Source of the DNA: Craspedostauros australis
Taxonomy: Eukaryota
Length of the DNA stretch: 57,032 nt
Direction of reading: 5' to 3'
NCBI GenBank assembly: GCA_030167865.1
Contig: JALAGF010006241.1
Span: 1 to 57,032 of the forward strand
The first letter of the stretch is position 1. The number at the start of each line of letters is the position of its first letter. The position numbers and the translations under genes were made by a program. Shown one piece after another: positions 1 through 57,032 of the stretch. The notes beneath the pieces are model-generated. The model saw only the letters and a program-made list of their open reading frames with translations. It was not told the origin of the DNA and ran no database searches.

Positions 1-1091
1 TGCTCTGCCTGGCATGTAGGTCCTGCCGGCAGGATGCTGCCATGTACATGATTGAATCAACGAATGCAAACATCAATGCTACAGGTGAAAATGGTTGGAC
101 TGCACTTCACTATGCATGCTCCGGAGAGAGTTTGGACATGGTGAAGGCCTTGCTGGAGTCGGGCAAGCTGGATATCAATCAATGCAGCCAAGGTCAAAGC
201 ACTCCACCACTCTATATTGCAATGAAGCGCAGGAAGACAGATGTCGTCAAGTATATCTTGGAATCAACCGATGTAGACTTCAACGTCCGAGATGACAGAG
301 GCGCATCCATGCTTCATATCGCATGTAAGGACAGAAGATTTGATATCGTCAAATGGTTGATTGAATCGTACAACGTTGATATCGAAGCAACAGACAATGG
401 AGGCGCCACTCCACTTCACACCGCATGTTGGCACGGCCGTGTCGAGATTGCGAAGTACTTGATGGAATCGTGCAACGCAAACACGGATGTCAAAGACAAC
501 TATGGGAGAACTTTACTCCATGCTGCGTGTTTCTCGGGATATGATCTCATGATGGAGTACATTTTGAACTCAATCAACGCAGACATCAACGCCCAAGATG
601 ACTTCAGTAGCACTCCACTACTTCACGCATGTTACTCTGGTTGTGCGGATGCTGTACAATACGTGTTGGAAGCAACGCAAGCAAATGTCAACGTGCAGAA
701 CAGCCGAGGTGACACTCCACTTCATTTTGTGGCTGGGTTCGCGGACAAATATTCCCCCGTGAAATTCTTGGTGGAATCAAGAAACGCAGACATTCATGCA
801 AGGAATCACAAGGGCGATACCCCACTTCACAAGGCATGTGACGGCAACAAATGGCGGGTTGTCAAATATATCTTGGAATCAACAGATGCAGATGTCAATT
901 GCCAGAACGACGCGGGCGAAACTCCGCTACATCTGGCCAGTCAAAAAGATCTCTTGAATACCGTCAAGCACTTGGTGGAAGTCTGCAATGCAGATGTAGA
1001 TATTCTGAACGACGCTGGTCACACTGCGATGACGTGCGCGGCTTCGTCAAGGTGGTGCCTAGCCTACAAGTACTTGAAGGAGCGTTCCTGA
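1..1091 (+). CDS. Ankyrin-repeat protein, 5'-truncated by the window edge
   Basis: About 10 tandem ankyrin repeats of 34-35 aa (GWTALHYAC, GATPLHTAC, GDTPLHKAC, GETPLHLAS...). The frame stays open upstream of the ATG at 42 and reads LCLACRSCRQDAA, itself ankyrin-like, so the true start lies before the window. Stop at 1091. Confidence 0.9.
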   Translation, partial: LCLACRSCRQDAAMYMIESTNANINATGENGWTALHYACSGESLDMVKALLESGKLDINQCSQGQSTPPLYIAMKRRKTDVVKYILESTDVDFNVRDDRGASMLHIACKDRRFDIVKWLIESYNVDIEATDNGGATPLHTACWHGRVEIAKYLMESCNANTDVKDNYGRTLLHAACFSGYDLMMEYILNSINADINAQDDFSSTPLLHACYSGCADAVQYVLEATQANVNVQNSRGDTPLHFVAGFADKYSPVKFLVESRNADIHARNHKGDTPLHKACDGNKWRVVKYILESTDADVNCQNDAGETPLHLASQKDLLNTVKHLVEVCNADVDILNDAGHTAMTCAASSRWCLAYKYLKERS

Positions 1092-1305
1092 TCATGGAGT
1101 GGTTCAGACCAACCTCCCAGCCACGAGCATCCGCCTGATTGTGATGAGGAAAATGGAGCACTACATCGTGCTCACATGTAATGAGGGAGGCAAAAGGATT
1201 GCTCCAGTTCAGTTTTAGTGCAATTGGAAAAAGAAAGATGGTGTTTCGTCTTGATAGTAGTATCGCTATGGTACCGTACATGTCCATGGGGAGTGTTCTC
1301 GTACT

Positions 1306-4300
1306 TCACACATTGTCCTGGCCACTGTTGACGTATCGGAAGGTGATGAGATATTCGGGGTAAGCCTGTGCGTCATGGTACGTCACGTAGATGCTTGGGT
1401 TGTCCATCGTGTCGCCAGCCGCAAGACCTACGGTGGAATCGTAGAGGATGTTCTTCTCGTGGTCGCGCACATCGGGCGTCAGCATGTCCAGCCGTCCTGG
1501 ACAGTACTCTCCCACCATCACCCTGCATGCAATCATATAACGTCGGCCGGCGGAGTCAGCAACGGCATAGGCCTGATGCGCACTATAGGCTGCGTCTCTA
1601 GCGAAGTAAACGCCCTTGCCGTACATGGTGGCATTCTTGCCACAGAAGGAACGGTTGAAGCCTTGCTGCAGAATCTTTTCGATGGACTCCACATTCGTCG
1701 AGTGCCAGAGCCAGCATCGTTCGAATCGATCGACGGCGTTGCGCATGAGCCGGTCGGGGTTGGATTGCTCCATCACCTCGCTGTCCTGGATCTCTCGATG
1801 GCACATGGTTTGGCGCTTCACGACGTAGGATTGCCACATGGCAAGATTCTGAATGCGTTCCACGCCAAGAATTTCGACAGGATGACGGAAATTCTGCGAG
1901 TGCAACGACTCGAAGAAGGCCTTGCCCACCTTCTGGCCTTCGGGTTCGTTGGGTCCCAGCTCGTACCGTTCTGCGCTGCTTCGGTTGTTGATCCTGTCCC
2001 AGTACTTGGGCGGGGCCAGCACATCGGAGTCTCCGACGTTGGACTGCAGAGCCTTCAGGTCCTCGGATGTGGGAACGCGCGTCGTCTCTTGGATTGGGAA
2101 CCAACCAGTGTCCGTGTAGATGCTGCTTTCCTCTCCCGTGCCTCGGATCGCCATGTGCAACAGGCTGCGCGCTAGCATGTCGTCGGCGTGATGCAATTTC
2201 GTTCCGAAGGCCCACTCGCCGCCGCTGTGCGTTTTCGATATTTGGATGATATCACCACCGACGACAATCATCTGCGGCTCGTCCTTGATGTCGTCAGGTA
2301 TCGTGCCGTCGCCGATCAGAACATCGGACAGGTCGACGTCCTCCATCTGCGGTTGGACGTCGATGACTTCGATCTGCCGTGAAACATTGCGCTTGTAGTT
2401 CGTCTTGGCGTTCAGCTGGGTCATTTGCTCAAAGTCCACGTCGTAGCCTGGCAGAGGGCTGCACGATGTCAGTCCCTCCTGGTAGCACTTCTCCAGCTCC
2501 ATGTTGCTCAGCTCGCCATACTTGATCCAGCAGTCATCGATGTCACCGTAGATATCCTTGGTGTTGTGCTGCTCCATGCAGGCCCTGTTCTCCTCCCAGC
2601 ACCAAATGGCCTTCTCAATTCTGCCTGGCCTGTCGGCTGGGTCATCCTCCGTTGCGCTGCTTTGCTTTGGCATGTAGGCCCGGATGACGGCGCGCATACC
2701 AACGACGGAGTCTTGGAACTTCTTCACCTCGGCGTCGAGATGGTTGATGCGCTTCTTCAATGCTCGTGATTTCTTCTTCTTTTGATGCCGGTACACAAAG
2801 AACAGCGCGATGATGATACAGGCGACCGGGACGACGATGCCAACGATCAATGCGACGTTGATCTCGCGCCGATCGATGACCGGTGGTGAACCTTCGCACG
2901 GACAACCGCACGGGATGTTCCCCTGACAGATGCAGAAGGATCGGTCCTCTCCCACGCACGTACCAACGCCGTACGCCTCGCAATGCTGCATACCTTCCAC
3001 TGTGGGGCATTCCGCAACTAGGAGCACGTCAAAGTCCAATCCCTTGTACGTCATGTTGCCATCGTTGCGATCTGTGATAAGGGACATCTTCAGTTCCGGC
3101 AGTTCCTCTCGTATGCCCTCAAAGTCGAGCTCGATGATATCCTTGACGGCGCAGGAGCTGTTTGTGCACTTGCCGGTCTGCCAAGACGATGAGCACGCCT
3201 CGTCGTTGGTGCATGCCTCGAGGAAGAATTCTTGCTGCATGGATGTCGAATGGATGGAGAGCGTGTCGCCAGTATCGCTGGACGCATGCGCTTCGAGATC
3301 GAGCGGGGAGTTGAAGATGAGGCGGACGGCGACCGTGTCGGCTGGAATGGTCTTGTCCTCCAACGTCCACCTGCAACCTCCAGTAGACGACCAAGGCATC
3401 GCGCGGACGCGTCCGTACGATTTGGACTGGCTCAGCACGCGGCCGACGGTGTATTCGGGCGTCATGAGCGTCGTCGCAGGTGCCAAGGGGCTTGTGAATG
3501 CGCAATGCGGAATCTCGCAATTCTGACCCATCGACCCAAGCTCGGGACACGGCGCATCCTTGATGTCGATGTTTTGCATCTGCACGGTGGCAATGAAACC
3601 CCGTCGGCGACCTCGTGCATCGGTCATCAGACGCATGCTCGCGACGCCGTTGTCGGTTGGCAGGTAGTACGTCTCGGACTTGCTGATCTCCTTGTGGGTT
3701 CCGGTCAGCACCATGTAGGGTTCCGTGGAAGTCTCCGGACTGCCGGTCTGCAGCCAGATCAAGTCGTGCGTCGGTTCCAAATCGTACATGATGCTGACGC
3801 GGATGGTGCTGGGCTCCTGCGCGATGAGCATGAAGGTGCAATCGAGGTCGTTGGGGTAAGCGATGGCGGGATCGACGGGCGCGGCCGACAGGATGGTTCC
3901 ATTGCGCAGCGCCACGGGGTCCACCATATCGGAGCTCCGCAGCGTGTAGGGCGTGTTGGGCTCGCTGAATCGGATCATGTTCATGCCGAGGCACGTCTTG
4001 GTTTCGGAACAATCGGCACCCCAACCCAAGCCGCCGCATTCGCATTTGCTGTCGAAACAGCGGTGCTGGTTGCAGTCTGCGGAATTGGAACAGCCGATCG
4101 CGTCCCGGTCGTACGAGGCGAGGAAGCCGTCGCCGACCCTGCCGCTGTAGACTCGGTCCTGGTTGCTGTCGGTATCGAAATGGACGGAGATGCATCGGTG
4201 GCCGCGGAATTTGGGAAGCGTCAATGCGCCGTCGTCGTAGACGCCGGACAGCTGGCCGAGAAGGACGCCGCGCTGTCCCGACCTGCAGGAGTCGAGATCG

Positions 4301-6307
4301 GGGTGCTCGTAGATCCGCACGAAGTCGCCGGACCAAACGCGGAACGTGTCGAAGCTGATCTCGACCAACCCTTTGCAGGTGCCGTTGGACCGACGCGCCG
4401 CCCAGTCGTCCTGGCATGCGGCGCTGACCACGACCCATCTGCAATGCAGATCGTCGGAGTAGCTCTTGTGATCTTCGCCGTTGGCTCCGTCACCGAACGT
4501 GCCGACCATATCCGCCAGGACGGTCATGTTGAGGCAGGTGGAATTGCCGATGGAGGACTTGCCGGCCGGTGCCCGGCCAATCTCGTCCGTGGCGAATAAG
4601 CCTCGGCCTGTCTGGTTATCCATCCTCTCGAGCGCCGCGATGAGATGATCCGGGCCGTCGAGTTCCATCCGCACGGGCGGCGTTACGTTGGCGTAGCTCC
4701 CAACAGGCAGGCAAGCGTCGCACGGTTGAATCGCAGCGTACAGGAGGGAACCATCGAAGATGTCGCCACCGCACACGGACGCCGCGTCTCTGCACGTGCC
4801 GGACTCGTCCTGCAGCAGATCCAACGGTCCCAGCTGGGCCAAGATCTTCTGATCGACCAGGAACTCCGCCGTCTGCCTCGTCGCGATGTGCTGCAGCGAG
4901 GGCGCGGTGCAGTTGCCAGGTCGCGGTCCGAGGTAGTCGCAGGAGACCTGCTGCTGTGCCGTTTGCTGCACGAAGAGTCCCAAGTTGGTGCGCTGCGCGA
5001 ACTTCTCCTCGCTGCTGGGCTGGCCGGCGATGGATCCGCTCTTCATGAGCGTGTCGACCATGGATGAGATGAAGGAGCGCGGCGTCGTTTCGGATGCCTC
5101 CCACCTGTGGCTGTTGGCCTCGTCTACCTCGCCCAGCTCGTCCAGGAAGGAGTCGTTGAGCTTGGACAGCATGCCGACGAAGTGCTTGAGGAAGACGGGG
5201 TGGTTGCGTTCGAAGGTTCTCGTGGCTACGATGACCACGAAGGTGGGTCGGCCCCAGTCGGACAGAACGCGCGCCGACATGAGCGGCCTGGCTGCCTGCA
5301 TGCCTTCCTTCCCGCTGAGGATGAACTCCTTGGCGGATCCCCAGATGCCCGCCGCATCGATGAAGGGCAGTTCCGTGGTGTCGTTCCTCCAGGCTGTCTG
5401 GATGGCGGACGGTGACATGTTGATGACGTTGACGCCCTCCAATCCGAAGAGCTCTATGAGGAAGAGGATCTGGTAGTGCATCGTGGAACCGAATGGCACC
5501 GCCACCGTGCTGCCCTTGAGGTCGAATGGTGTTTCGACGCCCTTGTATCCGGACTGCGGATGGTCCGGGCGGACGTAGATGCCCTGGGCATCACCCTGGT
5601 ACTGCGAGATGTAGACGACCTTGGCATCCACACCACGTGCCGCAGCTGTTGCGAGGTAGGATTGGCGCAGAGCAATTTTGATTTGGAAGTGCATTGGATT
5701 GGGTGGTGGAGTAGATTGGAATGGATTAGGGCAGCGAAACGAGATGAAGCGTAGAACACGTTGGGAGGAAGTGCGTTGGTGAGACTCTGTGTTGCTGTTT
5801 CGGTAGACCCTCCAATGGTGTGCAAGTATGTGCATCTATGGAGAACGATATGCAATGGCAAAGCTTGGACAACACTCAACCCAGTGCAACCCAGTGCAAC
5901 CCAGTCCAACCCAGCCCAATGCTGCTCTGCATGTTGTCAATGTCGAGTGGCACAACTTGCAATCACAACGAATAGAACTGAACTGAATGGAATGGAATAG
6001 AAGAGTCGCATCGACACGCACCTTGCGCCCACGGCGTGGACCCCAAATTGGCAAGATCGAGCTGCAGATTGTCCAACCTCGATGATGCAAAGTTGCCGGA
6101 CGACTGCGGGTAGCATTCCACCTGGTACAGCACGTCCTCTTCCGGAATGTGCAGATCGAACCAGCCGCGAGCACATGCCACATGCGGCGGCCGGGCCTCT
6201 GTGAAGTACCCATACCGCACTCTGTGTATCGTCAGCGCTCGTGTGAGATGGATAATCTGGAAGAGGGCCGAAAAGGCCGTCAGCGTGGTGAGCGATGTGC
6301 GCATCAT
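1306..6307 (-). CDS. Receptor-like single-pass membrane protein: signal peptide, TauA-like solute-binding domain, CUB/EGF modules, TM, WWE, SH3-like and PARP catalytic domain (about 1541 aa; exons 6307-6022 and 5645-1306)
   Basis: Exon 1 encodes the signal-like MMRTSLTTLTAFSALFQIIHLTRA, then ...SSGNFASSRLDNLQLDLANLGSTPWAQ. A GTGCGT...AACAG phase-1 intron joins it in frame to AAARGVDAK...DLKGSTVAVPFGSTMHY (TauA/SsuA-type). CUB motifs: YSDDLHCRW, YPNDLDCTF, DLEPTHDLIW, GFLASY, GFIATV. TM: VALIVGIVVPVACIIIALFFVY followed by RHQKKKK. WWE: WCWEEN...WIKY...YDVDFEQMTQLNAKTNYKRNVSR. PARP: WHST...GFNRSFCGKNATMYGKGVYFA...SIYVTYHDAQAYPEYLITF. Confidence 0.88.
5646..6021 (-). other. Spliceosomal intron (376 bp) of the receptor-like PARP gene
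   Basis: Donor CAAG|GTGCGT and acceptor GCAACAG|CTGCG on the minus strand. Splicing restores the frame and gives a continuous TauA-like alignment (LGSTPWAQ-AAARGVDAK). The intron contains simple repeats. Confidence 0.8.
5877..5920. repeat. Degenerate 10-bp tandem repeat (CAACCCAGTG) x4 inside an intron
   Basis: caacccagtg caacccagtg caacccagtc caacccagcc is read directly. Confidence 0.8.
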
Positions 6308-6900
6308 TGTGGAGTGCGTTGTGCAGTGCGTTGTGGAGTGTGGCTGTTGCGGAACTGGCCGTCTCCGTTGTCTTTGATGTTGTCACTGCTGATAATCGCG
6401 CTGGGATGAACGCAATGATCGCTGAATGAATGATCTTGGATCAGCCTCTCTTGGTGGTAGCGACGGAGGAGCCGCGGATGAAAGAAATCACGCAGAGTGA
6501 TGAGAGTGATGAGAATGAGGAATGGAGATGAAAGTCTCTCTTCCTGCTTGCTCTCTTCTTCTACTCTTCTTCTGCGTCTCAACAGCGAGTGTCGAGAGGG
6601 TGTCGAGAGAGCGCCTCAATAGTCCTGAGACAGTGGTGACCCACAGAAATCACTCGGGACTTGGGCTCGAACTATCTCCTCTCTGGTGATTGACGTACAG
6701 TCTCTCGTCGTTTTCGTCCACCAGCAGAAGAGAGAGAGAGAGGCAGAGACAGAAAGACAGGAAGAGAATGCTGCGAATGCTGCGGAGTTGGCACAGAGAC
6801 CAGGCGACCCTTCCTCTCTCGGATGTTCTTCTCTGTCTGTCGCGTGTTTGATACAATGGCTGTCTTCAATGCTCCCTTCAATGCTCTCTTCTCTCTGCCC

Positions 6901-6945
6901 TGCGCTTTGTGCTTTGTGCTTGTGCTTTGTGCTTGTGCTTTGTGT
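6901..6945. repeat. Degenerate TGTGCTT(T) tandem repeat
   Basis: gctttgtgctttgtgcttgtgctttgtgcttgtgctttgtg in intergenic DNA. Confidence 0.7.
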
Positions 6946-7946
6946 TGTGGTGGGTGTGCTACGATCTACAATATGATCTATGAAACGCGAAGACGCAGTG
7001 CCGGCATAGAGCCTGTGGTTGTGTCGATTCTGGTTGCTTGTTTCCCTCTTGCTCTTTTGGTTGTTTCTTGTTCTTCTTGCTCTTGTTCTTGTCGCTGGTG
7101 CTCTTGGTACAGGCAGAATGCATCAACGCGCTCCGCCACGATGAGGCGAAGATCACGGTAGCGTCTTGTCAAACTCTCTGCTCCGTGTTGGTTGTGATGC
7201 ACACACACGACATGCAACGAAGGCGACGTGTTGCATGGTGTCACGTGCATTCGCTGTGTGCCACGCGCCAAAATGGTTGGGCCTCCGGCCTTGTATGCCA
7301 CCGCCTAATTGTTGGTCACCTCGATTTGTGCCTTGATACGCAGTTCATAAACAACTGAAGCAGCAGCCGGTGTCCGATGTGTCCTTTCCACGTCCTGAAT
7401 TCATGATCCAAAAATGGTTCTGCCGATGGAAGTGTCATGCGCATGATCAGTATTTAATCAAGCCACGTACTGTGCGACAGTCCTCTTCGTTCTGTCGGGA
7501 ATGAAGCCTGATTAAGTGTAGTTCGCCCAATCATAGCGTGTTAGCGGTACAAGTTTGTGCCCACACCACTCAAATACTCTTCCCAACAAGTAATCCAGCA
7601 TCTGCGCTGAAACATGTTCCTATTTTGCAACGAATCCCCACGAAAGCGCGATGACCACAAGACCTCCATCTCCTTGATCAATTCCCACAGTTGCGAGGAG
7701 AAGAACGAGATGGATGTTGCGCTCTTGGGGAGAGATGCTTCGGACGGTATGCTGTGTGCTATGTATTGTAGGTATTATACTCATTATAGTCTGGCTTGGA
7801 TAATAGAATAAGTCATTTTAGATTGATCTAAATTCGAGTGTAATAGGGTAGGTTTGATGGTGTTGGTGACCCGTATCGCAGTGTCCGTCTCTTACTCAAC
7901 ACTCGTCCCTCTAAAGATGTTGTGCAAGCAAACGCCGTTGCTCTCT

Positions 7947-10317
7947 CTAGTCAAGGAAGTTCTCGAGGTCGGCACCATCCTCGTTGTCGTCCTCCTCCAT
8001 CTGTGCGAATGTGAGGAAGTGCTGGGGGCGATGGCATTCGGCGTAGAAGTTCTCCGGGATGTCCACCTTCAGCCCGTAGTCCATGCGGACGTTGTGCTTC
8101 ACGCCCTGGAAGTTGTAGTTCCAACCCAGACCGTCGCGCGGCACCATGAAGAAACCACGGAAACGGTCGCTGAGGAGCATCTGCACCTTCTCGAAGCAGC
8201 TGGAGGAGTAGTCCTGGGCGTTGGCAACGCCGCCGGCAACGTTCTTGCTCTTCTCGCCCCATTGCATTCCGGCGTCTGTGACGCGGTACGCCGTGAGGGA
8301 GCACGAACCTTGCGTGAACGACGTCGTGATGATGATCTCGTTCTTGCCGTTCCAGGCGTTTGGATTGTCGCCCATGATGCTGGAGTGGGTAATGACGTCT
8401 GGAGCTGGCAGCACTTGCGTGCCATTCTGCACGATCTCGTTGGGCTGCGTGTGGATCCAACCCAGCGGCTCCAGATCCTTCAGCATCTCGTCATCCGGCA
8501 GCTTCTGCGGCATGGTCACGCTCTGGTGATTTCCGACCTGTGGCACCAACACGATGCACCGGATCTCGCGGACCTGGTCGTTGTCCTCTGGCGTCACACC
8601 GTACAGGTAACCCGCGATCTGGGTTCGCAGATCTGCGATGGTGATGAACTTCGACAGGATGTTCTTGGGCAGCACGTACGTGAGGCCGTCCTCCGAAATG
8701 TCCTCGGACGAGACGTAGATGTGCTTGGTACGGAGGTGCAGATTGGCGGCGCTGATGGCACGCACGCGCCAATCGGTCTTGCTCTGGAAGGTGGCGGCCT
8801 CGTACTGCGTGGTGGTCGTCACGACGATCTGCTCGCCGTGCACGTTTGTTGTCTTGGTCGTCGTGGCCGTCATCTGCGACTGCTCGCGAGTCTGGGCCTC
8901 GATCTCGGCGACCTGCTGGCGCTGCACGGATGGTGGCGCAATTTCCATGCCCAGAATGATGTCACGAATCTCACTCTGCGTCAAGCTGGAAACGTTCACG
9001 TTGTTCTTCTTTCCGTAGTCGGCCAGGATGAGGTCCTTGAGCGCAACCTCCACCTTCATCCACTGCTCGTCCGTCAGCGACGGCCACACGTGATGAGGTT
9101 CCGTCACGACGCTTCGGTCTGGACGCAGGATCTGCTTCACCTTATCGACATGGACGTGGAGTCCGCGCAGGATCAGGATCAGTCGGGAGAACGCGGTGTA
9201 CGACGAGATGGTCTTGAGCCAGTCATCGTAGATGTTGAATAGCACCATCTGCGGCTCGGTGGCACGCAGGATGAGGTCACCGAACTTCTCGACCTTGAGC
9301 GCGGCCTGGAACGGCAGCTGCAGCTCGGAACCCTTGAGGACGATGTTGGGGAAGTCAAGGGTATGCACTTCGAGCGGATCGAGCATGCCCTTGCGCGTCA
9401 CGATGATCTGCTTCGGCTGTTCTTCGATCGGCAACGAACGGATGAGGGCGGCAACTTCTTCTGCCGTCTTCCACTTGGCGAGCTGGGACAATCGCTTCTG
9501 TCCTGCCCACACGCTCGTGTGGATGATCTTGAGGAAGAGCTGTCCTGTTCGTGGGTTGAAGATGAAGATGGCTCCGTTGATCGGCTTGGTGGTCAGGTTA
9601 CCCTCGAAGGTCTTGTGAATGGTGACACGGTACACGTTCGTGTCATCCACGAACCAGATCACCTGGTTGCTGAACAGCTCACCGTAGTTCTGCGAACTGA
9701 GGTATGGCTCAGTTGGCTCACTGGAGTACAGCTGCAATCCCTTGCGGATGCGCTCGCGCAGCACGTACAAGGCTGGATTGGCCTTCATGATCTTGGCGAG
9801 AGCCTGCTGCATGAGCGGCTTGCCTCCTGGGATGTAGTTACCGAATCCGCTGTACAGCGAGTACGCAAGGTCGAACGCGATGAGACATCCTGTTGGCGAT
9901 GGGTAGATGCTCATGTTGTCCGTGGTGTAGTCGAGGTACTTGGCACGCGAGTAACGCTCGATGTCATGGGAGTCGAAGTCGCCCCATCGGAGCTGGATGT
10001 CCAGCCAGTACTTGTTGGAGGTGCTGCCATCGTAGTCGTCGCGGGTGTCGTGGAGCAGACTTGGCTTCGACACCGGCCACTTGTAGGCGGCGAACAGCAC
10101 CAAATCGGCACAGCTGCTGTTCATCTTGTACGACTTTCTTGGATGGATCGTCTCCTTCTGGACGGTCTCGATCTCGAGGGCATCCAATTCTTGATCGAAC
10201 ACCTGCACGATGTCCATCACCACACTCTCGTGGATCTTCTGCCACAAGTGAGCACGGAAGATCTGGATGAGAGAGATCTTCAGCGTGGGGATCTTACCGT
10301 GCATGAAGATACCGGTG

Positions 10318-10358
<41 letters not shown>

Positions 10359-12188
10359 GTTGATGGTGGGTGACCACCAGAGCGTGAAACGACGGTTCGG
10401 AATCTGCGTCAAACCGGAACGCTGGGCGTTTGTCAGTTTTTTGCTGTGGTGGGAGAAGCAATGAGAGATTGCGGAGGATGGCAAACGAGGAGGACAAGAA
10501 AAGGAGGAAGCAAGGAAGACGCAGAGGTGAGTTGAGTTGGCTGTGACAGGCGTGTTCGAAGTGCTGTGAAATATTGGCATGCGATCAAACAACAATCAGA
10601 CCAAGTGAAGCAGCAACGCAGCAATCCATCACATTTGGCGTAGCCATTGTCCACTTACAATTTCATGCTCTCCTCGAAACCAGATGCTTTCTCCCAGAAC
10701 AGACCCTCCCAAGTTGGGAAGTAGGTGCCCTTGAAGAGACTGTGCTCCAGGATGCCCTCGACTCCTCCAAGAGCCTGGATCATATCCGTACGGTAGGAGT
10801 TCAAGTTCCACAGCTTTCCGTCGTGGCGCGCATGCGTCCACCAGAATGGATTCACGCGCAGGACTTGGAACATCTTCATCTCCGTTCGCACACGCCAACC
10901 GCGGTCGTACGCGAGGGTGTGACGGTCCTTGCTGAAGAGGGTGTTGATACGTGGGATACCTCTGTCCCAGGAATCCTCAAGATCCTCCAGCGTCAGACGC
11001 CTGTTCTGAGCGTTGGCCTCCTGTCGCTTCAGAGCGTACTCGGCCCAGACACGCTGAGAGTCCACGAACTCACTTTCCCAGGACTGGATGTAACGGAACA
11101 AGTTGGGGATGAGCTGATCGGCATCGTGGCTCAATCCGGAACGGAAGTGCGTCACGCCCATGTCGGTCTGCTTGCTGTAGCGCAGGTCGCTCTGTGGGAT
11201 GAGAACGTGTCCCATCGACAGCATGCCCAGTCCTCCGAGTTCCTTCGGGCAGTAGAACACCACCGGTGGGAAACGGCTTGGCATCTTACTGTTCAGCCCG
11301 ATCTTGATTCTGGTCTGAATCTTGTTCTCGTTCTTCACCAGCAAGTCGAGCAGCTCCTGAGTGTTGAGCACGGCCTCACGGTAGTACGTCATGAGGCCAA
11401 TGACGGCAGTGTTCCATTTGTTGGCGATCTTGGTGAAGGTCGTCGCACCGCTGCTCATCAAGATTTGACGGATGCGGTTGTCGAAGGCTTGCACGGCGAT
11501 CTCTTCGACGCGCAGATGAGCCTGCGCCGTCATTTCCTTCGTGGTGTCGTTTTGGAGGTTCCACACACCGTCGCGGTAGGTGGTGGCGGCCTGATCGGCG
11601 AAGCCTGGCTGCAGCGCTCCTCTGCTGCTGGTTCGCAGCGGCTTGATGCGGATCTCGAAGCCGTTCATGTCGAAGAGCAGGTTTGGATTGTCGGCGCTGT
11701 ACACGCTGACGAAGGAGTTGTCCCAATCCAAAGTGGTGAGGCTGCGTGGCAGACGGTTCTTCATGTCCCAGAAGACGGCGCGGCCGAGGTTGACATCTCG
11801 CTTCAGCAGACGCATGCGGCAGTCACGTGGCCAGCACTTCTTGTTCCTGTACCCCACGGCGTTCTCGTTGTTGGGGTCGGGATGCTCGATGAGGTAACGC
11901 TGGATGAGGTCCTTGCCTTCGTTGGAGTCGAATTTGAACACCATGTAGACCTTGTCGAGGTAACGCGTGTACATGCGGATCGGGTGGTTAACTTCGGTCT
12001 CGACATCCGCGTAGGCGAGGTATTCGTTGGGACGCTGTGGTGGCCCGGCGATCTCGCTGGCGCGCGTGAGTCCCAACACCAGCAGATCCAGAATGAGACC
12101 GTAGTACTGCGTGAGGAAGGATGCGAACTGAAGGCCACGAACGAGACCGTAGCTGTTGGTATGCATCATGTCCTTGAAGGAGATGCTG

Positions 12189-12223
<35 letters not shown>

Positions 12224-13184
12224 GTGATCCACGATGAGGCGCAGGAGACGATTGAGCAAGGTGAAGTCGAGCTTCTCGTAGAATTTCTCGAACTTCGATT
12301 GGACGAGGACCACGCTCTCTCCGTCTTCGGCGTCCCAGACATTCTCCAGGTTGTTGATGCCCTGGCACCACTTGTACACGAGGAGCGGCGGTGGTTCGGA
12401 GTCGGCCGGCTTGACCCAGTTGGGGAAGAGGTGGCGCTTGTCGGCTTCGTACCAGAGGTACTGATCGAGGTAGGCGTCGGTGATCTTCTCGAGCGGTTCG
12501 ATGGTGTAGACGGGCGAGAGGTACTCGTACATGTCCATGAACTCGATCTCGACCTCCTTGAACGTGCGTTGCGTCAGCAAATGGCGCTTGATGCGGCTGA
12601 GTGCCTCGTGCGGGTTGTCGTAGGCCTGCTCAACCAACGCCAGCTCTTCGCGAGCCGTGCTGTTGAGACGCATCTGAAGTCCGTATCCCTCCTTGAGGCG
12701 CTCGAGCGCGAGGATGAGAAGCTTGGTGTCGTGCTTGTAGGACAGGGGCGGGAAAGGAATGGGCGTGAACTTCCTGCTCTCCAACCAGTGCACGGTGGTG
12801 GTGTAGATGGCGACGGCCTCTTCTGCCGAGACGTACGGTCCGTCCTTGAGGTAGTTGTGCTGACGCTCCTGCTCCGCCTTGAGCCAAAGTCGCGTGAGAC
12901 GGCCCAAATTCTTGCGCACGACGGTCTTGTCGACCGTACCGCCGCGCTTGATGCGCTCTCGGTTGTAGTGGGCGATGTTGGTCCACCAGTCAGCCTTGGA
13001 CTTGACGTAGCGCAGGATCATGTTCTCGATCGGCGCGGGCATGCCTGGGACCTTCCACGGGATGTTGGCCTTCCAGCAGCGGAAAGCTTCGCTGAGATGA
13101 CTCAGGATGACGCGCGACTTGTTCTGCTTGACGCCGGCGGGCATCATGTCGAGGATGTCATGCATGACAGAGGCGCGCAGCTCG

Positions 13185-13216
<32 letters not shown>

Positions 13217-15553
13217 GACGTTCTTGGCGAAGGACTTGGAGAGACGGCCCTCGAACTGACGCGCGAGGAGATTGCCCAGCCAGCGCTCGAGGAGCGGGAC
13301 GATGCCGCGCATGAAGAAGATCCAGACGCGCCAGCTTGGTGCCCAGAATCCGACGCCGGGTCCCTTTCCGACGGGCCCGGTGTTGAAGCGGTAGTAGATG
13401 AGATGCTTGAGGTCCTTGCATGTGCGGATCTGGCGCATGACACCGTACTTGTAACGGTACATGCCCGTGAGCTGACCGACGTGGTTGAATGCGTACTGCA
13501 GACCGTCGGCAAGCTGGTAGGAGTCGATGTTGGCGAGGCGGAACTGCACGTGCGCGTCGACGACGAGCTTGGTGAGACGCAAGATTTCTCGCACGAGATG
13601 GAAGGCGTTTCCGAATCGCGACTTCTTACGTTCCTTGGTCGTCAAGGTCTTGGTCGGCTTGAGGTTGAAGTTGTAGTCGAGGTGCAGGTACTTGAGCTGC
13701 TTGCGGCTGATGAGGAGGTTGAGGATGTTGTGTCCTTGGCGGCACACCTGCAGACCAGCCTCGACCCAGTCGAGTTCCGTGCGCTGGAAGAACTTGGTGC
13801 TCTTGAGGCTGCGGAACAGATCGCGCTTGGTCTTTGGCTTGTCGGGCTTGCACTTGAGCTGGTTGAGGACCCATGCCTTGAGGAGCTTCTGGTAGGAGAC
13901 GCGGACCTTGGTGGGGTAGTTGAGTTCGCGCGAGACGCGGTCGCGGTACCAGTGGCCGATCAACGGCACGTCGATGGTGCGTCGCGTCGTGCCAGATCGC
14001 ATGTTGAAGGGATGCGGCGCGGCGAGGAGGGAGATACCGGCCGACGTGTTGGGCGTCGCCAACGGGGTGTGGACCAGGAGCGGTTCGAAGGTGGCGGACG
14101 ACATGACCTCGTCATCCTCCTCCCAGTACGTGTCGTGCTCATCGAACTGCGACCAGACGTTGTCCTCCTCAAAGTCCTCATCGACGTCGCCGACGAGGGG
14201 CAGGAAGCTGTCCTCGGCGAACTCGTCGCCGGGATGGGCGGACCAGTTGTGCTTCTCGACGCGCATGATGGGGTTGAGGGAGGAGGGGAAGGTGCGCAGA
14301 CAGAAGGTGTCCTCATCGTCGTCATCCTCGTCGTCGTCGCCGCGCACGTAGTTGGACTGCACGTGGTGGTAGGGCGCCAGGTGTACCTTGCGCGGACGCG
14401 AGTTGTAGACGTGCGGGAAGGCAATGCGGTACTCCGTGCGGATGGGCTGGCGGATGATGATCTTGGAGATGTCGTTGAAGTCGTTCCAATCCTCGTCGTT
14501 CTCAACGTCACGGAAGAGGGGATCGAACTTGGGTCCTCCCGGGATGGCGAGGTTGAGGGCCTTCGCCGTGAGGAAGTGCGGCAGATCGAAGAGGTAGTGG
14601 ACGTTCCTGTCTGGGTTGTTGTTGAGGAGGGGCCCGGCGAGCTCGTGGAGCTGCGCCATGACGGGGGTGCTGAGACGCCACTCCTTGTAGCTGGGCCCGT
14701 TGAGGTGGACGTGCTGCGCCAAGGGCGTGCCGCGGTACGTCGCGATGTCGCTCAATGGCTGCGGATCGTAGAACCAATCGCGGATGAGGTCGTACTGATC
14801 ATCTTCGAGATCGAGCTGCACGGCCTCACCGGGCTCGACGTTGAGGAGATGGTCTACGTAGTCCAGCGGCGGCTCCTCGTCGTCGAAGGGCGGGAAGCGG
14901 ATGCGCTTGAAGTGGCGACGATCGCGCTTCTCGCGGCGCATCATGAGCCATGCCGTTCCCCACTGCGCGCGGTAGACGGGCTCGATGACCTTGGGCACCT
15001 CGTCCACGAAGCTGATGGCTCCCGTGATGTGGAAGAGGATGGGTACTTCCTTGTAGGACTCCCAGGGCATGGGCATGTTCTCCATGAGCTTGTAGAGGGA
15101 GTGCGGCAGGTACTTGAGCGCTCCGATGTAGAGGCGGCGCTCCGTCTGGAACCTCTTGGACGACATGTCTCCGTGATCCTGCAGGATCTTGCGCAGGAAG
15201 TCTGCCGGCATGACCTCCTTCTGCGGAGCCGAGAAGACCTGGTTCTTCGCTGGAGCGGCGTTCTCCTGCTTGACCTGGTGGTGCATCTTTCCATCGGCCG
15301 CCTTGATGGCGTCCCTGTCCAGGTCGGACATGGAGGTGGCCTCGAAGGGGACCTTGTCGGGTGGAGGAGGGATTCCACCGTAGGATGCACCGGAGTACAC
15401 CGCGCTGGGGGGCATGGACGGCGTCATGCCTGGTGGAGGCGGCGGTGGTGGCGGAGGGGCCATCCCAGGCGGCGCCATTCCCGGTGGGGCCATTCCAGGC
15501 GGTGCCATTCCAGGCGGTGCCATGCCTGGCGGTGGAGGTGGAGGAGGGACCAT
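7947..15553 (-). CDS. PRP8: Pre-mRNA-processing-splicing factor 8 (about 2463 aa; exons 15553-10659 and 10443-7947)
   Basis: Highly conserved Prp8 sequence ([104 protein letters not shown]-terminal Jab1/MPN LGWIHTQ). A 215-bp intron at 10444..10658 (TT|GTAAGT...CACAG|C) restores EESMKFKKLTNAQ. Confidence 0.98.
15415..15545 (-). repeat. Coding 15-bp repeat (GMAPP x5) flanked by poly-Pro at the PRP8 N-terminus
   Basis: Translation [42 protein letters not shown]. Confidence 0.85.
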
Positions 15554-15845
15554 CCTTCTCTCGCTGCTGTTGAGTGCCGACTACCTGAGTAGCTGAGTGG
15601 CTGAGTGGCTGATGTGGAGTATCTACTCTACAGTGAACACACTACTTCTGCTCGCACTTATAATAATAGCAATGGTCAATGACAGTCAGTCGATCCAATC
15701 ACTGCCAACGATCAACAACCTTAACTGGATGTGTTAATCGATCGGTGATCGTTTCTTCCTGTCCTTGCCTTGCCTTGCCTTGCTGGCTTTGACTTGATCG
15801 GTGATCTGTTGGTCTCGAGCAAGTTGTGGGAACAGGCAAACCAAG

Positions 15846-15876
15846 TGGATGGATGGATGGGTGGATGGATGGATGA
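15846..15876. repeat. Imperfect (TGGA)n microsatellite
   Basis: tggatggatggatgggtggatggatggatg. Confidence 0.7.
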
Positions 15877-16541
15877 TGTTGGTGGTGTTTGACGAGCTGC
15901 AAACCGCTTCTGTGGATGTACGGCTCTTTGTCTCGCGTTGATGTTCGTGTCTCAAACGCCGCTTCTTTGTTCCGAATTTGGTTGGTTGGTGCACAGTTGC
16001 TGCGCGTACGGTCAGCCCCACATCAAGCTGCTGCCCGTTTTGTTGTTGAAACGACTGTTTGAACCTCTGAACTGTCGCAGAATTGAATTCGACGCGTAAC
16101 TTGTAAGGAATCATTGTTTCTTGAATCGACCGTACGCTATACGGTCAACGCTGAGTATGACTGTTCATGTTCCCTACGGCCATTCCCATCGCTGGATCCG
16201 CCCAAACGAGTCTGTTGATTCCAATCATCCACGACCAACCATTTTCGTGGATCCAACAAAAATGATCGCTTTTTGTCGCGGCGGGAAGCATCAACCGAGA
16301 TTGCCATCCGCCTCTCTTGTGAATGATCGATGACATGTCCAACCGAACCCTGGGGAGAGTGGATGCATCCAAGAATACTCTGCCCAGGCGTCCTGAACGA
16401 ACAACATCATCGGCATCAACATCAACATCATCGACTCTGGAATAGTGTGACAGAAGCAAGTTGAACGAGACAATACAGGCAATACAGGCAATATCGGCAA
16501 TACTCGTACTCGTACAAACAACACAAACAACACAAACGACA

Positions 16542-17769
16542 ATGGCCAAACGAGATCGCAACGAAACGGAGGAGGAGCGTGCCGAACGCAAACGAGCCAA
16601 GAAGGAAGCAAAGAAGGAAGCAAAGAAAGCAAAGAAGAAGATCGCCAAGAAGGACAAGAAAGACAAGAAGAAATCAGCCTCGACGACCAGCACCAATGTC
16701 GTCCCGGCCAAGGCGCAGCCGACTCCGGCGGCGGCCATCACGCCACAGCGCAGAATGGCAAGCGACGATATCGACTCCGTCCTCGTGCACAAGAAGGTCA
16801 ACGTCGTCATCTCCTTGCTGCCGCACGCGCTCAAGAATGTGCAGCTGCATGTCGAGAATTCCATGCGGCAGTACCTCATGAAGTACTCGGATGGGATGGA
16901 CGGCGTCCTCATGGCCTACGAGAACGTCCGGACGCTCAAGAAGGATCATGCCAAAGGGACGGGATGGATACTCAACGAGCTGCCTTACATCCATTACGAT
17001 GTGGCGCTCGATGCGTGTCTCTTCTGTCCGAAGGTTGGATCCAAGGTAGGTTACGTTGACTTGGTCAATTGGATTGGATGAGATTGTCGTCATGGATGTG
17101 ACTGGTCTCTAATTGGACAATACAGATGGGAAGCAGGAGAGGAAGAAAGTCACGGAAGAGTATTGCACGCATACAAGATATGCCATCCACTGCGGCAAAG
17201 CGCCACGCAGGTTGCTGCGGCTCTCGTTCCATTCCGATCTGACGAATAACCTCTCTGCGAATTGCCATTCCCCCTTCATCCATAAACAACAATCGCGACG
17301 CCCGACGCAGATGGTCGGAACCGTCAATGAATGCTTCGCCTCCCACGTGGGAATCTTGGTGTTCGGATACTTCAATGCCATGGTGGCGGCCGAAGATTTG
17401 CGATCGTCGGGATACAATTTCAATCTCGACACGAGCCAGTGGGTTGCGGAAGGCTCGGAGAATGTTATTGAGCCGAACATCCCCGTGGAATTCATCGTCA
17501 AGCAGATTCACGAATGCAACGGGATCATGTCGCTGGAGGGGACCGATCTCACGATCCGTTTGCTCGTCGATGAGGCGATGCCCGCGTTGGCGGTCGAGAC
17601 GGCGGCGACGATAAAGAAGGAAGCGCAGCAAGAGGTTAATGTCGAGAATGATGACATTGAAGATGACATCGAAGATGATATCGGAGATGGACAGAGCGAA
17701 GATAGGCAAGACCAGGATGCTGAGGATTCCGAGGCGCAAGGCATGAGCGATGATGACGATGAAGAATGA
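16542..17769 (+). CDS. RPA43: RNA polymerase I subunit RPA43 (Rpb7-like; about 320 aa; exons 16542-17045 and 17311-17769)
   Basis: Lys-rich N-terminus, then ISLLPHAL...YLMKYSDGMDGVLMAYENV...ILNELPYIHYDV...LFCPKVGSK. An intron (AAG|GTAGGT...GCAG|ATG) leads to MVGTVNECFASHVGILVFGYFNA (S1/OB fold) and an acidic tail. Confidence 0.85.
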
Positions 17770-17876
17770 CCATCCACGAGAGTACCTATCTTTGGATTAA
17801 TTCTGATTTCTCTCTTTTGTAGTCATTCTCATCTTTTCGATCACATAACCGCAGCCCCCAGTCGCATGGAGACTCG

Positions 17877-17899
17877 CAGAGAGAGAGAGAGAGAGAGAG
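17877..17899. repeat. (AG)n microsatellite
   Basis: About 11 AG units between the convergent gene ends. Confidence 0.85.
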
Positions 17900-18127
17900 G
17901 GATTACTCGATGATGTGTTGTCTCAAAGTGTTCTCCATGAAAAGCGGCCTTCGACAAGCGACGCCTACTATGAGTTATGGCATGGTTGCATGCTGGTATG
18001 TCAGAGGTGCCAAAGCAGTATAGTACGATCACATCAATGAGTACACCGCGGCATACTCTACTTTTCCTCAATTTTGCATGGTACTCCGTACTCCATTCTT
18101 CGTCTCCTTCGAAATGCACCACAACGA

Positions 18128-21100
18128 TCACTGCGGCGACTCGTTGGCCATACTGGTGTACTTCTGCACCAGAAGCGCCTCGGACTGTTCCACTGTGGCG
18201 GGATCAAAGCCTTCGTAGCGCTCCGGTTTCTGCTCGCACAGAGACAAGTCCACGTGCTTCAAACAGCAGAGTCCCAGCACGACCTCCGGCTCCTCCTGAT
18301 TCTCATCGGCACCTGCATCGCCAGTGCTCTTGGACTTCGCACCCAACGATGGCCTGCCGTTCTTGTTCGGCGGTTGGATAACGAGGGCCAAGTCAATCGC
18401 GATGTTCTTGATGTACCGTTTCACGATGCTGGACATGCCGCGGATGGCCTTGTTGCCCATCAATTCGACAGTGACTTCCACAGTGCAGCACGAATTCTTC
18501 GCGGCGTCCGCATCGTGCTGATTGTAAATGGTGTCGACGAGACCGCGTCGGTAGATCGGAAGGACGGACGCCTTCGGGGCCATCATCCGGATGGGCAACG
18601 GCGCGGACACGATGTGAGGTACGATCTTGAGCCGTTCGCGGCGGTACTTGTTATCTCCCTTGAGGAAGCGTTTCAGCGCCCTCGTGCGGCTGTCGTCCGC
18701 AGGCGTCTCGATGAGGCTCTCATCAAAGTCTTTGACCCAATCCGGCATTTTGAAGTACACCAGGATGTTGCCCCACTGCGACATGGCATTGACGATGAAC
18801 GTGGGGACATTGCGCAGACCGTTCTGGATCAAGAATGGATGCGTGCCGGCCTCCTCTTCGGCGTCGTCGGAAAGGAAGATGTCCATTCCGCGCAACTCAA
18901 AGAAAGGCTCAAACTCCTGCTGCTGTCCCAGCTCATTCGCCTTGGCTTCCTCGGTATCGAACGTTCCGATGGAAATGCTGGAGCTTGACGCGGCGTTGCC
19001 ATCGATGCTTGGATGGGTGCTGCTGCCGCTATCCATTCGACCATACTCATGAGGAGGATCTGACGATGGCGATTCGGACCTCATCTGCTGCGCACCTATG
19101 CTGCTGCGCCTGCGTTGCTTGACATCATGCTGCGAAGGATGCTCCACTTGAGTCGCCGAGGATCTTCTCGCCTTGCGCGTCGAGAGGGTCTTCCATGGCT
19201 TGGGCCGTCTGCGACGTGAGTTTTTGAAAGGGGACGATCGCTGTTGAGTTTGGTCCGCATCCTGAAGCGCTTCGGCCGTGTACGGCTGGGTGGTGGCAGG
19301 AGCGCCTTCCATGTCACCTTGTGGAGGTGCGTCATGGCTGGATTCGCGCGTTTGCGTGGGTGGGTCGATCTCGGATGTGGGCCGACCCAGCACAACATGG
19401 TCAAAACCAGCGACGACATCCTTCGCATCGATCCGGATGCCGACAGTGAAGGCAGCCAGCATCAAGCCAATGACGGCGGACCATGGGAAATCGTTTTGGA
19501 GGATCTCGTGTCGATGCAGGATGATTTGATCGATGGAATACAAACAGCAGTGAATGATCATGATCGTCACCCAATCCACGGTTTTGCCGTCTCCGTCTTT
19601 GCCTCCAATCAGATTTAGCAAACTTCCGAAGGACAGAGCCGATCTTGTGCCCAGCAATGCTGACCGCGAGCTGTTCATGCTGTGACCCGACAAATCCCGA
19701 TCATGGTTGGACAACGACGACGGCGATGACAATTCGGACATCCCACTTTCATTGCGCGCCACATGCTTGGGCGAGGACATGGAATTCGGAGTCGCACCAT
19801 TCTTGCTCTCCATGGCGCCGTCATCGTCGTCGCCCGATGACGGAGTCCTCTTCGACCGCAGACTGCGCGCGATGGTCTTGCCGACATTCTTGGATCGCTT
19901 CTTGAGCGTCTTGGCAACCGTGGCGACGGCCTTGGCGGCCTTCTTTGGATCCTTGCGCTGCCTGCGATTGAGGCGCTGACCGTCGTCGTCGTCCAGGCTT
20001 TCGCTGTTGCCTGCCGATTCCCTCCTCGCCAGCAGCGCTTGGATGATGTGGCTGCGATGCGGAGATCGATCGGCTCTGCCCGATCTCGCTTTTCTGCCTG
20101 CCAGGGGTGGTTTGTCAGGAGTAGGCGAAGTTGCAGTGACATCTCCATTGCTGTTCGTCAGCAAAGGTGTGGCCGTATCGATCGTCAAGAGTTGACGCGA
20201 CGCCGACTGCGATGTGGGTTCTGCGTCAGCTTCGAGATGGTGCTCATCCGTCGAATCAGCTCGCCTGTGGCCAATCTTCCACGGCAAGGATTTGCTCCCA
20301 TCCTTGGAGGATCCTCGCAATGCCGCCACCATCTTCTTTGCGGTCAATTTGTTCCTGGGAGACTTAGGAGCCTTGGGCGTCCTGTTTTGCTTCGTCGTGG
20401 ATTTGAATCTGGCCATTGCTGCTGCAGCCGCTGCGGCTGGCTTGTTCTGTTTGGCGCTGGCCGGAAGTTGTTGGGCATCGGCAGTTTCATCGGCCTTGAC
20501 ATTGATCGCTGCGCCAACTTTCGATTCGGTGTGATCGAACTCGACCGCACCGAGACTGGAAAAGGATGCTCCCGCTTCATCCGCGATATTGGCGAACGAC
20601 GCATGCTGCGATTCCGAATTGTCTCTGATGTACGCATCGATGTAGGAGGGCCCGTCGTCATGCTCATCGAGGTCCATAGTGCGCGCGGAATGCGACGAGG
20701 CGGAGGCGATATCCGCCTTGCTGTGCTTCGTCCCGTCCAAGCTGTCGCTGTTCGCCTCCAAACCGACGTAGAACTCGTCTTCAAAGTCGCTGGTATGCCG
20801 CTCGGCGTCGTCAGGAGGACGGTTCCTCGCATCGCCATCGTCATCGAACGAGTCCGTGACAGCGCCATGCTCATGATTGCCATCGCTGGACCGGATACGA
20901 TCGCGAAAGGTCTTGGCGACCTTCTCTCGCACGCGGCCTCTCGTTTGCTTGGCGGCCTGCACGACGTTGGAATGAAATATGCGGCCGCGTTCCTGCGTGC
21001 GTTTGGCGGCGTTGGAGACCTTGCCGCGCAGCCGATCGGCGAATCTGCGCGGTCGGCCGTCGTTCATCAGGACCTGATCGAGGTTGTTGCTGATGCTGTC

Positions 21101-21406
21101 GTGGAAGGTATCTTCGTCGTCGTCGTCGTCGTCAAGGAGGAGGACGTCGCCCGCGCCTCTGCTGTGTATCGAGAGCGCATCCTGTGCGGCCAGTCCCTTT
21201 GCGTCATCCGCACCAATGGATGGTGGCATCTTGAGCATCGAATCCGGAGGTTGGATGGCCCCCGTGCTGTGTCTCCTGTTGTCATCCATCATGGCGTGCG
21301 GAAGGTGGCTCTTATCATCGAGCTCGCTCGCATTCATATTGTCGTTGCTGTTCGTTTCATTGTGGGGAACGCCGTCCAACGATGGAACAGATCGCGCGCC
21401 TTCCAT
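18128..21406 (-). CDS. Protein with a long disordered N-terminus, two predicted TM helices and a C-terminal EDR2_C (DUF1336)-like domain
   Basis: 1092-aa ORF. The C-terminal FELRGMDIFLSD...TFIVN...LVYF...LKRFLKGDNKYRRERLKIVPHIV...IDLALVIQ...EEPEVVLG pattern matches EDR2_C. Hydrophobic stretches: WVTIMIIHCCLYSI and WSAVIGLMLAAFTVGI. Confidence 0.75.
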   Translation of the reverse strand: MEGARSVPSLDGVPHNETNSNDNMNASELDDKSHLPHAMMDDNRRHSTGAIQPPDSMLKMPPSIGADDAKGLAAQDALSIHSRGAGDVLLLDDDDDDEDTFHDSISNNLDQVLMNDGRPRRFADRLRGKVSNAAKRTQERGRIFHSNVVQAAKQTRGRVREKVAKTFRDRIRSSDGNHEHGAVTDSFDDDGDARNRPPDDAERHTSDFEDEFYVGLEANSDSLDGTKHSKADIASASSHSARTMDLDEHDDGPSYIDAYIRDNSESQHASFANIADEAGASFSSLGAVEFDHTESKVGAAINVKADETADAQQLPASAKQNKPAAAAAAAMARFKSTTKQNRTPKAPKSPRNKLTAKKMVAALRGSSKDGSKSLPWKIGHRRADSTDEHHLEADAEPTSQSASRQLLTIDTATPLLTNSNGDVTATSPTPDKPPLAGRKARSGRADRSPHRSHIIQALLARRESAGNSESLDDDDGQRLNRRQRKDPKKAAKAVATVAKTLKKRSKNVGKTIARSLRSKRTPSSGDDDDGAMESKNGATPNSMSSPKHVARNESGMSELSSPSSLSNHDRDLSGHSMNSSRSALLGTRSALSFGSLLNLIGGKDGDGKTVDWVTIMIIHCCLYSIDQIILHRHEILQNDFPWSAVIGLMLAAFTVGIRIDAKDVVAGFDHVVLGRPTSEIDPPTQTRESSHDAPPQGDMEGAPATTQPYTAEALQDADQTQQRSSPFKNSRRRRPKPWKTLSTRKARRSSATQVEHPSQHDVKQRRRSSIGAQQMRSESPSSDPPHEYGRMDSGSSTHPSIDGNAASSSSISIGTFDTEEAKANELGQQQEFEPFFELRGMDIFLSDDAEEEAGTHPFLIQNGLRNVPTFIVNAMSQWGNILVYFKMPDWVKDFDESLIETPADDSRTRALKRFLKGDNKYRRERLKIVPHIVSAPLPIRMMAPKASVLPIYRRGLVDTIYNQHDADAAKNSCCTVEVTVELMGNKAIRGMSSIVKRYIKNIAIDLALVIQPPNKNGRPSLGAKSKSTGDAGADENQEEPEVVLGLCCLKHVDLSLCEQKPERYEGFDPATVEQSEALLVQKYTSMANESPQ

Positions 21407-22164
21407 CGTTTGCCGACCGTGCTTGCCGACGGTGTTTGGTTGCAGACAGGTTCCAGGAGAGTGTGGATCAGTGCAGATTGGAACAGACGCACTCTTTCTC
21501 TCTCAAGAGAGCGTGTCCACGAACAGAGACTCACTCTATCTCGTTCTCTATCCGTCTATCTATAATATCTATCTATCGTGCTTCGTGTTTATGATCAGAC
21601 CGAGGCGAAGGAGACGGCTTCGGTGTTTGATCTTGTTCGTGGAGCAAGACGTCACGAAGTGAGATGAGACCAACCAAGAACCTCCCTCGCGTGATGTCAC
21701 TGTGCCAAGAAAACCCCAACAACTATTTCCACAACACAAACAACGCACAGAGTCCATTCCAAGATTCTCACAAGACGACGCGCAATTCCTCCGTTCTCAA
21801 CGCAAGAAGAAGAGCGGTCAACGGTTCTTCCGCCAATGACCGGGTGCGCGACATCGAAACCATCTTCGTCATTCCGCGCCGTCTTGGTCGTGGTTTTCCA
21901 TCATTCGTGTTTGGGCGGAATGAAACACGAATAGTCGTAGACCAACCGTCCGACCTAACGATGATAGAGTCGACAAGGACCTACTCTACTCCATGGTCAT
22001 ATTACAACATAACACAACATGATATTATTATATTCAATACATTTCAATACATACCAACAGTAACTGACACGTCTGATCAGATATTATTGTTCGCATTATT
22101 ACCCTGCTGCATATTTCATATCTCATCTAATAGTTCTTCTTCTCTCCACTCGTTGTTCCATCCA

Positions 22165-23754
22165 TCACACGAAGTTGGTCGGCTCCCAATCGTCGCCTTT
22201 GACATCGCCGTCCTCCCAACCATCGCGTCGACCCAACTTGCCCGAGGCAAAGCCCACATCGAGACCATCCAAAATGGCCATTTGTTCTGCCGACAGCACC
22301 TTACCGTTCGCATTGACACCACCGTACGTATTCTCCGCGATGGCAATCTTCTCGACCTTGCTCGATGGCGCCGATCGTGGCACGCACGTGTATCCCTTCT
22401 GCAATGCCCATCGCACGAGGATCTGGGCCTTCGTCATCTTCTGCGCGTTGGCAATGTCACCGAGCTGATCCCATCCGGCCAAGATGTCGGGACTGCTGCT
22501 CAGCTTGGACCACGTGCCGCATCCGACGCCGATGCCGTACTTGGCGCAGTACATCACGATGTCCTTGTGCTGATTGAAGGGACTGATCTCGAGCTGATTC
22601 ATGGCCGGCAGATCGTACGGAAATGCGCGCTGTAATTCTTGCAACGGTCCCAGCCCGTAGTTGCAAACTCCGACGGCCTTGACGAGTCCGGAACGTTGCA
22701 ATTCCAGCAGAGCTTCCCACGACGCCAACCGCTTTTCCGAATTCGTCAATGGACTGTGGATGCAGACCATATCGAGGTACGACACGCCCAGTTCCTTCAT
22801 GGCCTTCTTGACGCTGCGACGCACATCTTCGCGGTTGGTCGATTGCTGCTCATTACAGAGCTTGTGCGACAGGTACAGTCCATCGCGTCGACCACTGCGT
22901 CCGATGGATCCCATGGGCGATGGCGCGCGCAAGAGACCGACGCCGCCCGATTCCGCAGTCGTAACGATCGCGTGTTCCTCACCGATGGTGACGGTCGCCC
23001 GATAGCGCTCCAACAACGCCGGCTTCTCGTTCACGCCGTACTTGGCCTCGACGGCAGGCAGTCCCTGATTGAGATACAAGGCAACGGCCTTGGCGACTTC
23101 GGTGTTGGATCCGTACTGACTGCCGACGTCGAAATATCGCACGCCCGCCAACAACGCGAGGGCCGTGGCCTGTTCGGCCTGTTCCGGCTTGGTCTTGTAA
23201 AGGGAATAGCCGATGCGCGGTATGGTCGTCGTGATCTGTTTGTTGTTGGCACCGTAACGACGCGTCGTCAGAACCGGCGATGGATCCTCCAAAGGAACGA
23301 CCGATCGTCCGTATCCGACACCTGCAGTGGTGGACGAGCCGCTCGTGGATCGCGCCGCGTTGATGGCGTTCATGTCGACCTTCATGTCGTCCTGCAATGC
23401 TGCGGCGTGGGCGACGTTGGGATTCATCGTCCACAAGGAACCTCCCATGAGCACGGATGATGCAGCGCTGACGAGGACGTCACGTCTGGATGCGCCGCTA
23501 ATCTCCGACGCGTCAGCAGCCTTGTTGGGAGAATGCGGTGCAACGAAACCTTGTCCCTTCTTTGCAACATTTTCAGTGCTGCTCTTCATTCCATTGTTGC
23601 CGTCACTGATGTCCTGGAACGACAGACCATTGACGGTTGCATGCTGGGCGATGAAGACAAGGACAAGGGCAACGAGCATCAGCTGCATCCAGCGTTGGTG
23701 CTGATGCCATCCATGCCTCTGAACCGCAGGGTTGGGAGTGGCTGTTGCTGTCAT
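22165..23754 (-). CDS. Aldo-keto reductase with a signal peptide and a twin-arginine (thylakoid-lumen-type) targeting segment
   Basis: AKR motifs: IPRIGY, RYFDVGSQYGSN (Asp/Tyr), YLSHKL (Lys), ELGVSYLDMVCIHSP (His), VKAVGVCNY, NQLEISPF, TKAQILVRWALQKG, VPRS. N-terminus: MQLMLVALVLVFIAQHATVNG, then SRRDVLVSAASSVLMGGSLWTMNPNVAHA. Confidence 0.9.
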   Translation of the reverse strand: MTATATPNPAVQRHGWHQHQRWMQLMLVALVLVFIAQHATVNGLSFQDISDGNNGMKSSTENVAKKGQGFVAPHSPNKAADASEISGASRRDVLVSAASSVLMGGSLWTMNPNVAHAAALQDDMKVDMNAINAARSTSGSSTTAGVGYGRSVVPLEDPSPVLTTRRYGANNKQITTTIPRIGYSLYKTKPEQAEQATALALLAGVRYFDVGSQYGSNTEVAKAVALYLNQGLPAVEAKYGVNEKPALLERYRATVTIGEEHAIVTTAESGGVGLLRAPSPMGSIGRSGRRDGLYLSHKLCNEQQSTNREDVRRSVKKAMKELGVSYLDMVCIHSPLTNSEKRLASWEALLELQRSGLVKAVGVCNYGLGPLQELQRAFPYDLPAMNQLEISPFNQHKDIVMYCAKYGIGVGCGTWSKLSSSPDILAGWDQLGDIANAQKMTKAQILVRWALQKGYTCVPRSAPSSKVEKIAIAENTYGGVNANGKVLSAEQMAILDGLDVGFASGKLGRRDGWEDGDVKGDDWEPTNFV

Positions 23755-24391
23755 CTTCCGGAGTTCCGCACACTATTGCCGTTGTACCTTTACCTGCACC
23801 TGCACGTTGCCGTCGTTGTTGGTAACGAAGACAGCGATGGTGGTGGAGTTGTGATGACGATGGTGGTGTCCAAAGCGAAGGGAAGGTCGACGGATCACCA
23901 TGGCTTGATGACGAAGATCATCGCTCCGTTCGCGCTCTCCATCGCCCTGACGTTGTCGAAGAAGGAGAGGTGGTATCTTTTGATTCCGATTGGCGTTTCG
24001 ATCTTTCGGAAAGTGAGTAGTATTGTAGTGGTATCTATATAGTAGTACATTAAAGTAACTACTTGCGAAGACAATACCTAGTGTGTGCATTGTCCATGTC
24101 GTATTAATATACTAACAGAGAGATATTATATACTACGACAAACACGATGGAACACGCGTGACCACAACTCCCGTCACAAAACATCACCAAAAAGCAACCA
24201 ACGAACAAGGCGAAAAAGGAAATCCGACAAGGAACACGCAAGAAATCCAACGAGGAGAGTCATGAATCAAAGGAGGCATCCGACAAACCAGGGGGAGCGC
24301 ATCTTGCACACTCTCGTCATCAACCTCTTTGCCTCGGACCATACTCTTGGGAAGGCGCACAGTCGTAGCTGGACGAGAGGAAACGCGCACG

Positions 24392-24436
24392 TCACAGCAC
24401 ATCACAGCACATCACAGCACGTCATATCACATCACA
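24392..24436. repeat. Degenerate CACAT/CACAG pentamer repeat
   Basis: tcacagcacatcacagcacatcacagcacgtcatatcacatcacat. Confidence 0.65.
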
Positions 24437-24581
24437 TTATAGACAATCGAGGACAATAGCATCCACACTGGCATCCACACCAATATCCACACCAATACTA
24501 CTATCCACACTAACGTCCATAGACACAATATCCATAGGCACAACACCCATCAAGAGCATCAAAGAAGTTTGAACGACAACG

Positions 24582-26422
24582 ATGACCGCACAAGACGAAG
24601 AGAAGCTGATCGAACGGTTCACGCAATGCGTGACGTCCGCAGAACCATTCGAGAACGAGGAGCAAAAGGCGGTGTGCCAGAAGATGGTGGACAACCTCCC
24701 CAAGCTGGAGCCAGAGAAGGTGGACACGGAACGTGACCTCAAGGACATCGCAGCGTGCACTTCCTACGCTTACTGGTACCTCTCCCAAAAGCCAGACACG
24801 CGACCAGCGCCGGAAATTCAGAATGCCATGGCGTTGCGAGAAGCTCGTCGTCATTTGGCCTACATGACGAACGACTACGACAAGGCGTTGGCGTCCTTCA
24901 TCCAGTGCTTGACGTATCGCAAGGTGCGTCGCGGCGTGTTCTACTCCGTCGGAATCTAGTTCTCATACTGCGTTGTGCTGTCGTGCGATGCACTGCGCTG
25001 CATGTGATGGAGGCGTTACGGAAGCAGCGTGGGGGTGAGAGTTGCTTGCGCTGTCGTGCGGTGCAAATGGTACACGTGATCTGTCGTGGGATAGATGACT
25101 GGACAGCTCTCCAGCTCATCATCCATCACAGACACTCTGTATAACAGATTGTTGTCTCACTGCTCCTTCCATTTCCCACTTTCATTCAATCATGTTGCTC
25201 ATCCACTCCACTCTACTCTATTTGCTTCATACATCCACGCGCGCGCGTGACTGGATAAAACTATGCCTCGCACAACACAACAATCTACAATGCCAATCTG
25301 CAATGCCAATCTAATCTACAAATTCAATACTACACCTCGACGATACGACTGCAGGAGAACAATCTGGATGTGCTGAAGACGTGCTTCAATTCTCCTCCTG
25401 CACAAAAACCAGAGGAGGCAGAGACTGCGACCGATCCTGCCGACACCAACGGCGATTGCAACGGCGTTTCCAACGGCGAGAAGAAGGAAGAGACGGAGGA
25501 GGAGTACTCGAAAAGGATCGGCAACCTGATTCTGGAAGATCTGACACACCAAAAGGTCATCATGCGAGCGCGCGACAGAGAACACCGCGGCGTCATGATC
25601 AAGTACGCTCGTCTCAGCACGGGGACGACGGAGGATTCCTACATCTGGTCGCAGGTCTACATGGCGGAACGCAGCGTCGCCGTGGCGGAGTACGGAACGC
25701 TCGGGAAGCATGAGCGCACCGTCTCCATCTTTGACTACCACGGCTTCGAATCCTCGAAGGCGCCAGCCGTCTCGACGCAGATCAAGACGGCGAACCTCCT
25801 GCAGAATTTGTATCCGGAGCGGTTACAATCCCTCCTCTTCTTGGAACCGCCCTTTTGGCTTCGCGGTGTCCTGGCGGTGCTCAAGCCTGTCATATCGGCG
25901 GAGATTCTCGATCGAATCGAAATGGCGACGGGGACTGTGAGTTCATTTCATCGTATTGCGGCTCGTGCTGGTACTCGTACTGATACTGTGCTCGTGTGCC
26001 ATGAGGGCTGTGAACTAAAATACAATGCCTCGTCCTTGATCATAGCATGTGATGCGACGACCCATTTGTCTTTTCTGTATGCTGGCACATTCACGTTGTA
26101 CTCACAACAACTCTACTCTACGCCGCTTTACTGCATCATCACCATCTCGTATGCACACGAACAGGAGGAAACCAGCAAGATGGTCAGTGAATTGGTCGAC
26201 GCGGATCAAAAGGCACTGCTCTTGACACCAGAAGAGCAACTGAACACAGCGATTAGCCTCGAGCACTTCCTGTTCGACGTCCCATTCTACGCCCTCTACG
26301 ATGATGTCAAGTGCGAGCGTGAAATTCCAGAGCCTCGAGCAGCAGAAGAGACTGGTGAAGGTGATGGGTCCCTTGCATCGTTGGCTGGTTCCGCCACGTC
26401 CTTCATGAAGTCCTTATGGTGA
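24582..26422 (+). CDS. CRAL-TRIO (Sec14-like) lipid-binding protein (about 393 aa; exons 24582-24923, 25355-25936, 26165-26422)
   Basis: ARDREHRGVM...YMAER...SIFDYHGF...LLQNLYPERLQSLLFLEPPFWLRGVLAVLKPVI is the CRAL-TRIO signature. Introns AAG|GTGCGT...GCAG|GAG and ACT|GTGAGT...ACAG|GAG keep the frame. Confidence 0.82.
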
Positions 26423-26616
26423 AGCGTTTTCACCTTGGTACGCAGCATTGCGGGCGGCGGGAAAGTTCAGCACGTACACGCACGTGCAGGAAGATCCGCC
26501 TGCTTCATGAACTGCGATGTCGACATTTATATGTGGAGCTTGTGATCTTGTTCTCTTCTCCTATTCCTCACCATACTCAACTAAGTATCATAAGTACTAT
26601 TACACTCCTCGGCAGT

Positions 26617-28023
26617 TTACTCCCACGCAGACACGAAGTGGGCAATGGCATGCTGCAGTTCACCGCCCTGCCAACAGTATCCGCCCTCCAATCCGGATGC
26701 GACCCTCGTTCCAAAGTGTTCCTTGATCTCTTGACCGATAGATCGATAATCCCGCGGTTGTAAATTGAGCTTGCTCGTCAGATCAGCCTCCAACGCATCA
26801 AATCCAGCCGCCACAAGCAACACATCCGGTTTATCCTGCAACAAAAATGGAATGGCCTGCGACACCAAAGCATCTCGGTACCCATTCTCGTACGTCGTCC
26901 CCGCCGGCAAGTTGATGTTGTGAATATTCCCCAACGGTCCATGATCATCATCGCCCGACGACCGCGGATCGTTGGGATCATCGGCCGCACGTTGCACGGA
27001 GAAATCCGACATGGCCTCGTGGATGGAACAGTACCGAATGCGGGATTCATCTTGCACGCAATGTGCGATGCCGTTGCCGTGATGGGCGTCGATATCCAGG
27101 ATGGCAACACTGTTCACACCGGGCTGATCCAACGCATACACAGCCGCGATGGCGACGCTGTTGAGCAAGCAGCCACCCATGCCTTTGGATTGGCAGGCAT
27201 GGTGGCTGGGCGGGCGCACGAGGGCGAACGTGGGTGCGGTACCGGACAATGCGCAATCCACGCTGGTCATCCAATCCTGTGCCGCATTCAAGGCGGCCTG
27301 GAAGGAATACTGGTCCACCAACGTTCTGGAATAGACCGGATTGAGGCGTCGTGGTCGATCCGTCTCCAAACACACTCGTTCCAATTCTTGAAGGTAACTT
27401 GCGTCGTGCACCTTGTTGACGTACTTCAGGATCTCCGTCTGTTTTGCCGAATCCTTCGCATCCACGTGCAACGACGACGATGCAACATCCCCCAAATGAT
27501 CCAATATCGCTGCCATCCGACCAGGCCGATCCGCGATCAACTTGCGATCGTACCCGCCATTGATAGGCTGCTCGTCTTGCGCCACCTGCTTGCCACCTCC
27601 GGCATACCAACCGCCACCGGCACCCAGCGCGGCGCCCAGCACGAACAGCTTCTCGGTATGCAGCACGTTGGCTTCCAGCAGCGAAATGGCAAAGCCCACC
27701 ACAGTCGCAACGGCGAAGGCCGACGCGATGGCCTTGAGTTTGGTGGGCGTCCATGGTCGCGAGTAATCGTCGTCCAATTCGGTGTTCTCCAAGTGTTGCA
27801 GCGATGTGGGAGAGTACTGGAAGGGGCGGTTGTTTGCCCAGAGGCTGGTGCCGTCCGCTCGCCGACTTGTGCATGTGCTCATCGTTGGTGCTGTCGTTGA
27901 TGCTGATTGCGAAGCCGCAGTTGGCATCACAACGAAACCGGCGCTGACATTGCACGTGGACAGCAGGAGTGCTGCTAAGCAGACGATACCGCGAGGAATG
28001 CTCGCAAATACAGAAGTCATCAT
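26617..28023 (-). CDS. Zn-dependent histone-deacetylase-family (class II/APAH-like) amidohydrolase, probably plastid-targeted
   Basis: Motifs VHDASYL, LVRPPSHHA, GMGGCLLNSVAIAA, ILDIDAHHGNG, SIH, NINLP, VAAGFDALEAD, LEGGY. Signal peptide IVCLAALLLSTCNVSAG|FVV is followed by an S/T-rich transit-like peptide. Confidence 0.9.
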   Translation of the reverse strand: MMTSVFASIPRGIVCLAALLLSTCNVSAGFVVMPTAASQSASTTAPTMSTCTSRRADGTSLWANNRPFQYSPTSLQHLENTELDDDYSRPWTPTKLKAIASAFAVATVVGFAISLLEANVLHTEKLFVLGAALGAGGGWYAGGGKQVAQDEQPINGGYDRKLIADRPGRMAAILDHLGDVASSSLHVDAKDSAKQTEILKYVNKVHDASYLQELERVCLETDRPRRLNPVYSRTLVDQYSFQAALNAAQDWMTSVDCALSGTAPTFALVRPPSHHACQSKGMGGCLLNSVAIAAVYALDQPGVNSVAILDIDAHHGNGIAHCVQDESRIRYCSIHEAMSDFSVQRAADDPNDPRSSGDDDHGPLGNIHNINLPAGTTYENGYRDALVSQAIPFLLQDKPDVLLVAAGFDALEADLTSKLNLQPRDYRSIGQEIKEHFGTRVASGLEGGYCWQGGELQHAIAHFVSAWE

Positions 28024-28388
28024 GTTACTCTCTCTTTCGATTGATGCTCCTATGGATCGTCGCTATGTGTGCTTGCAGATGCCATCGTCGTCTCCCATGA
28101 ATCTGCAGCCGCTGCCTCTTTGTGTTCGTGTCACCATTGCACATCAACCACACAGAACACGATGGACTTCAACAACAGATCTTCTTCTGACGCCTTTTGA
28201 GTCGTGGATACGAATGTCCGAAGCAACCAAGAGGCGCCGCAGTCTATCTAGAGCCATCCAAGGCAGCACAATGCATCGCAGATAGGTACTTGTAGCACCA
28301 CACCACACCGTACCATGGCATGCCAGAAGTGGAGCACTCTAAATATGTACTATCTTATTCTACCACACTTGATCTTGTTATGTGCATC

Positions 28389-30326
28389 TCATGTAGATGT
28401 GTCCACCTTCGCGTTCTTGTTGCGAAGGTAATATTCGAATGCCGACTCCTCCACCGTCTCGATATCGTCGGGATCGTACTGCAAGATTTCATCCGGAAAG
28501 CACTCCTTGGCCACGATGGCGCCACGACCACGTTCGTTGGGATCGTCGACCAAAGCATCATACGCGCGCGCGAACCCGCGACGCACGCCTTCGAAGATGG
28601 CCTCGCGGCTCGTCTCGAGCTTGGATACTTCGGGCGATCCCGGCGGCAGGGCCACCGCCAGGAGATGCGGTTGCGACGTGTCCCTGTAATTCCGCTGGCT
28701 GTAGGCGGCCTCATTGAGCTTGAGGATGTCCTCGGCGTACAACTTCTTGTGCAGCTGCTTGCGCATGCGCTCGTGCACGGCCTTGAGGCGATTTTTGCGC
28801 AGGAAGAAGCGCTTGGTGATGAGGCGTTCGAAGAGGGAGCCCTTGCCAGTCGTGTCGGTGCCGTCGGGTCGCGTGCGCAGCACGACGACGTGCGTCGCGC
28901 CTTCCTTAACGGCCGTGCGGTACGGCAAGGGTTCGTAGATCAAGGCGTCGCCCAGCGGTTCGTAGTTGGCGCCCTTGAGGTTGTTGCCGATGACGTACTT
29001 CTTGTTGTGATTGGCGCCCATGCGCTTGTTCTGCGCATCGCGGTCCAAGTTCTGGACGGGACCCGCGATGCCGGGCAGCAGGCAGGATCCGTGCATGGCC
29101 GATGCCAGCTCCTCGAGGGAATTCCAACCACCGTTCTCAAGGTCCAGAATGACCGCCTGCTCGCTCTTCAATCCCGACGTCACGACGCGCAACGGCAGCT
29201 CCTTCTGGCGCTCCAGGAACCGATCCCAAACCAGCGGCTTCGTTTCCTGCATCGTGCGTTGCAGCAGGAATTTGAGATTGAGCACGGGTTTGCCGTTGGA
29301 CCGGCGCGTCAGGACGTCCTTGAACAACCGCGGATCGACGAGACCGAAGCCCAACGATCGCAGCAGCCGCTTCGTGTCGATGAATTCGCTGCCGGCCGTC
29401 GTGAGCTTGTCGTAGTACACCTCGGGACCGAACCACGGCACCTGCTTGTTGATGAAGTACGCGCCGATCATGGAACCGGCCGACGATCCGTAGACGCTGT
29501 CAAAGCAATCGCGCAGGCCCAAGTAATCCAAGGCGCAGACCATGCCGGCCGAGACGCAACCGCGCATGCCGCCGCCCTCGACGGCCAGTACGACGTTGCA
29601 GCTGTCGGTGCGGTTGTGAGATGTGGAGCCTTGCAGTTTGCGCTCCAGCAGCAGTTTCGAGACGGGATGGGTATAGTCGGGATGGTCCTTCGAGCCGATG
29701 ATCTGCGTGTTGCCTTCCACGTACACCGACGTGAGGAGCTTGTCGTAGTTAATATCACCGGTCTTCGGATCACGAAAGCGCTTTGCGTCGTCCTCCCAGT
29801 AATCGTCCAAATCGGACATGGTCGTGATGTTGTATCGTTGCAGTGCCGACTTCGACTTGCTCGTTGTTGGTGGCATTATCTGCTGATCGATGCTGACGGT
29901 ATTTTGGATGTCCTTGTTGTCCTGAATCGTTCGTCGGAATCCCAGGCGATTCAGACGCCGTCTCCATCGTGACTTTGTTGGTTGCTTCTGCTTCTGCAGT
30001 TGTCCTTGCTGCTGTTCCTGCTGCATTGCATTTTCTATGGGAGAAAAGTCGCCATCATTGGGATAGGAGGCCACATGCAGCGTGGTGCGAATCTCCGGAC
30101 TCTGACCGTCGCCCAGCGCAGTTGATGGCGACTGCAGCTTCTGGGGCGATCTTCCGTTGACAACAGTGGGGTGAGCGACGGTGGTCGGAATGGTTGGGAG
30201 TTGGATGAGCAGTGTTGAGTGGATCGCCGTCGATCGCAAGAACGCAATTGTGGAGCCTGGCAGCAGGATCCACACAACGATGCATTGCATCGAAATGCCC
30301 AGCGTCATTCTCCTCAAGCCCGTCAT
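28389..30326 (-). CDS. Patatin-like phospholipase, probably plastid-targeted
   Basis: Oxyanion motif LAVEGGGMRG, nucleophile FDSVYGSSAGS, SCLLPGIAGP and catalytic Asp in GDALIYEPLP. Signal CIVVWILLPGSTIA|FL. Confidence 0.9.
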   Translation of the reverse strand: MTGLRRMTLGISMQCIVVWILLPGSTIAFLRSTAIHSTLLIQLPTIPTTVAHPTVVNGRSPQKLQSPSTALGDGQSPEIRTTLHVASYPNDGDFSPIENAMQQEQQQGQLQKQKQPTKSRWRRRLNRLGFRRTIQDNKDIQNTVSIDQQIMPPTTSKSKSALQRYNITTMSDLDDYWEDDAKRFRDPKTGDINYDKLLTSVYVEGNTQIIGSKDHPDYTHPVSKLLLERKLQGSTSHNRTDSCNVVLAVEGGGMRGCVSAGMVCALDYLGLRDCFDSVYGSSAGSMIGAYFINKQVPWFGPEVYYDKLTTAGSEFIDTKRLLRSLGFGLVDPRLFKDVLTRRSNGKPVLNLKFLLQRTMQETKPLVWDRFLERQKELPLRVVTSGLKSEQAVILDLENGGWNSLEELASAMHGSCLLPGIAGPVQNLDRDAQNKRMGANHNKKYVIGNNLKGANYEPLGDALIYEPLPYRTAVKEGATHVVVLRTRPDGTDTTGKGSLFERLITKRFFLRKNRLKAVHERMRKQLHKKLYAEDILKLNEAAYSQRNYRDTSQPHLLAVALPPGSPEVSKLETSREAIFEGVRRGFARAYDALVDDPNERGRGAIVAKECFPDEILQYDPDDIETVEESAFEYYLRNKNAKVDTST

Positions 30327-31187
30327 TCCTTTTCTGTTCCTTTCGTCTTTGGTTCTGGTTGTCCTTGCTCTGTACCAATACGACTAGAACTAAGACTACG
30401 ACAACGAGTAGAGCGTGATTGAGTGATAGATGGACGTATGGATATGGTGAGAGTATGTTGCGAGTATGATGCGAGTATGATGGTTGATGTGTCGAATGCA
30501 ACGCAGCAATGGTGCGAAAGGAGAAGAATGGTGTTGTTGTTGCGTGTGTGTTTGCGTTTCTCTTTCTCACTCTCCACCTACCACTGTTTGCACCTCCTGT
30601 TACTCTCGGTTGTGACAACCTGTATGAGTGCAATGTCAGTTCGTTCCACTTGTACGATACAATCACGTGCAGAGAGCACCCCTCCGTCCCTTCCTTGTGT
30701 CACACCGAAGGACTTGATGTGTGGTGTTGTTCTGGTTTGGGAGTTGATGGCATCATCAGCACGAAAGGCAACATCACGAGAAACCATTCGAACGATGATT
30801 GATTGGAGATCTCTGATGATGTCGATACGTGGTCAAAAACGTGTCGACATCATCGAATCTGCGACGTCGCATTTTGAGGACTGACAACGATCACGAACAA
30901 GGACGACCCAAGGAATTGTTTCCGCGTCTGTACTTGATCAGAGAAAAGAAGCCGTGATCGATTGAGTCGACGCGCCAACTTGCGAAAAAGGTATCTTCGT
31001 TTCTGCGCAACAACAACAAGAGCAACAAACACGGTGGCAAGCTCTCCTGAAACAGCCTGTCTCGGCTGTCGTGTTCATTGCCATCGTTGCGGTGTTCACC
31101 GTTGCCAACACCTTGATACCAAAGATGCCGCCACAGGAGCATGGCGAAGGTCTCATAGTTTGGAAACAGCTCAAGTGAGCAGGCAAG

Positions 31188-34100
31188 ATGGAAGCTTCCA
31201 ACCACGGCAACATGCCTTCGACACATCGCGAGCAAGGTTTCAGTATGGACATGCAACAGCATGAACAGGACCAAGCGCGCAAGCAAGATCAACAGAATGG
31301 CAAGGCGCAAGATCCTCGAAACAGCGGTGAGTGGCACAACAACCAGGAGAATGTTGGCCCCAATCGTCAGCTGCAAAGCGACCAGGAGTTGAACGTTCGC
31401 GAGAATGATGCGCGAGGACAGCAGAAGGGGGTCCTCAGACACAAACGATCACGGCAAGACGCGCAGGTCGATCCCAACCTCCCAAGTGTGCTGCAACGCC
31501 ATGTCACGTCTCAGCATCACTCCCGTTCTCGACACAGCAGCACTGCATCTGCAGCCAAGCGCAAACCAGCTCCAACGCCATTTCGAAGCCTTCGACGAGG
31601 CCGATTCTCGAAGAAGGCGCATGCGGCCACATCATCCTCACGAACAGCGACATCCATAACATCCACCAAGCGCAAGTCTCCTGGCTTCCCGTCTTCCTCA
31701 ACATCGTCAAAGACATCGTCTCGCGCACAGAGCCACCGCTCTTCGCAGTCACGGACATCCACTCGAGCTCGAATGCAAGCGCGACCGTGGGCACGTGCAC
31801 ACAGCGCGGCGAGTGCGCATGGGAGTTCAGCTCACACCCCGGCCACGTACATCGTGTGCTCGATCGCGGAGAACTTGGCAGGCGAGACCTGCGTTGCATC
31901 CATAGACGCCGGTACACCGACCACGCTGCAAGTCACCAAACAGAGCAACAACGGGCAGACCTATGCCGAAACGTTGGCGTACCTTGAAATCCTCAAACCT
32001 CAAGAAGTGCTGCTCAACGAAGGTCGCAAAACGTCCACCCTCGTTCAAAAGATCGTCGAGTTCTTCGATGGCTGCGTTCCCACGAGCACGGCGTTGTCGG
32101 CCGGGTGTGCGAGACGCAAAGCAGCGACTGCCAAGAGGCGTGGAAGACTAGGTGCACGTCAGTCATCGCACCGATCCTGTGGCAGCAGTGTCGATTCGCG
32201 AACAAGCGAGAAATTGCAGGGCGCGGCACCTGAAGATGGTGGCACCAGAGTCAAGTTCGTACCAAGGGCCTGCTTTGATCAAACGAAGGGCGCGGAGCTG
32301 TTGCATCGCATCGCGCGCAAGGAAACCTACGATTCCACAGTCGTGGAGGAGTACATCCTATTGTCGGCTGCGAATGCCTTGCTGCAATACACACAGCAGT
32401 ATCTCGACGCGATGTTTGCGCGAGAATGCCTCAGCCTCGTCATCAACTCCGGAGGCCAGAATCGAATGGCCATCGACCGTTCCACCTTGCTCCAGTTGGA
32501 GCTCCTCGTCAACGCCAAGACCGGCAAGACGAAGAACTCGCTGATCGATTCGATCGATCGCACCAAGACCGCGGTCGGCAGTCGCCTCCTGCGTTCCAAT
32601 CTCATGGCGCCACCGTGCAGGCCATGCACAATCCATTCTCGGTTGGATCTGGTCGACGCTTTCCTCAGCAACGAGGAGCTTTTCTATTCCGTCATGGATC
32701 ATCTGAAGAAGTTTCCGGATGTCGATAAGGTCCTGGCGAGCATCGCGTTGGTCCCTCGCATGTCTACGTACGACGCTGCAGAAGCATCCAAACGAGGTAC
32801 GGGCCAGCCGCCTCGTGTCATGGAGCGGCTCGCAAGCAAGGGTATCGCCGCACTCGTGTGCATCAAGACAGCGCTATCTGCATTGCCATCCTTTGCAGCA
32901 ACTCTACAGGATTTTTTGGAGCGCATCGACAATGATGATCACAGCAGCAAGCAGGGACAGCAATCTCCTGACGTTTCACAAGATGGGCATCCCGACACTT
33001 CGTCAGATACACAGCTGAATGATGCGTCAAGTCTGGCACGGCGGTCCAAAGGAACATCGTCATTCCAATCCAGTCTTCTGATCGGTCTAGGCGCAGGATC
33101 AATGCCGTCGACGGCCCCGATGAAGCATCTCCTGCTGCGGGCCATCCTTTGCACCTTGCAACAACCGGCGTTAGGTGAAGTCCTCGAGGCTGTCACTGGG
33201 ATCTTCACTGACAGCACGAACTTCACCCGTAACGCCCACGAGATGCGCCACCAAACGTGCTTCGCTCTCCGGCCTGATGATAATGGGATGATCGATGTTC
33301 TGCGCAAACATTTCCTCGCAAACGTCGACAGCATCTACAAGAAGGCGGACTCGTACGCAGAGATCCATGGATTCCACGTCTCTGTGCGATACTCCACCAA
33401 ACGAGGGTACTACCTCGTTGTGCCGAATGAGGTGGCAGCCACCCTGCCCACTGAGTTCATTATGCCGTCCAAGATCGGCAGATCCATCACTTGCACGACA
33501 GAAGAAGTCCAGAGCCTGAATGCCCGCGCCCTTGATAACGTCAAGGATATCCTCGCAATCACGTACGAACAGATCGAACAGGTTTTGGATGTCGCTCGTT
33601 CCAAATACGACGCAATTGCGGCACTTTCGGATGCCGTCGCGCTGCTGGACATGTGCCACAGCGTCGCGGATGTGGTGACACTCAGTACGGAGCCTTGGGT
33701 TCGGCCAGAGATCATCGATCCCGACACCATGACGCACGCTTCATCTCGGGTCGTCGATGGCAACAGCGACAATCTGGAGACGGCTCGAATCTACATCCAA
33801 GGTGGGCGACATGGTGTGATGATGGCAGGATCTGCTGCGGCGGCAGGAGGCATGTCAGGTATCGTGCCAAACGATACATTCCTGCCATTCAACAAACGTC
33901 ACACGATTATATCGGGGATCAATGGATCCGGCAAGTCTACGTATTTGAAGCAGGTGGGAATCATCGCCATCTTGGCACATTGTGGAAGCTACGTACCAGC
34001 GCAGAAAGCAAGGCTGCCAGTAAGTCGCGCTGGGCTTGCACAGAAACTCAACTTGGCCATTCACGCACTTTGATATCCTCCTACTGCGCTAGGTCATGGT

Positions 34101-35566
34101 ATGCTGAGTCGAAGGCGACATCAGCACTTGATCCTCTATTGGAATTGAACTTCATCATCTGACTATGACTCTGCACTTGCTGTGTTTACAATTTTGCAAT
34201 CAACCATAATCCAACCAGACATGGACACGTCTCTGCGCGAGAATCGGAAATGGCGATGATCAAGGTAGGTGCCGATTCTGTTCCATTTCAGTCTTATCGG
34301 TGGCTTTCGTGCAGGCACTCCTTGTTCCAAGGCTCACATACACATCCTATGATGTATGCTCACTCTTTTTCGCACCGATGCTTGTACTCAAATGCACATA
34401 TGCAAATGTGCTCGCCGACCTTGCCCCCACAGAAAACAACATTTCTTCCTTCCTGATGGAAATGAAGGAGGTCGGCTTCATTTGCCGTAACGCCAACGAG
34501 CAATCTTTGGTCCTGATCGATGAGTTGGGGCGAGCCACCAGCAACGAGGATGGCATCGCAATTGCGTGGTCTGTCCTGGAATACCTCCTCAAAACGAAGG
34601 CAACCACATTCTTCGTTACCCACTATCAAGATATCTGTCAGATGGGCGAGGTGTACAGTGACAGAGTACAAAACCAACACGTGGAGGCCAAGATCGAAGG
34701 TGACGGAGGCATCGGCAACGTCTTCTACAGCCACAAAGTGCGCAAAGGGATGTGCAAGGTGACCTCGGACTATGGTGTGCACGTTGCAGCATGCTGTGGA
34801 TGGCCGGATGACCTGCTCAAGATAGTACGTGAACGCAACGCCCTGCTCTACCCAACCAGTAGAATCCGTGTCAGCTGCTATCTCCGAATTCGACGACGTT
34901 TGCATTGAGGGATTCTCTGCGCAATTCGTCCTGTTGCTGCCGGAAAAATAGCATCATGGTTGGTTCTGCCATACCTGTCGAACTCAGGGCTCACACTTGC
35001 TTCCCTGCCATGCCCTCTATCGACCCGCCTTGCTCTCATCTGCACATACCACGTTCCACCTCCGTTTTCCCTGAAGGCTCAACAAGCCGAAGCTCAGCTC
35101 CACACAACGCTCCCTTCCAGAGGACTCTGCGAAGATCAAAGTAGTATCGAAACGTCGATTCAACTCAAACAGGCTATTCGGAGCATCGTGAACCTGGTCC
35201 AAACGGAGGAAACTTTGGAGTCGTTGAAAACGAAGCTGCAGGTACGCACTCGCAATGTTCTCTTGCGTTCGTTCGATGCGCTGGTGAAGGTTGGACTCCC
35301 ATCGATGGGTCATTACTGACACGTGAGGACTCCGCCTTGATCTCTTTCTCCATACCTTGTCATCCAATCGCTTGTATAATATTCTACCATCCTGGCATTT
35401 CATCCCCCCTTCTCTCCCGCTTGCGAAGCACTTGAGAACTTCCCTCTCCGTATCCGACGAAAAGCTGGGAGGGGTGTTGTCGAGTATGTCACGATCGGAG
35501 AGCACAAGCAAACATGTCACAGAAGCCGCGAGAACGGACAGCAACCAAAATGATGAATTGGAATGA
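31188..35566 (+). CDS. MSH4: Meiotic MutS homolog 4 (about 1190 aa; exons 31188-34019, 34219-34264, 34433-34824, 35077-35241, 35429-35566)
   Basis: QTYAETL, MAIDRSTLLQLELLVN, TKTAVGSRLLRSNLMAP, CFALRP, Walker A ISGINGSGKSTYLKQV, spliced RIGNGDDQENNISSFLMEMKE and Walker B LVLIDELGRATSNEDGIAIAWSVLEYL. There is no mismatch-recognition domain I, as expected for MSH4/5. The start codon and the last two exons are less certain. Confidence 0.87.
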
Positions 35567-36011
35567 GACGGGGGAGGATGAAAGTTGTATTGTGGGAGGT
35601 AATCTAATGGGAGAAATAGAGAGTACGGAGAGCCGTGTTCGCCTCGATCGATCCTCGCATTTTGGTCCAGTCGATCGATGTCGATCTATATTTATTCGTA
35701 GCCTATGATTTATTCAGTCGTGTGTATACTTTCTTCCACCTGGAAGTTCATCACATCGCGATCCTTTCTTGTTTGGCCTGTCGGAATCTCTCACAATTTG
35801 CAGCGAAACGTGGTGTCAGCGAGGGTCCTGGTTGCTTTCGCTGGTGGTACCACGCCGTTGATGGCCGGAGTTGCACATCGGTCTCATCATGATTTCATTC
35901 GAGCCATCAGGAGTACTCACACCCACCATACGCAACTTTTGCTACTCTCGAGTGGGACGGCCTGCACATAATCCATCGAATCAGACACCACCGTACCACA
36001 CAGACAGAAGG

Positions 36012-39000
36012 ATGGATCTCCAAGAGAGCTCCCAGCGGCGCAGGGCCGCGTCGCGTCTGCTGACCTGCTCACTCCCGATGTGCCTTGTCTGGCTGTCGCT
36101 GCTAATGCTGCTACTTCAGCCATCATTTGCATCATCGGCACGATGGTTTGGTCAGATGCCTTCCATTTTGAAGACCAACAGCAAACAACGAGCGTCGACG
36201 CTCAAGCCATGGTCAGCAACTTCAGGAATGGTCAGAGGAGGAGGAAGCACCGACGAATCGGCGAACGAGGAAGCCGACGATGAGCGATACAGCCGCCAGG
36301 TGTACACGCTGGGGCGCAGGGCACATTCATTGATTCGATCCTCCACGGTGTACATCGACGGACCGTGCGAATCTGGGTTGGTGTATGAATGCGCCAAGAA
36401 CCTCGCTCTGTCAGGCATCGGCAGCATCGTCGTGGTCACGTCGACTGATGACGGGGAAAGTAGCGGCGATGCAACAGATTCCAATTATTATGACGGCACG
36501 TTGGATGATCTGGGCAAGGCGTACACATCTGCGGCGATGACAGAAACGGGATTGAAAACGACAGACGCGGACCTGCTGGTTTCCTTCATCCAGCGATTGA
36601 ACCCGTCCATCGCCGTGCGCAAGGTTAGCCGATCGGAACTGAAGGTGGAGCAGGCCACCAATGGCATTGTCCTGTCCATCGATCGGCCGTACGCAACGCA
36701 GCAAGCTCTCAACAGGATGTGTCGCGACCTTGATTTCGCATTCGTCGGTTCAGAGACGGCTGGGGTGTACGCTCGCGTATTTTGCGACTTTGGTCCTTCC
36801 TTTGAGGTTCATGACATGGATGGAGAAGCGCCGTTGGTGGTTCCGTTCGACCACATGGAGAAGGTGGAAGGTCAGGATGCCGCGCTGATGATCCACTGCG
36901 TAGAAGATGAGAGGCATGATGTTTCCAAGGGAGATAAGATCGCCCTGCAAGTCAAAGGTGGAGAGACAGTGGAGACTCAGCTCACAGTCACACGCGTTTT
37001 CACCCCGAGCCGATTCTCTGTTGAGTACGATACTGGTGGAGACAGCGGTGACAGCAGCGGGCAAAGCCTGGACGACTTCGTCAAGAACATGAATGACGAT
37101 GCTGTGTCATTTAGCCGGGTCAAGATTCCGCAAATGATCAGCTTCCTTTCACTCGATGAAGCCACCGACACCATCAAGTCGGATGGTTCGCTGTTTTCCC
37201 CATGCGACCTGGAAAAGAGCTTCGACGATGTACGAAGGGATGCCATCTTCAGCTGTTTCCAAACGCTGTCTCAGAAAGCCAGCGACGACGGTCGTGATGT
37301 TTACGATGGTGATGAAAGTGCCTTCATTGCGGCCGCGAAAAAGATGTCGAATCTTCCGTCTCACAATGATGCATGGATGAAACATTGCCAGCAATTCTAC
37401 AGAACGTGCCAAGCAAAATTCGTTCCCATCCAAGGGATCTTTGGAGCAGTTGCAGCACAAGAGTCTCTCAAGGCGGCATCTGGTCTGTACACCCCGATCC
37501 AGCAGTTTCTCATGTACGATTGCGACGAGGTGCTTGCGTCCGACGATGATGAAGAAGATAAGGAGGCGATTGGCGGTGCTTCTCCTCAATGCACGACCTC
37601 GTCGTCTGAGGTACAGACGGGGCTTGAGCACATACTCGGAACTGACGTCTACAATGATCTGCGATCGAAGAAGCTCTTCGTCGTCGGTGCAGGTGCCATC
37701 GGCTGCGAAGTCCTGAAGAATCTGGCAGCGATGAATGCTGGCACAACGAAGAAAGGTTGCGTCATTGTGACAGACATGGATACGATCGAACGCTCCAATC
37801 TCAGCCGCCAGCTGCTGTTCCGCGATGGAGACATTGGCGACTTCAAGAGCATTGCGGCGGAACGCGCCATCCATCGATTCAACCCGAACATGAACATCGA
37901 ATCGCACACGTCAAAGGTGGGCGATGAAGAGACTGGGCCGTTCGACGATGCGTTCTGGTCGAAAGGATACGACATCATCTTGAACGCGCTCGATAACATG
38001 GAGGCGCGGTTGTACATGGATGGTCAGTGCGTTTCCAACGCCAAGGCGTTGGTTGATGCGGGAACGCTGGGATCAAAGGGCAACGTGCAGGTCGTCGTTC
38101 CATTCCAGAGCGAATCGTACGGCTCCAGCGCCGATCCTCCAGAACCGTCCATCCCTGTGTGCACCCTCAAGAACTTCCCGTACATGATTTCGCACACCAT
38201 CCAATGGGGCCGCGATCTCTTCGACGGCTTCTACGCTCGCCGTCCCGTGCAAGCCAATGAGTACGCATCCGAAACAATCAACGGCGTGTCTCCAGCATTC
38301 ACGAGCCGGCTCATTAACAAGCTCAGCAAGGAGGCCGCCAAAGATGCAGCGAAGGAACTTGCTGAAGATTATGCGGTGGATGGTGAATACTCGGTCTCGG
38401 ATGAAGTTGACATGTTGCGCCAAGATGCCCTAAGTTGGGCCTCTAGCACAGCAAATGAGCTCTTCCATGATGCCATCCAAGACCTTCTCACAGAACACCC
38501 ACCGGACAGCCTGGACGATGATGACGAACCGTTCTGGTCAGGATCACGCCGAACCCCGACACCGCTCCGTTACGACGACTCAGATACGTCAGGTCTGGAC
38601 CCACAGCAGCAGCAGCAGATCAACGAGTGTCTCGTGGACTTTGTCAAGTACGCCGGAAGGTTGAGACTGGAGATGTATTCCGAGACAGCAAGGGATGATG
38701 TCAGTCTGTCGACGATATCCACACAGCAAGCTGTTGAAGCATTGTCAGCGCTTCCACCGTCGTCGCATGGCAATGGCAAAGTCAACAGCAGCAACAATGA
38801 GGATGATAGCGATAGCGACGACGAGACGGCGGAAACGACGATCCGCAAACACCTGGGCTCCATCCCGTCCGGAACGAAACGCGAGATGTTCGTCGCCGAA
38901 TTCGAAAAGGACGATGATGCCAACGGCCATGTGGCATTCGTCACGGCGGCCAGCAACCTGCGTGCGCTGTGCTACGGCATTGCACCCGTCGATGCGATGG

Positions 39001-39680
39001 AGACGCGTCGTGTGGCTGGACGCATCGTGCCCGCCATGATCACCACCACCGCATTCGTTTCCGCGGTTTCCTGCCTCGAGTACATCAAGTTGGTGCAGGG
39101 CGTGCCGTTGCGGAGGCATCGCAATGCTTTTATCAATTTGGCATTGCCCTTCTTCGCCTTCACGGCACCGTTGCCTGCTGAGGAAGTGAGGGGGTTCCGC
39201 GATGAGAGCTACACGCTTTGGGATAAGATCGTGCTGAAGGAGAGCAGGAAGGCCTCCGAGAATGGTGGTTTGAAGCTACAGCACGTGCTGAAGAAGCTGG
39301 CTCGGACCATTGATAGTGACGATCCATCCTCGGTGGAAGTGACCGCCATCAACTACGGCCCCTACATGATCTACGCTGACTTTTTGCATGGTGGGGACAT
39401 GGAGGTGCTGAATAAGAACATTTGGAGCCTGATCCGCGAATCCATCCAGTCAGGTCAGGCATTCGACGATGCGTCATCGCGAGACGGCGGGCTGTTTGGT
39501 ATCGGTGAGGATGACGACGACGACGATGGTGGCAACGCCGACAACGTGGCTATCTCGCTTTCGGGTGATGATCTTGCCGAATTGTCCAAGGCGGACCTGA
39601 CTGTCATGGTTGAGGACATGGAGAACGGCGAAGAGGTGGAACTCCCACCAATTCAATTGATCAAATTCAAACACCGATGA
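36012..39680 (+). CDS. UBA1: Ubiquitin-activating enzyme E1 with an N-terminal signal/transit-like leader (likely symbiont-derived periplastid sUba1 of SELMA)
   Basis: RYSRQVYTLG, ECAKNLALSG, VFCDFG, LFVVGAGAIGCEVLKN, TDMDTIERSNLSRQLLFR, NALDNMEARLYMD, active-site PVCTLKNFP, FEKDDDANGHVAFVTAASNLRA, GRIVPAMITTTA. Leader MCLVWLSLLMLLLQPSFASS...VRGGG. The start is the ATG at 36012 or 36078. Confidence 0.92.
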   Translation: MDLQESSQRRRAASRLLTCSLPMCLVWLSLLMLLLQPSFASSARWFGQMPSILKTNSKQRASTLKPWSATSGMVRGGGSTDESANEEADDERYSRQVYTLGRRAHSLIRSSTVYIDGPCESGLVYECAKNLALSGIGSIVVVTSTDDGESSGDATDSNYYDGTLDDLGKAYTSAAMTETGLKTTDADLLVSFIQRLNPSIAVRKVSRSELKVEQATNGIVLSIDRPYATQQALNRMCRDLDFAFVGSETAGVYARVFCDFGPSFEVHDMDGEAPLVVPFDHMEKVEGQDAALMIHCVEDERHDVSKGDKIALQVKGGETVETQLTVTRVFTPSRFSVEYDTGGDSGDSSGQSLDDFVKNMNDDAVSFSRVKIPQMISFLSLDEATDTIKSDGSLFSPCDLEKSFDDVRRDAIFSCFQTLSQKASDDGRDVYDGDESAFIAAAKKMSNLPSHNDAWMKHCQQFYRTCQAKFVPIQGIFGAVAAQESLKAASGLYTPIQQFLMYDCDEVLASDDDEEDKEAIGGASPQCTTSSSEVQTGLEHILGTDVYNDLRSKKLFVVGAGAIGCEVLKNLAAMNAGTTKKGCVIVTDMDTIERSNLSRQLLFRDGDIGDFKSIAAERAIHRFNPNMNIESHTSKVGDEETGPFDDAFWSKGYDIILNALDNMEARLYMDGQCVSNAKALVDAGTLGSKGNVQVVVPFQSESYGSSADPPEPSIPVCTLKNFPYMISHTIQWGRDLFDGFYARRPVQANEYASETINGVSPAFTSRLINKLSKEAAKDAAKELAEDYAVDGEYSVSDEVDMLRQDALSWASSTANELFHDAIQDLLTEHPPDSLDDDDEPFWSGSRRTPTPLRYDDSDTSGLDPQQQQQINECLVDFVKYAGRLRLEMYSETARDDVSLSTISTQQAVEALSALPPSSHGNGKVNSSNNEDDSDSDDETAETTIRKHLGSIPSGTKREMFVAEFEKDDDANGHVAFVTAASNLRALCYGIAPVDAMETRRVAGRIVPAMITTTAFVSAVSCLEYIKLVQGVPLRRHRNAFINLALPFFAFTAPLPAEEVRGFRDESYTLWDKIVLKESRKASENGGLKLQHVLKKLARTIDSDDPSSVEVTAINYGPYMIYADFLHGGDMEVLNKNIWSLIRESIQSGQAFDDASSRDGGLFGIGEDDDDDDGGNADNVAISLSGDDLAELSKADLTVMVEDMENGEEVELPPIQLIKFKHR

Positions 39681-42481
39681 GACTGAAAATACACATCGTA
39701 CTCGTAATACATGTAAAATAATAGTAGCAGAGGAATGCATTCGGAGGTGGGAAGAGACAAGGATCGTAATTGCAGGTAGGCAATAGAGATGGTGGCGGTC
39801 GCGCGGGTGGTGCGTGAAGGAATGCTGCATGGTACGACGACATGTATAGCACACAGGGTGAAAGGATTCGTGGGAGAATAAGTGTGGCACGTGCGGCATC
39901 CCAGAGAGATCTGGATGGATCCCTCTGTTCTCCGGTACAATGAGGAGGAAAGGAATCGAAGGAATACCACACATCAATGTCCCATCATCCACCAGGATTC
40001 ACCTTGTTCGTCTGCATCTTCTCCTGTTGTGATTTTGCGCAACAAGAGAGGGATGCGATCAACAGTGGATTCCGCTCGGGTACAACTCCATTTTGTGAGA
40101 TCAACATTGACGCGTCATCCGCGATTTCAAATTGTTGAGAAAGCGCACCTGCGTGACAGTGCTCGTAAGATGCGCACCCTTGCGAATGAGTGATTGGAGA
40201 TGGGAGGAATGAATGGGAAACGCAAAGCACATGCACAATCGAGGCGGTTGAGATGTTATAGATCTTACCAAACCAGCACCATAGTGGAGGACATGTATGC
40301 GTGTTAGAAACGATGAGCGAGCACCCACCATGTGGAACTTGGAGGACCTCTCGATCTCGCGCAACTGCGAATAGGACACAAGCGCTCTATTCTATTATGT
40401 TATATAGTACGAGTAGTATAGTATTACATATTATTATATGAAGCTTGCTGTGTTACCAAAAGCACAGAGTAGAATTGCAGTGGAGGAGAGCAGAGCAGGG
40501 GGATCAATGCTACAGGTTGGAGCATCAAAGTAGTCGTATGGAAGAGGGATCGAAGAAGCATCCTGGATGCGTCAGTCGGCAACGACAACGTGCACACATC
40601 TATGATGTCGCTTGCGATGGCGCGAAAAGGAGAAAATTGAAGTTCGTGCGACACAGTGACCAATCCCTCTGTCCGTGTCGAATGACTACTCCTTTGTGCG
40701 CATTGGATCTCTGCTCCCATCCAGCCATCCAATCCATCGGCTTGCATCATTGTTCCCTTCATTCGGCGGTTTGTGAGGTGTTAAGCAACCTGCTCGGCGC
40801 TGTGCGTTGCACTGCATTGCGTTGTGTGTTGTATTCGTATCAACGAGCCCGCAGGATGACGCACGGTTAATTTTAAGAGAGGGAGAGAGAGAGATGAAGA
40901 GATAGCACAGCATGTGCTATTGGTCCAACCCAACCCATCTGTTTGTGCTGTTGGTGGGTGGGTGTCATTGTTACTCTCTGCGTGGCGCCATCCATGGGCA
41001 TCGCTACCATCCCTTCATGTTTGTGGTGGGTTGTGTCTTTGCGTGAGTTGTTGTGTGTGACTGGCGACTCCCATTGATTGGGGCAAGCAAAGAGCGATGA
41101 CGCACACACACAGTATCACTGAACAAGACTGAACAGACACAACAACTCACAGAATCGTCACGACTGCGCGAAATGGTCGAGTAAATTAGCTCAAAACCCC
41201 AAGAAGTGGCGCTCGCGCCCAGCCGGTCATGCGGATGCTTGTGTGTGACTGGCTCGCTCACGAAGAGTTTTCGAACCGGGGTGCGCGTGTCTGCCGTTGG
41301 GACAGCCGTGTGGTGTCACGAGGAACACGGCGATAACAAAAACTAGCGCCGACGATGGTGTCTTCGTGCTCGTAGTCGGAGTACTATACTATACGCGAAA
41401 CAGTACGGGTGGAGGCGGAGGGATAGCAAGAAAGAGGGAAGAAGAGACAGAGCAAATCAAGAAAAAAGAGAGCCAGCCAGGCGGAGGGAGAGGAGGGAAG
41501 GAACAAAAGAGGCAGAAGGCAAGGGAAAGGAAAGGCAAACTCCGACAAGCAATAATCCCAACAGCAAAGACACAGAACCAAGGCAGAGGAACGAGAACTG
41601 GAGGCTGCTGCACCAGAAATAGCAACAACAACAGCTACAGCCATAGCTACAGCCACAGCGGCATTGAAACATTCGCCAAGATCCACTGCTTGTCATCTCT
41701 CTCTCACTCTGGGAGGACATTGAATGCCAAAGGCACCAAGGAGCTGTGCACAATCCATCCAAAGAGCCGTCCAAACACGAGGTAGAGGAGAGCACACCTT
41801 GTGCCATCCCACACTTCGTGAAGCAGCGACAGCAGCAGCAGCAACAGCCAGCTGAGATCCACGCAGCGACAGCACACTCTTGCTCCCACAAATCGAAACT
41901 TGCATCCTTGCGCAAAAAGCGCATCATCCATCACTCGCTTCCTGTTCCATTCCTTCAGACAGCGCAGAACCGAACAGCATTGGGAGGTCAGCACTTGCGG
42001 ACAACTCAATCCATCACAGCAACGGCAGCGGCGGCAACTGTGGCAGAAGGAGCGTTCATCTTGTTGTTTGGCGCCATTCATCCAATCAACCATCACGCAG
42101 TCACTGCAATCATTATCGCAATCATCACAGCAATCATCACAGCAACTCAGATACTCGTGTAGCACTCACATAGAGCAACAGAGAGTATCGGCAACCACAA
42201 TACACACACAAAACACACACAATACGAGCAGACCCCACCTGCAGACAGATTACTATTATACTATCCTTCACCAGCTGTGCATACTCTGCGGGCACTCTGC
42301 ACCAGACAGTCAACGGCAGCTCTGAGCATCGAAGGAACAGACGCTCGGAACAATCTCATCGATCTTCCGAGTTCACAGCAATCTCAGCTACAAACCCATT
42401 CAGCATTCCACGTGACATATTTGCAGTCCAAGCATAGTGCAAGCATAGTGTAAGCACAATCCAAGAACAGCAGAGCACCAC

Positions 42482-45400
42482 ATGCCCGACATCTCCACAT
42501 CCACCAGGGTGGACATCTCGGCCGGCAGCGACCTGATCATCACCAAGTTCAACGAGCTCGACGAGGCCACCATGTCAGGAGATCATCAAGCCTCGACGGT
42601 CGTCTCCAAGACGCAGCCCAGCGGCAGCGGCAGCATGGACGGAGACGCTGGAGCTGGCGTCGGCCACGGTAGCAACACCAATGGAAACAACAATGGAAAC
42701 AGCAATGGGATCGAGATCGGCAGAAGCATAGACATCAGCAGCATGAAGAAGGTGGCCATCAGCAGCAGCAACAGCAGCAGCAGCTCCGATGGTCAGTATC
42801 AAGCGCACCAGGACGCGGCTTGCCCAACACAGCAGGAGGTCTCCATCCCAGTCTCGCCCGACACGCTCAAAACCGCGTCGTCCGACTCGGAAGCACCCAC
42901 CGCCGATGTGCATGGCAGCGTGGAGACGAAGACCAGCGAGGACACCTTGGAGAGCGACATCTCGGCACAATCGCCGCCCGTCCACCAGGACCTGCAGAAC
43001 ATGGCCTTCTCTGGCTTCGTGCAACCCAACCGCACCCGCATCGTCTCCTTGGACCGGGGCAGGCAGCGAATCATGGGGGATGAGGAACCGTCCGCGGACC
43101 AACCCTCGGTCAATTCTAAATCATCCCACTCCAAGTCTGCCAACAGGCGCACTGCCCGCCACTCCTTCAACTCGGCTGTCGCCTCCAACAGCGTCAACTT
43201 CATGCTCGATGGGGATGACGAGGCCAACGACTCCTCCGATGACGACTCCTCCTACTTCGCATCCAACCTCCCGGGTCCCAAGAGCGGCCAGCAGGCATTG
43301 GGCTACTCCAGCGCCGGCTCCGTCTCTCGCAGCCATCACCACCTCTACCCTTCCCAGTCGAGCAGCGTCGCAGCCAGAGAGTCCGATGCCAGCCTCTCCC
43401 TCTCGGACGAGAGCGGCGACGAAGACTTCATCGCCAACCAGACCATCAACGTCCGCATCTCACCCATGATCCCACCCAAGGGAACTGTCGCCGACATGCT
43501 CCTCTACCCGCAGCGGATAACCCGCATGCACTCCGTCAGCTCCCTGGTCAGCTCCGACAGCAGCGAGAGCTCGGAACCCCGCCACCGCCATCGACGCCCG
43601 CTTGGCCTCGCGCGACAAACCAGCGGCGGCAGCGCCTGCTCAGCCTCCTCGCGCAGCATCGCATCCACCAACAGCGACATGCAGCTGCACAACATGATGG
43701 TCGACATGACCGGCCGCGCCATCCCGGAGCCTCCGCTTTCAGACTCCATGCAGCAGCATCAGATGGGATACTATGACTACAATGTCCACTCTACCAACCA
43801 CATGCACGGCGCACCGCCGCAGCCTGTGGCTTTCTCCTCAGCCATCGCTGTCACCTCCGCTCCCGCAGCTGCGCCGGAGATGACGCAGGACCAGCTGGCC
43901 TCCTGGATGGGCGCAAGCGACAACGCGCCTTCCAATCACACCAGCGTCTTCATGAACCAGCCAGCGGCATCCCAACTCTTCCGAGCCTCCCCGATGGCTG
44001 CGCCCAACGCCTCCTCCAGCCCTCTGGAGTATCGCAGCGTCAGCGACAACACCAACGGAGCCGTGTCCCTGGTGTACAGCGAGGACGATGACACAGTCGA
44101 GGGGCGCCACCTCCCCATCACCATGGTCGCAGGTTTGCCACCAAAGGGCACCCCCAACCATGGTTACCCCGTGCAGAGCATCGGCGGTGCCAACAACCAA
44201 GCCCATGGACTCGATGGCATGCAGGATGGCAGGGGAGGTTCCATGCCCGGCGATCAACCCCGATCCAACCAGCTGTCAAAGGACGTCCACAGCGATGATT
44301 CATTGGCGACAGGCAACGGAGGCGGAGGTGGAGACGTCGTGGAAAGCCACATCACCGTCAACCCGGATGGATCAAAGTCCTTCAAGGTCTACTGGCAGCG
44401 ATGGCTCATGCTCATGTACATGAGCCTCCTCAACCTCCTGTCCGACTGGACCTGCTATTCCGTCGCACCCATCGCGCTCCTCACGCAGGAGGCCTTCGGT
44501 GATATCGACCCGGAACGTCTCGTCGTCATCTTCCTCGGTGCCAACGCTGTCTCCACCGCATGTGAGCCAATCATCTTGGCGAGACTTGGCTTGAAGCGCA
44601 CGGTCCTCTTCGGTTCCCTCCTCCTCATGATCGGTTCCATCGTCAAGAGCGGTGGCATGCCACCCATCATCCCCTCCAGCCTGCAAAAGGGAGACGACGC
44701 GTGGCGACTCTACCTCGGCTTCTTCCTCGTCGGTCTCTCGCAACCCCTGTACCAATGCACGCCCGCGCTCTTGTCCGCGTCGTGGTTCCCCGAGCAGGAA
44801 CGAACGTTGGCCACCGGTGTGGCACTCAATGCCAACCAGCTCGGAATTGGAGTCGCCTTCGTTTTCGGTTCCTTGCTCGTCTCCAACAGTGACGATATCC
44901 CAAGCTACTTCGGACTGCTCAGTATGATCTCCACCATCGTCTTCTTCGGAACCCTGTTCCAGTTTGATGACGCACCACCAACACCACCGTCCGATACTGC
45001 CCGAGTCATGCGCGGTACCCTGGAGATGAGACTGCCCAATATCGGCGGCTTCGTCAATTCGATGCGCGAAGGGTTGGGATCCGAACGGATGGATTCGGCC
45101 AAGGGCGCAGCGCATGCTGCTCCAAGTCCCGCACCATCCACGGCGCCCGTGGATCGCAATGGCGCCGTGGCGTCGGCTACTGATGCAACAAGCACTGCAT
45201 CCTCCACCCGCCGACGCACCATTGCCAACCGCAGAGTTGCCCACGCTCCTGCACCAGCTCTGTCGTACGGCACCACCAGCAATGCCGTGCAGCAAATCGC
45301 CCGCATCCAGCAGGAGGCTCAGAGCCGCATGGCGCTGGCACCGTCACCCATGATGCCCGGTCGGGTCGGGCCACCGCCAGATGGCGCGCAAGGACCCAAC

Positions 45401-46636
45401 GATGCCAACCAAGCCCAGCCACCGATGTACGACGGCGACAATCAACCACCCGCCGATGGTCGATACCCCAACATGCCACCACCCGGTCAGCCACAGCAAC
45501 CACAACAGCCGCAGCAGGGACCGCCGCCTGGTCAGATGGCGTACCCAGGCCCACCGCCACCAGGTGCTCCTGGACAGATGCCACCGCCGCAGTACGGTGC
45601 GTACCCACCGTACCCGTACCCATACTGGGATCCACGCATGCAACAGCAGGCCTATTACCAACAGCAGCAGCAACACCAACAGCACCCACAGCAATACGGG
45701 TACTATCCACAGTACCCGCCGGCTCCGCAACCGGACTATTTTTACAACGTGCCATACCCACAGCACTTGCAGGGATACGAGGATGCGCAGAGAGCATTGC
45801 CAAGCGAATACGGCGTCTTTGAAGGTGCCGAACCCACGGTCACCTTCACGCCGCACCATCTGGACATCGACATCCGTGACGACCAAGTCTTTCGATCCAT
45901 CAAGGCATGCTTCTCTCGTCCTGGATTCATCCATTCGCTGGTCGCCTTCACTGTGTCCGGCATCGTCATCAACACCCTTTCTACTTTCATGGACTATCTC
46001 GTGCGCTTGAACGGCGCGCCGCAAGCCTACACAGGCATCGTCGGTGGCACCTTCCAGTTCGTCATCATGATCTCCAGTCTCATCATCGGAAAGCAAACCG
46101 ACAACACCCGCGCCTACTATTCCGTGATCATCGGCATGCTGGTGCTCGGTGCATTCGGTCTTGCGGAGTGCGGAGTGAGCCTGGATTCGGACCGCGGCAA
46201 CGAGCTGCGTTGGGCCCTCGTGATTGTGGCAGGCCTTGTCGGCCCGCTCCAACCCGTGTCCACCGAATTGGGCGTCGATGTCGTCTACCCGCTCAGCGAG
46301 AACACCGTCCTCGTCATCCAGCAGCTCTTCTCCAACTTGCTCAGTGCCCTGTTCATCCCATGCTTCAAGGCGATGAAGAACATTGGAACCGCCGAAGCCG
46401 ACGAAGGCAGCACCGATGAGCACCCTGAGTTCACCTTCTCTTTCTACCTCCTTATCGTCCTCCATGCCGCAGCCACCGTGTTCTTTGCCACCTTCAACGG
46501 GCGATACCTGCGCTACGAACACGAGCTGCAGAAGAAGGCCGCCGAAGAGCAGAAACACCGCGAGAAGGAGAATGCCGCCTACAGCAACGAGTACGCGAGC
46601 GAAACCCAACCACTGATGAACAAGCAGGTGGTGTAG
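42482..46636 (+). CDS. MFS transporter of the FLVCR/DIRC2 (SLC49)-like type with a very long disordered N-terminus and a P/Q/Y-rich central loop
   Basis: VYWQRWLML at TM1, RLGLKRTV, SASWFPEQERTLATG...NQLG, PPTPPS after TM6 and a second six-helix bundle (ELGVDVVYPLSE). Intronless 1384-aa ORF. Confidence 0.85.
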   Translation: MPDISTSTRVDISAGSDLIITKFNELDEATMSGDHQASTVVSKTQPSGSGSMDGDAGAGVGHGSNTNGNNNGNSNGIEIGRSIDISSMKKVAISSSNSSSSSDGQYQAHQDAACPTQQEVSIPVSPDTLKTASSDSEAPTADVHGSVETKTSEDTLESDISAQSPPVHQDLQNMAFSGFVQPNRTRIVSLDRGRQRIMGDEEPSADQPSVNSKSSHSKSANRRTARHSFNSAVASNSVNFMLDGDDEANDSSDDDSSYFASNLPGPKSGQQALGYSSAGSVSRSHHHLYPSQSSSVAARESDASLSLSDESGDEDFIANQTINVRISPMIPPKGTVADMLLYPQRITRMHSVSSLVSSDSSESSEPRHRHRRPLGLARQTSGGSACSASSRSIASTNSDMQLHNMMVDMTGRAIPEPPLSDSMQQHQMGYYDYNVHSTNHMHGAPPQPVAFSSAIAVTSAPAAAPEMTQDQLASWMGASDNAPSNHTSVFMNQPAASQLFRASPMAAPNASSSPLEYRSVSDNTNGAVSLVYSEDDDTVEGRHLPITMVAGLPPKGTPNHGYPVQSIGGANNQAHGLDGMQDGRGGSMPGDQPRSNQLSKDVHSDDSLATGNGGGGGDVVESHITVNPDGSKSFKVYWQRWLMLMYMSLLNLLSDWTCYSVAPIALLTQEAFGDIDPERLVVIFLGANAVSTACEPIILARLGLKRTVLFGSLLLMIGSIVKSGGMPPIIPSSLQKGDDAWRLYLGFFLVGLSQPLYQCTPALLSASWFPEQERTLATGVALNANQLGIGVAFVFGSLLVSNSDDIPSYFGLLSMISTIVFFGTLFQFDDAPPTPPSDTARVMRGTLEMRLPNIGGFVNSMREGLGSERMDSAKGAAHAAPSPAPSTAPVDRNGAVASATDATSTASSTRRRTIANRRVAHAPAPALSYGTTSNAVQQIARIQQEAQSRMALAPSPMMPGRVGPPPDGAQGPNDANQAQPPMYDGDNQPPADGRYPNMPPPGQPQQPQQPQQGPPPGQMAYPGPPPPGAPGQMPPPQYGAYPPYPYPYWDPRMQQQAYYQQQQQHQQHPQQYGYYPQYPPAPQPDYFYNVPYPQHLQGYEDAQRALPSEYGVFEGAEPTVTFTPHHLDIDIRDDQVFRSIKACFSRPGFIHSLVAFTVSGIVINTLSTFMDYLVRLNGAPQAYTGIVGGTFQFVIMISSLIIGKQTDNTRAYYSVIIGMLVLGAFGLAECGVSLDSDRGNELRWALVIVAGLVGPLQPVSTELGVDVVYPLSENTVLVIQQLFSNLLSALFIPCFKAMKNIGTAEADEGSTDEHPEFTFSFYLLIVLHAAATVFFATFNGRYLRYEHELQKKAAEEQKHREKENAAYSNEYASETQPLMNKQVV

Positions 46637-47201
46637 GCGATCGTCAAGAGACATCTCGAAGCAATCGGTGCACGATCGCATTCAACGATTGAATCTGCGA
46701 ATATGATGGTACGATACTAGCAGGGTATGAATAAGAGGATGGTGCTGTCTTCGTGTGCTCACTCTACGTACGTAGGTATTACAAGCAGCATGATAACTTT
46801 CAATGAATCCAACCAACTCCTCTCTTCACTTGTCAAGAGCTGCATGACATCATCTTTCGAGAGTATTTGAAGTTTCAACGTAGTAGTACTCTGCAAAAGG
46901 TTGGTCAACTCGCTCACCTGGGTCCTCGTCATGTCATAACTCATACCGATTGATGCCATCGGATGGGAGGAACCCCCGGAAAATCACCAAGGTCGTACTC
47001 TACGTACGTGTATGGTGGGAATGAAATATGCACTAGTAGTGCCATCGACAGGCGAAGCATTCATTGTTCAGTCTGGGTCGTACAGTAAGTCACTGGAGAC
47101 GATACTGAACGCTATGTTGCCACACATTCGTATGTAGTGTATCACGTAATCTGCCCTTTTCCACCAATCACTTGTCTCCGTCACGTTTCCGCCATGTTTA
47201 C

Positions 47202-49055
47202 CTACAACAGGCTCGATGGCAGGTCAACCTCATTCTGGTAGATCTGCTGGAGATCCTGCCTTTTTCGGATGAGGTGGACCTCTCCCTCCTTGGTGACCAT
47301 AACTTCCGGGGCCTCTGGGAAGGAGTTGTAGTTCTTCGTGCTCATTCCGCTGCAGTACGCGCCGCTACCGTCCATGACGAGAACATCACCGATGGTGGCC
47401 TTGCGCAATGGACGCTCGGCCAGATCCTCCGGCTCACCTGGCTTGGGCGTCATGAGATCACCGCTCTCGCAGCAATGTCCCACGACGACGACTTCCTCGA
47501 CTTCCGATCCCACGTCCTCGGTCTTTCCGGACGCTGGCAGGACGGTGATGGGGTGGATGGCACCGTACAGCGATGGTCGCAGGACGTCCGTCATACCGGC
47601 ATCCATCTTGAGGAAGACGTGTCCCGATTCTCCGGTCGTCGAGACCTTATCCTGGATGGTGGTGACGAGGGCACCGGCCATGGCGACCAAGAATGTGCCT
47701 GGCTCGATCTCCATGTGAAGCTTGCGGTCGTCGTTGTCGGCGGCGAATTGCTGAAACGCCTCGAGGACGGGCTGGCCGATCTCCTGCAGGTCGGTGGATG
47801 GCTCGCCTTCGTTGCGTCCCACCTTGTATCCTCCTCCGAGGTTGAGTGCCGTGATGGATGGCCAAATCTTGCAGAAGGAAAGGGATTTGTTCGCCACCTG
47901 CTGCCAAATTTCTGGGTCGCTGCCGCTGCCGATGTGCGTATGGATGCGCTCCACGGTCAAACCGTACTTGTCGACGATGCTGGGGATGGTACCGTCGTTG
48001 ATGAACTCGTGCCAAATTCCGAAGGAAGAGGATGGTCCGCCGACGTTGGTCTTGGAGAAGGATGTGGTGGACGACGAGAATCCACCGGACCCGACGCCTG
48101 GGTTGATGCGAATTCCGACCTTCTGCCCTGTTCCCTCAAATGCCTGTCCGACGCGCTCCAACTGGGAGATGGAGCTGCACGAGTGTGTTTGGTTGAGGAG
48201 GGAAATGTGCGCGCGTTCGAAAGCAAGATGGAGTGAATACAGTGGATGGCGGCTGTGAGAATATGCCACAAAAATGTGGATTTGGTTGTTGGGCCGGCAA
48301 ACGAGGCTGGTAACGAACTGAAATTCAGTTTTGCGATGGAAACAGACAGAGAGGGAGTATGGGAATGCCTCACTCTCCACATGCACACATCATCAACAAC
48401 GCCGATGGAAGCATAGAATCTTCGACGACGAAACCCATCGCGTTCCAAAATCTCTTCCAATGCATCGTGGAATGCACCATTCGACGTGCCGCTGACTCTT
48501 GCAATGCTTGATACGCTCTTTGATACAACGATCGACACAATCATTGATTCAACTCAACTCAACGCACACTCACCACGCGTTGACCTTAATTCCGAGCTTG
48601 ATGAGATCGGCAAAATCGGCTGGCAGCTCCTGCGTGCTGAGACTGATGTTCTCGGCTGGAATGCCGGCCGAAATTGCACGTCGCACCTCGAATCCCGAAG
48701 AGGCGTCGATCTTGATGCCCTTGGAGTGGAAGAGCTGCAGAATGGCCTTGTTGGGGCAGGCCTTCATGGCGTATCGCACAGTGAGGCCGTAGGCATTGGG
48801 GAATGCCAAACAGGCATCGGCGGCCTCCTCGAGCTTGTCCATGGAGTAGGCGTAGAGCGGAGTGCCGCCAGCGACATCGACGCAGCTCTTGGCCGTCTCT
48901 GGCGTGAGGAAGGCGGATTGCTGCGGGTTGGCCATGTGGAGGGCGGATGGCGTTGATGTGGCGGACGCTGCGGCCTGGTGGACTGGAGCGAAGGCGCTCG
49001 TGGAGGAGGCCATGGCGGTCAATGCCAAGATGCTGGATGCTGTGGTGAACTTCAT
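47202..49055 (-). CDS. lysA: Diaminopimelate decarboxylase, plastid-targeted (about 484 aa; exons 49055-48574 and 48174-47202)
   Basis: Bipartite presequence [24 protein letters not shown]. Motifs GTPLYAY, PLP-lysine [59 protein letters not shown]. The intron TG|GTGAGT...GCAG|C restores VNACSISQL. Confidence 0.95.
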
Positions 49056-49904
49056 CTTTGTGTAGAGTAATATTATATAATATTATAGTATTCGAGTATT
49101 GTGCGGTGTCTTGATCAGGTTGCTGCAACTGTTGCTGGCATTCGATCACAGGAAGGATGGATTGAGAATGTGATGATTCTGGAATTGTGAGCGTGGTATC
49201 GGAGGAAACGAACAGGTCTCTCTCGTTTGTGGAGGAAGTGCAAGATGGTGGAAAGATACGACCTGCCATACTACACGTCACTCGTATCTCGAACGGTGAT
49301 CCGGGAATTCAATCAGATCGGCGGTTCGTTGTTGATGGCTGATGATGTGCGTGGTGGAGAGGAAACTGGCAGCAGGAGCAAAAGAACGAAAAGTATCGGA
49401 AGACGCATTTGACATGTGTTTGCGGAATTGCGTGGGGGAGAACCGTGGCGGGCACGGACCACAGACAGACACGACAATTACGCAGGTTTGGAAACGCCTC
49501 TTGGAGCCTCAAACGTGCAACACGGGAGGAGCGGAAGCTCATTCGGATTCATGCAGAATGCAATCTGTTCGATGTCTTCCCCAACCTACTATACGAGTCC
49601 ACACGAGCCTCAGATGCTCGCAATACGAGTATGGAAGAGCATAGAGAGCAATGTCAGTATGGTATTGTAATAATCCACGCTCAAAGAGCACCATGCAGAA
49701 TACTATTATGTATATTTTTTATGTAATGTTCGCGAAACCCGATGTTACTTTTGCATTTCCGTTGACATGTTGCCAGGCTGACATCCCACTCTCTTGAAAC
49801 CACATACCATACTCCCGAATATTCTTCTCATGCGTACGGATGCACACACGTATAATACGATATAATGAGTGTGCGTACGCAGAGTGCGGAGGAGAGCAAC
49901 CCAT

Positions 49905-51252
49905 TTACTGCCCGCTCGCCTTGGTGATGGTCCATCGCATGTAGGTCTCGAGGAACTGGAAGGGGAAGAGGAGGATGTTGAACGGCGCTGGCATGCGGAA
50001 ACCGATCTTGAATTGGAAGAAGAATCCAAGGGCGGCGAAGACATACGAGAGACCCTCGTCGAGCGCGGAATCCTCGTGGTTGTCCTTGATCAGACCGCCG
50101 AGCTTGATGTCGCGATGCTGCAACGCAAGGTAGGTGGCGCGTGCCATCATGAGTCCGCCCACGAGCGCGGACGCGAATGCAGATCGAACCGTTTGGATGT
50201 ACCAGGCGATGGACATTCCAATGGACTTGGTCACCCTGCAGGAATATTTGCGCCGATCGAGGGAAGCCATTCATCATGTGCGGATGCCAGAAATGAATAC
50301 AATGAGGACAGCAGCAGCGTGAGAAACCGATAGTTCAATTCCAGATGTTTTTCATTGCAACATGGTGATTGCGTCAAGCGAAATCCAAATGCCGCAGAGA
50401 AGAGAGCGAAGTAGAATAAAATAGAGTAGAGTCCTCTCCTTCAACTCAAGCCAACTCAAGCAGTTGTTTTGGTCTGCATGAATTCACACGAGTGCTCCCA
50501 CAAACAAATGAACACTCAATGAATCACCATCGACATCATCACAAGCAACATGAACAAGGCCGCCACAACCGCGAATCGTACCATCCACAAATGACAGGAA
50601 CCCATTTGTCGTAATCATCCGGCACGGCCTTCTGGATTGTCGGTGCCACGAAGCGATCGATGGGCTTCTTGAGGAAGTCGGAAATAGCGAGCGCCATCGA
50701 GATGGCCCGGGCGAATTCGATGGTGAGCACGGCGGCGACGGCCAACCACACGCGGTAGATGTTGGTCATGGCCTTGTCGATCTTCTCCGGATTCATCTTG
50801 CGGATGACGAGGAGGGTCTTGCGCTTCATGTAGTCCTGTCCGGAGAGCTGGGAGGTGTCGGCCTTGCCGTCATTGTCCTCGTCCAGTTCGTCGTCCTTCT
50901 TGGATTCCTCAATGATCGTCAGCGCCTCGTTGGCGAGGTCCGAGACGGCCTCCATGATGGTCTTGCGGCCACCGTACTCCGCAGCTTGGACGGCCGCGAA
51001 GAGGACCGGGTACAGACCACCGAAGAAGCAGAACACGAACCCGATCAGGAAGTTCATCACATTCTGCGGCAGCTTCTTGAACGACACGTAGGCGATCATC
51101 GTGTAGTTGATGATCTTGGGCAGCAGGAACGTGATCACGTCCAGCACTGGCTTCGCGACGCCCTGCAGCATGGCGGCGGCCGCGGTCATCTTCTCCTGGA
51201 TGTCCTTCAGCTCCTTGCTCTTCGTGCTTGGGGGGTTCGTGGATTCCGACAT
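49905..51252 (-). CDS. Uncharacterised multi-pass membrane protein (about 333 aa; exons 51252-50582 and 50235-49905)
   Basis: Strong coding-type codon usage and several hydrophobic helices (FLIGFVFCFFGGLYPVLFAAV, VWLAVAAVLTIEFA, AFASALVGGLMMA, YVFAALGFFFQF). The intron TG|GTACGA...GCAG|G restores ICGWVTKSIG. Confidence 0.78.
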
Positions 51253-51989
51253 GGTGGCGATCGTTTCTGCTGGAGTCCTCTTGCTTCAGCTATGATTGTG
51301 GCTGATGTTGTGCTTTGTGCTCGGTGTTATACAATGTATTTATTATATGCACAATCGCAAGTCTGCAAGTAGAATACAATGCGATCTATTTTAGTATGAG
51401 TATGGGTATGATCACACCTGCTCTGAAAATGGGGCAATGGGTCGGAAAAGGAGAAGGAAGATCACCAGAAGGACAGAGAGTCAAGGAGTTGCTGCGCAGG
51501 GACGCGAAGCAGATGGTGGAGGTGTGGGCGTGTTTCTCACGCAAGCGAACCTCGTTGTGTGTTTCTTCGCTTCGTTGTGGATCTTTTCGAGTTTCTCATC
51601 AAGATTTCTGGTTCCGATTCGATTCAATGTACTACGTATATAATATGCATATACCAATCATATGGTACTTATTCACACTACTGATTCGGCCGACTAACAA
51701 GAGGCCAACTACTCAATCCAACCCTCGGAAGCCAGAGAGATGTACGTACTGCTAACCTGACCTCACCTAAAACCTAACACTCTAATAGCTTCATTTAAGT
51801 AATTCTCGGTGGTCGGGTTCACCACTGCATACGATTGCGCACATCATGGTTGATGCTGCTCCACTCGGCCTCGCATTCCGATTCTCTTCAATCTCTACTA
51901 ATCCACACATCCAACGCAAACATTCATGCGCCCGCCCATCCAAAATATTCTTTCGCTCCATCCTCGTACGAGCTAGATGGTTTGCAGCA

Positions 51990-54294
51990 TCACTTGCTCG
52001 CTTCCAGCAATCGCCGCAACTGCTCGATCTCTCGCCGAGCTTGCTCCAATTCCTCCTCCAGCGAAGGATGAGAGACAGAAGGTGGCCCTGGCACTGATGC
52101 CGGTGCTGTGCGCGCCTTCGGCTTTGGTCGGCGATGAGCCCGAAATGTGGAATCGTCGCTGTCGGATGTTTCGCCGCCGTCATCGGATGCTTTGTGTCGC
52201 ATCACCAAGCTGGGATGTCGGGAGTGGCGCAAGGATGTCGCAGCCAGCTCCTCCTCAGCCGTGTCAACCGACGCCACTGCCGGCACGCCTTCATCGACAC
52301 TCTCTTCGTCCACATCCATGAGGGGATACACAGGACAGCAGCAGACGAAGTTGGGGGAAGGAACGCTGTACTCGTTGCCCGTGTACTGGATGCGGCCCGT
52401 GCTGAGATTGAAGGAGAAGACGGCGACAGAATCCGTGTCCTGGTTGGCAACCAGAAGGTACTGTCCAGAATGATCGAACTGGAAGTGCCTTGGTGTGTCG
52501 CCTCGCGTGTGGAAATGCCCGACCAGATCCAACCGACCTTGCTTCCTGCGCTTCACCTTGTACACGCAGATGGATTGGTGTCCGCGATTGCTTACCACGA
52601 CGAAACCGCCGGATTGGTGAACGCAAATGCGTCCACAGGTGTTCATCGTTTTGGGAAATGCGGGCGGCAGAGTGCTGATGGATTGGATGAGGCGCAAGGT
52701 GCTGCGTCCCTTGAATCTAGTCATATCCTCGCGGTTGCGTGCCGCCGCGTCCATTTCTTGGAGCAGATCGCGATCGACCTCGAACACTGCCACTGTGGAG
52801 CTGAGCTCATTGACGACGTAGGCAACGTTGTATTGCGGATGGAACTCCAGGTACCTCGGGCCGTCGGGGTGTCCCGTGCACAGCCCAGATGGCAGCATGT
52901 TGGATTCATGCACGATCTGGCCCTCTGTGCGATCGTAGAGGAATTCGCGGATGACGTCCTTTCCCAAATCAGGAACGTACGCAACGGTCCCAACGAAGGG
53001 ATCTAGCACCAACGCATGTGAGTGAGGATCGGCCTGCCGTTGCTGGATGGTGGAAGCATCGTTGCAGGAATGGTTGGCTCCGCCATCCTTTTTCGCTGAT
53101 GCCACCATCTTCTTGCCATGCTTGGGATCGTACATGGACTTGATCTGCGTATTATATAGAAGATAGGTTGCAATTGCAAGGTGGATTTGGGAACATGAAA
53201 AAGGGCGGATGAGAAAATGAGGTGTCGTGGAATGATGGTTGGCCGTGTGAGTGATCGTTCTGTGGTCTGAAGACTGGGAATGGTGCCATTCGATGTGATG
53301 GATACGTACCGGGCCTTCCAGAGCTCCCGTTGCTTCGTTGATGCGAATGACGGAAAGGGTGGAGTCCCAATAGTTGACAACCAGCAGGTGTTGCTGATCT
53401 TTGTCGATTGTGAGGTAGCATGTCGAGGTTCCACCGGCGCCGATAGGATCGCCGAGCTGCTGCAACTGCCCATCTGATTGGATTTGGTATGCGTAGATCA
53501 GACCTTCCTCTTCGATGTCTTCGGTGCAGGTGTAGACGACATTGTGCTTGGGATGGTACCGAGTGAAGGCGGGGTTCAAGACGGCATCGCCTTGGACGTT
53601 GAGGAGGACGAGACTGCCGTCGGTCGGATCGAAGCGGTAGATGTACAACGAGTGCTGTGCTTGGGTGCCTCGAGGACCGTGGGCTGATGGACGAGGGTGT
53701 GCAAATAGATGTCGAAAAGAAAGAATGATCGAGTGGATCATCATCAATGCATCATGCGAGTAGTATTGGTGGTGTTGGTGTTTGTGGCGTGGATCGGATT
53801 AGCGCAATGGGGAACGATGAGTGAGTTGGTTGGACGAGATGGAGGATCATCCATGTGCAGAGAGGAGAACTCGTCCGTGGCGCGGAAAGGAAGAGCGAAT
53901 CTGTTCGGTTCGTTGAGACGAAAGGCAGACAGGACAAGGAAGGCGTTCGCGTTGTTCGTGTTCTTTGTTCCGTGTTCTTCGACGGCGAAACCTGTGTTTC
54001 ATCAACCACGACCACAACGCAATGCATTGTGGGGAGGAAGAGAGGAAAGCGCAATCGCAAGGAGTCATGCGCAACCAGCAGCAATGAACTTGGGTGACTG
54101 TGCAGTCCACGATGTCACTCACCTAGCTTGTCGAAGTTTGAGTAGCTGGTCACGAAGAAGAGCTGGTCCTCTTCGTCCACGTCGCTAGACGATGGATGAT
54201 ATCCGCGGTGATGGAGGTGGCCGCTTTTCACAGTTTCATGGCTGTTCGAAACGGTTGACACAGAACTGGAGCTGTGGGAGATGTGGTGCACCAT
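51990..54294 (-). CDS. Seven-bladed beta-propeller lactonase (YbhE/Pgl 6-phosphogluconolactonase family; about 566 aa; exons 54294-54123, 53683-53310, 53144-51990)
   Basis: NPAF, GGTSTCYLTID, LVVNYW, RQADPHSHALVLDP, VPDLGKD, GPRYLEFHP, YVVNELSSTV, VVSNRGHQSI, GDTPRHF, LLVANQDTDSV, SPNFV. Both GT-AG introns keep the frame. Exon 1 (…LFFVTSYSNFDKL|AHGPRG) is absent from the ORF track. Confidence 0.88.
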
Positions 54295-54469
54295 GTGAGC
54301 TGGGTGGTGTTATTCGTGTTGGTGTAGTGTTGGTGGGGCTGTATTTGCTTTGCGTTGTCCTGCTTTGGCGTTTCGTTGCTGTTGTTGTTGATGTTGTTGT
54401 TGGTCTCTGTCTTATCGTGTCTCTGTGTGTTTGTGTGTCAGAGCTTTTATGAGACGATTCCAATGCCAA

Positions 54470-54490
54470 CTCTCTCTCTCTCTCTCTCTC
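54470..54490. repeat. (TC)n microsatellite
   Basis: About 10 TC units. Confidence 0.85.
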
Positions 54491-54837
54491 GCTTGCCTAA
54501 TGTGGTCAGAGAGTGGAATGGTTGTGATGATCGATGGTGCAGTTGATGGCCTCCAAATTGTGGAAGCGAGAGCTGATGTGTGGTGTCAAGGCCAAAGCAG
54601 ACCAAAATCAAATGAGGTGAAGTGAAGTGAGGCACGTGCGAATCACTTGGGTGTCAACTCACATCAACCAACCCAACCAGGCAGAGATTGTTGATCGGTT
54701 GTCAAGAGAGGAGATGCTGTCAACAACAGACACCACCTTTTCCTTTTTCTCTGCTGTTGTGTTGTGTGTTTGTGTGTGGCGCGTTTGCGGTTTTATTGAC
54801 AAGAGGTCAATCCCAAAATCAGAGGGAGAGAGAGAGA

Positions 54838-54876
54838 CTGACAGCGACGACGACAACAGCGACGACGACGACGACA
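54838..54876. repeat. Imperfect (GAC)n trinucleotide repeat next to AG-rich tracts
   Basis: gacagcgacgacgacaacagcgacgacgacgacgac. Confidence 0.6.
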
Positions 54877-55569
54877 GAGAGAGGAAGAGAGACGAGAAGT
54901 GTTACACAAGTGTGTGGGTGCAGCAAAGAGGAGGCAGTGTGCAACTTCACGAATAGCCACATTCGCATGACAAGCGAATTGAGGAAGATGCGAGAACAAG
55001 AACTTGGGAGAAAGAAAGAAAAAGAAGAAGCGCCAGAAAGAAGGTTGCACCGTGACTCAAATGGTATCTTGGGTGTCAACGCTGTTTCAACGCGATCATT
55101 CAGTCAGTCCCGCGAAAAGATGGAATCCAGAACGGAATTTGACAGATGTCGCTCGACGCTTCGAAGCAACGACATGGCACACACACCACCCACAGCTGCT
55201 TCTCTCCTCTGCGATCTCAATCGTATTCCGATCTTCTCCCTCTCTTCGTTTTGTTCTGGGCGCTCACACGAAGAGAGCATCCTCATCGTCGCTCCGCCGT
55301 ATCCTTGACATCAACGCCATCAACACTATCACCACCGTCATTTCCGAGGTGACACCTCTTTGAAATTGGCCTTCTCGTCGGCGACTGTCTCCACACATTT
55401 ATTGATGGATTGGAGGCAGACAGCACAACAGCACAGATACCCAACACCTCCCACAATTCGCAGCAACTCACATCAAATCACATCAATTCACATCAACTCG
55501 CATCAACGCGCAACCAAGCTTCCATCCTCGAACACCTTCACAACTGAAGACTAAAGGCTGAGGACGACA

Positions 55570-56472
55570 ATGACTGACGCAGCGGAGAGAACAAAAGCAG
55601 ATCAGCCCAGACCATTCCTCAAGGATCCATCCTTCGACAACCAGACCATCGTCATTACGGGCGCAGGAGGACAGTTCGGCCGCGAAGGCTGCCAGTACTT
55701 CTACCGTCAAGGATGCAACGTCGTTGCGCTCGACAACAACACCAAAGCGCTGGAAGAAACGAAGGCATCCATTGATGATGGCAACAACGACGCTCGTTTC
55801 ATTTCCATCACGTGCGATGTGACCAGCGAAGAAAGCGTCGATGGTGCCATCCAGCAGACCGTGGACAAGTTCCCCAGTGGGATCCACTTCCTCTGGAACA
55901 ACGCCGGCTACCAAGGACAGATCGCGCCAACGTTGGATTACCCTGTCGACGATTTCCGACGCGTCCTCGACATCAACGTCACCGGCATGTTCACGGTCCT
56001 CCAGCGCGTCGCCAGACAGATGACCAAGCAACAAGCCCAGCAAGGCCAACAAGGCCAACAATCCTCTTATGCCATCGTCAACACCGCCAGCGTCGCTGGA
56101 TTGCGAGGAACGCCAGCAATGATCGCGTACGCATCATCCAAGGCNGCTGTNCTGGCAATGACCGTGTCATCATCGAAAGATCTGGCACCGCACGGCATCC
56201 GTGTCAATGCCATCTCTCCCGCGCTCATCGGTCCAGGATACATGTGGGATCGTCAGAATGAGCTGCATGCCGATCGTGCGTCTCCGTACTTCGCGAATGA
56301 TGCGACGACGGTGGCGCGGAACAAGATCAGCGGCGTTCCGATGAAGCGGCTGGGTAGCATCGCCGAGGTGGTTCAGTCTGTGTCGTACCTCCTGAGCCCA
56401 CTGCAGTCGAGCTACACAACCGGTACGAACGTGGTGGTGGATGGTGGAATGAGCTCTGGTTTGAAGTGTTAG
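55570..56472 (+). CDS. Classical NAD-dependent short-chain dehydrogenase resembling bacterial xylitol/polyol dehydrogenase
   Basis: TGAGGQFG, an Asp at the end of beta2 (VALDNN, NAD preference), CDVTSEESV, NNAGYQG, NTAS, catalytic YASSK, IRVNAISP, PMKRLG, VVDGG. Intronless. Confidence 0.92.
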   Translation: MTDAAERTKADQPRPFLKDPSFDNQTIVITGAGGQFGREGCQYFYRQGCNVVALDNNTKALEETKASIDDGNNDARFISITCDVTSEESVDGAIQQTVDKFPSGIHFLWNNAGYQGQIAPTLDYPVDDFRRVLDINVTGMFTVLQRVARQMTKQQAQQGQQGQQSSYAIVNTASVAGLRGTPAMIAYASSKXAXLAMTVSSSKDLAPHGIRVNAISPALIGPGYMWDRQNELHADRASPYFANDATTVARNKISGVPMKRLGSIAEVVQSVSYLLSPLQSSYTTGTNVVVDGGMSSGLKC

Positions 56473-57032
56473 GTGGAAAGAAGGGAGCGGGACCTGCAGA
56501 ATGCAGAACGGATAACGGATACCGGGTGAAAGAATGAAGGTGTACAGGAATGCAAAAGCCATCGATCGTCGCTGCGGCGAGGGGTCATCGGAAAGCGGCA
56601 GCGGTGACATTGTTTGGAGAGAACGGCGGATGTTGGTGTCGGATTGTCTGCAACAGTCGGCTTTTCATTGAAATCAGGGCCAAAATAATGAAAATGAGCA
56701 TGATGACTGATCATCATGATGTCTATTTAGATATTCCCACTGCGCCGTACAAATGCTAGCACAACATGCATGCTGACGACAGCGCCACCCCATCATCAAC
56801 GGCTGTCCTCGCACGAAGTGTAACACCCTCTGATCCGTTGCTGTCACCCAGATTTTCCGGCGCTACCCTCTTCTTCAATTTCGCCTCCCTCAATCCATCC
56901 AACGATTAAGGTCTGCCATTGTAATCGTAGTGCCATACTTATCATGGCGTGCGTGCGGATTCCAAGTATCATCCAACATCGTCATGTACTCACTTAGCAT
57001 GGGCGAACGATCGACCGGAAATGACACCAACA

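Follow-up and report, generated by a model that had tools for sequence, protein, structure and literature searches.

A candidate receptor-type PARP in the diatom Craspedostauros australis joins a solute-binding ectodomain to an ADP-ribosyltransferase domain

A gene of the diatom Craspedostauros australis, on the minus strand of the 57,032-nucleotide stretch of contig JALAGF010006241.1 analysed here (the window), encodes a protein of 1541 amino acids with a solute-binding domain, a stalk of CUB-like and EGF-like modules, one transmembrane helix, and WWE, SH3-like and PARP domains. We estimate at about 0.6 the probability that it works, as a type I membrane protein, as a receptor enzyme. The gene belongs to a large undescribed family, which seems to represent a novel class of receptor enzyme: a receptor-type PARP. 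The original prediction had read this DNA as a receptor whose output is ADP-ribosylation and knew of no characterised system of the kind. At the level of sequence, the architecture and the swapping of modules among relatives support that reading, and a full-text literature search (the review Aravind 2015 lying outside it) found no paper describing such a receptor-type PARP architecture and no described family that has it.

The gene has two exons, 6307-6022 and 5645-1306. Coding exon 1 (6022..6307) starts at the ATG at 6307, the earliest in its frame, encodes residues 1-95 and the first base of codon 96, and aligns to the N-termini of orthologues. Left unspliced, its frame hits a stop within the predicted intron (5646..6021; 376 nt, GT..AG, phase 1), which has its GT donor at 6021/6020 and its AG acceptor at 5647/5646 and forms a junction that is gap-free against orthologues. 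Joining the exons (286 + 4340 nt) preserves the frame and yields 1541 residues with a single terminal stop, the length first proposed for the spliced reading frame. Coding exon 2 (1306..5645, stop codon at 1306-1308) lies in a minus-strand stop-to-stop frame of 1509 codons (1306..5835) and is by itself a single open frame of 1445 codons that runs from the binding domain to the PARP. The proposed order of domains was likewise recovered, the SH3-like part by fold only and the signal peptide by hydropathy only.

It could be argued that two neighbouring genes, one for a secreted binding protein and one for a PARP, have been misread as one through an annotation or assembly artefact, the more so as the sole sequencing run found for the source organism yielded a single contig (1200-1992), which may derive from DNA. 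However, the continuous frame of exon 2 already contradicts this, and 8 full-length relatives (38-49% identity) share the identical domain order, among them a complete transcript ORF (P0005) and proteins from the genomes of the diatoms Seminavis, Cylindrotheca and Nitzschia. Full-length orthologues (35-49% identity) are present in these three genomes and, as complete ORFs, in transcriptomes; P0005, P0017 and P0020, all of them MMETSP ORFs labelled complete, have the full ectodomain-transmembrane-PARP order. The original prediction had suggested a search of algal proteomes for the architecture, and it recurs in these diatoms; an artefact is extremely improbable.

The protein begins with a likely signal peptide (6236..6307; residues 1-24), called by a hydropathy heuristic and with small residues at -3/-1 before Leu25. 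This segment is moderately hydrophobic (Kyte-Doolittle value of the best 11-mer 1.89; background 0.64 +/- 0.57); the hydrophobic segments at the N-termini of orthologues are stronger. It is followed by a solute-binding domain interrupted by the intron (4822..6235; residues about 25-370). By sequence, this sensor is a Venus-flytrap domain of the TauA/SsuA/NMT1 type: it matches NCBIfam TIGR01729 with an E-value of 4.8e-19, at a score (68.9 bits) far under the equivalog cut-off of 304.25 bits, and E. coli TauA (6ssy), its closest solved relative, with an E-value of 2.5e-11 (5.2e-44 when the orthologue profile is used; identity 27.5% across 305 columns). TauA serves the TauABC ABC importer; the diatom domain is instead fused to a membrane protein. 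The backbone anion-binding positions of TauA (Gly61, Gly79, Thr132) are retained together with Trp176, whereas three of the seven residues of the taurine site are changed (Gln30 to Phe, Glu106 to Gln and Asp205 to Val) and the residues that bind the taurine amine are not kept. With these replacements no particular ligand can be named; it is probably a small anion other than taurine.

Between this domain and the membrane lies a stalk. A Cys-containing linker (4537..4821; residues about 371-465) is modelled with low pLDDT (residues 1-100 of the stalk model), gave no family match in a Pfam search of the window protein and was assigned no fold. Three CUB-like domains follow, at 4099..4536 (residues 466-611), 3571..3993 (residues 647-787) and 3010..3456 (residues 826-974), all recognised from the stalk model and its Foldseek matches and, for the second, also from the orthologue profile, which matches a neuropilin-2 CUB domain (E 7.7e-6). 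They alternate with an EGF-like Cys-rich spacer (3994..4098; Cys pattern, matches to CUB1-EGF-CUB2 entries), a short Cys-rich spacer (3457..3570; Cys pattern and stalk model) and an EGF-like Cys-rich module that adjoins the membrane (2857..3009; Cys pattern, conserved Cys columns). In Foldseek searches with the stalk model, the three beta-sandwich blocks match CUB proteins, among them cubilin at E 1e-17, as well as the CUB1-EGF-CUB2 entries of MASP/C1r/C1s. A Pfam search of the window protein itself gave no CUB, EGF, SH3 or NMT1 match at E <= 1; these assignments come from the models, the orthologue profile and precomputed Pfam matches of orthologues. CUB and EGF modules are typical also of adhesion and matrix proteins, CUB-EGF arrays being classic modules of protein-protein and matrix interaction. 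With cubilin, neuropilin, PCPE-1 and MASP as best fold matches (all four already for the first CUB-like domain), the protein might therefore be a constitutive mono-ADP-ribosyltransferase tethered to the membrane, its ectodomain having a part in adhesion, in contact with the matrix or in the capture of nutrients, and positioning the enzyme without regulating it. We regard this as unlikely, on evidence from the relatives given below.

A single transmembrane helix (2788..2856; residues 1026-1048; Kyte-Doolittle 3.2, with a weak Syndecan TM match) is the sole segment above 1.6 across the 1541 residues. It is followed by the basic stop-transfer sequence YRHQKKKK and a conserved juxtamembrane helix (together 2704..2787; residues 1049-1076), helix 2-25 of the cytosolic model, with the family consensus EL..FRDSVVGMR. 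Cysteines number 38 on the N-terminal side of the membrane helix versus 10 on the C-terminal side, and N-glycosylation sequons 12 versus 4. Both the signal peptide and the transmembrane helix were called from hydropathy alone. Of the topology first proposed, the one strong helix with positive-inside charge stands, while the signal peptide, only moderately hydrophobic, passes heuristically. The protein is thus most likely a type I single-pass membrane protein, presumably of the plasma membrane, with the helix placed by hydropathy.

On the cytosolic side, a WWE domain (2356..2619; Pfam core 2377-2550) was detected with a Pfam E-value of 4e-10 (40.4 bits, cut-off 21.1), and it matches the ligand-bound WWE structures of TRIP12 (Z 11.3), HUWE1 (Z 10.7) and RNF146 (Z 9.5). 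WWE domains are readers of ADP-ribose or adenine nucleotides. Next comes an SH3-like beta-barrel with a helical insert (2065..2301; residues 1211-1289), assigned on fold evidence only (Vav SH3, Z 6.9, and another 19 matches with Z 5.3-6.0, of which SH3 entries make up no fewer than 17). It is likely a docking site.

The PARP catalytic (ART) domain closes the protein (1333..2013; Pfam E 1.2e-21; PARP15 E 6.3e-33; structural match Z 20.8). Its best matches are PARP15, PARP14 and PARP10 (about E 6e-33 to 7e-29); these human clade 3 mono-ADP-ribosyltransferases are also its closest solved relatives (33-37% identity, Z 20.5-20.8). Aligned to PARP15, the triad consists of H1410 (1702-1704), Y1442 (1606-1608) and, at the third position, I1514 (1390-1392), a position where PARP10/14/15 likewise have a hydrophobic residue instead of Glu. 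From such an H-Y-I triad one expects an enzyme that takes ADP-ribose from NAD+ and adds it one unit at a time, and we predict a PARP10/14/15-like mono-ADP-ribosyltransferase. A catalytically dead PARP, raised at the outset as an objection, finds little support: besides the triad, the domain retains 92 of the 96 columns conserved in at least 90% of 30 relatives, with one caveat, S1411 (1699-1701), which replaces Gly directly after the catalytic His. Its codon, TCG, would need two base changes to encode Gly. On this account, and as the inactive folds of PARP13 (Z 17.6), RCD1 (Z 15.8) and TASOR (Z 15.0) are among the structural neighbours, the domain might be a pseudo-enzyme that serves as a scaffold or as a binder of NAD+ or ADP-ribose, like PARP13 and plant RCD1, and signals through partners of the WWE and SH3-like parts. 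Yet the full triad is present, the GKGVYFA and Y-S...Y columns are invariant in 31 sequences, the Gly is kept in 28 of 29 aligned relatives, and sequence similarity to PARP13 (E 2.5e-11) and RCD1 (E 3.5e-4) is far lower than to the active PARP15/14/10. A pseudo-enzyme is therefore doubtful, and we keep to an active transferase as the prediction.

Among 57 non-animal relatives, all of which have an internal hydrophobic helix, Pfam assigns the ectodomain to ANF_receptor in 29, to CUB and/or NMT1 in 13 and to no family in 10; the rarer kinds are LRR+HRM (2), Bmp, PBP_like_2 and Cache (1 each). A hydrophobic helix upstream of the tail is likewise seen in 39 of 49 further cluster representatives (>=600 aa), with ANF_receptor (21), Cache (6), and Peripla_BP_6 only, PBP_like_2 and LRR (1 each) as ectodomains. 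The transmembrane-WWE-SH3-PARP tail is thus joined to six or more types of sensor ectodomain, including ANF_receptor, Cache, PstS-like, Bmp and LRR, and when the ectodomain labels are mapped onto a tree of 76 cytosolic tails they require 18 changes, against a possible minimum of 6. Conversely, the transcript ORF P0266 matches residues 24-1088 (ectodomain, transmembrane helix and the start of the juxtamembrane helix; 40.9% identity) and continues into PDEase_I (E 6e-72) in place of WWE-PARP; the original prediction had proposed looking for the ectodomain on other outputs, and a cyclic-nucleotide phosphodiesterase is one. In its sequences the family shows two-way modularity, sensors and outputs both being swapped, which is the pattern shown by receptor enzymes. 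Established small-molecule sensors (ANF_receptor, Cache, PstS-like, Bmp) in place of the binding domain, the same ectodomain on a phosphodiesterase, and a juxtamembrane helix conserved across ectodomain classes all speak against mere tethering, which needs none of this, whereas transfer of a signal would lead one to expect swapping and a conserved helix.

As a receptor enzyme, the protein would hold its binding domain outside the membrane, borne by three CUB and EGF-like modules that form a rigid stalk. Ligand would close the binding domain, and the change may be relayed via the stalk and the transmembrane/juxtamembrane helix, probably in an oligomer, to switch the transferase on or off. The receptor would then modify itself or SH3-bound substrates, and the WWE domain might read the resulting mark. 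A variant of this receptor reading, rather than an alternative to receptor function, makes the family innate-immunity-like sensors of danger or microbes, which once activated would use up NAD+ or tag proteins for a response to stress or for cell death. Some members do have LRR ectodomains (P0057, P0058, P0138), and among animal enzymes PARP10/14/15 and PARP12/13 come closest, PARP13 having an antiviral role through its ZnF according to a review (PMC4245714); but most ectodomains are solute-binding types and the sensor of the window protein is nearest a sulfonate-binding protein, so this variant has only a slim chance.

Like the diatom protein, PARP14 combines a WWE and a catalytic domain, the WWE directly preceding it (PMC10450202). 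Human PARP10/14/15 are, however, soluble proteins without signal peptide, ectodomain or transmembrane helix; they have macro, KH and RRM domains, which Pfam does not find in the diatom protein. Diatoms have been taken as PARP-poor or PARP-less (Perina et al. 2014, PMC4245714; Citarelli 2010, PMC2964712). Clade 3 PARPs bearing a transmembrane segment are on record from a sponge and Rhizaria (Perina et al. 2014, PMC4245714) and share this segment and the heterogeneous clade 3 PARP domain with the diatom protein, but the passages of that review on them describe only an N-terminal transmembrane segment followed by PARP, or H_lectin/transmembrane combinations, and mention neither a solute-binding ectodomain nor a WWE-SH3 tail nor a receptor reading. 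The membrane-bound human PARP16 is likewise an anchored mono-ADP-ribosyltransferase with a cytosolic catalytic domain; it belongs to clade 6, has a C-terminal transmembrane region and no sensor domain (PMC4245714), whereas in the diatom protein a 1000-residue ectodomain precedes the helix and 493 residues follow it, and the catalytic domains match at Z 11.4 only.

In layout (ectodomain, transmembrane helix, juxtamembrane part, cytosolic enzyme) the protein resembles receptor guanylyl cyclases such as the natriuretic-peptide receptors and the receptor-type cyclase/phosphodiesterases of diatoms, and its paralogues use ANF_receptor (PF01094), the ectodomain family of the former. The output of those receptors is the synthesis or breakdown of cyclic nucleotides, while that predicted here is NAD+-based ADP-ribosylation of proteins; Pfam finds no kinase-homology or cyclase domain in the diatom protein. 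Cell-surface-linked ADP-ribosylation is also the work of the ecto-ADP-ribosyltransferases (ARTC), whose catalytic domain is extracellular and of the R-S-E type; that of the diatom protein is instead of the H-Y-I PARP type and predicted to lie on the cytosolic side of the transmembrane helix.

The original prediction had described a spliced open reading frame of about 1541 amino acids, and this length is borne out by a spliced gene. A frame scan of the window revealed a minus-strand stop-to-stop frame of 1509 codons (5835-1306, the long frame) and an upstream frame on the same strand whose first ATG lies at 6307 (start MMRTSLTT...). Splice signals on this strand (GT at 6021/6020 and AG at 5647/5646) delimit a 376-nt, phase 1 intron between 6022 and 5645; when 6307-6022 and 5645-1306 are joined, the frame is intact and encodes 1541 residues with one terminal stop. 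Without splicing, the frame of exon 1 stops within the intron, and the exon junction (...LGSTPWAQ/AAARGVDAKV...) is gap-free in an alignment with orthologues. No second copy of the gene was found within the window.

Relatives were sought with residues 60-1509 of the long frame as query; of 5637 candidates, 132 matched at E <= 0.001, and 120 of these were listed. At least eight relatives are full-length: they align over 96-99% of the query at 38-49% identity, and among them are Seminavis robusta, Cylindrotheca closterium and Nitzschia inconspicua proteins as well as P0005, a transcriptome ORF marked complete. The same architecture, sought in other algae, is thus present in three named diatom genomes and in a complete transcript-derived ORF, and an annotation or assembly artefact, in which ectodomain and PARP would be joined by error, is practically excluded by these relatives. 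The neighbours of the gene are eukaryotic nuclear genes, encoding Prp8, a ubiquitin-E1-like enzyme, MutS, a histone deacetylase and ankyrin repeats.

The topology was examined by hydropathy. Residues 1-24 are moderately hydrophobic (best 11-mer KD 1.89, vs 0.64 +/- 0.57 in the rest of the protein) and small residues precede Leu25, which by this heuristic is a candidate signal peptide end; hydrophobic N-termini are clearer in most full-length orthologues than in the window protein itself. Residues 1026-1048 form the sole segment with a 19-residue KD above 1.6. With a value of 3.2, and followed by YRHQKKKKSRALKKR, with KKKK on the C-terminal side, this segment agrees with the single transmembrane (TM) helix and basic stop-transfer that had been claimed. 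Cysteines number 38 on the N-terminal side of the helix vs 10 on the C-terminal side, and N-x-S/T sequons 12 vs four.

The predicted periplasmic-binding-protein domain was recovered at residues ~25-370 by TauA/SsuA/NMT1-type profile matches, and, with significant similarity across its two lobes, can be assigned as SsuA/TauA/NMT1-type at the superfamily level. In NCBIfam, the taurine-binding TauA model TIGR01729 matched with E 4.8e-19 and SsuA_fam with E 8.9e-7; at 68.9 bits, far below the equivalog cut-off of 304.25, identity with the TauA equivalog was rejected. E. coli TauA was the sole sequence match of this domain in the PDB (E 2.5e-11). An orthologue profile matched TauA (5.2e-44), SsuA (2.8e-12) and 3e4r (3e-9), and the orthologues carry PF09084/PF13379. 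We aligned E. coli TauA with the window protein and eight orthologues and mapped the taurine contacts given in the structural passages of PMC6906117: Gln30, Gly61, Gly79, Glu106, Thr132, Trp176 and Asp205. Four of the seven are kept: Gly61 (G71) and Gly79 (G89), both backbone contacts to the sulfonate; Thr132 (T150), which contacts the sulfonate by its backbone and the amine by its side chain; and Trp176 (W197), a van der Waals contact seen with MES. Gln30, a side-chain contact to the sulfonate, is Phe35; Glu106, which holds the amine and is described there as essential for binding, is Gln116; and Asp205, which holds the amine and confers taurine selectivity, is Val232, at a position variable in the orthologues. 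The Gln30 to Phe and Glu106 to Gln replacements are identical in all eight aligned orthologues. The pocket therefore retains the backbone anion contacts and loses the amine site. Taurine was rejected as the ligand because Gln30, Glu106 and Asp205 are replaced; judging from these residues, a different small anion is the probable ligand.

Between this domain and the helix, the CUB/EGF-like stalk was less accessible to sequence comparison. A stalk-only sequence search of the PDB returned nothing meaningful (E 0.41 and 0.81), and a fold search was therefore needed. The AlphaFold2 model of the stalk (20-row alignment, mean pLDDT 77.4, pTM 0.74) contains three beta-sandwiches, at residues 466-611, 647-787 and 826-974 of the minus-strand gene product. 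In Foldseek it matched cubilin (E 1e-17), neuropilin-2 (9e-15) and PCPE-1 (1.5e-13), and also the CUB1-EGF-CUB2 pieces of MASP, C1r and C1s. Moreover, the orthologue profile matched cubilin with E 9.4e-12, and the spacers between the CUB-like domains are Cys-rich and EGF-like. The CUB family PF00431 gave no Pfam match at E <= 1 in the window protein itself; it was detected in 13 of the 57 non-animal relatives among the matches listed. Fold and orthologue profile together support the anticipated CUB-like domains.

On the other side of the helix, the cytosolic part, modelled with a 31-row alignment (mean pLDDT 81.0), consists in order of a juxtamembrane helix, a WWE domain, a small barrel and a PARP catalytic domain. 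The WWE domain (PF02825, 40.4 bits vs a cut-off of 21.1, E 4e-10) has TRIP12 (Z 11.3), HUWE1 (Z 10.7), DTX1 (Z 10.5) and RNF146 (Z 9.5) as fold neighbours, and its W, W, E, Y, Q, R and R columns are invariant in 31 sequences; this assignment rests on Pfam and fold, since phmmer of the WWE part against the PDB was weak (E 0.095-0.6). No SH3 domain was matched by Pfam in the window protein. The small barrel superposes on the Vav SH3 domain with Z 6.9 and rmsd 2.0 over 65 residues, and 19 further rows, at least 17 of them SH3 entries, scored Z 5.3-6.0, all of these values being below the Z 8 caution line; the model is thus suggestive of an SH3-like barrel. A homodimer prediction of the tail scored 0.06, which counts neither way, and the ESM Atlas returned generic PARP/WWE clusters only, all under 0.9.

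The PARP domain was matched by PF00644 (77.6 bits vs a cut-off of 26.7, E 1.2e-21), and by sequence to PARP15 (E 6.3e-33), PARP14 (6.7e-31), PARP10 (6.9e-29) and PARP12 (2.5e-23). Its model gave a Foldseek E of 9.5e-16 and, in fold comparison, Z 20.8 (rmsd 2.5 over 189 residues) and 20.5. The WWE and PARP domains of the original prediction both stand. Residue alignment to PARP15 places H1410, Y1442 and I1514 at the triad positions H-Y-[E/I/L]. The H-Y-I triad is that of PARP10, and such enzymes transfer single ADP-ribose units, a reading reportedly due to Kleine in 2008. That the domain is instead a pseudo-enzyme is a rival to be considered here, in view of the residue after the catalytic His: it is Ser1411 (TCG), which departs from the Gly of the H-G-[ST] motif. 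This Gly makes a backbone contact to nicotinamide in PARPs. Of 29 relatives aligned, 28 have it, and Ala takes its place in two others that the alignment does not include. Conservation among 30 relatives reaches 90% or more in 96 columns; the window protein matches 92 of these, within the range of retention of other family members (0.77-1.0), and Ser1411 is one of its four deviations. In 31 aligned family members, the columns of GKGVYFA, of Y-S and of the later Y do not vary. From the triad, the domain is predicted to be an H-Y-I mono-ADP-ribosyltransferase.

Which known PARPs does this protein resemble? Its catalytic domain is akin to those of PARP10/14/15. Orthology with these was rejected: Pfam detected no macro, KH or RRM domain N-terminal of the catalytic domain at E <= 1 in the window protein, and the animal matches (PARP14, PARP10) among those listed cover only 9-22% of the query, that is, the catalytic domain; the relation is therefore one of catalytic domain, not of orthology. 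PARP16 is described in passages of PMC4245714 as having a C-terminal anchor and no sensor; a PARP16-like tail anchor was rejected, the only TM helix lying at residues 1026-1048 of 1541. An ecto-ART was likewise rejected, because the PARP domain is predicted to lie on the cytosolic side of the helix. The same passages (Perina et al. 2014, PMC4245714) record TM-bearing clade 3 PARPs in a sponge and in Rhizaria and, for Thalassiosira oceanica, two or more PARPs; no receptor layout is given there. Citarelli et al. 2010, in the relevant part of PMC2964712, listed Phaeodactylum, T. pseudonana and Aureococcus as PARP-less, whereas two Aureococcus proteins with the tail of the window protein (P0050 and P0056) are now in the database. 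In passages of a 2026 preprint on PARP modularity, receptors serve as an analogy only. Receptor guanylyl cyclases follow the same logic as the window protein, and their ectodomain family, ANF_receptor, is common to its paralogues.

The ectodomains of the relatives are diverse. Among the matches listed, all 57 non-animal relatives have an internal hydrophobic helix, and Pfam assigned an ANF_receptor ectodomain to 29 of them, CUB and/or NMT1 to 13, LRR with HRM to two, and Bmp, PBP_like_2 and Cache to one each, with no ectodomain detected in ten. Several types can coexist in one species: among the matches listed, an NMT1/CUB-type member occurs alongside ANF-type ones in each of Seminavis, Cylindrotheca and Nitzschia, and two members (P0050 and P0056) come from Aureococcus. 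With the 490-residue cytosolic tail as query, an exhaustive search by HMMER recovered 4862 cluster representatives at E <= 1e-3; at 1e-10 there were 2045, and at 1e-30 there were 204. The best 150 of the 4862 included 142 new representatives, 49 of them of at least 600 aa; in this set of 49, a hydrophobic helix lies upstream of the matched tail in 39, and the ectodomain is ANF_receptor in 21 (two also with 5_nucleotid_C), Cache in six, PBP_like_2 in one, LRR in one and Peripla_BP_6 alone in one. The remaining long representatives had no ectodomain match or were non-receptor forms: animal PARP14, tandem PARPs, C2-WWE proteins and a kinase-PARP fusion. Odd architectures among the tail relatives (P0244, P0148 and P0227) combine He_PIG, a protein kinase and PARP in one chain, or carry three or five tandem PARP domains. 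Database names in the family are automatic, for example 'polymerase 14', 'receptor family ligand binding protein' or 'taurine ABC transporter periplasmic ligand binding protein'.

On a maximum-likelihood tree of 76 tails, obtained by a quick method that leaves individual placements uncertain, 18 changes of ectodomain label are required vs a minimum possible of six; the starred branches alone force at least seven changes for ANF, four for NMT1/CUB and two for Cache. Sensors have been swapped repeatedly on one conserved TM-WWE-SH3-PARP chassis.

The reverse situation, the same ectodomain joined to another output, was also looked for and found. With only the ectodomain as query (residues 60-985 of the long frame), 19 of 5763 candidates matched at E <= 1e-5, and 14 of the 19 have precomputed WWE or PARP matches. 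The complete 1584-aa transcriptome ORF P0266 is 40.9% identical to residues 24-1088 of the window protein over 1106 columns; the shared part comprises the solute-binding and three-CUB ectodomain, the TM helix and the first juxtamembrane turns, after which a 3'5'-cyclic-nucleotide phosphodiesterase (E 6.2e-72) replaces WWE-SH3-PARP. Another match, P0269 (1978 aa), has a related NMT1 and CUB ectodomain and six further hydrophobic segments at ~1019-1407, and could represent a version of this sensor built as a polytopic receptor or a channel. Both patterns by which a receptor enzyme may be recognised are thus observed, a conserved output with varied ectodomains and one ectodomain with varied outputs. 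The wiring of one sensor module to either a phosphodiesterase or a PARP argues strongly, though circumstantially, for the PARP tail as a signalling output. It counts against the rival of a constitutive enzyme tethered to the membrane.

How might such a receptor work? Beyond the binding of something outside the cell, the ligand would close the solute-binding domain, and closure would reach the cytosolic tail through stalk and TM/juxtamembrane helix; the juxtamembrane consensus EL..FRDSVVGMR is conserved across ectodomain classes. The transmitted signal would switch the transferase, which may modify the receptor itself or SH3-docked substrates, and the WWE domain may read the ADP-ribosylation product. 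A danger sensor would be a variant of this receptor reading. Overall, the original observation is confirmed, and the evidence of sequence, fold and comparison supports a type I receptor with ADP-ribosylation as its output, to the extent that such evidence can. We put at roughly 0.45, somewhat short of even odds, the probability that a large, modular family of diatom and pelagophyte surface receptors turns the binding of outside metabolites or nutrients directly into intracellular mono-ADP-ribosylation of proteins.

The original prediction knew of no characterised system of this kind, and in the full-text literature, supplements and the review of Aravind et al. 2015 aside, we found no description of receptor-type PARPs; an earlier passing mention is conceivable, that review being the likeliest place. 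We rate the window protein as a candidate single-pass receptor enzyme whose output chemistry would be new to that group. PARPs are known to ADP-ribosylate inside the cell, either as soluble enzymes or, in the case of PARP16, held by a tail anchor. A receptor with direct ADP-ribosylation output would add an output chemistry to the single-pass receptor enzymes and, if true, form a class of its own beside receptor kinases, cyclases and phosphatases. The family is large, with many sensor ectodomains among the 204 tail representatives at E <= 1e-30, and is found in ecologically dominant algae that PARP surveys, in the parts concerned (PMC2964712, PMC4245714), had as PARP-less or PARP-poor. Its ectodomains belong to types whose ligands are sulfonates, amino acids, phosphate, nucleosides and other small molecules, Cache-type domains included, and therefore provide concrete candidate receptors bearing on how diatoms sense nutrients and chemical cues; if the reading is true, they would constitute a candidate chemosensory system for algal detection of nutrients and infochemicals.

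Several observations concern the rest of the contig. An ankyrin-repeat gene (3-1091, plus strand) and the receptor gene are convergent, their stop codons being only ~215 nt apart; in the public run X1, one identical contig of 1664 nt, which may be DNA, covers 1200-1992 and extends into the ankyrin gene, crossing the 3' ends of both genes without a difference. The Prp8 gene (7950-15580, minus strand) consists of two long open frames, 15580-10658 and 10595-7950. Since its U6-snRNA-binding domain is divided between them (profile positions 2-73 and 71-159), a short intron of ~60 nt near 10596-10657 is likely. In a 1395-codon open frame at 42449-46633 (plus strand), an MFS_1 transporter match is confined to the middle (residues 691-850), the large flanks matching no family at E <= 1e-6. 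The only ambiguous bases of the window are two N, at 56145 and 56151. Last, a 1124-codon frame at 18131-21502 (minus strand) has a C-terminal EDR2_C as its sole assigned domain (E 4.8e-17).
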